Assembly (NCBI GenBank): GCA_002269645.1
Contig: NIVC01001898.1
Location: 1-64,000 of the forward strand
DNA from: Macrostomum lignano
Taxonomy: Eukaryota
Direction: 5' to 3'
Length of the DNA stretch: 64,000 bases
The translations under genes and the position numbers were made by a program. Every line of letters starts with the position of its first letter. The first letter of the stretch is position 1. This document shows positions 1 through 64,000 of this stretch, piece by piece. Below the pieces are notes generated by a model. It saw nothing but the letters and a program-made list of their open reading frames with translations, had not been told where the DNA came from and ran no database searches.

Positions 1-1199
1 ATCTTGAAAGCGGCACGCAGCAGGCCAGCGTGCGCTGCGTCAACTTGTTGCTCGAGCGACCCGTCAGCGTCCAGGTCTAGGCGTTGTACAGCAGGACGGT
101 CTCGATCACCGCCTGGAACAACACCGCCCTCTGGCAGTCAGGTAAGGCCTCGGACTGCAGGACTGCCCTCACACAACGAGGGCTCCGTGAGCAAGCGCAA
201 CAAAATTCTGGCTAACCTCCTCCCGTTCGAGAGATTGCCGAACTCCTGGGTTCGGGGCGCGCCCCCCCCCCTGGGAGGCGCTCAATGGCTCGGAGCGACT
301 CTGCCTCTTCTCGAGCTCCTCCGCCATTGCAGCAAGTCCGACGGCATACAGGCTAGGCGCGACCTTGTCGAGGAGACCCGCAGGAAGCGCCTTCCGGACA
401 CCTGCTACTACACCGATGGATCCGCCACCAGCGGTACTCAGCTGGGCGGAGCGGCTGGATACTGTACTGCAGCCGCCAGACCTGATCATTCGTTCGGGGC
501 GTGCTGCGGCCTGCAGATGGTGTAGCTCCTTTGAAGCTGAGCTCCACCCCCTTTGTCTGGGCGACATCTTAGCGGAGGAACCGCCGGAAGCCACCATCCT
601 GACTGACAGCCAGGCCGCCATCCGAGCCATCCAAGCCGACTGCACCACTACCAACAGCCTCCTCGAAACACTCAAGAACCTCATCCGACGTGCTATCCGG
701 GTCACGGCCATTACGTACCATCCAGTGGATCCCTGGACACGTGGGCGCTAGTGGAAATGAGCTGGTCGACCTGGAGGCCAAACGGGCCGCGTGCCTGCCT
801 CAACAGCACGTCCCCTTGCGCTGGCTGCGTCCAAGAACCTACTGCGCAGGTCCATCGGGTACCAGCCCGTCCTGGAAGGCCACCTGGAAGCAGTTTACTC
901 AGGCGCATCACCTTCCATGATGGCCCCAGAAACCAGAAAGTCCTCGTCTCGCAGGTCCGCGCGGTTACTGCCCGGCGTCGGTCTACTACAAAAAGCGCAT
1001 CGGGACAACCAACGATGCCACCTGAAGGCTATGCGGGGACGAAGTTGATCAATTTCACCTGTTGACTTGTCCCGCTTTGGAAACGACTCGCCTCTCGATT
1101 GGAGTACAACATCTCAGTGACCTGGCCGATGGTCCCTTGATGGCGCGGCACCTGGGTGCCCTCGATTGGGTCCCCATCTGATGGAGCCGCTATCCGCAA
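1..1199 (+). mobile_element. 3' part of a degenerate RNase H-containing non-LTR retrotransposon (I/R1/LOA-type LINE), cut by the window edge
   Basis: RNase H motifs are spread over three frames: YYTDGSAT (ORF 4..525), SSFEAEL and ILTDSQAAIRAI (365..751), IQWIPGHVGASGNELVDLEAKRAA (690..920). A zinc-knuckle-like end, DEVDQFHLLTCPAL...WVPI*, follows at about 1037-1180, then a (CAA)n tail. Several frameshifts. Confidence 0.85.
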
Positions 1200-1226
1200 A
1201 CAACAACAACGACAACGACAACAACA

Positions 1227-1282
<56 letters not shown>

Positions 1283-1366
1283 ACAAAACAACGACAACAG
1301 CAACAGTGACAACAACAACAATGAATGCAACAAGAATAACAACAAAAACAACAGCAACAGCAAGCT
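1200..1366 (+). repeat. (CAA/ACA)n microsatellite, probable 3' tail of the preceding LINE
   Basis: Near-perfect CAA repeats 1200-1320, decaying to about 1366, directly after the LINE 3' end. Confidence 0.85.
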
Positions 1367-1559
1367 GACCGGAAAGCTCAGTGGGCTTGGTTACGAAGAC
1401 GATCTCGCCCTCCCGTCTTCGACCATCGAGAGCGCCCAGTGACCCAGCTGCATGATTTGGTTGAGATTTTGGGGCGAGTGTCGGCCTGATGGTCAAAACG
1501 CAAAAAAAACATTTGTGCTCTGCGTGCAATATGACATCGTTATAGAACGGTAACTTCTA

Positions 1560-2290
1560 GTGGTCCTTGCATCGAGGCTGCAATTCTACGGTATATTAAT
1601 ACATGTACATAGTATAGGCCGAGTTGCTGACGGTCACGCGACGGAACATTTGCAATACCAGCAGTTCGTCGACGACACAGAAGAACCGAACGAAAGGCAG
1701 GCCAGACAAGGGCCAGATGAACTGCTGATAATCATGAATGTCACGGCACGACGATATATGGCGTCCAGCACACGAGCACACTGCATGATATGTCTTCTCT
1801 ATTGACCACAACCCCTGCAACAACAACTACAGTTTGTCAAACTATCGGTGGGCGTCCTCAACGGTCGAGGACAGCAGGGTGAGATCATTGGAGTAGCTAA
1901 AGCTCACAGAGAAGTCTCTCCGGTTGGCGTCGACCCACGCGTCTCACCGCAGCAGAAAGTGCGAAGAACAGTCCGCAGCTCCCAAACCAAGCACCAGAGC
2001 AAACAGGAACCGTGCAGCCCAGAGGATGTCTCGAAAAAAGCCTTCGTGTCGCGGTACGTCGCCAAATGGCGGAAACCATGCTGCCCATACATGTACTATA
2101 GCTCTCTGCATGGCGCGTTATACACACCATAGGGAAAACACAGATCTGACGGACCGAGTCGAATGCCTTCCTTAATCCTAGCTGCAGATGACAAGCAGTC
2201 AGTAATCGTTTGGAGTATCTCCTCCTCCTCGTTGCCTTGGCGAAGAGACCAGGAACTGTGCCATTCTGCCGCCATGTGACCAAAGCCCGT
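1560..2290 (-). pseudogene. heavily degenerate reverse-transcriptase fragment (RTE-like non-LTR element)
   Basis: Minus-strand motif remnants occur in RT order across different frames: LGLRKAFDSV (about 2160), FETSSGLHGSCLL (resembling SGVxQGCxL, about 2030), SFSYSNDLTLLSSTVED (resembling YADD, about 1885). Confidence 0.5.
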
Positions 2291-3756
2291 TCTTGTTCAG
2301 GTGGTAGGTACGAATATGCAGCACAAGAAATTTATAGCTTTTCACTTATGTTAATAGAGATATATGCACATAATACATTACATACATGATCTTAAATAGG
2401 ATCTCGGAGCAATCGGGTCGCAAATTAGCATTCGACTTCACAAGTTTCAAGGGCTTAAACAAAACAAAACAATAATAGCTGCAATTGAATATATTTTGCT
2501 TCCCAGAGTAGGTGGTAAAAATATTTCTTTTCGACCTTAAATTACCCTCTTTAGGAGTAATGAAAAACAATGATAAGAAATACAAAAATCAGCTGTTTTC
2601 GTATTTTTGTGTCGCCAGCTCACTTTGTAGTTAGCTAGCTAAGGCCTAGCCTGCCTAATCTAATGATGGCACAGCTCCATTCTCATTTAATTCGTCAACA
2701 ACTTGCAGTTACTTACAGTACTTAGTATATTTCAGTACTTTTAATAGTAACAAAGTTTAAACAACACATTAAACAGTACGCAAGCAAGATTTTCATTTTT
2801 AGTATATGGAAGATTTAGTATATTTGGATTAGGCCTACTTTATTAAAAAAACTATTTAAAATAGGCCTAGGCCTAACCCAAGTGGACAGACTTGTGTTGG
2901 CCAAACTGTTTTGCCTGAGTCAATCATACAACTACTGTTGGCCTACTACAACTACTACCTACACCAAACTTTTTTATTTTTACCTACATTTATTTTGTTA
3001 GGCATAAGCTGATGATGTTAGATGTAGACCCTATGGCTATCATTCAAAAAATAGTCTCTTTTAATTAAAATAATGCATTTGATGTTGGGCCTAGCCATGC
3101 ATAAAACTATACAAAGCAATTTTATTAATTTTATTTATAAAATTTTGCCATTATTAGCATTGTAAATTTGTAGGGCCTAATATCGACTAGGCCTATCTAT
3201 AATATAGATCAATAAAAATTATAAAATGATTTTGGGCTTAGGACTATTCACTCCATTGTAGTATTGCATTTAATTTTTATCAAAACTAGGGGGGCCTAGC
3301 ACTATCTCCTATTTTAGGCCCTAGCCAATACTTAGCAATAGGTCTTAGTCATATTTATAGATAGTATCATAGTAGGCCTAATGGCTAATGTACACATTAG
3401 CCTATTAGCTTTGTCTATGAAAATATAGTGCATTAGAACCTAGCCTAGGCCTCTTATAAACCTAGCTAATAAAGCCAAGGAGCCTGGTTCCTAATTGTAA
3501 AACAGTCTCTTAGTCATTGGCAATACCACTTGCGACTTGGGAGACTAGACCTAGGCCTATCAATAACCTATTATCCATCAAATCAATTGGATTCTTCAAG
3601 AGTGTCTAGGAGTTCTATGTCAAGCTTATTAGTTAGTTACCATATTATAGTTTGGATTATGCATTAGGCCTAGTAGTATATGCTGGGTCTAATGCCAGAA
3701 AATATTACTAGATTTCGGTTATATGCTAGGACTAAAAATTAAAAATCTATCATTGA

Positions 3757-4032
3757 CATACATGCGCAACCCCCCTGATTTACACTGGCCATGCGACTTA
3801 CTTTTTGACCAAAATGCGACTTACCTGTGAAAGAAACCCTAGAGCAACATTAACGCAATTTTGGGTAAACGGCAGGAGTAACTATGACTGTCTTATAAGG
3901 GCTAAATGCCTCGTCATCTAATTAGTACTACGTCTATATTTTTTGGGGTGGGCATTTTTGCAACTAACCCCTGGTCCACCACAATTTACAGTGGCCAGAT
4001 CGGCCAGGTCGGCCAGCAGTTGCGCATGTATG
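3757..4032. mobile_element. 276-bp non-autonomous hAT-type element (MITE)
   Basis: Perfect 14-bp TIRs CATACATGCGCAAC (3757-3770) and GTTGCGCATGTATG (4019-4032), flanked by a perfect 8-bp direct repeat ATCATTGA (3749-3756 and 4033-4040). An 8-bp TSD with short TIRs is typical of the hAT superfamily. Confidence 0.88.
3863..3926 (+). rRNA. 64-bp fragment of 28S rRNA (R2/I-PpoI target region) inside the MITE; not a functional rRNA gene
   Basis: GGGTAAACGGCAGGAGTAACTATGACTGTCTTATAAGGGCTAAATGCCTCGTCATCTAATTAGT versus the conserved eukaryotic LSU GGGTAAACGGCGGGAGTAACTATGACTCTCTTAAGGTAGCCAAATGCCTCGTCATCTAATTAGT recalled from memory: about 56/64 identical ungapped. Confidence 0.9.
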
Positions 4033-4663
4033 ATCATTGATATAATATACTGCTATGTCATATATGCCAAGATATATTTTAAAAAATGGTAAGTACCCTT
4101 CTTATATGCTCGTTCAAGCTCAAGCTCATTTTAAGAAAAACAAAGAGGCATTGGCAAAGTTATAGGCTGAGTTAGACAAGCAGTGATAGGCTATGGCTAA
4201 ATGTGAAAAGACTTAACATTATTTAATTTTCCATTTGATTATGTTCTCGTACTTAAAATAATTCAAACTTTGAACATATAGCTAAGCTATATTGGATATT
4301 GTCTACTAAAAGGTACAAGTATATGATCAAGATAGCCATAGCTATAAATGGCTACATAAATAAAAGTAGGTCTACAATTTTTTATTTTTTATTGGTAATG
4401 GTTAGGGAAGGATATAGAGCAAGTCTTAAGGAGATAGCTTTTAAATGAAATAAGTTTAATAAAACAATAACTTTTTCCATTGTCTTTGCTACAAGTATAA
4501 GCTAATTAGCATTAGCTAGCAATCAGTGTTTCTTATTGGAGAGCTACAAAGAATAGAATATAAATATTTGAATAGTCTATATGTAGCTTCTGATCTCAAC
4601 TTTAACATCTTAGCAATTTCTTTATAAACCTTGACATCTTAGCAATACAGTATACAATATATC

Positions 4664-5125
4664 CCATGATCTTTGAAATCTTAGCAATTCCTCCCACAAG
4701 CCTTGAAATCTCAGAAATTCTTTCTACAAGCCATGATATCTTAGCAATTTTTTCCATAGGCCTTGACATCTTAGCAATTCCTCCCACAAGCCTTGAAATC
4801 TCAGAAATTCTTTCTATAAGCCATGATATCTTAGCAATTTTTTCCATAGGCCTTGACATCTTAGCAATTCCTCCCACAAGCCTTGAAATCTCAGAAATTC
4901 TTTCTATAAGCCATGATATCTTAGCATTTTTTTCCATAGGCCTTGACATCTTCGCAATTCCTCCCATAAGCCTTGATATATTAGTAATTCCCCCCTATAA
5001 GCCCTGATATCTGCAATTTATCATGTAAGCCTTGAGATCTCAGCAATTTCCTCAAACTTTGACATCTTAGTAATTCTCCTATAAGCCATGTCATCTTAGC
5101 AATTCCTTTGTAGGCCTTGATATCT
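4664..5125. repeat. 30-bp minisatellite organised as a 90-bp (3 x 30) higher-order repeat
   Basis: Subunits cttgaaatctcagaaattctttctataagc, catgatatcttagcaattttttccataggc and cttgacatcttagcaattcctcccacaagc recur in fixed order about 3 times, then decay. Confidence 0.85.
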
Positions 5126-5896
5126 TAAGGACAAAACATTTTGAGTAATGTTTCTTTTATATTTGACATGACGCTTCTTTTATGTTTTATATAATGATAA
5201 TTTTATGTTTAACATGTCATAAGAACTTTTAATCTTATTAAAAACTTATTACACTACTAAGATTAGAACCTAGGTTGCTGTATTAGTAGTTTAGTTGATT
5301 CATATCCAGGCTAGCTCTTATCAATTTGATAACATGAATTGTGGCATATATAATTCAGCATTTACAAAAAGTTATTTATAGTAAAAGTTGCACAATGCAA
5401 TTATGATGCAATCAATTATTGTAGTTTAGAAAGTTTAGCCTTATTTTTGGTGCAACTTTTGAGGATATACAATTTATTGCAATAGGTACATTCTGTTACC
5501 TAGGTTTACTGAATGTATGTACCAATTTAGTGTTAGAACAACTGGTCAGATCTTCAATCGTATCAGATTTAGTTTTTGGTACATACATTTGGTACAAAGT
5601 AATAATTTAATACTTACTGATTTTTCTAGAATGCAGGTTAACAAAATTTACTCATAAATTTGAATTATGTTTAAATATTTAATCAATCTTACAGTTAAGA
5701 AAGGTGTCAATGAAGTTCATCTAATTGATTAGTAATTGGTAGTTGTAGATACACATTCGGGCACATGCTTTGCTTTGTTAGTTGCTAATAGTGTTTCATT
5801 TCAGCCCTATCTTGACATAAATTTAACAGGAAAATACTTGGATAATTTGCATGATATTGAAGCATATTGTCCTGCTATGCACCCTGAGTTATCCAT

Positions 5897-8800
5897 ATGG
5901 CAAGGAGAAACAGAAAGCCTTCTTGCCTAAACCAGCCAAGCAAGTCAAATTCTACTACTTCTAAGTAAGTTGTGCGACATTGTTTTCCTAGAAAATTAAT
6001 TGCTGACTTTGTTTAGAGTTGGGCCATAGACAGTGCTAATCCTCATTATATCGACTGCTTGTCTAAAAGAGCAACATGATATTATCTGAGCTGAAACATA
6101 TTTAAAATGGCATATTATTTAATAATCGGTTTTTTGTACCAACATAGCAAATAAAGCTGTAATGTCCTTCTTTGATCCATTCAGGAAATCCAAGTCAGCC
6201 GCAGGTGCGGCCAGCAATCAATCAAATGTGAGTTGCATCAGCTTTTGAATATCGGAAATTAGTGCTAACTAGTGCTATGAAGTGTGCTATCACATGTTCT
6301 GTTCTGATTAGTGCTGCCACCTGTTCCAATTAGTACTGTCACCTGTTCCAATTAGTGCTGTCACCTGTTCCAATTAGTGCTGTCACCTGTTCCAATTAGG
6401 CTGTCACCTGTTCCAATTAGTGCTGTCACCTGTTCCAATTAGTGCTGTCACCTGTTCCAATTAGTGCTGTCACCTGTTCTGATTAGTGCTGTCACCTGTT
6501 CCAATTAGGCTGTCACCTGTTCCAATTAGTGCTGTCACCTGTTCCAATTAGTGCTGTCACCTGTTCCAATTAGTGCTGTCACCTGTTCTGATTAGTGCTG
6601 TCACCTGTTCCAATTAGTGCTGTCACCTGTTCTGATTAGTGCTGTCACCTGTTCCAATTAGGCTGTCACCTGTTCCAATTAGTGCTGTCACCTGTTCCAA
6701 TTAGTGCTGTCACCTGTTCCAATTAGTGCTGTCACCTGTTCTGATTAGTGCTGTCACCTGTTTCAATTAGTGCTGTCATCTGTTTCAATTATAAGTATAG
6801 TGCTATGCTATTGTATCATCTGTTCCGAATATTGTCAGTGTCACGTGTGGAACCCAGCACCAGAGTTCCAGCTACTTTAGTAAACCTCTGTCTAAGCTAG
6901 CATTAATAGTAGAAAGTGGAATAACTAGTAAGCTTGCGAGGCATTATCAATAGCAACTAAATGCATAGCAACTCCAGCCGTTTGACGCGTAAATCGTTAA
7001 AAAAATTTCAGAGTCGCAAGCGTTCGAGAGCAGGCGGAGGCGGCAGCAGCGGCTCTTCATCTGAACCGCAGCAGCAGCAGCAGCAGCAACAGTCTTCTTC
7101 TTCTGGGTCGTCTACAGCGGCCGAATCCGCTTTAAACTTTACTAACAGTAGTAGCAGCAGCGGTAGCAGAAGCCAGAGAATCCTGCGCAGCGGTCCTACT
7201 TCTAGTAGTAGCACGTCTGGCTCTCAGTTGCCTGACTCGCAATCCTCTAGGTAAGTTATGAAGAGTTATAGGATGAGAGGCGGGGCAGCTCAGCGGTAAA
7301 CGCGTCCCGGGTTCGATTCCGTGAGCGGCCAAATTCATTTGGGGCTCGTGTTCAGAAAAATTGGTCGGGAGTTGTCGTACGGTTCACAGCTATGAGAGCC
7401 ATTGCTCACGGCACAGAGTGTACATGCCTGAAGATTTAAGTAAATATATCTCTAAAGACAGTGACTAGATCTCTAAAGACAGTGACTAGATCTCTAAAGA
7501 CAGTGGCTAGATCTCTAAAGACAGTGACTAGATCTCTAAAGACAGTGGCTAGATCTCTAAAGACAGTGACTAGATCTCTAAAGATAGTGACTAGATCTCT
7601 AAAGACAGTGGCTAGATTTCTAAAGACAGTGACTAGATCTCTAAAGACAGTGGCTAGATTTCTAAAGACGGTGACTAGATCTCTAAAGACAGTGACTAGA
7701 TCTGCGGACAGTGCCTAGATCTCTAAAGACATTGACGGGATCTCTAAAAGACTGACTAGATCTGAGGACAGTGACTAGATCTGAGAATAATGACTAGATC
7801 TGAGAACAATGACTAGATCTGAGAACAGTGACTAGATCTGAGAACAATGACTAGATCTGAGAACAGTGACTAGATCTGAGAACAATGACTAGATCTGAGA
7901 ACAGTGACTAGATCTCTAAAGACATTGACTAGATGTACCGGAGGGCCAGCCCCCAAGTCACAGAGTGTAACTGCCTTGCAATTTCGAGTCAGGGTCGCTG
8001 TAGACCCTGCTTGAGCGTGTGTATGAGTGCGCTTCTGCACTTTAGTGCTTCTGCATTTTAGTGCTTCTGCACTTTAGTGCTTCTGCACTTTAGTGCTTCT
8101 GCACTTTAGTGCTTCTGCACTTTAGTGCTTCTGCACTTTAGTGCTTCTGCACTTTAGTGCTTCTGCACTTTAGTGCTTCTGCACTTTAGTGCTTCTGCAC
8201 TTTAGTGCTTCTGCACTTTAGTGCTTCTGCACTTTAGTGCTTCTGCACTTTAGTGCTTCTGCACTTTACTGCTTCTGCACTTTACTGCTTCTGCACTTTA
8301 GTGCTTCTGCACTTTAGTGCTTCTGCACTTTAGTGCTTCTGCACTTTAGTGCTTCTGCACTTTAGTGCTTCTGCACTTTAGTGCTTCTGCACTTTAGTGC
8401 TTCTGCACTTTAGTGCTTCTGCACTTTAGTGCTTCTGCACTTTAGTGCTTCTGCACTTTAGTGCTTCTGCACTTTAGTGCTTCTGCACTTTAGTGCTTCT
8501 GCACTTTAGTGCTTCTGCACTTTAGTGCTTCTGCACTTTAGTGCTTCTGCACTTTAGTGCTTCTGCACTTTAGTGCTTCTGCACTTTAGTGCTTCTGCAC
8601 TTTAGTGCTTCTGCACTTTAGTGCTTCTGCACTTTAGTGCTTCTGCACTTTAGTGCTTCTGCACTTTAGTGCTTTCTGCACTTTAGTGCTTCTGCACTTT
8701 AGTGCTTCTGCACTTTAGTGCTTCTGCACTTTAGTGCTTCTGCACTTTAGTGCTTCTGCACTTTAGTGCTTCTGCACTTTAGTGCTTCTGCACTTTAGTG

Positions 8801-11800
8801 CTTCTGCACTTTAGTGCTTCTGCACTTTAGTGCTTCTGCACTTTAGTGCTTCTGCACTTTAGTGCTTCTGCACTTTAGTGCTTCTGCACTTTAGTGCTTC
8901 TGCACTTTAGTGCTTCTGCACTTTAGTGCTTCTGCACTTTAGTGCTTCTCTGTTGCGGGAGGATGTCCCTGGAGGCATTGCGCCAGGGTGCCTGCAGCCC
9001 TCCTGCAAATGTTTCACAATCCACAAAGTGGCGATTGTGAAGGCCAAAACTGATAAAAAATATTCCCACTACGCACGCAGATCTGTCCCGGTTAAAAAGC
9101 GAGCCAGACTAACCACAGATCAAGCTGCGATAGCATCTGGCCAATCTCAGACAGCTCAAGGTCATCAAGGCGCTGTCAAAGCAGCCGCCGCTGCCGCCCC
9201 AACTGCCGGTTTCAGCGGTCACAGCGGTAGCAGTGCACTCGGTCTCGGGTCTCTGCAACAGCCAGCTCACGGTTGGGCTTCTTCGTGGCACAGTTATACC
9301 AGGTGCGGTTTTATAGGAGTGGTCATTGGGAGAGGATAGAGGAGAGGAGAGAGGAGACAGGGAGAGGAGAGAGGAGACAGGGAAGAAGAGATGAGACAGG
9401 GAGAGGAGGGAGGAGACAGGGAGAGGAGGGAGGAGACAGGGAGAGGAGAGAGGAGACAGGGTGAGGAGAGAGGAGACAGGGAGAGGAGAGAGGAGACAGG
9501 GAGAGGAGGGAGGAGACAGGGAAGAAGAGATGAGACAGGGAGAGGAGGGAGGAGACAGGGAAGAAGAGATGAGACAGGAAGAGGAGGAAGGAGACAGGGA
9601 AGAAGAGAGGAGACAGGGAAGAAGAGATGAGACAGGGAGAGGAGGGAGGAGACAGGGAAGAAGAGATAAGACAGGAAGAGGAGGGAGGAGACAGGGAAGA
9701 AGAGATGAGACAGGGAGAGGAGGGAGGAGACAGGGAAGAAGAGATGAGACAGGGAGAGGAGGGAGGAGACAGGGAAGAAGAGATGAGACAGGGAAGAAGA
9801 GAAGAGATAGGGAGAGGAGGGAGGAGACAGGGAAGAAGAGATGAGACAGGAAGAGGAGGAAGGAGACAGGGAAGAAGAGAGGAGACAGGGAAGAAGAGAA
9901 GAGATAGGGAGAGGAGGGAGGAGACAGGGAAGAAGAGATGAGACAGGAAGAGGAGGGAGGAGACAGGGAAGAAGAGATGAGACAGGGAGAGGAGGGAGGA
10001 GACAGGGAAGAAGAGATGAGACAGGGAGAGGAGGGAGGAGACAGGGAAGAAGAGATGAGACAGGGAGAGGAGAGAGGAGACAGGGAGAGGAGAGAGGAGA
10101 CAGGGAGAGGAGAGAGGAGACACGGAGAGGAGGGAGGAGACAGGGAGAGGAGGGAGGAGACAGGGAAGAAGAGATGAGACAGGAAGAGGAGGAAGGAGAC
10201 AGGGAAGAAGAGAGGAGACAGGGAAGAAGAGAAGAGACAGGGAGAGGAGGGAGGAGACAGGGAAGAAGAGATGAGACAGGAAGAGGAGGGAGGAGACAGG
10301 GAAGAAGAGATGAGACAGGGAGAGGAGGGAGGAGACAGGGAAGAAGAGATGAGACAGGGAGAGGAGGGAGGAGACAGGGAGAGGAGAGAGGAGACAGGGT
10401 GAGGAGAGAGGAGACAGGGAGAGGAGAGAGGAGACAGGGAGAGGAGAGAGGAGACAGGGTGAGGAGAGAGGAGACAGGGAGAGGAGAGAGGAGACAGGGA
10501 GAGGAGAGAGGAGACAGGGAGAGGAGGGAGGAGACAGGGAAGAAGAGATGAGACAGGAAGAGGAGGAAGGAGACAGGGAAGAAGAGAGGAGACAGGGAAG
10601 AAGAGATGAGACAGGAAGAGGAGAGATTCTACTTATAGTAGTCATATAGGGAAATTAGTTAGAGAAGCTTAATAAACTTTTTTATTAGGCAACAGTTGCC
10701 ACGAGATTATTGGGATATAAGAATTTTGAATTACCGCCTTTCACTCTCTATACGAGTAATTCAAGCAGCCGGGAGGTCGTGCCACGGGAATTCCATGGCC
10801 AGTCCGCAGGTCCCTTGTGACTTCTGTGACTTAAATTCAATATCTATTCAATATTGCAGGCAACAGCAGCAGCACAGCCGACCCTCGACTGCCGCAATGT
10901 CCGACTCGAATTCGGCTTCGAACCCGCCAGCTGCCGCGGCTCAATCAGGCAGAGCTGGCGCCGAGCATCAACTGCAGTTGCCGCTGCTGCCGCCGCCGCC
11001 GCCGCCGCCGCCAGCTGTACAGCAGCAGCATCAGCAGTCATCAGCTGCGACGTCTTCCCAGCCGGCTGTTTCTATAGCAACGGCGCCGGCTTCCGCATCG
11101 TCGTCTTCGTCTGCGGCTGCCGCCGCTGCCGCTGCCAGCTCCGCGTCGGCTCTGCTGCTCCAGCGCTGCGGCTTCTCTGACGCTGCCGCTGCCGCCGCGG
11201 CCGCCGCCGCAGCCGCTGCCACCGGGCCGGAGGATCTTCACCGCCTCGAACAATTGTTAGAGGCCAACGCGTCATTTCTAGGCGCCCACGTGCACCAACT
11301 CATGGCCAGCCGGTTGTCGTCTGGCTCGTCTCACCGGGCTCACCAGCTGCTGATGGAGCTGCAGGAGTCCGACTCTGGCGGCCCGCGCTCCGGCTCCAGT
11401 CGCGGCGCTGGCGCCAGCAGTTCCAGCAGCGGTGCCGCTGCCTACAGCGGCGGCTTCGCCGGCTTCAGCCCGGACGACGACGGCGGCGGAGGGGCGGACA
11501 GCGCCGGGGACGTGGCGGCCCTGCAGGACTTGCACCAGATGCTGCTCATGGGCAACGAGGATACGCTGGCCGGCTTCCCTGTCAAGACCGCCGTGCCGCT
11601 GCTCACCAGGCGGCTGCGGCACCCGGCTTTGCGGGTCAGCTACCTGGCCTGCCAGTGCCTGCACTGCCTATTGGACCGCTTGCCGAGGTCCTCCGCCTCC
11701 GTGCTGGAGGCCCTGCCCGACCTGCTGGAGAAGGCCCAGCCGCTTGAGGTATTGGGATTGCGTATTGTGCTGACCAGTAACTCCCAGATCCCATATCTTG

Positions 11801-14800
11801 GCCGCGCTCTCCCAGATCGCATATCTTGGCCGCGCTCTCCCAGATCCCATATCTTGGCCGCTCTCCCAGATCCCATATCTTGGCCGCTCTCTCCCAGATC
11901 CCATATCTTGGCCGCTATCTCCCAGATCCTCAGTTGCTAAGTCGCCTTCCCAGATGCTCAGGTTCACCCCACCACACCTGAGCAGGTCATCGACGTGGCC
12001 GAGACGGCCCTGTCAGCCGTGGAGTTGCTGTCCCGTCGCCACGGCCGCGCTGTACTCCTAGCCGGCGGAGTGTCCGCCTGCCTCCGCCATGTTGACTTCT
12101 TCACCGCCGACATGCAGGCCCGCGCCCTGTCTGTGGCGGCCAACTGCCTTCAGCACGCCAGGCCCACTGACTACCACCTGGTCAGCGACTGCGTCCCACT
12201 GCTCACCGACCGCCTGCGAGTGCCCGACCAGCGCGTCGCCGAGCTGGCCGCCGCCTGCCTTGGCCGCCTCCTAGACAGCTGCCAGTCCGACCGGCGCCTT
12301 CTGGCTCGCCTGGCCTGCCGCTCCGACCTGCTGGCCAGCCTGCAGCAGCTGCTTCTGCTCACCTGCGGCGGCGCCAATAGCGGCGCTTTCGTCGCTGCCG
12401 CCGGCGCCCTCCGCGCCGCCTGCTCCGGCTGCCCGGAGGTGGCCGTCAGACTGCTGAGAGACGGCGGCCTGGCGGAGAGCCTGCACCACCTCATGGCCAG
12501 CAGCGTCGGCTTCGCTACCGGCGGTGTCGGCGGCTCAGCCGCAGCCGCCGCTGCCGCTGCCAACGGTCTTGAAGTTGTTCGCCTAGTCTGCGAGCTACTG
12601 CCGCCGGCTCCGAGCTGCCCGCTGGATCTCTGGTGGCAGCCGCAGCAGCAGCCGCCGCAGTCGCCGCCGCCGCCGCCGCCGCCGCCTGCTCATTCTTCAT
12701 CCTCGGCGGTGTCGCTGTCGACTTCAACGGTTGCTTCGGGCACGACTGTGCAGTGGCAGTGGCGTGACGACAGCGGAGCCTGGGTGGCTTACGCGCCAGA
12801 CGCTAATCGGGCCATCGAGCTGGCCTACAGAGCCGGCGGCAGCGGCCATTCCGAGGTGGCCATCACCGCCGCCGGCCGGCCGTATCTCATCGATTTGGTA
12901 CGGGGCGAACAGGTTAGTGGCGGCTTGTTTAGTGTAGGGGTGATCTTCTATCAGCAGTAAATCCTTTTTGGGGACTTTCCATCAGTCACCTGTATTCCTT
13001 ATTGGGGATTTCCCATCAGTCACCTGTATTCCTTATTGGGGATTTCCCATTAATGCCTTTTTAGGGGATTTCCCATCAATTACTTCGGGTGTGTCAAAAG
13101 TTATGTCACTGATGTGAAAACAGACGAACTTGCAATCGCAGATGAACAAAACTGTACCACTCAACAATATAGAGTCCCCCAATATCAATCACTCTCTGGC
13201 AGTGCTCATACAGCTTGTCCACCTCAGCCTGCAGGTGTTTTTCCTCCAACTGCCATAACCAGTGCAACGCGGCCTGTTTGACCTCTTCATGATTTGCGAA
13301 ACTCTTCTTGGAAAAGTCAGCCTTTAGCCATTTGAACAGGAATCTCTTGCAAAAGTTGAAGTCCGGGCTGTAGGGACTCTGTCAGAGCAGATTCACTCGC
13401 CGTGCAGGTAAAAAATCCGAAACAGGCTTACAGGTGTGCGACCGTGCGGTGTCCACCTGCCACAGAACCTCGTCCAGGAGACATGGATTTGACCGAAGAG
13501 TGCGCCAAAGGACCCCAGTGTGCCGGGCAAAAGCGGATAAAAACTACTGACAATCGAACTTGACGTTTGACCCTCGATGAGACATCTTTGTTTGGCGTAA
13601 AGGCCACCAGCAGCATGGTCTTCTTGTCCGAGACGGACCTGGTGGTCACGGTCGGCAGCAGACCCCAGCTCCCAGCCAGCAGCGATTGTCTGCCTTGCTG
13701 CCCTTGCCATCCAGGTGGAGCCAGCTTTCATCCTCAGCAACCAGGCAGTTTAGGATGTCATTCAAGCCCCGGCTGCTGAACACCTTGCGGATCTGCTTGG
13801 TGCAGGCGTCTTGTCGAGATTCATGGTTATTTTTGTTCGCTGCATAGACGAGTTTTCATCGCGTTGCACTTGCTAAATCTGCTTGGCGTATTCTTGCGAT
13901 AGCTTGGGCCATAAACAACCTATGCACGTCTCAAATGCACTGCTATTGCTTCACTAAGTATACTTTGCAGCTACACTACCCACAAGTCCATGTGCCTACA
14001 TATTTTAGACAGAGGCCTGCAGTGACATCACTTATGACACACCCGAAGTACTTGCCTACGGGTATATTCAATTAGTATTTTCTGGGAATTTTCAATCAGT
14101 ATTTTCAATACCCCAAAAGAAACCGCTTGTTGCGCAATCGCCACGCAGGTAAACGAAGACACCGGCAGTACGCGACCAATCCAACGCCGCCTAGTAGCTG
14201 ATCAGCAGCAGCAGCCGCTGGCCCGTCAGTCGAGCTCATCTGGCGCATCATCAGCCGCTGCCGCCGCCGCGATCGACGCCCGCGCCGAACTGCTAGCCAA
14301 CGGCGGCGATTTGGCGGCCAGGCTGGTGAACTCGCTGCTCAACCCGCTGCTGGATGCCCTGGCCGACTCGCCCAGCCAGCAGCTGCGGCTGGCCTGCCTG
14401 CAGGCCCTCATCCGCCTGGTTGCCGCCAGCCATCCCGGACTGCTGCGTCCGACTCTGTCCGGCTTGCTGCCCGGGCCCGCCTGCACGCTGGCCGCCCTGC
14501 TGGCTGGCCGAGATATCCGGCTAGCGGCCGGGGCCGTCCAGCTGGCCGACCGGCTGTTGCAGCTGTCGTCGCTGCTGCCCGGCCTGCGAGTCTGCCTGCG
14601 TCGTCACGGCGTCGCCCACGGCCTGGAGAAAATCGCCAACGGGGAGCATCCGATTTTCCAGCTCACTCAGGCTGTACAGCAGCCGACGCCGGCGCCTCCG
14701 CCAGCCGAGCTGCAGGAGCCTCAGCAGCGAAGGCGCCGCCGATGCCAGCCGCCTCCGCCGCCACCGCCGCCTCAGCCGCAATCGTTGCTTCCTCCGCTGC

Positions 14801-17800
14801 CCGTTGCGCCGTCGTCAACTGGAGCCTCCGAGCAGCTGCGCATCGCTGTTCGCGACGAGGCGGCCCGCCTGCTCCGTCGGTATCGCCTGCTGGAGACGGG
14901 CGGCGGCGACTCTGCCGCTGTTGCCTCTTCGCCATCCGGTTGCGCCAGCTTTGAGAACGACGCCGCCGCTGCCGCCGCCGCCGCCGCTGCTCGACTGGCG
15001 CAGCTGGCCCGCCGCCTGCCCGACGGCATGTCTGAGCTGGCCAGCCTCATCGCGGGCGCCGGCCACCCGCAGCCCAGCAGCCAGCAGCCGCAGCGTCTGC
15101 AACGCCGCCGACACCGTTCAGGAGCTTCAACCGTCGCAGCCACGTCAGCGACCTCCTCAGACTTGAGCTGCGCCGACCTGAGCCCGTTCGAGCTGCTCAA
15201 CTGCGGCCTGTTGCCCCGCCTGCTCCGCTGCCTGTTGGCCCAGCCCGAACATCAGCGCCAGCATCTTCGCCCGCTGCGCGACCTTCTAGTCGCATTCGGC
15301 GCTCATCAACGCCGCCCGCCTGCCGCATTCCGCGCCCTCATCTGCCGCCTGCTGGCCTGTCTGCACCAGTCTGCGGACCTGTTCCCAGTGCGGGACACGG
15401 CCTCGCTAGGCTTGCTGGCTGGCAGGCAGCTGCGGTGCCGTCTGGTCCGGCATCAGCAGAACTCCGGCTCAGCTGGCGGAGCCTCCGCCGTCGCGTCCGC
15501 CGGCCCTGTGCGCGTAGACCCGCTGGCGCTTGTGCGCACCGTCGAGCGCTATCTGTCTGAGCGGCTGGCCGACTTTCAAGACGACGACGACGAAGATGAA
15601 GACGACGACGACGATGATGATGAAGATGTCGGCGCTGACGACGATGTCGAATTGGATGCTGACGACCGCGGCGACGAGGACGAGGAACTCGATGAGGAAA
15701 ACGATTTCGACGATGAATTCGACGACGAAGACGACTGCGAAGAGGCTGTCGAAGACGATGACGACGAAGAGCTGCCTGATGAGGATGGAAGCGCCGACAC
15801 TTCCGCCGCCGGGGCCGCAGCTTCCGCTAGCGGCACCAATCGCAGTCGCGGCGTGGCGCCGCCGTCCAGCCATCGAATGGGCTCGGCCGGCTCGTCCTCC
15901 GGCGCTGCGGCGATCGGCAGCAGCAGCGGCGGCAGCCGACGCGGCAGCGGAAACTACGGCGGCCTGGACAGTTTCGACGACGATGACGTCGACGAAGAAT
16001 ACGACGATGACGTTGGCGGCGGCGGCGGCGAGCAGGACGATGAAGAGGCCGACGGCGATCCCGGCAGGCGGCGACGGTCCCGACCCCGGCTGGAGCTGCT
16101 CATCGGGGACTCGGTGCTGCCATCGGGCATGTCGATGCTGCAGGCGGTGCGCGTGTACTCGCTCGGCGTCGGCGCCGGCAGTTCCGATAGCAACGACTTT
16201 GTTGGCGTCTCTGCAGCCGATTTGGACGCCGACGTTGAGCAGGACGGTGTGAGTGCTCTGTGGAGCCGGACTCACGCTATCTACTACCGCTATAGGCAGG
16301 CTGCTGCGGCCGCAACTCCGGCAGCGGCCGCAACAGCGACGACATCGAGCTCGACGGCCGCCGTCATCGTTAGTTCCAGTCGGCAGCGTCGCGGAAGCCA
16401 GCGAGCCCTGTCGTCTTCATCATCGGTAATGTCTTCGCAGCAGCAGCAGCAGGCGCAGTCGCCGGGCTGGTGGCAGCGCTGTCAGGAGCTGCTGGGTCAC
16501 CTGGACCCGGTGCCCGAGCCCTGCCGCTCCGTGCTGGGTCTGCTGTCTGTGCTGCACGCGGCCAACAGTCACTACGCGGATCTGTTCGATGCCAGCGAGG
16601 CCGATTCACAGCTGGCCGTGTCGGTCGATACCTTCGAGTCCGGGGGGCCGCTGCTTCATCCGGACGAGTTCGTCAGCGCCAAGCTGACGGCTAAGGTTAG
16701 CTGTTTAATGATTTTTAATGGGGATACGACTTTGATTTTGACATGCCGACATTGATTTTGACATGCCGACTTTGATTTTGACATGCCGACTTTGATTTTG
16801 ACATGCCGACTTTGATTTTGACATGCCGACTTTGATTTTGACATGCCGACTTTGATTTTGACATATCGACATTGATTTTGACATGCTGACTTTGATTTTG
16901 ACATGCCGACTTTGATTTTGACATGCCGACTTTGATTTTGACAGGCTGACTTTGATTTTGACATGCCGACAAATCAATCTTCGATTTCATCCCAATCCGC
17001 AGGTGATCCGCCAGGTGCGCGATCCGCTGTCCCTGCTGACCGGCCACACCCCCGCCTGGATTGGCCGCCTGGCCGCCTCCTGTCCGCAACTGCTCTCGTT
17101 CGAGGCCCGCCACCTGCTGCTCTACGTGCTCAACTTTGATCGAGATCGGGCGCTCGCTCGCCTGCACGAAGTCAACGGAGCCGCCGCCGCCGCTGCCGCC
17201 GCCTCGGCCGCCGCCGCCAACTCCGACCAGGCTTCGTCTGCCGCCGCCAACGCCGCTGCCGCCGCCGCCGCAGCCGCCGCAGTCAGCGCTGTGGCTTCGC
17301 CGTCCTCGTCTTCAACCAGTCGGCACCAGCACCATCATCATCAGCGACAGCAGCATCACCAGCAGCATCAGCAGCAGCAGAGCCGATGGCTTACGCCCCG
17401 GCTGGAGAAGCGCCGGCGCACAGTTAATAGACGCGATCTGCTGGCCTCGGCCGAGCGACTTCTCCGAAGCCGTCGCCGGCCCGCAGCCGGTGGAGGTCGT
17501 GTCGCCGGAGGCGGAGTCCAGCCGCTGCTGGAGGTGAGCTACGAAGGCGAGGTCGGCACCGGCCTGGGCCCCACCCTGGAGTTCTACTCACTGGTTAGCC
17601 GGGAATTCGCCCGGCAAGATCTGGGCATGTGGCGTCAGCGTCAGGACGAACAACGGGAGCTGCTGTACCCCCGGCCGACTCCGCAGTCTTCTGCTGCGGT
17701 CAATCGTCGGCTGATTCGCAGATTCCACAGTCTGGGCAGATTCATGGGCAAAGCTTTGGCCGACTCGCGCAAGCTGGACCTGCCGCTGTCGCCCGCTTTC

Positions 17801-20800
17801 TACTATTGGCTGCTCGGTAGGGAGGCCGAGCTGGCCGCTGGCGGGTACAGGATGCTGGCTTTGGTGAGCCTCTTGCTGCTTTCATTCGATTGCCTCTCGT
17901 GACCACACTTAACTTCTCACGCTCATATATGACTTGCGATGAATTCTAATGGCTTTTCATGACGCTTTATGTCATGACCTCAAATGGCTTTTCATGACGC
18001 TTTATGTCATGACCTCAAATGGCTTTTCATGACGCTTGATATCATGACATCAAATGACTTTTCATGTTTTTATGACCTTTATTGAGCTTTTAACAATAAC
18101 TTAGTTAACCCATTTGATCTTTAATACACCTGTTTTGCCAGGTGGACCCGGTGCTCGCGCGCACCTGGCGCCAGCTAGTGCAGGTGGCGGACAGGCGGCG
18201 CCAGATCCTCGGCGACCAGTCGCACACGCCGGCCACTCGCGACCTGGCGCTGAACGCCCTGACGGCCGAGCTGGGCTGCCCAGTGGAGGAGCTCGGCCTG
18301 GACTTCACCCTGCCCGGCTACCCCGCCGTCGAGCTGCTGCCCGGTGGCTCCGGCATCCCCGTCACCATCGACCGGCTTGACGACTACCTGACCCTGGCCG
18401 CCAGGTGGACTCTCAGCGACGGCGTCCGGCGCCAGATGCGCGCCTACCTGTCCGGCTTTGAGTCCGCTTTCCCGGCGTCCGGCGCGGCCTGGCCATGTTC
18501 CGGCCGGACGAGCTCGAACTGGTCTTTTGCGGCGCCGCTGTTGACCGAGACGACTCCGCCTGGGAGGTCGGCGCTCTGGCCGAGGCCTGCCGGCCCGACC
18601 ACGGCTACACGCTGGAGAGCCGGGCGGTGCGCATGCTGTTCCGGGTCATGTCCGAGTTCGGGCCCGCCGAGCGGCGCGGCTTCCTGCAGTTCGTCACCGG
18701 CTCGCCGCGGCTACCCGTTGGAGGTGCGACTGCCTGCAGAATTGCTTTTGGCCTAGGTCACGGCCTTCCAGATCCTCAGTTGCTGGGTCACGGCCTTCCA
18801 GATCCTCAGTTGCTGGGTCACCGCCTTCCAGATCCTCAGTTGCTGGGTCACCGCCTTCCAGATCCTCAGTTGCTGGGCCACCGCCTTCCAGATCCTCAGT
18901 TGCTGGGTCACCGCCTTCCAGATCCTCAGTTGCTGGGTCACCGCCTTCCAGATCCTCAGTTGCTGGGCCACCGCCTTCCAGATCCTCAGTTGCTGGGTCA
19001 CCGCCTTCCAGATCCTCAGTTGCTGGGTCACCGCCTTCCAGATCCTCAGTTGCTGGGTCACCGCCTTCCAGATCCTCAGTTGCTGGGTCACCGCCTTCCA
19101 GATCCTCAGTTGCTGGGTCACCGCCTTCTAGATCCTCAGTTGCTGGGTCACCGCCTTCCAGATCCTCAGTTGCTGGGTCACCGCCTTCCAGATCCTCAGT
19201 TGCTGGGTCACCGCCTTCCAGATCCTCAGTTGCTGGGTCACCGCCTTCCAGATCCTCAGTTGCTGGGCCAGCCTTCCAGATCCTCAGTTGCTGGGCCAGT
19301 CTTCCAGATCCTCAGTTGCTGGGTCACCGCCTTCCAGATCCTCAGTTGCTGGGTCACCGCCTCCCAGATCCTCAGTTGCTGGGTCACCGCCTTCCAGATC
19401 CTCAGTTGCTGGGCCAGCCTCCCAGATCCTCAGTTGCTGGGCCAGCCTCCCAGATCCTCAGTTGCTGGGTCACCGCCTCCCAGATCCTCAGCTGCTGGGT
19501 CACCGCCTCCAATATCCTCAGCTGCTGGGTCACCGCCTCCAATATTCTCAGTTGCTGGGCCAGCCTCCTAGATCCTCAGTTGCTGGGTCACCGCCTCCCA
19601 GATCCCCAGTTGCTGGGTCACCGCCTCCCATATCCTCAGTTGCTGGGCCAGCCTCCCAGATCCTCAGTTGCTGGGCCAGTCTTCCAGATCCTCAGTTGCT
19701 GGGCCAGCCTTCCAGATCCTCAGTTGCTGGGTCACCGCCTTCCAGATCCTCAGTTGCTAGGTCACCGCCTTCCAGATCCTCAGTTGCTGGGTCACCGCCT
19801 TCCAGATCCTCAGTTGCTGGGTCACCGCCTTCCAGATCCTCAGTTGCTGGGTCACCGCCTTCCAGATCCTCAGTTGCTGGGTCACCGCCTCCCATATCCT
19901 CAGTTGCTGGGCCAGCCTCCCAGATCCTCAGTTGCTGGGCCAGTCTTCCAGATCCTCAGTTGCTGGGCCAGCCTTCCAGATCCTCAGTTGCTGGGCCAGT
20001 CTTCCAGATCCTCAGTTGCTGGGCCAGTCTTCCAGATCCTCAGTTGCTGGGCCAGTCTTCCAGATCCTCAGTTGCTGGGCCAGCCTTCCAGATCCTCAGT
20101 TGCTGGGCCAGTCTTCCAGATCCTCAGTTGCTGGGCCAGCCTTCCAGATCCTCAGTCGCTGGGCCAGTCTTCCAGATCCTCAGTTGCTGGGTCACCGCCT
20201 TCTAGATCCTCAGTTGCTGGGTCACCGCCTTCCAGATCCTCAGTTGCTGGGTCACCGCCTTCCAGATCCTCAGTTGCTGGGTCACCGCCTTCCAGATCCT
20301 CAGTTGCTGGGTCACCGCCTTCCAGATCCTCAGTTGCTGGGCCAGCCTCCCAGATCCTCAGTTGCTGGGCCAGCCTCCCAGATCCTCAGTTGCTGGGTCA
20401 CCGCCTTCCAGATCCTCAGCTGCTGGGTCACCGCCTCCAATATCCTCAGCTGCTGGGTCACCGCCTCCAATATTCTCAGTTGCTGGGCCAGCCTCCCAGA
20501 TCATCAGTTGCTGGGCCAGCCTCCCAGATCCTCAGTTGCTGGCCCAGCCTCCCAGATCCTCAGTTGCTGGGTCACCGCCTCCCAGATCCTCAGCTGCTGG
20601 GTCACCGCCTCCAATATCCTCAGTTGCTGGGCCAGCCTCCAATATCCTCAGTTGCTGGGCCAGCCTCCCAGATCCTCAGTTGCTGGGTCACCGCCTTCCA
20701 GATCCTCAGTTGCTGGGTCACCGCCTTCCAGATCCTCAGTTGCTGGGTCACCGCCTTCCAGATCCTCAGTTGCTGGGTCACCGCCTTCCAGATCCTCAGT

Positions 20801-21638
20801 TGCTGGGTCACCGCCTTCCAGATCCTCAGTTGCTGGGTCACCGCCTTCCAGATCCTCAGTTGCTGGGCCAGCCTCCCAGATCATCAGTTGCTGGGCCAGC
20901 CTCCGAGATCCCCCAGTTGCTGGGTCACCGCCTCCTAGATCCTCAGTTGCTGAGTCACCGCCTCCCGGATCCAGTTACTGGGCCAGCCTCCCAGATCCTC
21001 AGTTGCTGGGCCAGCCTCCCAGATCATCAGTTGCTGGGCCAGCCTCCCAGATCCTCAGTTGCTGGCCCAGCCTCCCAGATCCTCAGTTGCTGGGTCACCG
21101 CCTCCCAGATCCTCAGCTGCTGGGTCACCGCCTCCAATATCCTCAGTTGCTGGGCCAGCCTCCAATATCCTCAGTTGCTGGGCCAGCCTCCCAGATCCTC
21201 AGTTGCTGGGTCACCGCCTCCCAGATCCTCAGTTGCTGGGCCAGCCTCCCAGATGCTCAGTTTCTGGGCCACCGTCTCGCTCCAAGACCTTCCCTCATTC
21301 TCAGGCCCAGGCCCCCACTCAGTCCACCTTCTCAGAGCATTTATGACTATTAGTACTCACCCTATCTGCTCACTCTCACTGAACCTTCAGGCTGGCGCGC
21401 CCTGAACCCGCCGCTAACCATTGTTGCCAAGAAGATCGGCGTGGTGCTGGGCTCCGACTCCCAGCAGCAGCAGCAGTCGGAGTCCACTAGCACAAGCGCT
21501 AGCGCTGATGACTACCTGCCCTCAGCTTCCACCTGCGTCAACTACCTGAAGCTGCCAGACTACTCATCCGTTGAGGTGATGCGGCAGAAGCTGCTGCAGG
21601 CCATGGTAGAGGGCCAGATGGCCTTCCACCTGAGCTGA
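5897..21638 (+). CDS. TRIP12: TRIP12/UFD4-like HECT E3 ubiquitin ligase (ARM repeats, WWE, HECT). join(5897..5964,6185..6227,7012..7250,9081..9302,10860..11748,11986..12912,14149..16695,17003..17863,18142..18723,21391..21638); about 2208 aa once a 1-bp frameshift near 18480 is corrected
   Basis: All nine introns are GT-AG and phase-consistent. TRIP12-type motifs: [38 protein letters not shown], a WWE domain split by intron 6 ([13 protein letters not shown]...[10 protein letters not shown]|[14 protein letters not shown]), [10 protein letters not shown]|[48 protein letters not shown]|[11 protein letters not shown], and the terminal [19 protein letters not shown]...AFHLS* with the catalytic Cys. 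Exons 1-4 are low-complexity and supported only by splice phase. Confidence 0.93.
6290..6790. repeat. 22-bp minisatellite (agtgctgtcacctgttccaatt) in TRIP12 intron 2
   Basis: About 22 tandem copies visible. Confidence 0.95.
7282..7445 (+). mobile_element. possible tRNA-derived SINE remnant in TRIP12 intron 3
   Basis: A-box-like AGCTCAGCGGTA (7287-7298) and exact B-box GGTTCGATTCC (7310-7320), but spacing is too short for a tRNA (no anticodon arm). The 3' boundary is a guess. Confidence 0.4.
7450..7930. repeat. 21-bp minisatellite (ctctaaagacagtgactagat) switching to a 19-bp variant (ctgagaacaatgactagat)
   Basis: Tandem copies; the unit changes at about 7760. Confidence 0.95.
8033..8948. repeat. 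17-bp minisatellite (tagtgcttctgcacttt), highly homogeneous
   Basis: About 54 near-identical copies. Confidence 0.97.
9335..10625. repeat. purine-rich (GA) complex minisatellite filling TRIP12 intron 4
   Basis: Recurring gagacagggagaggagggag and gaagaagagatgagacagg units. Confidence 0.95.
11778..11955. repeat. about 29-bp minisatellite (ctcccagatcccatatcttggccgcgct) in TRIP12 intron 5
   Basis: About 5 copies; the last units resemble the intron 9 array. Confidence 0.9.
12968..13080. repeat. 34-bp repeat (ggggatttcccatcagtcacctgtattccttatt), 2 full plus partial copies
   Basis: Directly visible just upstream of the mariner element. Confidence 0.8.
13083..14048 (-). mobile_element. Tc1/mariner DNA transposon, defective (966 bp), in TRIP12 intron 6
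   Basis: 29-bp TIRs CTTCGGGTGTGTCAAAAGTTATGTCACTG (13083-13111) and CAGTGACATCACTTATGACACACCCGAAG (14020-14048), 27/29 matching, with TA on both sides (13081-82, 14049-50). Minus-strand transposase remnants: [38 protein letters not shown]...FANHEEVK...[12 protein letters not shown]. Frameshifted. Confidence 0.93.
16725..16970. repeat. 20-bp minisatellite (ctttgattttgacatgccga) filling TRIP12 intron 7
   Basis: About 12 copies. Confidence 0.95.
17950..18065. repeat. 35-bp repeat x3 (atggcttttcatgacgctttatgtcatgacctcaa) in TRIP12 intron 8
   Basis: Directly visible. Confidence 0.85.
18755..21270. repeat. 30-bp/28-bp minisatellite (ccttccagatcctcagttgctgggtcaccg) filling TRIP12 intron 9
   Basis: About 2.5 kb. 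Homogeneous 30-mers at the 5' end, then mixed with 28-bp ccagcctcccagatcctcagttgctggg units. Confidence 0.97.
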
Positions 21639-22059
21639 TTGCCGAACTCCCTAGCGAGGCAATATTTTTCATTTTCTCAAATTCGCGATCGCTTCGTTGA
21701 ATTTAATTATTGAATTAACGCTTGAATTTTTTGGTCTTCGTGTGTTTGTGTTTCTCTTTCAACTCATCATATTTTTTTGTGCTTGAAGCTTGCACTGTTC
21801 CCAGTCAGGCTCTGTTCTGCATCATTTTTATTACTTATTAACACAATATGCCTTCTTTTCGTGCAGTTAGGTGGATTGCTTTAATTGCTAAGCTTTTAGA
21901 CCTTCGGCTGCTTGGTCAATTTTAACACTGAGCAAGCGATGGCTATGCTAGTTCTTAAATATAATTATTCAATTATAAGCTTGTTGATGAGTGCTATTGC
22001 GGTCTAGCCACTGCTTGCTCTGTTTATTCTTTTCCTGTCTCTCTTTTCCCTTCCCCTAT

Positions 22060-22900
22060 GCCTCTCATCTCCCCCTGCCTCTCATCTCCCCCTGCCTCTC
22101 ATCTCCCCCTGCCTCTCATCTACCCCTGCCTCTCATCTACCCCTGCCTCTCATCTACCCCTGCCTCTCATCTACCCCTGCCTCTCATCTCCCCCTGCCTC
22201 TCATCTACCCCTGCCTCTCATCTACCCCTGCCTCTCATCTACCCCCGCCTCTCATCTCCCCTGCCTATCATCTCCCCCTGCCTCGCATCTCCCTCTGCCT
22301 CTCATCTCCCCTGCCTCTCATCTCCCCTGCCTCTCATCTCCCCCTGCCTCTCATCTACCCCTGCCTCTCATCTACCCCTGCCTCTCATCTCCCCCTGCCT
22401 ATCATCTCCCCCTGCCTCACATCTCCCTCTGCCTCTCATCTCCCCTGCCTCTCATCTCCCCTGCCTCTCATCTACCCCTGCCTCTCATCTACCCCTGCCT
22501 CTCATCTACCCCTGCCTCTCATCTCCCCTGCCTATCATCTCCCCCTGCCTCACATCTCCCTCTGCCTCTCATCTCCCCTGCCTCTCATCTACCCCTGCCT
22601 CTCATCTACCCCTGCCTCTCATCTCCCCTCTACCTCTCATCTCCCCTACCTCTTATCTCCCCTGCCTCTCATCTCCCCCTGCCTCTCATCTCCCCCTGCC
22701 TCTCATCTCCCCTGCCTCTCATCTCCCCATCTACCTCTCATCTCCCCTGCTTCTCATCTTCCCTCTACCTCTTTTCTCCCCTACCTCCCATCTCACATCT
22801 CCCCTCTACCTCTCATCTCCCCATCTACCTCTCATCTCCCCTGCCTCTCATCCCCCTACCTCTCATCTCCCCCTGCCTCTCATTTTCCCTCTCCCTGCCT
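22060..22900. repeat. pyrimidine-rich minisatellite (cctgcctctcatctcc/ctacc)
   Basis: Tandem 16-17-bp units. Confidence 0.93.
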
Positions 22901-23854
22901 CTCATGTCCCTCACTGCGGCATAAATTAGTCAATACAACCAGCAGATTATTTGCATGCTGCAAGCCGTGAGCTGCCCTGATTTTTTTTTCCGCTAATTTT
23001 CATTTGATGTTGTTTCACTTTGAGCGAGAAAGAAACCCACAGTGCTTCTCCGATTTTTGACCAGTAAAGAGAGAAGTTTAAAGGATAATTACTGTGCTAC
23101 CATTTTTCTGATTGATTGAATTCTTTCCTACAGATTGTTTTGCCAGCCAGTTAAACAGTCTCTGTTGTGTCCGAATAATGCTATTATTATCTAGGATATA
23201 TTACTTATAGTAGTTTTGTTTAGCAAATAGCTGTTATATAATCATTCGGACTGGATTGCGGTTGCGAGCTTTTCCTTTCGGTATAACAATTTCTGTAGTC
23301 GTTAGTTGGCTTAAAAGATCATTTCAAAAAATTGTCTAGCTGTACTTTTTTTTCTAGCGTGTGAACTTTATTTACAATCTAATATTTTCAGCTGTTTTAA
23401 TTTCTGATTTTTTTTCAAAATACATGCTCTACACTATATATACTACTGGCTTCATTAGGCTTACCTTGGCCAGTCTTTAGTAATATATATAATACGCTCT
23501 ATAAATTTTTGCTCGCAGTCTGTTCTGAAACTTTTTTTGCTTTTTTCTCATTATTAACTTCGTTTCTGGTGGCAGTTGCTCCTCTACCCGCACCTTTTTG
23601 ATTGATCCGACGAGAGATTGATTTTGACCATCTACAAGTCTTTATTTTTTGTAAATATTTGAAATTCTGCAGTTGTTAAGTTGGTTCCTCCTGTGCACTT
23701 TGAAATCAGTAAACCTACTATGAAATACAATTTATTGCTACTTATTATTATTAAGCATCACTACTATTAATTATTATTTAGCTCTTTAATTAGCGTGTTC
23801 AAAGCTTATCAAATGGATTTTGTGAAATCTGCAGTCTTTTCTTTGCTTTTTTGC

Positions 23855-24705
23855 TGTCACCTGTTAGACAGGAGTGTCACCTGTTAGACAGGAGTGTCAC
23901 CTGTTAGACAGGAGTGGAACCTGTTAGACAGGAGTGGAACCTGTTAGACAGGAGTGGAACCTGTTAGACAGGAGTGGAAACTGTTAGACAGGAGTGGAAC
24001 CTGTTAGACATGAGTGGAAACTGTTAGACAGGAGTGGAACCTGTTAGACAGGAGTGGAACCTGTTAGAGGGGAGTGGAAACTGTTAGACAGGAGTGGAAC
24101 CTGTTAGACAGGAGTGGAACCTGTTAGACAGGAGTGGAAACTGTTAGACAGGAGTGGAACCTGTTAGACAGGAGTGGAACCTGTTAGACAGGAGTGGAAA
24201 CTGTTAGACAGGAGTGGAACCTGTTAGACAGGAGTGGAACCTGTTAGACGGGAGTGGAAACTGTTAGACAGGAGTGGAACCTGTTAGACAGGAGTGGAAC
24301 CTGTTAGACATGAGTGGAAACTGTTAGACAGGAGTGGAACCTGTTAGACGGGAGTGGAAACTGTTAGACAGGAGTGGAACCTGTTAGACAGGAGTGGAAC
24401 CTGTTAGACAGGAGTGGAACCTGTTAGACATGAGTGGAAACTGTTAGACAGGAGTGGAACCTGTTAGACATGAGTGGAAACTGTTAGACAGGAGTGGAAC
24501 CTGTTAGACATGAGTGGAAACTGTTAGACAGGAGTGGAAACTGTTAGACAGGAGTGGAAACTGTTAGACAGGAGTGGAACCTGTTCGACAGGAGTGGAAC
24601 CTGTTAGACATGAGTGGAAACTGTTAGACAGGAGTGGAAACTGTTAGACAGGAGTGGAAACTGTTAGACAGGAGTGGAACCTGTTCGACAGGAGTGGAAC
24701 CTGTG
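23855..24705. repeat. 20-bp minisatellite (ctgttagacaggagtggaac)
   Basis: About 42 copies; each contains the small inverted repeat CCTGT-TAG-ACAGG. Confidence 0.97.
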
Positions 24706-25089
24706 TAGAAGGAAGTCAAGTTTCCCGATATGTACTGTTTTTTTATTTAATTCGGTCGCAGTCATTTGAATGCAGTGTTTTTTAATCAATATCTTTTCGA
24801 GTGGATGACTTATATTTGTATTCATCAAAATGAAAACGGCAGGTTTGCTTCTGAAGTGTCTTATTGTATATTTGTTTTACTTTCATTTTGAAATTATCAC
24901 TAAGGAAAAAATATACCCATTTGACCGAAAAATAATGGAAGTTCAGGACATGCAAAACACGAATAATTACATGTATCCTTGACACCGCTGGATAAATAAC
25001 GATGCTACTTGAGACTACTATGAGTAGAACAGAAGCAAAAAATGTATAAATCGGGTATTTTGCGCGAGCACGCGAATTGCGACATTGTC

Positions 25090-25715
25090 ACCTCTGTAGC
25101 TGAGCCTCTGTAACTGACTCCCGGCCTAACCCTCTGGATATCTAGATACCCCTCTGTAGCTGGCATCCCCTCTGTAGCTGGCATCCCCTCTGTAGCTGGC
25201 ATCCCCTCTGTAGCTGGCATCCCCTCTGTAGCTGGCATCCCCTCTGTAGCTGGCATCCCCTCTGTAGCTGGCATCCCCTCTGTAGCTGGCATCCCCTCTG
25301 TAGCTGGCATCCCCTCTGTAGCTGGCATCCCCTCTGTAGCTGGCATCCCCTCTGTAGCTGGCATCCCCTCTGTAGCTGGCATCCCCTCTGTAGCTGGCAT
25401 CCCCTCCGTAGCTGACTCCCTAACCCTCTGTAGCTGACTCCCTAACCCTCTGTAGCTGACTCCCTAACCCTCTGTAGCTGACTCCCTAACCCTCTGTAGC
25501 TGACTCCCTAACCCTCTGTAGCTGACTCCCTAACCCTCTGTAGCTGACTCCCTAACCCTCTGTAGCTGACTCCCTAACCCTCTGTAGCTGACTCCCTAAC
25601 CCTCTGTAGCTGACTCCCTAACCCTCTGTAGCTGACTCCCTAACCCTCTGTAGCTGACTCCCTAACCCTCTGTAGCTGACTCCCTAACCCTCTGTAGCTG
25701 ACTCCCTAACCTTCC
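25090..25715. repeat. 18-bp (ggcatcccctctgtagct) then 22-bp (gactccctaaccctctgtagct) minisatellite
   Basis: Abrupt unit switch at about 25410. Confidence 0.95.
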
Positions 25716-25741
25716 GTAGACCTCTCACAGCCCCGACGGCT

Positions 25742-28078
25742 TCACTGCAGCTTGCAGCGTGAAGTCTCCTCCGCTGTCTCGTAGTTGGGGTCCACAAAGA
25801 TGTGCCCGGTCTGCGGCCGGCTGTCAGTCGCCGATGCCGGATGCTCCATCGCGGAGGCCGAAGGTCCGGTCGGCGGGGACTGCCGCAGTTGCGGCAGCTG
25901 CTCCAGTAAGCCGCCGTGGCGACGCCGCCGATCGAACGCTGCGGTGGCCGCCGCTGGAAGCTGCAGGCAGCCGAAGACGCTGTCGCAGCTGCCCGGGAAC
26001 TGGTAGGGGCTGTCCAGGCTCACGTTCAGCTTGCAGCCACCGCCACCGCCGCCGCCGCCGCCCCCGCCGTCATTGCCGAGAAGTACATCTTCAACGAAGC
26101 TGTCCATCACCTCCAGCAGACCCAACAGCTCCTCGGGGCTGGGCCGGCTGGGGTGACTGTCCGAGTGCGAGCCAGGCTCGACGGACATGGACCACTGGCT
26201 GCAGAATCCCAGCAGCTGCGGCTGCCGCGGATGGCGCAGCAGAATGAAGCCTTTGTAGGTCGGGTGGCACTCGGCCAGCCGCTGGAGCTGGCGCCGCCGT
26301 TTCTGCAGCTTCGCCTGATCCTCCTGCTGCTTGGCCAGGGCGTTGAGCCGCCTGCGGTGCGGCGTTTCGGCTGGTTGATGAGCTGACATGCAAGAATGAT
26401 AATCATTGTGGGCGTCTGATAATCATTGTGGGCGTCTGATAATCATTGTGGCCGTCTGATAATCATTGTGGGTCTCTGATAATCATTGTGGGCGTCTGAT
26501 AATCATTGTGGGTCTCTGATAATCATTGTGGGCGTCTGACAATCATTGTGGGCGTCTGATAATCATTGTGGGCGTCTGATATCATTGTGGCTGTCAGACA
26601 ATCATTGTGGGCGTCTGATAATCATTGTGGGCGTCTGATAATCATTGTGGCTGTCTGATAATCATTGTGGGCGTCTGATAATCATTGTGGGCGTCTGATA
26701 ATCACTGTGGCTGTCTGATAATCATTGTGGGTCTCTGATAATCACTGCCGCTGTCTGATAATCATTGTGGCTGTCTGTTAATCACAACGGTTACCTGATA
26801 ATCATACCTGTAAGCCTGTTGTTGCACCTGCTTCATCTGCTGCTCAGTAGGCGGTCGCGGAGTCACGGTCAGCACGGGGTCCAGGAGACCTTGTCGAGTG
26901 TCGTCTTGAGCAACCAGGATGACATTTTTATCGTAGAGCTCGTCATCAAACTTTGGGTCCTTTGGGATTTTAATTGGCGCTGCTTGAGAGTTGGTAGAGC
27001 TAGTACTCATGCAGGCACAGGCACGTGCAGGCGCAGGCACAGACACAGGCACGGACACAGGCACGGACACAAGCACTAAGAAAAGCCTCACCCTGCACGG
27101 GTGCGGCCAGAGCGGCCCCACCCAGTGCTCGGCCCGGTGCGGCCAGCCCGGCACGAGGTTGGCGGCGCAGGCGTACCGGAACGCCGCCAGATAGCGCTCC
27201 GTCTCCGGCACCAGCACCAGGCCGCAGGGGACCAGGCCCTGGACCACGTCGCGCTGATCCGCCAGCGCCAGAGCGGCGCCAAGTTGACGCGGCACCTGCA
27301 GGCTGCAGCGGCGCAGGCCAAACTGGAACTGCAGGCTGGCGGCGCAGCGGACCAGCTCCAGCCGCTCCCAGGCCGCCAGCCTACGCAGCCCGCCACCTGG
27401 CGGCTCCACGCGCCTCCTGGCGACCAGCTGGAACCGGCAGCGGCACCCGTCCAGATCGAATCGGGCGCCGAAGGCTTGACTCCGCCGGCAGCCTTCGAGG
27501 ACGTCGTAGAATCGACTGCGCGGCGCCATGGACGGCATCGGCGGCAGGGCGGAGCGAGAAGCCGACTGCCTGCTGGCCGCGTTGTCCACCGGCAGCGTCT
27601 CGATCGACTCCGTCGACGACGACGACGATGACGACGAGGAAGCTTGAAGGCCAAAGATGGCCACGTTGCCGAAGCGCCGGGCCTGCCGGCCGCGCCGCTG
27701 GTAGGCCACAAGCGCCGCCGGGGCAGCCTGGTCGGCCTGGTCGGCCTCGAGGCGCCGCTGCATCAGCGCGGCCTGATGGTGCAGGTCGCGGCACCGCCCG
27801 ACCAGGCCTGTTGGCGCCGTCCGACGTCGGATCTCGTCGACGTCGCCGTCTTTAGCGTCGGCGGGCGAGGCGGCCGCGTTGTTACCAGCAGCTGCCGCTG
27901 CCGCTGCCGCCTTGTCGTCGTCATCGAACTCGTCGTCAAGAACGAAGCGGCGCAGCTGCCGCAGCAGCCGGCGAGGCACTCGGCGTCCGCGGCGGCGGGG
28001 CCGGCCGGAGCTCTGGCGGTCCGTCTCAGCCCGCTGCGCCTCCTCCCCCACCGGGCCTTCGGCTGCGTCGTCTGACAT
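25742..28078 (-). CDS. protein of unknown family, possibly a divergent Mab-21/cGAS-like fold. complement(join(25742..26351,26808..28078)), 626 aa; a further short intron near 27090-26980 is possible
   Basis: Long GC-rich ORF starting ATG 28078 just after an acceptor-like ctgcagcag. Phase-2 donor TACAG|GTATGA (26808) joins phase-2 acceptor caccgcag|G (26351), giving QAYR-RLNALAKQQ. Motif GWPHRAEHWVGPLWP resembles the GWPxxAxxW..WP stretch of Mab-21/MB21D2-type proteins; the family call is tentative (about 0.35). Confidence 0.75.
26395..26775. repeat. 20-bp minisatellite (tgataatcattgtgggcgtc) filling the intron of the minus-strand gene
   Basis: About 19 copies. Confidence 0.95.
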
Positions 28079-28239
28079 TTGGAAACTGCTGCAGAATTTG
28101 TGTTTAATTTTCACGGCTTGTGTTTATCGATCTGCACTGTCTGAGTTTATTAATTGCTCATAATAGTAATAAACTGCTTCTCTATTGTCATCAGTTTAGT
28201 AAGATTGTGTTTAATTAAATAGCTCGACTTGTTTTTATA

Positions 28240-28600
28240 GCGTGTTTATCTGCCTGTAGCTTGTGTTTATCTGCCTGTAGCTTGTGTTTATCTGCCTGTA
28301 GCTTGTGTTTATCTGCCTGTAGCTTGTGTTTATCTGCCTGCAGCTTGTGTTTATCTGCCTGTAGCTTGTGTTTATCTGCCTGTAGCTTGTGTTTATTTGC
28401 CTGTAGCTTGTGTTTATCTGCCTGTAGCTTGTGTTTATCTGCCTGTGTCCAAAGCTTGTGTTTATCTGCCTGTGTCTAAAGCTTGTGTTTATCTGCCTGT
28501 GTCTAAAGCTTGTGTTTATCTGCCTGTGTCTAAAGCTTGTGTTTATCTGCCTGTGTCTAAAGCTTGTGTTTATCTGCCTGTGTCTAAAGCTTGTGTTTAT
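28240..28600. repeat. 21-bp (gcttgtgtttatctgcctgta) switching to 27-bp minisatellite
   Basis: Unit gains gtctaa-like bases at about 28445. Confidence 0.93.
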
Positions 28601-29269
28601 TGATTTGTGTTGTGGCTTGTGTTAATCAATCTGTGTGTAGTTTGTTTTTTTAGTGTGTTTTAGCTTGTGTTTATCAATCTTTGTTTAGCTTATGTTTATC
28701 AATGCGTGTTTAGCTTTTGCTTATCAATCGGTGTATAGCTTGTGTTTATAACCCAGTTCATTACTTGAGTTTATCACAATTTGCTTATCTTGTGTTTATT
28801 GTGTTTATCTTGGCGCTCAACAACACAGGGTTTTGATAAATAAATTCTTACCAGAATTGCGATGAATTGTTCAACTTCAACTGAACTCTTGATAGATATG
28901 GCAATACTTCAATTCAGTCTGAGAGTCTCCGACACTCTGTTTGACTCTGCTTTTAATACTCGCTTTAATACTTGCGATTTCTGGAATCTGGACAGGCGAC
29001 TCAGTTGACATTGCCCAGCCAGTCTATTTGGTGTTTGCTAGCCGAATGTAAAAACTTTCTATCACAATGTCGCATGAACTCAGAACATGCAGACACGCAG
29101 TTTCAGTGGAAAGATACGGCAGTATGGAGGGCTTTTGAACGAGCCATAATGATGCTGTGTTTGCTCAAGGTTTGGCTCGTAGGTGCGGACTTTTTACAAC
29201 TCAATCTGATCCTTTCTGGTAGAATTTTCTGTGTGAACTACTGAGGCATAAAACACTCTCTAACCCACA

Positions 29270-29930
29270 TTCTCACCCTTCCTCTCCCCCTCCATCCCAC
29301 CCCCTCACACCCTTCCTCTCCCCCTCCATCCCACCCCCTCACACCCTTCCTCTCGACCCCTTCTCACCCCCCTCCTCGCCTTTCCTCTCACCATCCCTCC
29401 CACCATAGCGCTCACCCTCTCTCTCTCACTTCCTCTCTCCCCTTCTCTCTCCCCTTCTCTCTCCCCTTCTCTCTCACCTCTCTCCCCTTCTCTCTCCCCT
29501 TCTCTCTCCCCTTCTCTCTCACCTCTCTCCCCTTCTCTCTCCCCTTCTCTCTCCCCTTCTCTCTCACCTCTCTCCCCTTCTCTCTCCCCTTCTCTCTCCC
29601 CTTCTCTCTCACCTCTCTCCCCTTCTCTCTCCCCTTCTCTCTCCCCTTCTCTCTCCCCTTCTCTCTCCCCTTCTCTCTCCCCTTCTCTCTCCCCTTCTCT
29701 CTCCCCTTCTCTCTCCCCTTCTTTCTCACCTTCTCTCTCACCTTCTCTCTCCCCTCGTTCTCGCCCTCCCTCTCACCCTCCCCCTCGCCCTCGTTCTCGC
29801 CCTCGTTCCCACTCTCCATCTCATCATTGCTCTCGCCCCCCCTCTTCCCCTCGTTCTCATCCTTCTTTCTCAACCACCTTTCACTCTTCTCTCTCACTCA
29901 CTCTTAACCTTCCACTCACTCTACCTCGCA
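29270..29930. repeat. CT-rich low-complexity/microsatellite tract
   Basis: ccccttctctct-type units. Confidence 0.9.
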
Positions 29931-30839
29931 TACTACTGCCCCAAATCGTCTCTCCCTTGCCCTTCCGTATCCTCCACTCCTATAATTATTTCATCATTTC
30001 TCGCCCAGTGCTTTTTTCAAAATACTTACTAATAAAATGGAAGTTTGTCTCTGCGATTTGTGTCATTTTTACGCCCTTGATAGAATTAATTGATCCGAAA
30101 AATGCTAAATTTAGGTTTAACACTTCCTTGCGTCGAAAATATCCTGTTTTTATTGCAATATATCAAAATATGGCAGTACAGTCCGACATTAAAAAATTGA
30201 CCTGAAAAATACAGGCAGGTTGAACTCGAAAGGTCAAGGATGTTTTCAACCGGATGAACAATATACAATTATCTTCGCCAACTCAATTTTTAAATTAGAC
30301 GAAACAAAGCATTGGCGGTTGTCAAGTGGCATTTTCTAGTCAAAAATCACATCTACGAATAGCAAACAAAACACTTTTTATCGAATTTCATAAAAATATC
30401 AACGAAAATGTCTTCTTAAGTCTTTTTGTAGTTAAAATGCTCCTTTTGAAAAAAATTTATTGATATTCTATTATACTACTTGAAAAGCTTATCTGAGTAG
30501 TAGTTACGCAAAAATCTGATTTTCGTTTTCGACGTTAAATTTACGTTCGTACTCGTAGCAGCAAAGAAAACGGAAATGTTTGTGTTTTCAGCGCTAAGCT
30601 GATCTTTTAAGCCACCTTTCTGTTTACGTGTAGATCAATAGATTGCACTTGAAATGTGTGCAAGATACGATGGAGCTATAGACAGCAAGATAAGAGGCCC
30701 CAAAACTAAATTCCACTTTTTTCTTCACATTTCTTCTAGTAGGACTTTGCACTTGAATGTAACCAGAAACTGAAACGAAACTTTTGACAGCGTTTCACTC
30801 TACGAGCGTATGCATCTAGTATTATCATTTTAAACAAGA

Positions 30840-31525
30840 AGGAGATCATTGGGAAATCTATGAGATCATTAGGAAATCTATGAGATCATTGGGAAATCTA
30901 TGAGATCATTAGGAAATCTATGAGATCATTGGGAAATCTATGAGATCATTAGGAAATCTATGAGATCATTGGGAAATCTATGAGATCATTGGGAAATCTG
31001 TGAGATCATTGGGAAATCTATGAGATCATTGGGAAATCTGTGAGATCATTGGGAAATCTATGAGATCATTGGGAAATCTATGAGATCATTGGGAAATCTA
31101 TGAGATCATTGGGAAATCTATGCGATCATTGGGAAATCTATGAGATCATTAGGAAATCTATGAGATCATTGGGAAATCTATGAGATCATTGGGAAATCTA
31201 TGAGATCATTGGGAAATCTATGAGATCATTGGGAAATCTATGAGATCATTGGGAAATCTATGAGATCATTGGGAAATCTATGAGATCATTGGGAAATCTG
31301 TGAGATCATTGGGAAATCTATGAGATCATTGGGAAATCTGTGAGATCATTGGGAAATCTATGAGATTATTGGGAAATCTATGAGATCATTGGGAAATCTG
31401 TGAGATCATTAGGAAATCTGTGAGATCATTGGGAAATCTGTGAGATCATTGGGAAATCTATGAGATCATTGGGAAATCTGTGAGATCATTAGGAAATCTA
31501 TGAGACCATTGGGAAATCTATGCAT
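30840..31525. repeat. 20-bp minisatellite (gagatcattgggaaatctat)
   Basis: About 34 copies. Confidence 0.97.
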
Positions 31526-31689
31526 TAAGAATTTGCATTTAAATCTTTGCGAAAATAAATTCGAGAATAATTGATCATTCATTTATGATAAACAAGTAGA
31601 ACGATTTTCCAAAGATATATTTGGATTTTTTGGGCTTGGATGTATGACGATATAAGGGATAGGAAAGTAAAGATTAATTATCTGCTCAG

Positions 31690-32405
31690 TAATTAATAAT
31701 CCATGCCAGTAATCCTGGCCAATAATTCCTGGCCAATAATCCATGCCAATAATTCATGCCAATAATCCCTGGCCAATAATTCCTGGCCAATAATCCATAC
31801 CAATAATTCATGCCAATAATCCCTGGCCAATAATTCCTGGCCAATAATCCATGCCAATAATTCATGCCAATAATTCCTGGCCAACAATCCCTGGCCAATA
31901 ATCTCTGGCCAATAATCCCTGGCCAATAATCCATACCAATAATTCATGCCAATAATCCCTGGCCAATAATTCCTGGCCAATAATCCATGCCAATAATTCA
32001 TGCCAATAATTCCTGGCCAACAATCCCTGGCCAATAATCTCTGGCCAATAATCCCTGGCCAATAATCCATACCAATAATTCATGCCAATAATCCCTGGCC
32101 AATAATCCCTGGCCAATAATCCATGCCAATAATTCATGCCAATAATTCCTGGCCAACAATCCCTGGCCAATAATCTCTGGCCAATAATCCCTGGCCAATA
32201 ATCCATGCCAATAATCCCTGGCCAATAATCCCTGGCCAATAATCCCTGGCCAATAATCCCTGGCCAATAATCCCTGGCCAATAATCCCTGGCCAATAATC
32301 CCTGGCCAATAATCCCTGGCCAATAATCCCTGGCCAATAATCCCTGGCCAATAATCCCTGGCCAATAATCCCTGGCCAATAATCCCTGGCCGAAAATCCC
32401 TGGCC
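31690..32405. repeat. 14-bp minisatellite (ccaataatccctgg) with higher-order blocks
   Basis: About 50 units; variant blocks recur. Confidence 0.95.
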
Positions 32406-32449
32406 ATATTCCAAGCCAGTTGAGCCTGGGAGCAAGCAATTAACGTTAA

Positions 32450-32473
32450 TTAGGGTTAGGGTTAGGGTTAGGG
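32450..32473 (+). repeat. interstitial (TTAGGG)4
   Basis: Four perfect TTAGGG units. Confidence 0.9.
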
Positions 32474-32488
32474 TTGCTTAGTTAATGG

Positions 32489-35400
32489 TCAAGAGTTCAC
32501 ATTCCGCCGCACCCATTCGGCATAGGCGGACATCCGAGCGTAGACGCCCGGCCTTTTGGCCTGGCCGCAGCCATCGCCGTGAGACACCAGGCCGGCCACC
32601 AGCCACAGGTCCTGCCGGTTGATCATCAACGGTCCGCCTGAATCACCTGTGCAAGCGTCGCGTTCTCCTGCCTGCAGAACGTTTGTGCATTGGGTTGGAT
32701 CTGGTTAATCAGTTGATAAATGTTGGTGAATCGGGTTATAGTGCTGTTGGTGAATCGGGTTATAGTGCTGTTGGTGAATCGGGTTATAGTGCTGTTGGTG
32801 AATCGGGTTATAGTGCTGTTGGTGAATCGGGTTATAGTGCTGTTGGTGAATCGGGTTATAGTGCTGTTGGTGAATCGGGTTATAGTGCTGTTGGTGAATC
32901 GGGTTATAGTGCTGTTGGTGAATCGGGTTATAGTGCTGTTGGTGAATCGGGTTATAGTGCTGTTGGTGAATCGGGTTATAGTGCTGTTGGTGAATCGGGT
33001 TATAGTGCTGTTGGTGAATCGGGTTAATAGTGCTGTTGGTGAATCGGGTTATAGTGCTGTTGGTGAATCGGGTTATAGTGTTGTTGGTCAATCGGGTTAT
33101 AGTGCTGTTGGTGAATCGGGTTATAGTGCTGTTGGTGAATCGGGTTATAGTGCTGTTGGTGAATCGGGTTATAGTGCTGTTGGTGAATCGGGTTATAGTG
33201 CTGTTGGTGAATCGGGTTATAGTGCTGTTGGTGAATCGGGTTATAGTGCTGTTGGTGAATCGGGTTATAGTGCTGTTGGTGAATCGGGTTATAGTGCTGT
33301 TGGTGAATCGGGTTATAGTGCTGTTGGTGAATCGGGTTATAGTGTTGTTGGTGAATCGGGTTATAGTGCTGTTGGTGAATCGGGTTAATAGTGCTGTTGG
33401 TGAATCGGGTTATAGTGCTGTTGGTGAATCGGGTTATAGTGCTGTTGGTGAATCGGGTTAATAGTGCTGTTTGAGTTAGAGTGGAAGAGTTGTGCTCAGA
33501 TTTCTGAATGTTGTTTATCTAGTTATAAAAATAGCACGAATACCAAAAACCCAGCGCAGATATTCTCGGCATAAACTGGTCTGCTGGTGCCAGCATAGAG
33601 TTCTTTGCACCTGGTGTTGCTCAGCACTGGCAGTTGGGTCTCCATGAGACGGTCGGCCACGTCGCTATCTAAAATTGGTTCAGGCAGCGCTAAAGAAATC
33701 TGACCGATTCGATGGCACGCAATGGTCAGCTCAGACTCACCCTCTGTGGCTCCCCAGCCGGCTACGCTGCCAATTGAGTTGTCGAATGCTTCTCCGGGCT
33801 CTGGCAGGCAGATGGGCTCAACGGAATTTAGTAACTGGGCCGGCTTGTCCAGCTTTAACAATGCGACATCGTTGCTGTAGATGGGCTGGAAGAATCTCTC
33901 GTGCACAACCACCCGACTGACGTTGAACTCCTGCACACTGATGTCGCCTGCGGCTGTGTGGCCCAGGCGAACTGAGAATGTCTCGCTGGCGCTGTGAAGT
34001 TGTGTGAATGGCAGGTAGCTAAGGTAGGTTTTTGTCTCTCGCATCAAATTAAGTATCTGAGTGCGACTCCTGCGCGGTCACTTCAATTTAGGACTTGCTG
34101 CGTAGTTCAAATTCTCATGATGGGCCAATACTCAATGCACAGTATGCACTGCCTGACGGTGAGAAGGTCAGGACTGCATGCTGTCTGTCCGAAGCACTCC
34201 GTCATGCATCGGAAGGTTGGCTGTTTTGTAGATTAATGGAGGAAGTCCATGTAGGTACGTGTTGATTGTTTGTGTTGATTTTTCGTGTTGATTGTTCATG
34301 GTTGTGTTGATTGTTCATGTTGATTGTTTGTGTTGATTTTTCGTGTTGATTGTTCGTGGTTTGTGTTGATTGTTCGTGTTGATTTTTTGTGTTGATTTTT
34401 TGTGTTGATTGGTTCGTGGTTGTGTTGATTGGTTCGTGGTTGTGTTGATTGGTTCGTGTTGATTGTTTGTGTTGATTTTTCGTGTTGATTGTTCATGGTT
34501 GTGTTGATTGTTCATGTTGATTGTTTGTGTTGATTTTTCGTGTTGATTGTTCATGGTTGTGTTGATTGTTCGTGTTGATTGGTTCGTGGTTTGTGTTGAT
34601 TTTTCGTGTTGATTGTTTGTGTTGATTGGTTCGCGGTTTGTGTTGATTGTTCATGGTTGTGTTGATTGTTCATGTTGATTGTTTGTGTTGATTTTTCGTG
34701 TTGATTGTTCATGGTTGTGTTGATTGTTCGTGTTGATTGGTTCGTGGTTTGTGTTGATTTTTCGTGTTGATTGTTTGTGTTGATTGGTTCGCGGTTTGTG
34801 TTGATTGTTCGTGTTGATTGTTTGTGTTGATTGGTTCGTGGTTGTGTTGATTGTTCGTGTTGATTGTTTGTGTTGATTGGTTCGTGGTGATTAGCATCGG
34901 TTGATTGTTTGTTTGCTAAACAGTAAACTGTAGGTTTATTGGGGAGGTAGGTGGTAGCTAGATAGACACGCAAGAGACAATCTAGACTCACTCGGCCCAA
35001 GCGAAGCAGTGCCCAGCGGACAGAACCCATTGAGGATGCACCAGCACACCGCCGCAGTGCTGACGCGGCGTCGCATCCTTCGCAGTCTTCGCGGACAGAT
35101 CGCGGCTCACGAGAATTTGTGCCAACCAGGGCCAATCCCCGGCAACGGCGAGGTGGCCACCGATCACCAGACTGACGTCGGCGGCACCGGTGCTGCTCCT
35201 GTTTCCGCAGGGCACGATAGGGTGACGCTCGATGTGCTGCTCCGGTCGCTTCGGAGGCACGCAGCAGTGATAGCCAGCCGGGCAGTGCAGCCACGAAAAC
35301 CAGGCGTTCTCGAATGGACAACCGTCGCTGCCTGTTTTTACGCACACTCCGGCAAACACCTTCCAGCATGTCGAGTTGGACGTTCCTGTGGGAATTGAAA

Positions 35401-38400
35401 ATTGTATCGTGTTTTAGTGACCGATACAGGCCATTGTTCTTGCTTGTCTTTTACCTGATCGTCTCGACTTCAGGCCCCGTTTCTTTACCGGGCCTTTGCC
35501 AAAAAAACGTTCGTTACCTGGCACATCAGAACAACCAAGCCCCCGATTCTTTACCTGGTCATCACACTACAGACAGGTCCTGCATTCTTTACCTGGTCAT
35601 CACACTACAGACAGGTCCTACATTCTTTACCTGGTCATCACACTACAGACAGGTCCTGTTCATTCTTTACCTGGTCATCACACTACAGACAGGTCCTGTG
35701 CATTCTTTACCTGGTCATCACACTACAGACAGGTCCTGTGCATTCTTTACCTGGTCATCACACTACAGACAGGTCCTGTGCATTCTTTACCTGGTCATCA
35801 CACTACAGACAGGTCCTGTTCATTCTTTACCTGGTCATCACACTACGGACAGGTCCTGTGCATTCTTTACCTGGTCATCACACTACGGACAGGTCCTGTG
35901 CATTCTTTACCTGGTCATCACACTACAGACAGGTCCTGTGCATTCTTTACCTGGTCATCACACTACAGACAGGTCCTGTGCATTCTTTACCTGGTCATCA
36001 CACTACAGACAGGTCCTGTTCATTCTTTACCTGGTCATCACACTACGGACAGGTCCTGTGCATTCTTTACCTGGTCATCACACTACGGACAGGTCCTGTT
36101 CATTCTTTACCTGGTCATCACACTACAGACAGGTCCTGTGCATTCTTTACCTGGTCATCACACTACAGACAGGTCCTGCATTCTTTACCTGGTCATCACA
36201 CTACAGACAGGTCCTGTGCATTCTTTACCTGGTCATCACACTACAGACAGGTCCTGTGCATTCTTTACCTGGTCATCACACTACAGACAGGTCCTGTGCA
36301 TTCTTTACCTGGTCATCACACTACAGACAGGTCCTGTGCATTCTTTACCTGGTCATCACACTACAGACAGGTCCTGTTCATTCTTTACCTGGTCATCACA
36401 CTACGGACAGGTCCTGTGCATTCTTTACCTGGTCATCACACTACGGACAGGTCCTGTGCATTCTTTACCTGGTCATCACACTACAGACAGGTCCTGTGCA
36501 TTCTTTACCTGGTCATCACACTACAGACAGGTCCTGTGCATTCTTTACCTGGTCATCACACTACAGACAGGTCCTGTGCATTCTTTACCTGGTCATCACA
36601 CTACAGACAGGTCCTGTGCATTCTTTACGTGGTCATCAAACTGGAAGCACAGCCAAGTCCTTATTAACCACCGAGTCTTCAGCCAGTAATTCGCATACTG
36701 TTGAATACAGTTCCCAGGAGCATACTGCCTGTATGTCAGCTGGATTAAAGCTTGTTTTTTCAATTATAAAACAGGTGCACAAATCGAATCAGTTATTTTT
36801 GAAAGCTGGACTGAAAATATCCAGGGTAGCAATGCGACGCCAATCTTTCCTTGCAAACATGCAAATTTCTGATTTGCAGATTAGTCTGTTTCAGTGAAAA
36901 TGTCGGCCCAGGTAAATAATGTACTTTTCCAGAGCCAATTGGACTACAGAGTCCGGTGGGACCTACAGGCTAGTCAAAGAAAAATTCAACGAGAAAGCCT
37001 TTGGATTGCTGTAAAGTGCAGCGGAGTTGAAATTTTAGGAAATTACCGAACATCTCTGATCCTAGATGCACTTTTAAAGGCCTACCAAAAAACGCTAGCC
37101 ATTTAAGCTCGCCTACTAACTACAGTGTACCTAAAGCAGTGCAAAATCAATGGTTTAATAGGCTTCGAGCTAAATACTTTTATCCTACTGGTTTATTTGA
37201 GCACAACAGATTCTTTTTCGAATCCCAGGTGCTTGAGCAGTGTCACTTCCACCTGGATCCCAGGTGCTTGAACAGTGTCACTTCCACCTGGATCCCAGGT
37301 GCTTGAACAGTGTCACTTCCTCCTGGATCCCAGGTGCTTGAACAGTGTCGCTTCCCCCTGGATCCCAGGTGCTTGAACAGTGTCACTTCCACCTGGATCC
37401 CAGGTGCTTGAACAGTGTCGCTTCCACCTGGATCCCAGGTGCTTGAACAGTGTCGCTTCCACCTGGATCCCAGGTGCTTGAAAAGTGTCGCTTCCACCTG
37501 GATCTCAGGTGCTTGAACAGTGTCACTTCCACCTGGATCCCAGGTGCTTGAACAGTGTCACTTCCTCCTGGATCCCAGGTGCTTGAGCAGTGTCACTTCC
37601 ACCTGGATCCCAGGTGCTTGAGCAGTGTCACTTCCACCTGGATCCCAGGTGCTTGAACAGTGTCACTTCCACCTGGATCCCAGGTGCTTGAACAGTGTCA
37701 CTTCCTCCTGGATCCCAGGTGCTTGAACAGTGTCACTTCCTCCTGGATCCCAGGTGCTTGAACAGTGTCACTTCCTCCTGGATCCCAGGTGCTTGAACAG
37801 TGTCACTTCCTCCTGGATCCCAGGTGCTTGAACAGTGTCACTTCCTCCTGGATCCCAGGTGCTTGAACAGTGTCACTTCCCCTGGATCCCAGGTGCTTGA
37901 ACAGTGTCACTTCCTCCTGGATCCCAGGTGCTTGAACAGTGTCACTTCCTCCTGGATCCCAGGTGCTTGAACAGTGTCACTTCCTCCTGGATCCCAGGTG
38001 CTTGAACAGTGTCACTTCCACCTGGATCCCAGGTGCTGAACAGTGTCACTTCCCCCCGGATCCCAGGTGCTTGAGCAGTGTCGCTTACCCCAAACCCCAG
38101 GTGCTTGAACAGTGTCGCTTCCCCCAAACCCCAGGTGCTTGAACAGTGTCGCTTCCCCCAAACCCCAGGTGCTGAACAGTGTCGCTTCCCCCAAACCCCA
38201 GGTGCTTGAACAGTGTCGCTTCCCCCAAACCCCAGGTGCTTAAACAGTGTCGCTTCCCCCAAACCCCAGGTGCTTGAACAGTGTCGCTTCCCCCAAACCC
38301 CAGGTGCTTAAACAGTGTCGCTTCCCCCAAACCCCAGGTGCTGAACAGTGTCGCTTCCCCCAAACCCCAGGTGCTTGAACAGTGTCGCTTCCCCCAAACC

Positions 38401-38984
38401 CCAGGTGCTTAAACAGTGTCGCTTCCCCCAAACCCCAGGTGCTTGAACAGTGTCGCTTCCCCCAAACCCCAGGTGCTTAAACAGTGTCGCTTCCCCCAAA
38501 CCCCAGGTGCTTGAACAGTGTCGCTTCCCCCAAACCCCAGGTGCTTGAACAGTGTCGCTTCCCCCAAACCCCAGGTGCTTGAACAGTGTCGCTTCCCCCA
38601 AACCCCAGGTGCTTGAACAGTGTCGCTTCCCCCAAACCCCAGGTGCTTGAACAGTGTCGCTTCCCCCAAACCCCAGGTGCTTGAACAGTGTCGCATCCAA
38701 GCCTCACTGGGTTTATATTATCACAAAAATATTTTTCTAGCAACAATGAAAAAAAATTATTTAATTGTCAGGCAGCAGTTCTCACTCAAACTGTCAGAGG
38801 TAACGCTGTAAGCAGTGTCGGGTATGTCTGGCTAAATGCATCGCAATGATATGTACTTGCCATTTGGTGCACCATCGGCTGGGGCTGAGTAGGTCCATAA
38901 AAACACAAGAGTGTACACCAGCGCCGCAGAAGCAGTGTACATGGATGCAAAAAATCTGTTTTTCACGGGGTTGTTCTTTGCCAT
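32489..38984 (-). CDS. secreted trypsin-like (S1A) serine protease with N-terminal six-Cys domain. complement(join(32489..32671,33544..33668,33741..33991,34992..35385,38861..38984)), 358 aa
   Basis: Catalytic triad motifs VLSAGHC, SNDVALLKL and RDACTGDSGGP; also VIGG, DWPW, ICLP and PGVY. Asp at the S1 position. Exons 2-5 join in phase with GT-AG introns. Exon 1 (MAKNN...ALVYTLVFLWTYSAPADG, hydrophobic signal-like) joins in phase only through a GC donor (AATG|GCAAGT), so exon 1 is less certain (about 0.6). Confidence 0.92.
32720..33470. repeat. 24-bp minisatellite (gttggtgaatcgggttatagtgct) filling protease intron 4
   Basis: About 31 copies. Confidence 0.97.
34255..34890. repeat. imperfect GT-rich minisatellite (gtgttgattgttcgt...) in protease intron 2
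   Basis: Recurring gtgttgatt core. Confidence 0.9.
35545..36630. repeat. 40-bp minisatellite (cattctttacctggtcatcacactacagacaggtcctgtg) in protease intron 1
   Basis: About 27 copies. Confidence 0.97.
37220..38695. repeat. 35-bp minisatellite (cttgaacagtgtcacttccacctggatcccaggtg) switching to a 34-bp variant (...cttcccccaaaccccaggtg)
   Basis: Switch at about 38085. The 35-mer holds a 7-bp inverted repeat CACCTGG-ATC-CCAGGTG. Confidence 0.97.
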
Positions 38985-39539
38985 GCTGCTGAACAGAAGT
39001 TCGTAAACAAGTCTCACATTCCAAGCCAGGCAGTTTTTGTATATTTTTTAGATTAAAATCTTTCAAACTGCATGCTGTGTGTTCCATGACATACGTAGGT
39101 AACTGCGCGTGGCTTTCAATATCTGTGAAAATTTAAACACGAATTGAAAACAGTAGAAAATTTGATATATCAATGATAAGAAAGCGTTTAACCTGGCGTA
39201 CACAGATTTATTCATGGAGCTGCGTGTTGTACATTTTGATTGCTCATGAATGTGCAATTCATTTTGAAAACTTTATCGTGAGAACGCGGTAAAAAAGGCT
39301 TAATAACTCGAGATAAAGCAAAACTGGTTAATTTTCTAGTACAGCAGTATTGCAAAGACAATGAAGCACGAAGATTTGATGAAGGTAAGCTCGTGTAAAA
39401 GTACACGATTAACAAATAAAATAGCAGAAAAACAGTGCATGCACAATAAATCAAAAGTGCAACGGTTGAAGAGAACGAGAATGAGAAAAAAGTACACGTA
39501 GAGGAAGAAGAGTGCATGCTTATATTTTAGAGAAAAGTA

Positions 39540-39785
39540 CACAATAAAAACACGGTGTAAAAGTACAAGGAAAAGACAGGGTAAAAGTACAAGATAAAGA
39601 CACGGTAAAAGTACAAGATAAAGACAGGGTAAAAGTACAAGATAAAGACACGGTAAAAGTACAAGATAAAGACAGGGTAAAAGTACAAGATAAAGACACG
39701 GTAAAAGTACAGGATAAAGACATGGTAAAAGTACAAGATAAAGACAGGGTAAAAGTACAAGATAAAGACACGGTAAAAGTACACA
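39540..39785. repeat. 24-bp minisatellite (ggtaaaagtacaagataaagacac)
   Basis: About 10 copies. Confidence 0.92.
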
Positions 39786-40644
39786 AATTTCGTCGAGAAA
39801 ATTACCCAAAACTATTTTCTGTTAAAAGTACACAATTAAGAAGCGGTAATTTACGTAAAAGTACACGATGGATCAGGCTTCATGGTTCTCAGTTTAGTCA
39901 GTTCGATTTTTTCAACGTCAAAAAAGCAGATAGATAGTTCTAGAAACCCCTGTTCAAAAACAAGTTGCTAAATCACGTGTCCTGTTTCTACGAGCTAGTC
40001 CCTGTTCTCCCAGCATAGGAGCATATCATTGTAATCATTGCGATAAACATGTTTTTCCCGATACAAATTAAGCACTGTCTGCACGCAAAACGCGATCCCA
40101 CAGGAGAATTGAATGAAAGCAGAGGCAAGAGAAGCACCGGACTCCTGCGCTGAGTGCTGGCTCCGAGCACGCATCACATGCGCTTATTTACACAAGGCCT
40201 CTCTCTAATATTAGAATATTTGCATGGGAAACAAGCTTTCTGTTTCTGGGAAAAATTACTCGAATAGTGCCTGTTAGACACAAGCGGACATATATAAAGC
40301 ATAGGTTTTTGTACTTTGATTAATTTCCAAAGAAAACAGTATTTCTGACACTGAAACTATTTTTAGACTCAATCCAACTACTCAGTGAGTGAGTATCAGC
40401 GAAATGCAAAATTTGTGAGTGAACTCAGAAAAAATGTACCAGTGAAGTCTGCTGTGGTGTCACTTCTATCTATCTCGATGAATGACAAAAGGCCAAAAAG
40501 GGCAAAAGGTTTTCAAAATTAGTATCAAATTCGCAAATGATTTTCTTGATCCTATTAGGAATATTAACTGTATTACAAGTTACAACTTTACATCATGTCA
40601 TGTGGTAGTTGGGACTATTGTGCACGGACTTTGGCCTGGGGCTT

Positions 40645-41135
40645 GTTCCGGGCGCCAAAAGCAAGGTTCTTCCGGGCGCCAAAAGTAAGGTTGTTCCGGG
40701 CGCCAAAAGCAAGGTTGTTCCGGGCGCCAAAAGTAAGGTTGTTCCGGGCGCCAAAAGCAAGGTTGTTCCGGGCGCCAAAAGTACGGTTGTTCTGGGCGCA
40801 AAAGTACGGTTGTTACGGGCGCAAAAGTACGGTTGTTCCGGGCGCCAAAAGTAAGGTTGTTCCGGGCGCCAAAAGCAAGGTTGTTCCGGGCGCCAAAAGT
40901 ACGGTTGTTCTGGGCGCAAAAGTACGGTTGTTACGGGCGCAAAAGTACGGTTGTTCCGGGCGCCAAAAGTAAGGTTGTTCCGGGCGCCAAAAGCAAGGTT
41001 GTTCCGGGCGCCAAAAGTAAGGTTGTTCCGGGCGCCAAAAGCAAGGTTGTTCCGGGCGCCAAAAGTAAGGTTGTTCCGGGCGCCAAAAGCAAGGTTGTTT
41101 CGGGCGCCAAAAGTAAGGTTGTTTCGGGCGCCAAG
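40645..41135. repeat. 24-bp minisatellite (ccgggcgccaaaagcaaggttgtt) with an internal block duplication
   Basis: About 20 copies. Confidence 0.93.
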
Positions 41136-43449
41136 AAGCAAAGCTCGCTGGCATTTTGGGGCCTCGGCAAGAGAGAAGCACCGACTTTCTCTCCGAAAAT
41201 CGTGTACTTTTCCCTACAAATATTTTCGTGCACTTTACTCGCCGATAAGCATGTACTTGTATTATAATTTTTATCACGCACTTTTTTCCCTTACTAAGAT
41301 TTGGCAGACAGACAGCTGAGCAAGTAATGTGTTAACGCGGAATTAGAAATTAACAAATAATATTTTTTTCTTTAAAATTAATCGACATCAACAACAGCGT
41401 AAACAACGAGAAGCCTACATATGTATATATTCTAGTAAAGAAGTTCGTACACTGGTTCAAAAAGTACATTGGGTGCGAATTGCAAAAACAGCGGCAATTT
41501 TTAGACTAAAAATAGGGGCTGTCAGAGAGAGTGGCGAGTGTGTTTACTATTTGGTGGACGTAGGGCCCTCTGCCCCCCCCCCCTTGGGAGAGCGCACAGT
41601 CGGTTTCTGACCTCAGGCAAGGCGGGTCAACCTCCATGTCGGCCTCCCGCCGTAAACAGGAGGGATTTGAGGGGGGGGGGGGAGCGGGGTAGATAGAGCC
41701 AAAAACCATCTCCTTGCCGGCACCTGAGAACACTTTAGAGCAGGGATTAAGTTTAGTAGTACCAAGTACTGCACAGTGTACAATACAGAGTATAACACAT
41801 GGCTATGCATACGCATATGAGAATGAATAACCAAAGATCCTGAATTTATTTCATCGTGATTTTCATAGGCTGGACAGATTTTGCTATGCTTTTTGTTGAT
41901 TGTCAATTTGTCAGTTAATTACTAAATTTTAAAATAGAATTCCTCCCCAACACGATATTACAGTGAATATACCGTGCAATGGAATGCAATTGTCTCATAG
42001 AAACTATTTTTAGACTCCATCTAGCCAAATCAGCGAGTGAGTGTCAGCAAAGCAAACATGTGTCAGGGAAAGCTGACATTTCTATCTGTATGATACTGTA
42101 TCAGTGGATGTATAAAAGTATAGCAAAACAATTTCTTGAAGAATACACTATTTTGTCATTTTTAGCTGACTGTGTAACAATATGTGTAACAGATATGATA
42201 AAATATAGATTCATCAAACCAATGAGTCGAGCTTTTCCATGCATATTTATGATTTTTAGGTACAGGAAATGTACGTACATGTAGAATAAAAAATTAACAA
42301 ATAATCCTAATTTTCTGAACGAAAAGCTTTATGAATATCAATAGAGCTATAAAGAATGGCACAACATATCAAAAGGTGAACATATTTCATGATATTCGAT
42401 CTGCCTCCTGTCGAAGGCAATTAACAATTTTTGTGCTGAAAAAACGAAAACTCATCTCCGTAGTGTATTTTTCGGCGAAAAGTGGCCTGGCTTTCAAAAC
42501 TTTTTTCCATGAAACGTGAGTGTCGCGTCCCGTATATTCGTTGCTTTAGTTGTCCTTGAATAGCAATTGGCTATATTAAAACTTGACCTCATGTATAGAG
42601 GCGTTATTTTATTACATGAACTGTTATGTATAAAACTTCTTTTAATATTTAAAAAGAGAAAAACCAGAATGATTCATATCCTGGAGGACGCGGTTAAGGT
42701 TATCAGTGTGGACATTTAATGTCACACTAATTGGCCCACCAAGTATATTCGATTTTCCAGACTGCGGTAACAGTTACATTTTTCAGGAAATGTACATGTT
42801 TGAACGAGCCAAGGCAGACTGTACCCTACGAGAGTGCTATACTGCCTACTGAGAATTGAGATTTGAGAAACCTTGATATTGATAAGCGTGCATGTACATT
42901 GTGCCATGCAGACCAGAGAGCCTTGCGAAGGGAAGGTTAATTTCCTTATAGGAACGATTTTGCGGTTAGCTATAACCTCTATAAGTTCATCTGCACCGTT
43001 TATTTATGCGTCAATTACGAGCGTAAAAATTTATATTATTTCACATAATTATGCTTATTTAGTTCAACTGCATCTGCATGGGCTTCGCACAAATGATTAA
43101 CACTGAACAGTAAATAAGGGCGGGGTAAAAATGCACCAAACGTAATAGTGCATTGCCTGCCTACCCACCCGGCCAGCGGAACCAATCTGCCCTGCTGTTG
43201 CGTGCTAGAGCTAGATGGATGCGAAGCCAAATTGCTTTTTTCGATGCTGAAAATGCAATTAATTGCCTGCCCTCCTTTGCCTTCTCTTGCCGCCAGTTCA
43301 GCAGCAGATCAAGGTGAGTCGTGTTTGATAATAATTACGAGGGCAGTATGTCCTCTCTTCCTCTCCTTGCTGCGGTACATTTGATAGTGAGAGAGGTTGG
43401 CCCGCACGCAGCAGCAGTGTTTAGAGCATAGACTTGTCCAATAGGATGA

Positions 43450-43620
43450 GCGGGCCCAGCCAATCCAGTTCTGGCCCGGGTTGGGTGAGAGGTGGTTGGG
43501 GTGGGGGGTTTCCGATGCTAGAGGGCAGAGCTTTTATTAAAAGTCCGCCCGGCTCTTCGTTAGTTCCAGTGCATCGGACAACCCTACTCCCTGCTATAAA
43601 GCGAATTTCCTTTTCTCCGG
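43450..43620 (+). promoter_or_regulatory. putative promoter of the nuclear receptor gene
   Basis: Local GC-rich island with CCAAT (about 43461), GC-box-like CCGCCC (about 43545) and TATAAA (about 43595), roughly 400 bp upstream of the predicted ATG. Motif-only evidence. Confidence 0.35.
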
Positions 43621-43979
43621 CGCAGCCCGCCACTGGACCACTCCGGTTCTCTGCCCTTATTTCTCTCGCTGCCTGCCCCCGAGAAGGCACAAAAATAGCC
43701 TGCCTGCCACAGTCCGGAGCAGAGGAAAATTGTTTTTAGCCCCAGCGCGACTCAGCCCAACCTCCAACCCTCCCTCCGCCGCGTTTAGCATTTGGTCGCC
43801 ATACAAAAACACACGGTTTACTTACTCATCGGCTTTGCACCCAATTCTTATTTTGTCCTCGGTTTGCTGCTTCGGTACGGTTGCAAGCTATAGACTGTTT
43901 CCTGTTTGTGGCCTTTGCTAACATTGTTTCAAAAAAACCCTACTGAATCTTTGAGATTGAGAATCATCTAGCCAACGAC

Positions 43980-45331
43980 ATGATGGTTTACGGACATCAG
44001 TCTGGTGCAACTGATGGAGCTTATTTTGGTCAAAAGTGAGTTCAAATCGTGTTATTTATTATTGCAGTAGGTCTTTCATTTTTTTAATTAAACATATTTC
44101 CGATTTCGGGTTCTGACGTTGGAAATTTAAAATTCTATCACAGGGAAAGGGGTTCTAGTTCTACCTAGCCTAGAAGGTACAGTGTTCGATTTTTAGTTAT
44201 CTTTGGCAATTGGCATCTGTTTTAGCCTTTTAGCATGGCATTCCCTCTTAGCAGTCGAACACAGAAGAATGTTTCTGTTAAAGGCTCATGGGGGTCAACA
44301 CCCAATTACGTAATAAGTCAAATCAAACTAAGTAGACACTGGTGACGATTTTTTAATTTCTTCCGTGCCATTTTGGAAACGGAAAATAGTATAGCCGTTA
44401 AGGCGTATAGCGAAGCGACACAAAATAGAAAAATTCCCGCTAAATTCCTAGAAAACTTTACTTGTAGTAGAACAAAAAATAACGTTGTAAAAAGTAGGTA
44501 CGGCCTGTGTAAATATATTGTTTTCGCAAAAAATTAGAAATGTACTTATGATTTCCTCTGACTAAATAAGATTTACAACCAGCTTTTAAACGCCACCACA
44601 TGCACGGGGGTTTAGCGGCCCAGACTATAGTGGGCGTCAGACGCTTGTTTTTATTGGGGGGTCGAGGCGGCGGGCCATTAGACAAATGGTCAGCTTTTCT
44701 TACCCATACATAAATTATATTATATTACACCCCTCCTTAAAACACAGCCCCAGACAGCCCCGAAAAATAGGGAGCAAGTGTACTTTTAAAATGCTTGCAC
44801 TTTTACAGGCGGGGGTTATTTTCAAGTTAAATCATGTCTTTTTATTGGCCTCTAGTAGGGATTGCAAAATCCCGGTCTTCTGTCAATCCCGGGATTGTCA
44901 GGATCGGGATATCTCGGCCATGGATAATCCCGGGATTATCAGTCCCGGTAAATCCGACAAATTTTAATCCAGGGATTCAAATCCCGGAATTTGGCCCCTA
45001 ATCCCGCGATCCCAGGATCCCGGGATTGCAAACCCTAGCCTCTAGGCTCCTCCGCGAAAACCCATGCAATAAATACAGTGACGTACAATCTGCACTCTGC
45101 ACTGTAGTCTCTGTACTGTACCTTGATCTCAAATATGATCTCAAATATTGATCTGAAATTTAAAAATGAACGTGTGCACGCTCACCCCTTAACAGGCCGC
45201 TGGTCCACGATCCGCGCGGCTACCTCGCCTCGGCTCGACGCTTGCCAGATGAAGGGCCTATGTCGCAGCCTCCGCCGCTGTTGCAGCAGCAGCCGCAACT
45301 GCCTCAGCTGATGCCAACTCCGCAGCTGCTT

Positions 45332-45381
<50 letters not shown>

Positions 45382-45898
45382 GCAACAGCTGCTTCCACCG
45401 CCATTGCTGAAGTTTCAAGGCGTCTGCGATGATCCCAGTTGCAGCAACAGCTGCGATGGCAACGAGTGCGGCGAGGACTGCGAAATGACGTCAGACGACA
45501 CCAGCTGCTGCGGTGTCGGGTGCAGCGCCGCCGGCGCCGACAGCGGGAACTCCGAAGGCAGCAACGACGTCGGCCGTGGCGGCGACAGCGGATTTCTGTA
45601 CAGCCTGCTGACAGCACAGGACGCCACCGCCGTGCAGCAGTGCAGCGCCTTCCTCGGCGGCACAGCGGACCAGTTCCCGCGCCGCTCCCAGTCGGTCTCC
45701 GCGCCGGCCAGACGCGGCAGCGCCGTGCTGCCCTCCGCCACTCTGCAGCCGTTCGCTACCGCCCTGGGCTGCCAGCCGCCTAGCAGCACGGCGGCACCCT
45801 GCCGGCCGCTGTCGGCTCCGCGCGGCCTTCGGGGCCCGTTCGGCGGCGGCTCCGCGCCAGCGCTCACTGGCGCCGAGGAGCCTCTCGACCTCAGCGGC

Positions 45899-45938
<40 letters not shown>

Positions 45939-48900
45939 TTCGCCCGGAGTCGATTATCGAGCAGCAACTGATGCTCAAGCAGCAGCAAGAGCTAGAGCTT
46001 CAGCGTCAGCATCAGCACCAGCTGCAGCAGTTGCAGCGTCTTCAGCAGCTCCAGCTCCAACAGCAACAGCAACAGCAGCAGCAGCAACAGCCCTTGCTGA
46101 GGAACATGCTGCTCTACAGCCAGATGCCGCAGCTGTCGCCGCAGCAGCCTCTGCCGCCGGAGCAGCAGGAGCAGCCGGTGCGCCTTGCCAAAAAGACCAT
46201 CCTGGTTGCCCAGTCGCACGTGGCCGACTGGCTGAAGAAGGGCGCCGAGCTGGTGCGCACAAACGGCGCCCTATTCGGCGCACTGGACAAAGCCGGACGA
46301 GCGGATCTGCTCAGCCGGGCCTGGCCCCGGATCCTGCAGCTGTACATGCTGGAGCACAACTTCCAGTTCGCCGTGTCGCCGGCCGCGACCTCCGCGTCCC
46401 AGGAGTCCGGCGAGGTGGCCACCACGGCCAAGTGGCAGCCGACGAAGTCTTTTGCGGACGATCTTCAGCGGCTGATCGCGGCGGCTTCTAATCTGCCCTT
46501 TGACACGGTGACCTACAACCTGCTGCGGCTGGCGGCCATCTTCATGCGTGAGTGCCGGAGCTGTTCTCTGCTCTTTTACTTTTAACTGGCTGACCCAGGG
46601 CCTACTTTAAAAGTCTACCAAAGATGTCTACCCTAGAGTCTACTAAAGATTTCTACCCTAGAGTCTACTAAAGATGTCTACCCTAGAGTCTACCCGAAGA
46701 TGTCTACCCTAGAGTCTGCCCAAAGATATCTACCCTAGAGTCTACCCAAGATGTCTACCCTAGAGTCTTTCAAAAATGTCTACCCTAGAGTCTTCCAAAG
46801 ATGTCTACCAAAGATGTCTACCAAAGATGTCTACCCTAGAGTCTACCCTAGAGTCTAGTAACATGTCTGTTTCTTCTACCAGCGTACTTCCAAAACCAGT
46901 CTCTCTCGAATACTAGAATCAGAAATGCAATTTGCCTCAGTTGTAAGCAGCCTGACAAGAAAATAAGCAAAACTTTTATTGTACAGGAAAGAATAACAAT
47001 AGCAAAAGGGTAGCGCCGTCCCTCCCAAATGCCATTGTGCAACTTCAGCAAGCTGCAGCACCAGCTTTGCTTAAACAAGTGCTTAAACTAATTCTGGGGG
47101 TCGGTGCTTTGAGACTTTTGTTGTCTCGAAGCAGTTTTTGAGCATAACAACTTGTAATATCTGTTTTCGAGAATGCAGCAAAGAATCTTTCATGTACTGT
47201 ACTCTATTTTTATTATTAGATTTTGAAAAATAGCCGTCAATATGTTTTTTTATTTTCTGCAGAGTTTCTATTTTTAGCACCGTGCACTCATCTGAGTCCC
47301 GACTGATACAAAACAGCTCGAAATTATTTCAGCCTAAGGGGCTTCGAAGGCTAATCAATAAGTGGAGAGTGGTTTGGTGGACCCTCAGGTTTGGTTCGGG
47401 AATTTAGATCTTGGAATATTGAATCGGAACTTTGGATTGAGTTCAGGATTAAAGAATCGGGACTCAAGAATCGGAGCTCAAGAATCGGGACTCAAGCATC
47501 GGGATTCAAAAAATCAGGACTCAAGAATCGGGACTCGAGAATCGGAGCTCAAGAATCGGGGCTCAAGAATCGGGACTAAAAAAATCAGGACTCAAGAATC
47601 GGGACTAAAAAAATCAGGACTCAAGAATCGGGACTAAAAAAATCAGGACTCAAGAATCGGGACTCGAGAATCGGAGCTCAAGAATCGGGACTCAAGATTC
47701 GGGACTCAAAAATCGCAGCTCAAGAATCGGGACTCAAGAATCGGGGCTTAATAATCGGGACTCAAGAATCAGGACTCAAGAATCGGGACTCGAGAATCGG
47801 AGCTCAAGAATCGGGACTCAAGAATCGGGACTCAAGAATCGGGACTCAAAAATCGGAGCTCAAGAATCGGGACTCAAGAATCGGGGCTTAAGAATCGGAG
47901 CTCAAGAATCGGGACTCAAAAATCAGGACTCAAGAATCGGAGCTCAAGAATCGGGACTCAAGAATCGGGACTCAAGAATCGGGGATCAAGAATCGGGACT
48001 CAAGAATCGGGACTAAAAAATCAGGACTCAAGAATCGGGACTAAAAAATCAGGACTCAAGAATCGGGACTCGAGAATCGGAGCTCAAGAATCGGGACTCA
48101 AGAATCGGGACTCAAGAATCGGGACTCGAGAATCGGAGCTCAAGAATCGGGACTCAAGAATCGGGACTCAAGAATCGGGACTCAAGAATCGGGACTCAAA
48201 AATCGGAGCTCAAGAATCGGGACTCAAGAATCGGGGCTTAAGAATCGGAGCTCAAGAATCGGGACTCAAAAATCAGGACTCAAGAATCGGAGCTCAAGAA
48301 TCGGGACTCAAGAATCGGGACTCAAGAATCGGGGATCAAGAATCGGGACTCAAGAATCGGGACTAAAAAATCAGGACTCAAGAATCGGGACTAAAAAATC
48401 AGGACTCAAGAATCGGGACTCGAGAATCGGAGCTCAAGAATCGGGACTCAAGAATCGGGACTCAAGAATCGGGACTCGAGAATCGGAGCTCAAGAATCGG
48501 GACTCAAGAATCGGGACTCAAGAATCGGGACTTAAAAATCGGGACTTGAAGCTGTATTAAGATTCGGGAAGAAAGACTGTAATTCAGTATTCAGATACTC
48601 TCCATTCTTACACACGTTGGCTAGCTTTGAATTAAGTAATACTCGTAAGGTAAACAGAGCTACCATGCATGCACTCGAACACGATACGGTATTATTCGGC
48701 CTAGTTCTAAGTTAGAAAACGGCCGAGAAGATAAGATCGCTATTAAGAATGTATAGTTAGGACTAAGAAGAGAATGCTTCGAAAATCAGATTATCAGTTA
48801 TAGTTAGACTAAGTTACCCAGCTCTATATTTTAACATCATGAACGAAAAGGTTTATAAGTTATACGGTTAGTATCAATATGCATTTTGCCTCGGTTGCAT

Positions 48901-49846
48901 TGCGAGGGCCGGCGCACACTCAGGCATTCACCTACAGTGCGTACTTGGGCGCCTGAGCCTGAGAGTGCCATGGAATTTTGCCTACCTGCCCTGCACCTCT
49001 GATGAGTCATCGCTGCGACCCAGTGCAGGGGGGGTAAAAAGAGGTCATTATTTAGCTTGCAAGCGCGGGGCCTGTTTGACCTGCGTGTGAACTTTGCTTG
49101 AACTTTTCCACCAACTCTGCATGCAGAAATGAGGGGAGAGAGGGAGAGAAAGCAGTGCTGGGTTCGTTCGTGCTTGCTTCTGCCGAACTGCCTCCACTCT
49201 CTACTGTACGTGTGGCCCTGTCTTGCATCACCCGGTGCACTCGTGGGCTGGCTCTGGGTCGAAAGCTTGTCACCTACTGACAGAGCAAGTGCTTTTCACT
49301 CTTATAAACAATTTGTGCAACTAATGGTTTGACACAGGTGACAGGGCTTGCTTGCTGGGAATGCAAGTACGAAAAATCGTATTGCTAATAGTTTATCATT
49401 TAATAGAGTGCCAGTATGGGGCACAGATGCTCAGACATCAGGGAGGTGCCAGTTGGGGCACAGATGCTCAGACATCAGGGAGGTGCCAGTTGGGGCACAG
49501 ATGCTCAGACATCAGGGAGGTGCCAGTTGGGGCACAGATGCTCAGACATCCAGGGGCCATAGACACTGCAGTAGATTAGCAATCCATCAATTAAAAGTAC
49601 ACAATGACACCCTATATTGCAGCCGACCAGTCTCAGCCGGACGCCCCGGCCCTGGCCGAGGTGCAGTCAGAGATCATGAAGCACATCTACCATCACCTCG
49701 GGGTCAAGGGCCTAGCGCAGCACTTCAAAGAAGCCGAAGCAATCCTGGAGGCTGTGTCGCAGACTGACAAAGCTCGCCTAGAGATCCTGTTCTGCAGTCA
49801 CCTCAGCTCAACAGTTGACGAGTACATCAGAGTCCAGCTAGGCTAA
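43980..49846 (+). CDS. atypical nuclear receptor, ligand-binding domain only (NR0B/DAX1/SHP-like). join(43980..44035,45196..46547,49623..49846), 543 aa
   Basis: Phase-consistent GT-AG introns (CAAAA|GTGAGT to aacag|G; ATGC|GTGAGT to ttgcag|CC). NR LBD signature FxxLxxxxxxxLLxxxW (LFGALDKAGRADLLSRAW), YNLLRLAAIFMP-D (resembling EYAYLKGTVLFNPD), and a C-terminal LEILFCSHLSSTVDEYIRVQLG*. No C4 zinc fingers anywhere in the model. N-terminal GFLYSLLT resembles the DAX1 LxxLL boxes. Exon 1 is less certain than exons 2-3. Confidence 0.85.
44856..45037. mobile_element. 182-bp hAT-type MITE in intron 1 of the nuclear receptor gene
   Basis: TIRs TAGGGATTGCAA / TTGCAAACCCTA (11/12), perfect 8-bp TSD GCCTCTAG (44848-44855, 45038-45045), and many internal ATCCCGGGAT-type palindromic motifs. 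Confidence 0.9.
46610..46860. repeat. about 25-bp minisatellite (aagatgtctaccctagagtctac)
   Basis: About 10 imperfect copies starting about 60 bp after the donor of NR intron 2. Confidence 0.9.
47450..48545. repeat. 14-bp minisatellite (aagaatcgggactc) with a duplicated block of about 350 bp
   Basis: About 78 units; the variant pattern from about 47860 repeats from about 48210. Confidence 0.95.
49410..49552. repeat. 37-bp repeat x3.5 (ggggcacagatgctcagacatcagggaggtgccagtt)
   Basis: Starts at 49418, 49455 and 49492. Confidence 0.92.
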
Positions 49847-50489
49847 CGCACCCCGCTGACTGCATGCAAGTTCAATTGAACAAATTCATCGAGTGCACAA
49901 GACGTCGCGCAGAAAATGACAGATTGAAATTGAATTTCACTGGCTAATTTGATCAAATCCAAATGAACGTAAAACAGTAGTAATGTTATTTTGGTGTGTC
50001 TTGTGTGTTCATGTTTTTGTCCGTTCGTCTATGCGCACCCTGCTGTCTCCATTGGCACCTGCTTGTGCTTGAACCCCAGCAGCTGCCAGCTTTGAGAAGG
50101 CGCTGCATCGCTTTAGGATCAACGTTTTAATACAATAGTTGTATAGTAGCCGCAGTAGTAGTATGTGTAGTTGTAGTAGTGTGTCTCCGGTATCCGCTCT
50201 TTGTTCCATTGCGCAAGCTCGTTATCGAGAGCTACTGAACCGGTATACTCAGCGTTGTTACATTTGTAATATTGTTTTCCTGTGTCAGCATTGCTTGCTT
50301 GTCAATAATAAGCTGCTCTTCTCCTCCCTGAGCGTAAAATGCAGTTTATAAGCCATTCACTCTCCCATCTTTGTCATGAGCCCATTTTTGTGTGTTTCGT
50401 TTTGCCCTCGAAACTTGCTTATTTTTTAATGTTTTGAAAGTTCTCGGTACGAAATGTCTTTGTGACTTCATTTAGGTCCGCTGTGTAAT

Positions 50490-51240
50490 CCCACTCTCCT
50501 TCTCCCTCTTCCTCTCCCTCTCTGTCTCCCTCTCCCCTTTCTCTCTCCCTCTCCCTCTCCCTCTCCCTCTCTGTCTCTCTCTCCCCTTTCTCTCTCCCTC
50601 TCCCTCTCCCTCTCTCCCTCTCCCTCTCCCTCTCCCCTTCCTCCCTCCCTCTCCCTCTCCCACTCTCCCTCTCCTCTCCCTCTCTCCCTCTCCCTCTCCC
50701 TCTCCCTCTCCCTCTCCCTCTCCCTCTCCCCTTCCTCCCTCCCTCTCCCTCTCCCACTCTCCCTCTCCCTCTCTCTCTCCCTCTCTCCCTCTCCCTCTCC
50801 CTCTCTCCCTCTCTCTCTCTCCCTCTCCCTCTCCCTCTCTCCCTCTCCCTCTCCCTCTCCCTCTCCCCTTCCTCCCTCCCTCTCCCTCTCCCACTCTCCC
50901 TCTCCCTCTCTCTCTCCCTCTCTCCCTCTCCCTCTCCCTCTCTCCCTCCCTCTTCCTCTCTCCTCTCCCTGTCCCTCTCTCTCCCTCTCCCTCTCCTTCT
51001 CTCCCTCTCCCTCTCTCCCTCTCCTTCTCTCCCTCTCCCTCTCTCCCTCTTCCTCTTCCTCTCCCTCTCTGTCTCCCTCTCTTCCTCTTCCCTTCTTCTC
51101 TCCCTCTCCCTCTCCCTCTCCCTGTCCCTCTCTCCCTCTCCCTTTCCCTCTTCTTCTCCCTTTCCCTCACCTCTTCCCTCTTTTCTCTCTCTACCATTTC
51201 TTACTCTCCTATCTCTCTTTCGCCCCTTTTCTATTCATCT
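50490..51240. repeat. CT-rich (ctctcc)n-type tract
   Basis: Low-complexity pyrimidine tract. Confidence 0.9.
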
Positions 51241-51967
51241 TCCACTCTCTCCTCGCGTTTGGTTTATTTTGATCCCTATACCTTCTCTCTGCCTCCTAAT
51301 CCTCAGCTGAACAGTTTGATCCCGCAGCTTCATTTCAATCCATCAAATTCGCTTCCTCTTTACTTCCTCTTTCCGACAAGAGACAGCTCAAAATTCAATT
51401 ATATTCTTCATCCTGTTAAGCGTCCTCTGCGTAGCTGCGTCATCGCGTCGATTGTCAGGCGTTGTTGTCAGTCGCACTGAACCTATAGAATGCACTGCCT
51501 ACATACTGCAGTACACTCGCTGATCAATACTAGTTCTACCAGAGTATGAAAATCATCTTGACCGTTTTGTGATTATTTTTAATCTCTATCCAAAATTGTC
51601 TACTTATCTCAATTTTGTTGCACCTGGGCGAAATCGCTCACAATTTTCCCTATTTGAGTTTGCCTTCGCCGGCTCTCTCTTCTCTGTCCAGGAAGCGTGA
51701 GTTTTGCAATTTATTTCCCGCACCGCTACATCAGAGAGCTTTGCAAACTACTCTCTCTCTCTGTCTCTCAAATCGTTGTTTGGAAATCGAAATTTCGTTT
51801 AAAATTCTGTATGCGTTTCTCCATGTCCAAAGCGAATTTTCCATGCTGTTTGAGTGAGTGGAAATACACTATACCGTTATCCAGTTTGCTGGCTGCTTGG
51901 TGTCATCAGACTTTCCTCGATGTGCGTCAGTTGAAATTGCATGGTTTTTCTGTATTCGATTGCTGAA

Positions 51968-52002
51968 AGATAGATAGATAGATAGATAGATAGGTAGGTA
52001 GG

Positions 52003-52037
<35 letters not shown>

Positions 52038-52062
52038 GTAGATAGATAGATAGATAGATAGG

Positions 52063-52113
<51 letters not shown>

Positions 52114-52114
52114 G

Positions 52115-52161
<47 letters not shown>

Positions 52162-52162
52162 G

Positions 52163-52224
<62 letters not shown>
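51968..52224. repeat. (GATA)n microsatellite
   Basis: About 64 units with occasional GGTA. Confidence 0.97.
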
Positions 52225-52225
<1 letters not shown>

Positions 52226-52669
52226 TCTTTTCGAACCAGATTTTAATCTAGCAGCTTTAAAATATTAAGCCGATTGAGCGCAATTAATTAAAACTAATAT
52301 TATAATTTTAAACTCTACACTCGGATCTCTCGTGCGAGTATTGAACCAGCAAACGCTCGTCCAAAAGCGCAAATTCGTCTGCAACTGGAGGTGGGTGACA
52401 GCCATGCCTTGGAAAAAAAGCTTTATGGAACAACTGCGTTTTGCTGGTGCATAGATCTCACCGTGAGCCCGGAGAACGCGGCTCAAGTGCTTTGCATGCA
52501 TGCGTACACTAGTTTAAGAGTGCAAAATAGGATTGCCGGGCAGCCAGCTATCGTAAACACTTCTGCTGGGAGAGAAGGTGGGCGACCTGGCGTTGGAGGC
52601 CGGAAAATTAACAAGACTGGGAATGACGAAATTATTGCATTGCTCACTCTCATTGTTGATAGATGCTCG

Positions 52670-53965
52670 GGTCTATCCACTGAGACTCGGGCTTATCCAC
52701 TGAGACTCGGGCTTATCCACTGACACTCTGGTCTATCAACTGACACTCTGCTGGTCTATCAACTGACACTCTGGTCTATCCACTGACACTCTGGTCTATC
52801 AACTGACACTCTGGTCTATCAACTGACACTCTGGTCTATCAACTGGCAACTCGGCTCCTCTCTCGGTCCCGAACCGCTTGTCCCGATTCCTGGCTGTGTC
52901 ATCGACTCGCGCATCAAAGCGTGGATCAGGACCCAGCACCGCTCGGCTTGGGCGAACTGCACTACCTGCAGGCAATCCAGAGGCGCTGTCCCTCAGCCCA
53001 GCTCTGGAAGCTCCTCTTGCGCCTCTCGCGCAGAGACATCCGGGCTGCCACCATGACCCTCTCAGGTCACGGCTGCTTCTCTAGGCACCAGTACCTGCAG
53101 GGCAACGCCACCAACAGTTTCTGCAACTCAGGTGACGAAACCGTTGAGCATTTCGTCAGCATCTGTCCCGCCTTAAGTGAGCCAGAGTCACTTACCTCGG
53201 GCCACACACATCTATTACTGAAGCGTGCAAACCCGAAAACTTTAATCAGCTCATGCGCTACCTCCGGGCCACCCGCAGGGCTGAACTCTCCTTTCCAAGG
53301 AGCACTATAGCTGCTGGCGACACTGGGGGACCTCCCTGGGCGGCGCCAACCTTTCGTCCATAGCGACGCGTCGGCCGTTTAGGGATTAGCGGAATGGGCG
53401 TTCGCGTCTTCCCGCTGTGTCCCCTCCGGGACAGCCCTGCAGCTAAGTCAAGTAAGTCAAGACACTCGGGTCTATCCACTGACACTCTGGTCTATCCACT
53501 GACACTCGGGTCTATCCACTGACACTCTGGTCTATCCACTGACACTCGGGTCTATCCACTGACACTCGGGTCTATCCACTGACACTCGGGTCTATCCACT
53601 GACACTCGGGTCTATCCACTGACACTCGGGTCTATCCACTGACACTCGGGTCTATCCACTGACACTCTGGTCTAACCACTGACACTCTGGTCTATCCACT
53701 GACACTCTGGTCTATCCACTGACACTCTGGTCTATCCACTGACACTCGGGTCTATCCACTGACAGTCGGGTCTATCCACTGACACTCGGGTCTATCCACT
53801 GACACTCGGGTCTATTCACTGACACTCTGGTCTATCCACTGACACTCGGGTCTATCCACTGACAGTCGGGTCTAACCACTGAGACTCGGGTCTATCCACT
53901 GAGACTCGGGTCTATCCACTGACACTCTGGTCTATCAACTGACACTCGGGGTAACCACTGACACT
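52670..53965. repeat. 20-bp minisatellite (ctatccactgacactcgggt), interrupted by a LINE fragment
   Basis: Arrays at about 52670-52845 and 53462-53965. Confidence 0.95.
52846..53461 (+). mobile_element. 5'-truncated non-LTR retrotransposon 3' end (R1/LOA/I-type)
   Basis: Frameshifted remnant AWIRTQHRSAWANCTTCRQSR / KLLLRLSRRDIRAATMTLSGHGCFSRHQYLQG...CNSGDETVEHFVSICPAL (post-RNase H region plus CCHC knuckle), then a 3' UTR ending in an AAGTC-repeat tail (CTAAGTCAAGTAAGTCAAG). Confidence 0.8.
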
Positions 53966-54539
53966 CGCAGTCCTAATAGCACGAATCACACCCCACGGCA
54001 ATAGCTCCTATAAACAGCAGCTGCCCCGTACCAAATGCGTACATTGCATGCACAATATCATTCATTCCTTACCATGGGCCATTTTTGGGGCAGCTCAGCT
54101 TATGGCGTGATAGAATTGGATCGAAGGAAAAAATTGAGAAACCTTTCTCACCTGTCTACATGTCGGGTCCTTCATGGCAGGTGCAGCCAGTGAAAGCTTC
54201 GCATGCACCCCAGTTCGATCTTCAGCTGATACTTGTCAATCGCTATTTGACTGCACGGAAATTCAAATTTTAATTTAGAGTTCGCACAACTACTTTGGAG
54301 CCCGGACCCGTGCATTAACTCCGTTAAATTCCTCCGCCATATTATCGATACTCTCGAATGTGACAAGTTCGTGATGGCACTCTGTCACATGACATCCCAT
54401 CGCCTCCTAACTTCCCTAGCAGCCTTATCCAGTCATTCTTTCTCACTATTCACCGATGCCTCAGTGACATTCGAATTCGAATTCACTCTCACATCCGTTC
54501 GTCTCTTGTCTTTCACCTCCTCCAGTACCCTGTAGGCTC

Positions 54540-55162
<623 letters not shown>

Positions 55163-56344
55163 CTTTCTCACCCCCTCTCTTACCCTCTTTTCTCCCTCTC
55201 CTTCCAGGTTCTAACCTTCCCTCTCCCACTGTCGATTTTTCACCTTCAAGTCCTCATTAACTTTCTTTTCTTATCACGCCTGTCTTTGTGAAGGAAAGTT
55301 TTAAGCATCCCAGATGTCATATATATACTCACTACTCAACAACATTGATCAACCGCTACCCTGAAGTCAACTCTGCGGGGTCGGTGGTTTATCACACGTA
55401 CCCCTGAGTGGTATATCTTTGTAATCTTCGAATTTACGAGTCTTCTCCTTCAGCAAGGACATGCAGAAGTTATTTCAGGCGTAAAAAGGCCTCATAAAAA
55501 AGACGAGTACAGTGCAAGTTTCAGCTATCATCAGGCCATTTTCTCTCACAAGCGCGCAATGAAAACGAGAGCCTTTGCACTTTAAAGCGTGTTGTCTGCC
55601 CGTGTTGCTAAAAATAGAACACTGCCGGGGAGGCAGGCGCACTTTAGCGTCGTCCCGGCCCCCCTCTCCCCTAGCTGAAGGGCAGGCCGTTCGTTAGTCG
55701 TTCGACTGCCTTGCGTGTACTTTTTTCAAATCCATGAAAATGAGTCCTTCCCAGTCATCAGCTAACTCAAACTCCTTTTCCTCCCAGTCCCTAGTGAGTC
55801 GTGACAATAGAGCCTCTCGCGGGAGCGCAAATCTCTACCTATAAAAATGAAATCCCATATAAACGAGTTTGTTTCCCAATTTTCCAGGGGGACCTAGTTG
55901 CACTTTTACATAATCGAATGAGGATCTGAGAGGGACTAAATTTAGGCTTGATTGGATGAAGGCAGGAGAGAGGATTAATCAATAATCTAGCAAGGAGCTA
56001 TTCGAATTGGTCTGCAACTCTGCACCGTCGGGTTTTTATGCCGCGGTGTACTTTTAATTGCAGCCAGCAGGGCCTGGCAGTCAAAGGGGAAATATTGGCT
56101 CGAACGGAACTGATAAACTGCTGGTTTATCAGTCACTCCCGACCCGAGGATGTGTGTACCAAAACCGGGGCGCCACTTTTTTCGGTGCAGAAAAACTAGT
56201 TGTTGGAATGGGAACTTTATGGCTCGGATATTGGGGTGGAATTTATAGATTAATTTTTGTTCCAAAATCCAAAGCTAGATTTAGAACGAAAAGGTAGCTA
56301 TCTGACAATATTCACTGACAATTAGAACCCCCCCTAGAACTCAT

Positions 56345-56720
56345 TCTCAGTGTCTAGGACTCACTGACAATACTAGGACTCACTGACACAGGCCTCACGG
56401 ACACAGGTCTCACGGACACAATGTCTAGAACTCACGGACACAATGTCTAGGACTCACTGACAGTGTCTAGGACTTACTGACACAATGTTTAGGACTCACT
56501 GACACAATGTCTAGGACTCACTGACACAATGTCTAGGACTCACTGACACAATGTCTAGGACTCACTGACACAATGTCTAGGACTCACTGACACAATGTTT
56601 AGGACTCACTAACACAATGTCTAGGACTCACTGACACAATGTCTAGGACTCACTGACACAATGTCTAGGACTCACTGACACAATGTCTAGGACTTACTCA
56701 CGGACACATTATCTAAGAGT
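56345..56720. repeat. 22-bp minisatellite (ctaggactcactgacacaatgt)
   Basis: About 15 copies. Confidence 0.93.
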
Positions 56721-57359
56721 CCCTGACCCCTGATAAATAGTGCATATAGAACTTCACTGACAATCCAACAGTACACATTCAAGGTGTAGGGGGTTCACCG
56801 ACCAAATCAAATTAATTAGCTGGAAACTGGTTATCGCAAAATCATTTGTGTTCTTAATTTTGTGTTTTGTTTTAGCACGTAAAAAATTGGTTCCGTTTTC
56901 ACAATTGACAAATTCAAATTCATTGTTATTTTTGTTAATTTACATTCAGTTCAGCCAAACTAGGAAGTTAAAGTAAGGGAATTGGGAAAGGAAATAAATC
57001 GAATCTGGCCACGCTATGCCTGCTTTCTATAGCATAAAAAGTACAAATGGGAAAGGGGAACGAACGTGGAAAACTGAGAAATGTGAAAGCTAGATAGATA
57101 GGATAGCTAAAAAAGTGTACTGCAAGGCTGCAATCCCATATATGGCCTGCCGTAAAAGCAGCACAACTGCATGGCCCCTAAACAGTTATGGGCTACTTTT
57201 CACCTATTTTTATGGGAAATGGGATTCAAAAATAAAACTCTGTGCTTACTGTCATCAGAATTTTGCACTTTTCCACTTTATCAATCTATGCAGTACATTA
57301 GTCATGTTACGCGCCAATATCTATTAAAATATTTGAGTTGTGATGTTCCTATGGGAGAA

Positions 57360-57525
57360 GTTATAGCTCTGTTGTGGATGTTGTTGTGGCTCTGTTGTGG
57401 ATGTTGTTGTGGCTCTGTTGTGGATGTTGTTGTAGCTCTGTTGTGGATGTTGTTGGCTCTCTTGTGGATGTTGTTGTGGCACTGTTGTGGATGTTGTTGT
57501 TGTGGCACTGTTGTGGCGTTGTTGT
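57360..57525. repeat. TTG-rich imperfect repeat (ctgttgtggatgttgttgtggct)
   Basis: About 7 copies. Confidence 0.85.
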
Positions 57526-58214
57526 CGATTCTGTGGATTACTTGGAATAGCCGGCCTAGCTACATGCATACGGGTATACGGGCTTCGTGCTGCCTCTTGC
57601 CCCTCTGAATTTGAGTATCAAAATTACATCCCATGTCGTACCATATAGCCGCTATACACTGCAGGTCATGCCACACGTTTTGCAACGCGTCGATCTTGCT
57701 AAAAGTGTACAATTCAATGTCAATTTTTATTTAGCCTACTACAGGTGCGGACAAGTATAACAAACTTCTGACGTATTTACTGCTAGATCTCACAGACCTA
57801 TACTAGCTGCAGTCGAATCAGCTGCTATAGTTCTGTAAATTTCGACAGTGATAAGCTGGCTCTGTGTGCGATCTCTGATTCTGTGAACTCGCGACTCTTA
57901 ACAGTTTTTAAGTGCTCACTACTCATGCCGCTAAGGACTTATCGCTATAGTAGCCAGCCGATGCACTTTACAGGCCATAGCACGAATGACAGCGGTCCCT
58001 GAGAATTGCCCGCAGTGCTTAGTACAAGCGTGTCTTCCTAAATTACGGGTCGTTTTACAAGACCCCCTTTCTTTCGGGGGTCGGCTGACCCCTTGACCCT
58101 CAGGGATCCACCACTGGTTGCGTGTCTAACTCGTACTCCCATTAATTACTTGTATTTGCAGACCCCCGCCACTTAGAACATGTTGGATCCGCTTGTTTGT
58201 ATCTGTGTAGACAG

Positions 58215-61200
58215 GTAACGACAGGAGTGAACAGACACGAGAGAGTGAGGAGTGAAAAGACACGAGAGAGTGAGGAGTGAAAAGACACGAGAGAGTGAGG
58301 AGTGAAAAGACACGAGAGAGTGAAGAGTGAAAAGACACGAAAGAGTGAGGAGTGAACACGAGAGAGGAGTGATGAGACACAAGAGAGGAGTGATGAGACA
58401 CAAGAGAGGAGTGATGAGACACGAGAGAGGAGTGATGAGACACAAGAGAGGAGTGATGAGACACAAGAGAGGAGTGATGAGACACAAGAGAGGAGTGATG
58501 AGACACAAGAGAGGAGTGATGAGACACAAGAGAGGAGTGATGAGACACAAGAGAGGAGTGATGAGACACAAGAGAGGAGTGATGAGACACAAGAGAGGAG
58601 TGATGAGACACAAGAGAGGAGTGATGAGACAAGGAGAGAAGTGATCGGAGACACGAGAGAGGAGTGGTGAGACACAAGAGAGGAGTGATGAGACAAGGAG
58701 AGAAGTGATCGGAGACACGAGAGAGGAGTGGTGAGACACAAGAGAGGAGTGATGAGACACGAGAGAGGAGTGATGAGACACAAGAGAGGAGTGATGAGAC
58801 ACGAGAGAGAAGTGATGAGACACGAGAGAGAAGTAATGAGACACGAGAGAGGTGTGATGAGACATGAGAGAGGAGTGATGAGACACGAGAGAGGAGTGAT
58901 GAGACACGAGAGAGGAGTGATGAGACACGAGAGAGAAGTGATCGGAGACACGAGAAAGGAGTGATGAAACACGAGAGAGGAGTGATGAGACACAAGAGAG
59001 GAGTGATGAGACACGAGAGAGGAGTGATGAGACACAAGAGAGGAGTGATGAGACACGAGAGAGGAGTGATGAGACACGAGAGAGGAGTGATGAGACACGA
59101 GAGAGGAGTGATGAGACACGAGAGAGGAGTGATGAGACACAAGAGAGGAGTGATGAGACACGAGAGAGGAGTGATGAGACACGAGAGAGGAGTGATGAGA
59201 CACGAGAGAGGAGTGATGAGACACAAGAGAGGAGTGATGAGACACGAGAGAGAAGTGGTGAGACACAAGAGAGGAGTGATGAGACATAAGAGAGGAGTGA
59301 TGAGACACAAGAGAGGAGTGATGAGACACGAGAGAGGAGTGGTGAGACACAAGAGAGGAGTGATGAGACACGAGAGAGGAGTGGTGAGACACAAGAGAGG
59401 AGTGATGAGACACGAGAGAGGAGTGATGAGACACAAGAGAGGAGTGATGAGACACGAGAGAGGAGTGATGAGACACGAGAGAGGAGTGATGAGACACGAG
59501 AGAGGAGTGATGAGACACGAGAGAGGAGTGATGAGACACAAGAGAGGAGTGATGAGACAAGGAGAGAAGTGATCGGAGACACGAGAGAGGAGTGGTGAGA
59601 CACAAGAGAGGAGTGATGAGACAAGGAGAGAAGTGATCGGAGACACGAGAGAGGAGTGGTGAGACACAAGAGAGGAGTGATGAGACACAAGAGAGGAGTG
59701 ATGAGACACAAGAGAGGAGTGATGAGACACGAGAGAGAAGTGGTGAGACACAAGAGAGGAGTGATGAGACACGAGAGAGGAGTGATGAGACACAAGAGAG
59801 GAGTGATGAGACACGAGAGAGAAGTGATGAGACACGAGAGAGAAGTGATGAGACACGAGAGAGGTGTGATGAGACATGAGAGAGAAGTGATGAGACACAA
59901 GAGAGGAGTGATGAGACACGAGAGAGGAGTGATGAGACACGAGAGAGGAGTGATGAGACATAAGAGAGGAGTGATGAGACACGAGAGAGGAGTGATGAGA
60001 CACGAGAGAGAAGTAATGAGACATAAGAGAGGAGTGATGAGACACGAGAGAGGAGTGGTGAAACGCGAGAGAGAAGTGATCGGAGACACGAGAGAGGAGT
60101 GGTGAAACAAGGAGAGAAGTGATCGGAGACACGAGAGAGGAGTGGTGAAACAAGGAGAGAAGTGATCGGAGACACGAGAGAGGAGTGACGAGACGAGAGA
60201 AAAGTGATGAGACACGACGGTGGGTGAGGACTCCTCAGTCTTACGAAGGTCTGCTTGAGAGGAGGCAGAAGATGAGATGGAGAGTAGACAAGAGCGAGAA
60301 TGGCATTAAAGCACAATGTGCTCAACACTACAGAGAAAATCGAGCAAAATTCACTGGTGGCCATGGACTCAGAGAGAACCTACTGCGAGCGAGAGCTGGA
60401 AAACAAGCTTAAAGTGCAAAAGAGAAGCAAGTAGAGCAAAAAATAAATTAGATGGTTGCAATTGCACAGCAAATATGACAGTAGATACGAGTCGGAAAGC
60501 TTAAGGTGATGAGACAAGGTGATGAGATGAGACACAAGAGAGGAGTGATGAGACACGAGAGAGGAGTGATGAGACACGAGAGAGGAGTGATGAGACACGA
60601 GAGAGGAGTGATGAGACACGAGAGAGAAGTGATCGGAGACACGAGAAAGGAGTGATGAAACACGAGAGAGGAGTGATGAGACACAAGAGAGGAGTGATGA
60701 GACACGAGAGAGGAGTGATGAGACACGAGAGAGGAGTGATGAGACACGAGAGAGGAGTGATGAGACACGAGAGAGGAGTGATGAGACACGAGAGAGGAGT
60801 GATGAGACACGAGAGAGGAGTGATGAGACACGAGAGAGGAGTGATGAGACACAAGAGAGGAGTGATGAGACACGAGAGAGGAGTGATGAGACACAAGAGA
60901 GGAGTGATGAGACACGAGAGAGGAGTGATGAGACACGAGAGAGGAGTGATGAGACACGAGAGAGGAGTGATGAGACACAAGAGAGGAGTGATGAGACACG
61001 AGAGAGAAGTGGTGAGACACAAGAGAGGAGTGATGAGACATAAGAGAGGAGTGATGAGACACAAGAGAGGAGTGATGAGACACGAGAGAGGAGTGGTGAG
61101 ACACAAGAGAGGAGTGATGAGACACGAGAGAGGAGTGGTGAGACACAAGAGAGGAGTGATGAGACACGAGAGAGGAGTGATGAGACACAAGAGAGGAGTG

Positions 61201-62258
61201 ATGAGACACGAGAGAGGAGTGATGAGACACGAGAGAGGAGTGATGAGACACGAGAGAGGAGTGATGAGACACGAGAGAGGAGTGATGAGACACAAGAGAG
61301 GAGTGATGAGACAAGGAGAGAAGTGATCGGAGACACGAGAGAGGAGTGGTGAGACACAAGAGAGGAGTGATGAGACAAGGAGAGAAGTGATCGGAGACAC
61401 GAGAGAGGAGTGGTGAGACACAAGAGAGGAGTGATGAGACACAAGAGAGGAGTGATGAGACACAAGAGAGGAGTGATGAGACACGAGAGAGAAGTGGTGA
61501 GACACAAGAGAGGAGTGATGAGACACGAGAGAGGAGTGATGAGACACAAGAGAGGAGTGATGAGACACGAGAGAGAAGTGATGAGACACGAGAGAGAAGT
61601 GATGAGACACGAGAGAGGTGTGATGAGACATGAGAGAGAAGTGATGAGACACAAGAGAGGAGTGATGAGACACGAGAGAGGAGTGATGAGACACGAGAGA
61701 GGAGTGATGAGACATAAGAGAGGAGTGATGAGACACGAGAGAGGAGTGATGAGACACGAGAGAGAAGTAATGAGACATAAGAGAGGAGTGATGAGACACG
61801 AGAGAGGAGTGGTGAAACGCGAGAGAGAAGTGATCGGAGACACGAGAGAGGAGTGGTGAAACAAGGAGAGAAGTGATCGGAGACACGAGAGAGGAGTGGT
61901 GAAACAAGGAGAGAAGTGATCGGAGACACGAGAGAGGAGTGACGAGACGAGAGAAAAGTGATGAGACACGACGGTGGGTGAGGACTCCTCAGTCTTACGA
62001 AGGTCTGCTTGAGAGGAGGCAGAAGATGAGATGGAGAGTAGACAAGAGCGAGAATGGCATTAAAGCACAATGTGCTCAACACTACAGAGAAAATCGAGCA
62101 AAATTCACTGGTGGCCATGGACTCAGAGAGAACCTACTGCGAGCGAGAGCTGGAAAACAAGCTTAAAGTGCAAAAGAGAAGCAAGTAGAGCAAAAAATAA
62201 ATTAGATGGTTGCAATTGCACAGCAAATATGACAGTAGATACGAGTCGGAAAGCTTAA
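58215..62258. repeat. 21-bp minisatellite (gagaggagtgatgagacacga/caa) containing a tandem duplication of about 1.7 kb that includes a unique segment of about 300 bp
   Basis: The unique segment at about 60205-60504 recurs at about 61959-62258 (offset 1754). Confidence 0.95.
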
Positions 62259-63537
62259 GGTTTATCTGCTTTAGCTGAAGCTGCCCAGCCCATTGTGAGT
62301 GTAGTTGAGTTGGGATTATTTTTCGGATGCACAATCGCTGCTTGCTATTACTAGCATAGCTGGCAAATGGAGTTGGGCAAATAAACAAGAGACGCAAAAG
62401 TGCACAGCTGCCAACCAACCGCGTGACTGGCCAGCCTTCTACATACTGGTTGATAACTTAGATGAACACAGACACAGACCAGCGCACCACTAATATGGTT
62501 GAATAGAAATTGGAATAAATTCTAGTCAAGGCATGGACTTCTAGACTAGAATTAGAATTAAATAGAAGCCCATTAGCTGGGGTTGGCAGACGCTACTATT
62601 TTGTGTTTTGTAAATTGTGTTGCTATTCTCTTCCGTTTGTAAACACGTAGGCTAGTTTAAAAGTACATTTCTTCAGTTTTGATGTTCGATTAGACGGAAA
62701 AAAAGATAAACGATGAATCGAGATAAGACAATGATGATTAGCGATTGAGATAAGATAGGCGTAAAGGTAAATTGATTTTAATTATGTGTACAATTGTACA
62801 TGCTCGATATTAATCTAAATATACTAAATCTCTAAGGTTTGTATGTTTGAATGCTTGCTTGTCCATGACCATAACGCTCTAGAGATTGCAATTCTTCACC
62901 GATTTTGATCGCGTTTTCGCCAAAAGATTTTTAATAATACAACTAAAAATTACCACCGAGAGCTTTGCATTTAATCGTGTACTTTTAGGTCGCAATAATA
63001 AACACCAGCGCAGGCCAGATTCCTCCCTAAACCCTCCAGACTAAAAGTGCGCGAACCGCGGGCGGCCCGGCCTCCCAGAGTGCCTTGGCCTCTCTAGCCC
63101 GAGAGCGGAGAATGAATGAGAAAAGGAACCCCCGGCTGTCTGAAATGGGGAGCTTGTTTATAACCCCTCCTGGCCCACGCCGCTGCTCTGCTACACCTCG
63201 CTAAGCAAGTAAGCCCCCCCCCCAGGCTGCGCAGGACCAGTTGTTATCGAGTATTAATAAAAGTACATTCCAGTAGCGTGTGACTCACTGCATAAACCGG
63301 CTTTCTCGGAGGTTTTTTTGGCTTTAGGAAAAGGTTTTGCTCTTCATATTAAACAGAATTTTGCGCGTGCGTGCGTTAGGCGATTAACCAGTTCGTAGAA
63401 TCTGGTGAATCGTACCCAAGCCTCTAAAAGTACGATGTACGAGCGTCGAACTATAGTTGCTACCTGATAACCTCACATACTAACTAGCTCGTAGTAGGGA
63501 TTAAACTACGAGTATAACTCTGGTTGAACTTTTGGCC

Positions 63538-63630
63538 TAGGGATGCCAAAAACCGTGCCTTTTTGAGAACCGGTTAACCGGTTTAAAAACCGTCGTTTAA
63601 GACAACCGGTTTTTAAAAACCGGTTTGGGC
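63538..63630. mobile_element. probable terminus of a hAT-type element
   Basis: TAGGGATG start followed by clustered AACCGG/CCGGTT subterminal motifs. No partner end seen in the window. Confidence 0.5.
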
Positions 63631-63837
63631 GTCAATTTTTTAAAAGAACAAAAATAAGCATAGAACTTACATACTATCAAAAATTCGTCTTATTTTAACG
63701 ACGGGGGTTGTTGCTGTTGTTGTTGCTGAAGCATGTCATTTTTCTTAACTTATATGTTCTATCTAAACTAACTAATGATTATGTCGTCAATTTGTGAATA
63801 ACGTGATTACGCGAACTTTCATTACGTGAACGTGATT

Positions 63838-64000
63838 ACGCCACCTGTCAGATGCAACCTTGCCCCCCTTGCCACCTGTCAGATGCAACCTTGCCACCCC
63901 CCTTGCCACCTGTCAGATGCAACCTTGCCCCCCTTGCCACCTGTCAGATGCAACCTTGCCCCCCTTGCCACCTGTCAGATGCAACCTTGCCCCCCTTGCC
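63838..64000. repeat. about 31-bp minisatellite (ccacctgtcagatgcaaccttgccccccttg), runs off the window
   Basis: Five copies visible. Confidence 0.92.

Follow-up and report, generated by a model that had tools for sequence, protein, structure and literature searches.

The window, i.e., the whole 64-kb stretch of Macrostomum lignano DNA analyzed, harbored on its forward strand a gene of three exons (43980-44035, 45196-46547 and 49623-49846), joined in frame into 1632 nt encoding 543 aa and a stop codon, with both introns bordered by GT...AG. Exon 1 (43980..44035, +) encompassed the start codon with the first 18 codons and 2 bases (MMVYGHQSGATDGAYFGQ, then a split Lys codon) and was followed by a GT donor at 44036. 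The reading frame closed only with the splicing of intron 1 (44036..45195, +). Exon 2 (45196..46547, +) carried, in an unbroken open frame, the N-terminal regulatory region and the helices of a ligand-binding domain (LBD) to about H7. Intron 2 (46548..49622, +), a phase-1 intron filled with tandem repeats, was located inside the LBD, between ..IFM and P.., and exon 3 (49623..49846, +) encoded the C-terminal part of the LBD, about H8-H12, and ended in the stop codon. Long open reading frames occurred in several frames at this locus, owing to glutamine runs and GC-rich sequence. The space upstream was bounded, 8.6 kb away, by a trypsin-like gene (33.5-35.4 kb) encoded on the other strand.

The exon 2/3 junction (..AAIFM joined to PDQSQ..) was present in the public M. 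lignano protein A0A1I8F4F9 (UniRef, 100% identity), and a related transcript, L002, ran straight across it; an M. lignano paralogue (L001) displayed an intron at the same position as intron 2. A0A1I8F4F9 is the public model of the gene itself, truncated and mis-spliced, with part of exon 2 wrongly removed, and was the only match of a word-indexed homologue search with the window protein. The related transcript (L002/L003) encoded an intron-less 473-aa ORF with a complete CDS and in-frame stops upstream of the MMVYGH start that it shared with the window gene. Support for exon 1 and intron 1 came from splice borders, frame and comparison with L002, which is a paralogue or an orthologue. The coding part of exon 1 aligned with the CDS start of L002 (MMVYGH..DGA[YF]F), with a frame-preserving 3-nt indel and silent changes at several third positions, while the DNA upstream aligned worse; islands conserved with L002 were found along the full length of exon 2. 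The three-exon, 543-aa model put forward in a first-pass annotation of this DNA was thus borne out by the GT/AG borders, by the two sequences covering the last junction and by the shared start.

The gene was intact and under purifying selection, with dN/dS against the related transcript of about 0.25 in the LBD and 0.24 around an LYxxL-type receptor-interaction box, FLYSLL (aa 152-157, 45593-45610, +). The block including this box (GGDSGFLYSLLTAQDATAVQQCSAF, aa 147-171, 45578..45652, +) was the best conserved of the N-terminal region and showed the highest nucleotide identity to L002 (88%, versus about 70% in the LBD). Two RRxS motifs (FPRRSQS...RRGSAVL, aa 179-197, 45674..45730, +), conserved with L002, represent candidate phosphorylation sites. 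A PxDLS-type candidate CtBP-binding motif, PLDLS (aa 248-252, 45881..45895, +), was conserved in L002 as EEPLDLS, and a second Leu-rich box, PLLRNMLLYS (aa 318-327, 46091..46120, +), aligned with SLLRNLLxVGK of the relatives described below. The window protein contained every one of the ordered motifs of this family: the box (aa 152-157), PxDLS (248-252), the second box (319-325) and, from 349 onward, ..LAKK.. and an LBD with ..W.R(I/L)L.LYM.E.NFQFAV... PxDLS was found in 61 of 93 relatives, in 2% of shuffles and in none of 119 vertebrate NR0B1 proteins. NR0B receptors (DAX1, SHP) have an LBD but no DBD and carry an N-terminal LxxLL-related (LYxxL) box, which was found here, as FLYSLL, within the protein's best-conserved block. 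This block resembled the vertebrate NR0B1 motif SILYNILK, and spiralian N-termini scored well above shuffles with an HMM of the vertebrate NR0B1 N-terminus (for example, YCCPTSRHQPKILFSLLKAE versus CRCCTDKRRQSSILYNILKSQE).

The DNA-binding domain (DBD) of canonical NR1-NR6 receptors, with its two C4 zinc fingers and P-box, was lacking in the 543-aa gene product. Regular expressions for both fingers and the P-box returned nothing real in the six frames of the whole 64-kb window. Six receptor DBD probes, and an HMM built from them, reached at most 21.6 bits (tblastn) and 9.5 bits (HMM) in searches of both strands over the 64 kb, and the best tblastn alignments contained stop codons. A C4 finger was likewise found in none of 94 relatives. 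The Cys-rich stretch at aa 96-128 (45425..45523, +) was not a C4 zinc finger and was not conserved in the paralogue. The lack of zinc fingers claimed in the first-pass annotation therefore held for the 64-kb window by regular expression, tblastn and HMM.

The first part of the LBD (aa 346-469 and the first base of codon 470, 46175..46547, +) included the LBD signature region (FGALDKAGRADLLSRAWPRILQLYMLE) and was matched by profiles. Pfam hmmscan of the 543-aa protein and of its C-terminal 226 aa gave no match to PF00104 (Hormone_recep) at E<=10, a phmmer search of the PDB with the window protein found no receptor, and the close Macrostomum relative P0002 likewise gave no PF00104 match. The window LBD (C-terminal 198 aa; query built from the exon-2 translation aligned with a substring of A0A1I8F4F9) nevertheless matched 94 relatives at E<=1e-3 in a whole-library HMMER search of 1.8 billion proteins, with a best E of 2.7e-15 for non-macrostomid relatives. 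Eight of ten relatives scanned matched PF00104 (1e-14 to 1e-20, 52-72 bits), and the family profile matched solved LBDs at 1e-25 to 1e-27. By hhalign against nine solved LBDs, the signature of the window LBD fell in the correct register, at a non-significant level (probability 3.6%, P 0.012). An AlphaFold model of aa 393-543 (pLDDT 59) displayed helices, and 49 of its 50 top Foldseek matches were receptor LBDs, all with E >=0.2; an earlier model of the 124-aa exon-2 part only was poor (pLDDT 45) and was set aside. That the C-terminal domain is homologous to receptor LBDs was thus shown through intermediate sequences. A missing PF00104 hit had been named beforehand as evidence against the receptor reading, and the window sequence itself gave none; because the domain matched 94 relatives, of which 8 of 10 scanned matched PF00104, we read this result as insensitivity of the search. 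The LBD was therefore recognizable, as annotated, through intermediates and not by a direct Pfam or PDB sequence match. The annotated loss of the AF-2 Glu in helix 12 (VDEYIRVQLG, 49814-49843, +) was confirmed by alignment, the conserved Glu (LLKEML in relatives, MLEML in DAX-1) being replaced by Val (YIRVQL). This loss was common to Macrostomum proteins and to the sequences grouping with them (P0052, P0066, P0067 and others), which were not called flatworm.

The relatives belonged to molluscs, annelids, nemerteans and a brachiopod, and their family was monophyletic in 98-100% of neighbor-joining bootstrap replicates. By its sequence, the window gene was identified as a fast-evolving flatworm member of this spiralian DBD-less family. 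Many truncated relatives ended at ..LFNxG, which suggests an intron at the same site as the phase-1 LBD intron of the window gene. A spiralian-only profile retrieved few named proteins, with inconsistent names. When mouse DAX-1 was included in the query profile, vertebrate NR0B1 swamped the candidates, which provided reference sequences. The family was considered to be the one published as invertebrate NR0B, the two being equated by description. As the DBD-less layout was common across spiralians, any loss of the DBD would predate flatworms, and the independent loss in the flatworm lineage, which the first-pass annotation had offered as one option, was not supported.

Three other readings of the locus were considered. 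The gene could be non-functional, either a duplicate undergoing decay or a reading frame created by CAG-rich repeats and merely mimicking a receptor; its glutamine runs and GC-rich DNA, the divergence of its LBD beyond the reach of Pfam and the many duplicated genes of M. lignano (PMC8363021) fit such a view. The frame intact over three exons with canonical splice sites, the low dN/dS and short motifs conserved far better than their flanking sequence made it very unlikely. Still less probable was a canonical receptor with its zinc-finger exon outside the window or on an undetected upstream exon. Such an exon would suit the shortness of exon 1 and the support of exon 1 by comparison with a paralogue or orthologue, but nothing DBD-like occurred in 64 kb on either strand, the protease gene stood on the opposite strand upstream, in-frame stops preceded the start codon in the related transcript, and all 94 relatives, including RefSeq models of Lineus, Tubulanus and Lingula, lacked a DBD.

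The third reading was convergence: an NR2-type receptor (COUP-TF, TR2/4 or PNR-like) that lost its DBD independently would have given rise to the spiralian family, which would then not be orthologous to DAX1/SHP, and the likeness between them would reflect nothing more than the need of LBD-only repressors for LxxLL-type boxes. With an LBD-only family profile, COUP-TFII (91.5 bits) outscored DAX-1 (87.7 bits, second) among solved structures, whereas DAX-1 came first with the full-length profile (1.3e-27). Family distances to DAX1, COUP and PNR were equal (1.88-1.89). In neighbor-joining trees, bootstrap support for a grouping of the family with vertebrate NR0B was just 37% when ER and PPAR served as outgroups and 66-68% when these were omitted; a grouping with TR4 or COUP was recovered in 0% of replicates. 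The LBD sequences of ERalpha and PPARgamma in these trees (100% match to PDB) formed no clean outgroup. Residues shared exclusively with the family (6 for NR0B, 5 for PPARgamma) were non-discriminating. The absence of PxDLS from vertebrate NR0B1 and the NCBI names of members (COUP-TF2-like or NR2C1-A) were also compatible with convergence. The likeness at the N-terminus nevertheless extended beyond a bare LxxLL to a Cys-Cys spacer and an ILYxxLK context, and published phylogenies name mollusc and annelid genes NR0B (oyster CgNR0B, PMC4070562; snail BgDAX/LgDAX, PMC4388693; Platynereis nr0b1/2, PMC13012086). Convergence was accordingly considered unlikely. In a fuller version, equally doubtful, the family would be an independent, ancient LBD-only repressor recruiting CtBP via PxDLS, with "NR0B" a convergent grade and not a clade; in flatworms it would subsequently have been duplicated and remodelled, losing the AF-2 charge clamp as well as an LBD signature detectable by Pfam. 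Orthology to DAX1/SHP was favored because the N-terminal motifs were similar, our own tree alone not settling the question. Of the NR0B orthologue initially proposed, the DBD-less, DAX1/SHP-like layout was thus supported, and strict orthology was considered likely.

Considered as a whole, the locus is probably best explained by an intact and constrained three-exon gene encoding a DBD-less receptor relative with an LBD fold, which belongs to the spiralian NR0B family and would act as a docking corepressor. Judging from its motifs, the protein is most likely a non-DNA-binding corepressor. It would not bind DNA itself; the FLYSLL box, and perhaps also the second box LLRNMLL, would dock on partner receptors bound to DNA, in their coactivator groove, with NR5A/FTZ-F1, ERR or HNF4 types as candidate partners. 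Partners would be repressed by occlusion of coactivators and by recruitment of CtBP via PLDLS, and the LBD of the protein itself may provide a surface for dimerization and repression. Loss of the helix-12 glutamate makes it unlikely that the protein recruits coactivators on its own.

DAX1/SHP-type receptors were long regarded as vertebrate inventions, and framing them as essentially vertebrate overstates novelty, NR0B/DAX genes being already published for oyster, snails and Platynereis. Since the family was known in molluscs and annelids, the M. lignano gene closes a gap for flatworms rather than representing a novel type of gene. The expectation that DBD-based surveys miss such genes agreed with the flatworm survey of Wu & LoVerde, which was built on the DBD and whose table holds no NR0A/B entry for any flatworm (PMC8363021); a three-way comparison also listed Schistosoma mansoni without NR0B (PMC4388693). 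At least M. lignano, an early-branching flatworm, keeps the gene, in two copies, and both DBD-based and Pfam-based receptor censuses overlook it. For specialists, the spiralian PxDLS absent from vertebrate NR0B1 and the loss of the activation-helix glutamate in Macrostomum may be of interest. M. lignano is a transgenic, RNAi-tractable model, so a role of the gene in gonad development, growth or regeneration is directly testable.

Among known systems, a combination of LxxLL-type boxes and PxDLS is also found in RIP140 (NRIP1) and LCoR, in which the boxes dock on receptor AF-2 surfaces and PxDLS motifs recruit CtBP. In the window protein both occur as candidate motifs, and RIP140 and LCoR differ in their unrelated sequence and fold, with no LBD. 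Nuclear receptors lacking a DBD have reportedly been described in the ctenophore Mnemiopsis; they are likewise LBD-only relatives outside vertebrates but belong to another lineage and were not among the matches of the window family. With vertebrate NR0B1 (DAX-1) and NR0B2 (SHP), the window protein shared an LBD aligning end to end, the lack of a C4 zinc-finger DBD and an N-terminal [IF]LYxxL box. The Trp of the usual "WAK" was not conserved, being Phe in DAX-1, SHP and most relatives and Leu in the window protein. The core of the window gene comprises two coding exons with a phase-1 intron at the ..LFNP/D.. position, an arrangement that would probably correspond to that of DAX-1. The window protein differed in lacking the 65-70-aa repeats of DAX-1 (Pfam NR_Repeat was also unmatched in the relatives scanned), in having PxDLS, in the loss of the AF-2 Glu kept in DAX-1 and SHP, and in its long glutamine tracts and low LBD identity, with distances near saturation. 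A further correspondence was to the spiralian NR0B/DAX-like genes, which are the same kind of protein from the same superclade, with the same order of box, PxDLS, box and LBD (published genes being matched by description), and whose Platynereis representatives nr0b1/2 give reproductive and growth phenotypes when mutated (PMC13012086). Compared with these members, the Macrostomum copies were far more divergent, with about 25-29% LBD identity, had no PF00104 match (window protein and P0002), lacked the LLKEML AF-2 motif and were duplicated in M. lignano.

The 543-aa protein encoded at 43980-49846 (+) almost certainly belongs to a spiralian family of proteins that have a nuclear-receptor ligand-binding domain (LBD) and lack the C4 zinc-finger DNA-binding domain (DBD). 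When its 198-aa C-terminal domain was searched with HMMER against 1.84 billion representative proteins, 94 matches were obtained at E<=1e-3. Three of these were Macrostomum sequences or their close relatives (E 1e-102 to 7e-47), and the best match beyond them was found at E 2.7e-15. Named members came from the molluscs Elysia, Sinanodonta, Macoploma, Bradybaena, Acanthosepion (Sepia), Haliotis, Lottia and Batillaria, the annelids Owenia and Capitella, the nemerteans Lineus and Tubulanus, and the brachiopod Lingula, under inconsistent database names (COUP-TF2-like, NR2C1-A, 'steroidogenic factor 1', uncharacterized). None of the 94 relatives displayed a C4 finger. The family shared an ordered layout of one or two N-terminal LxxLL-related boxes, PxDLS, an SLLRNLL-type box, a ..LAKK.. 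stretch and the LBD, and all of these parts were present in the window protein (FLYSLL, aa 152-157; PLDLS, aa 248-252; LLRNMLL, aa 319-325; LBD from aa 346). PxDLS, the classical CtBP-binding motif, was carried by 61 of 93 relatives, against 2% of shuffled sequences and none of the 119 vertebrate NR0B1 proteins.

The first-pass annotation had described a recognisable LBD, a description that held through the relatives, the family profile and the fold, but not for the protein's own sequence, where a Pfam scan returned no PF00104 match at E<=10. A PDB phmmer search with the window protein returned no receptor either, and profile comparison of its LBD with nine solved LBDs put the signature in register, though weakly (P = 0.012). 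Eight of the ten relatives scanned passed PF00104 (1e-14 to 1e-20); one fell below the cut-off, and P0002, a close relative, failed like the window protein. Among solved structures, the family profile matched receptor LBDs (1e-25 to 1e-27), with DAX-1 at the top of one search, and COUP-TFII at the top and DAX-1 second in the other. Confidence in the AlphaFold model of aa 393-543 was low to moderate (pLDDT 59, core 65-85), and receptor LBDs accounted for 49 of its top 50 Foldseek matches, every one with a weak E-value. Because of this transitive evidence (the 94 relatives, their PF00104 matches, the family profile and Foldseek), the C-terminus is accepted as a receptor LBD.

The three exons proposed earlier (43980-44035, 45196-46547 and 49623-49846) were reproduced exactly, giving 543 codons and a stop in frame, with GT...AG borders at both introns. 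A public protein of the free-living flatworm Macrostomum lignano (A0A1I8F4F9, 'NR LBD domain-containing protein') was 100% identical to the C-terminal part of the model, which assigns the window to this species, and contained the exon 2/3 junction. A related intron-less transcript (L002/L003, from Logan assemblies of SRR30276804 and SRR30276812) read across the same junction without break, in an unbroken 473-aa ORF with in-frame stops 5' of its MMVYGH start. Exon 1 encoded the same MMVYGH start and then DGA[YF]F; its differences from the transcript included several silent third-position changes and an in-frame 3-nt indel, and the DNA upstream aligned worse than the coding part, so that exon 1 is supported by comparison with a related transcript. 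The public protein, truncated at its N-terminus, started mid-exon and removed 45833-46313 (about 480 nt of exon 2) as an intron, a stretch shown as coding by L002/L003; the public protein consequently has no PLDLS motif, neither of the Leu-rich boxes and none of the first LBD helices. The result includes a usable correction of this public gene model. Intron 2 consisted largely of tandem repeats, listed at 46612-46848 (25-nt unit, 9 copies), 47452-48546 (14-nt unit AAGAATCGGGACTC, 78 copies) and, just before the acceptor site, 49408-49555 (37-nt unit, 3.9 copies).

A pattern search of the six frames of the 64-kb window, covering the two C4 fingers and the P-box, yielded nothing real. Six receptor DBD probes reached at most 21.6 bits by tblastn against the window, with stop codons in the best alignments, and a small HMM built from them at most 9.5 bits. 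A genuine DBD would be expected to score far higher, given the conservation of this domain. The absence of C4 zinc fingers claimed at first reading was thus borne out by all three approaches over the window. The nearest upstream neighbour was a two-exon trypsin-like serine protease on the minus strand (33526-34047, 34991-35359), and a plus-strand gene at about 10.7-19 kb (ORFs 11995-12957 and 16952-18753), with a WWE domain and two HECT parts, looked like a TRIP12-like E3 ubiquitin ligase. These genes take up the upstream DNA, and little space is left for a hidden exon. Very long tandem arrays, with repetitive ORFs in several frames, were located at 9.3-10.6, 18.7-21.4, 22-23, 35.3-36.9 and 58.1-62.1 kb, and included two near-identical blocks of ~2 kb (58126-60364 and 60380-62118); GC and AT skews were strong in these regions. 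By eye, the ORF fragments at 365-751 (+) and 52921-53310 (+), containing ..ILTDSQAAIRAIQ.. and ..GDETVEHFVSICPAL.., resemble ORF2 of a non-LTR retrotransposon, in its RNase H-like and C-terminal regions.

NR0B-type genes are already known in spiralians. Oyster CgNR0B (PMC4070562), BgDAX and LgDAX (PMC4388693) and Platynereis nr0b1/2, the last presented together with mutants and a bilaterian tree (PMC13012086), were published as NR0B/DAX orthologues, and the nomenclature files LBD-only receptors as NR0B regardless of phylogeny (PMC4070562). The sources consulted contained no report of a flatworm NR0B, and a keyword search pairing NR0B with flatworm terms brought up no such paper among the top-ranked results, which is not a strict test. 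Wu & LoVerde worked from DBD-based trees, and no flatworm has an NR0A/B entry in their table; Cheng et al. had reported two 'NR0' genes from M. lignano, one of which Wu & LoVerde put in subfamily 6, while describing an atypical P-box in the other (PMC8363021). S. mansoni was listed without a 0B gene in the Biomphalaria and Lottia paper (PMC4388693), and the main text of the Platynereis paper does not mention PxDLS (PMC13012086). Two observations apply at the family level, the conservation of PxDLS in spiralians and the loss of the AF-2 Glu in Macrostomum proteins and the relatives clustering with them.

In a bootstrapped neighbour-joining tree on 199 columns, the family was monophyletic (98-100%), the two Macrostomum sequences were paired (100%), and P0052, P0066 and P0067 clustered with them (92-95%). 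These three, like P0070, P0074 and P0094, are Asn-rich, AT-rich relatives from environmental or transcriptome contigs. The family grouped with vertebrate NR0B in 37% of replicates when ERalpha and PPARgamma were included and in 66-68% without them. Tree distances were near saturation, with the family equally far from DAX1, COUP and PNR, and exclusive shared residues did not discriminate NR0B from other receptors. Spiralian N-termini scored well above shuffled controls against an HMM built on the N-terminal region of vertebrate NR0B1 (C.CC...SILYNILK), in matches that took in the Cys pair and spacer (e.g., YCCPTSRHQPKILFSLLKAE), and the Macrostomum box GFLY[SN]LLT fits this pattern. The sequence evidence favouring NR0B comes from the N-terminal region, outside the LBD, and orthology of the family to DAX1/SHP appears fairly likely.

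Comparison with L002 gave dN/dS values of 0.25 (LBD) and 0.24 (around the first box). DNA conservation in the gene peaked in the block holding this box, at 88% identity, where the LBD had about 70%. Glutamine tracts and a Cys-rich stretch were specific to the window copy. Two RRxS motifs (FPRRSQS and RRGSAVL; 45674-45730, aa 179-197), kept in the related transcript, may be kinase or 14-3-3 sites; a similar PRRxNS was present in some relatives. The second M. lignano copy (PAA85886.1, Mlig025668g2) had its LBD interrupted by an intron at the matching position. Its locus sits at a contig end (NIVC01000302.1, 682523-694579, reversed), and the frame changes inside its exon 2, probably through an assembly indel, so the deposited PAA85886.1 is partly out of frame.

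As first noted, helix 12 lacked the usual AF-2 Glu: the residue found in LLKEML of relatives, MLEML of DAX-1 and LMEML of RXR was Val in the window protein (YIRVQL) and Ala in the related transcript. It was also absent from the Macrostomum-clustering environmental or transcriptome relatives whose C-termini were inspected, and the helix-3 Lys of the AF-2 clamp was replaced by Arg in the window protein. Because the clamp is broken, the protein's own AF-2 surface would be unable to bind coactivators. DAX-1 and SHP dock through LYxxL-type boxes on the coactivator groove of partner receptors, which are thereby blocked; by analogy, the LYxxL box of the window protein would be expected to dock on DNA-bound partners and block them, and its PLDLS, a candidate site, would be expected to recruit CtBP. 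RIP140 and LCoR recruit CtBP via PxDLS.
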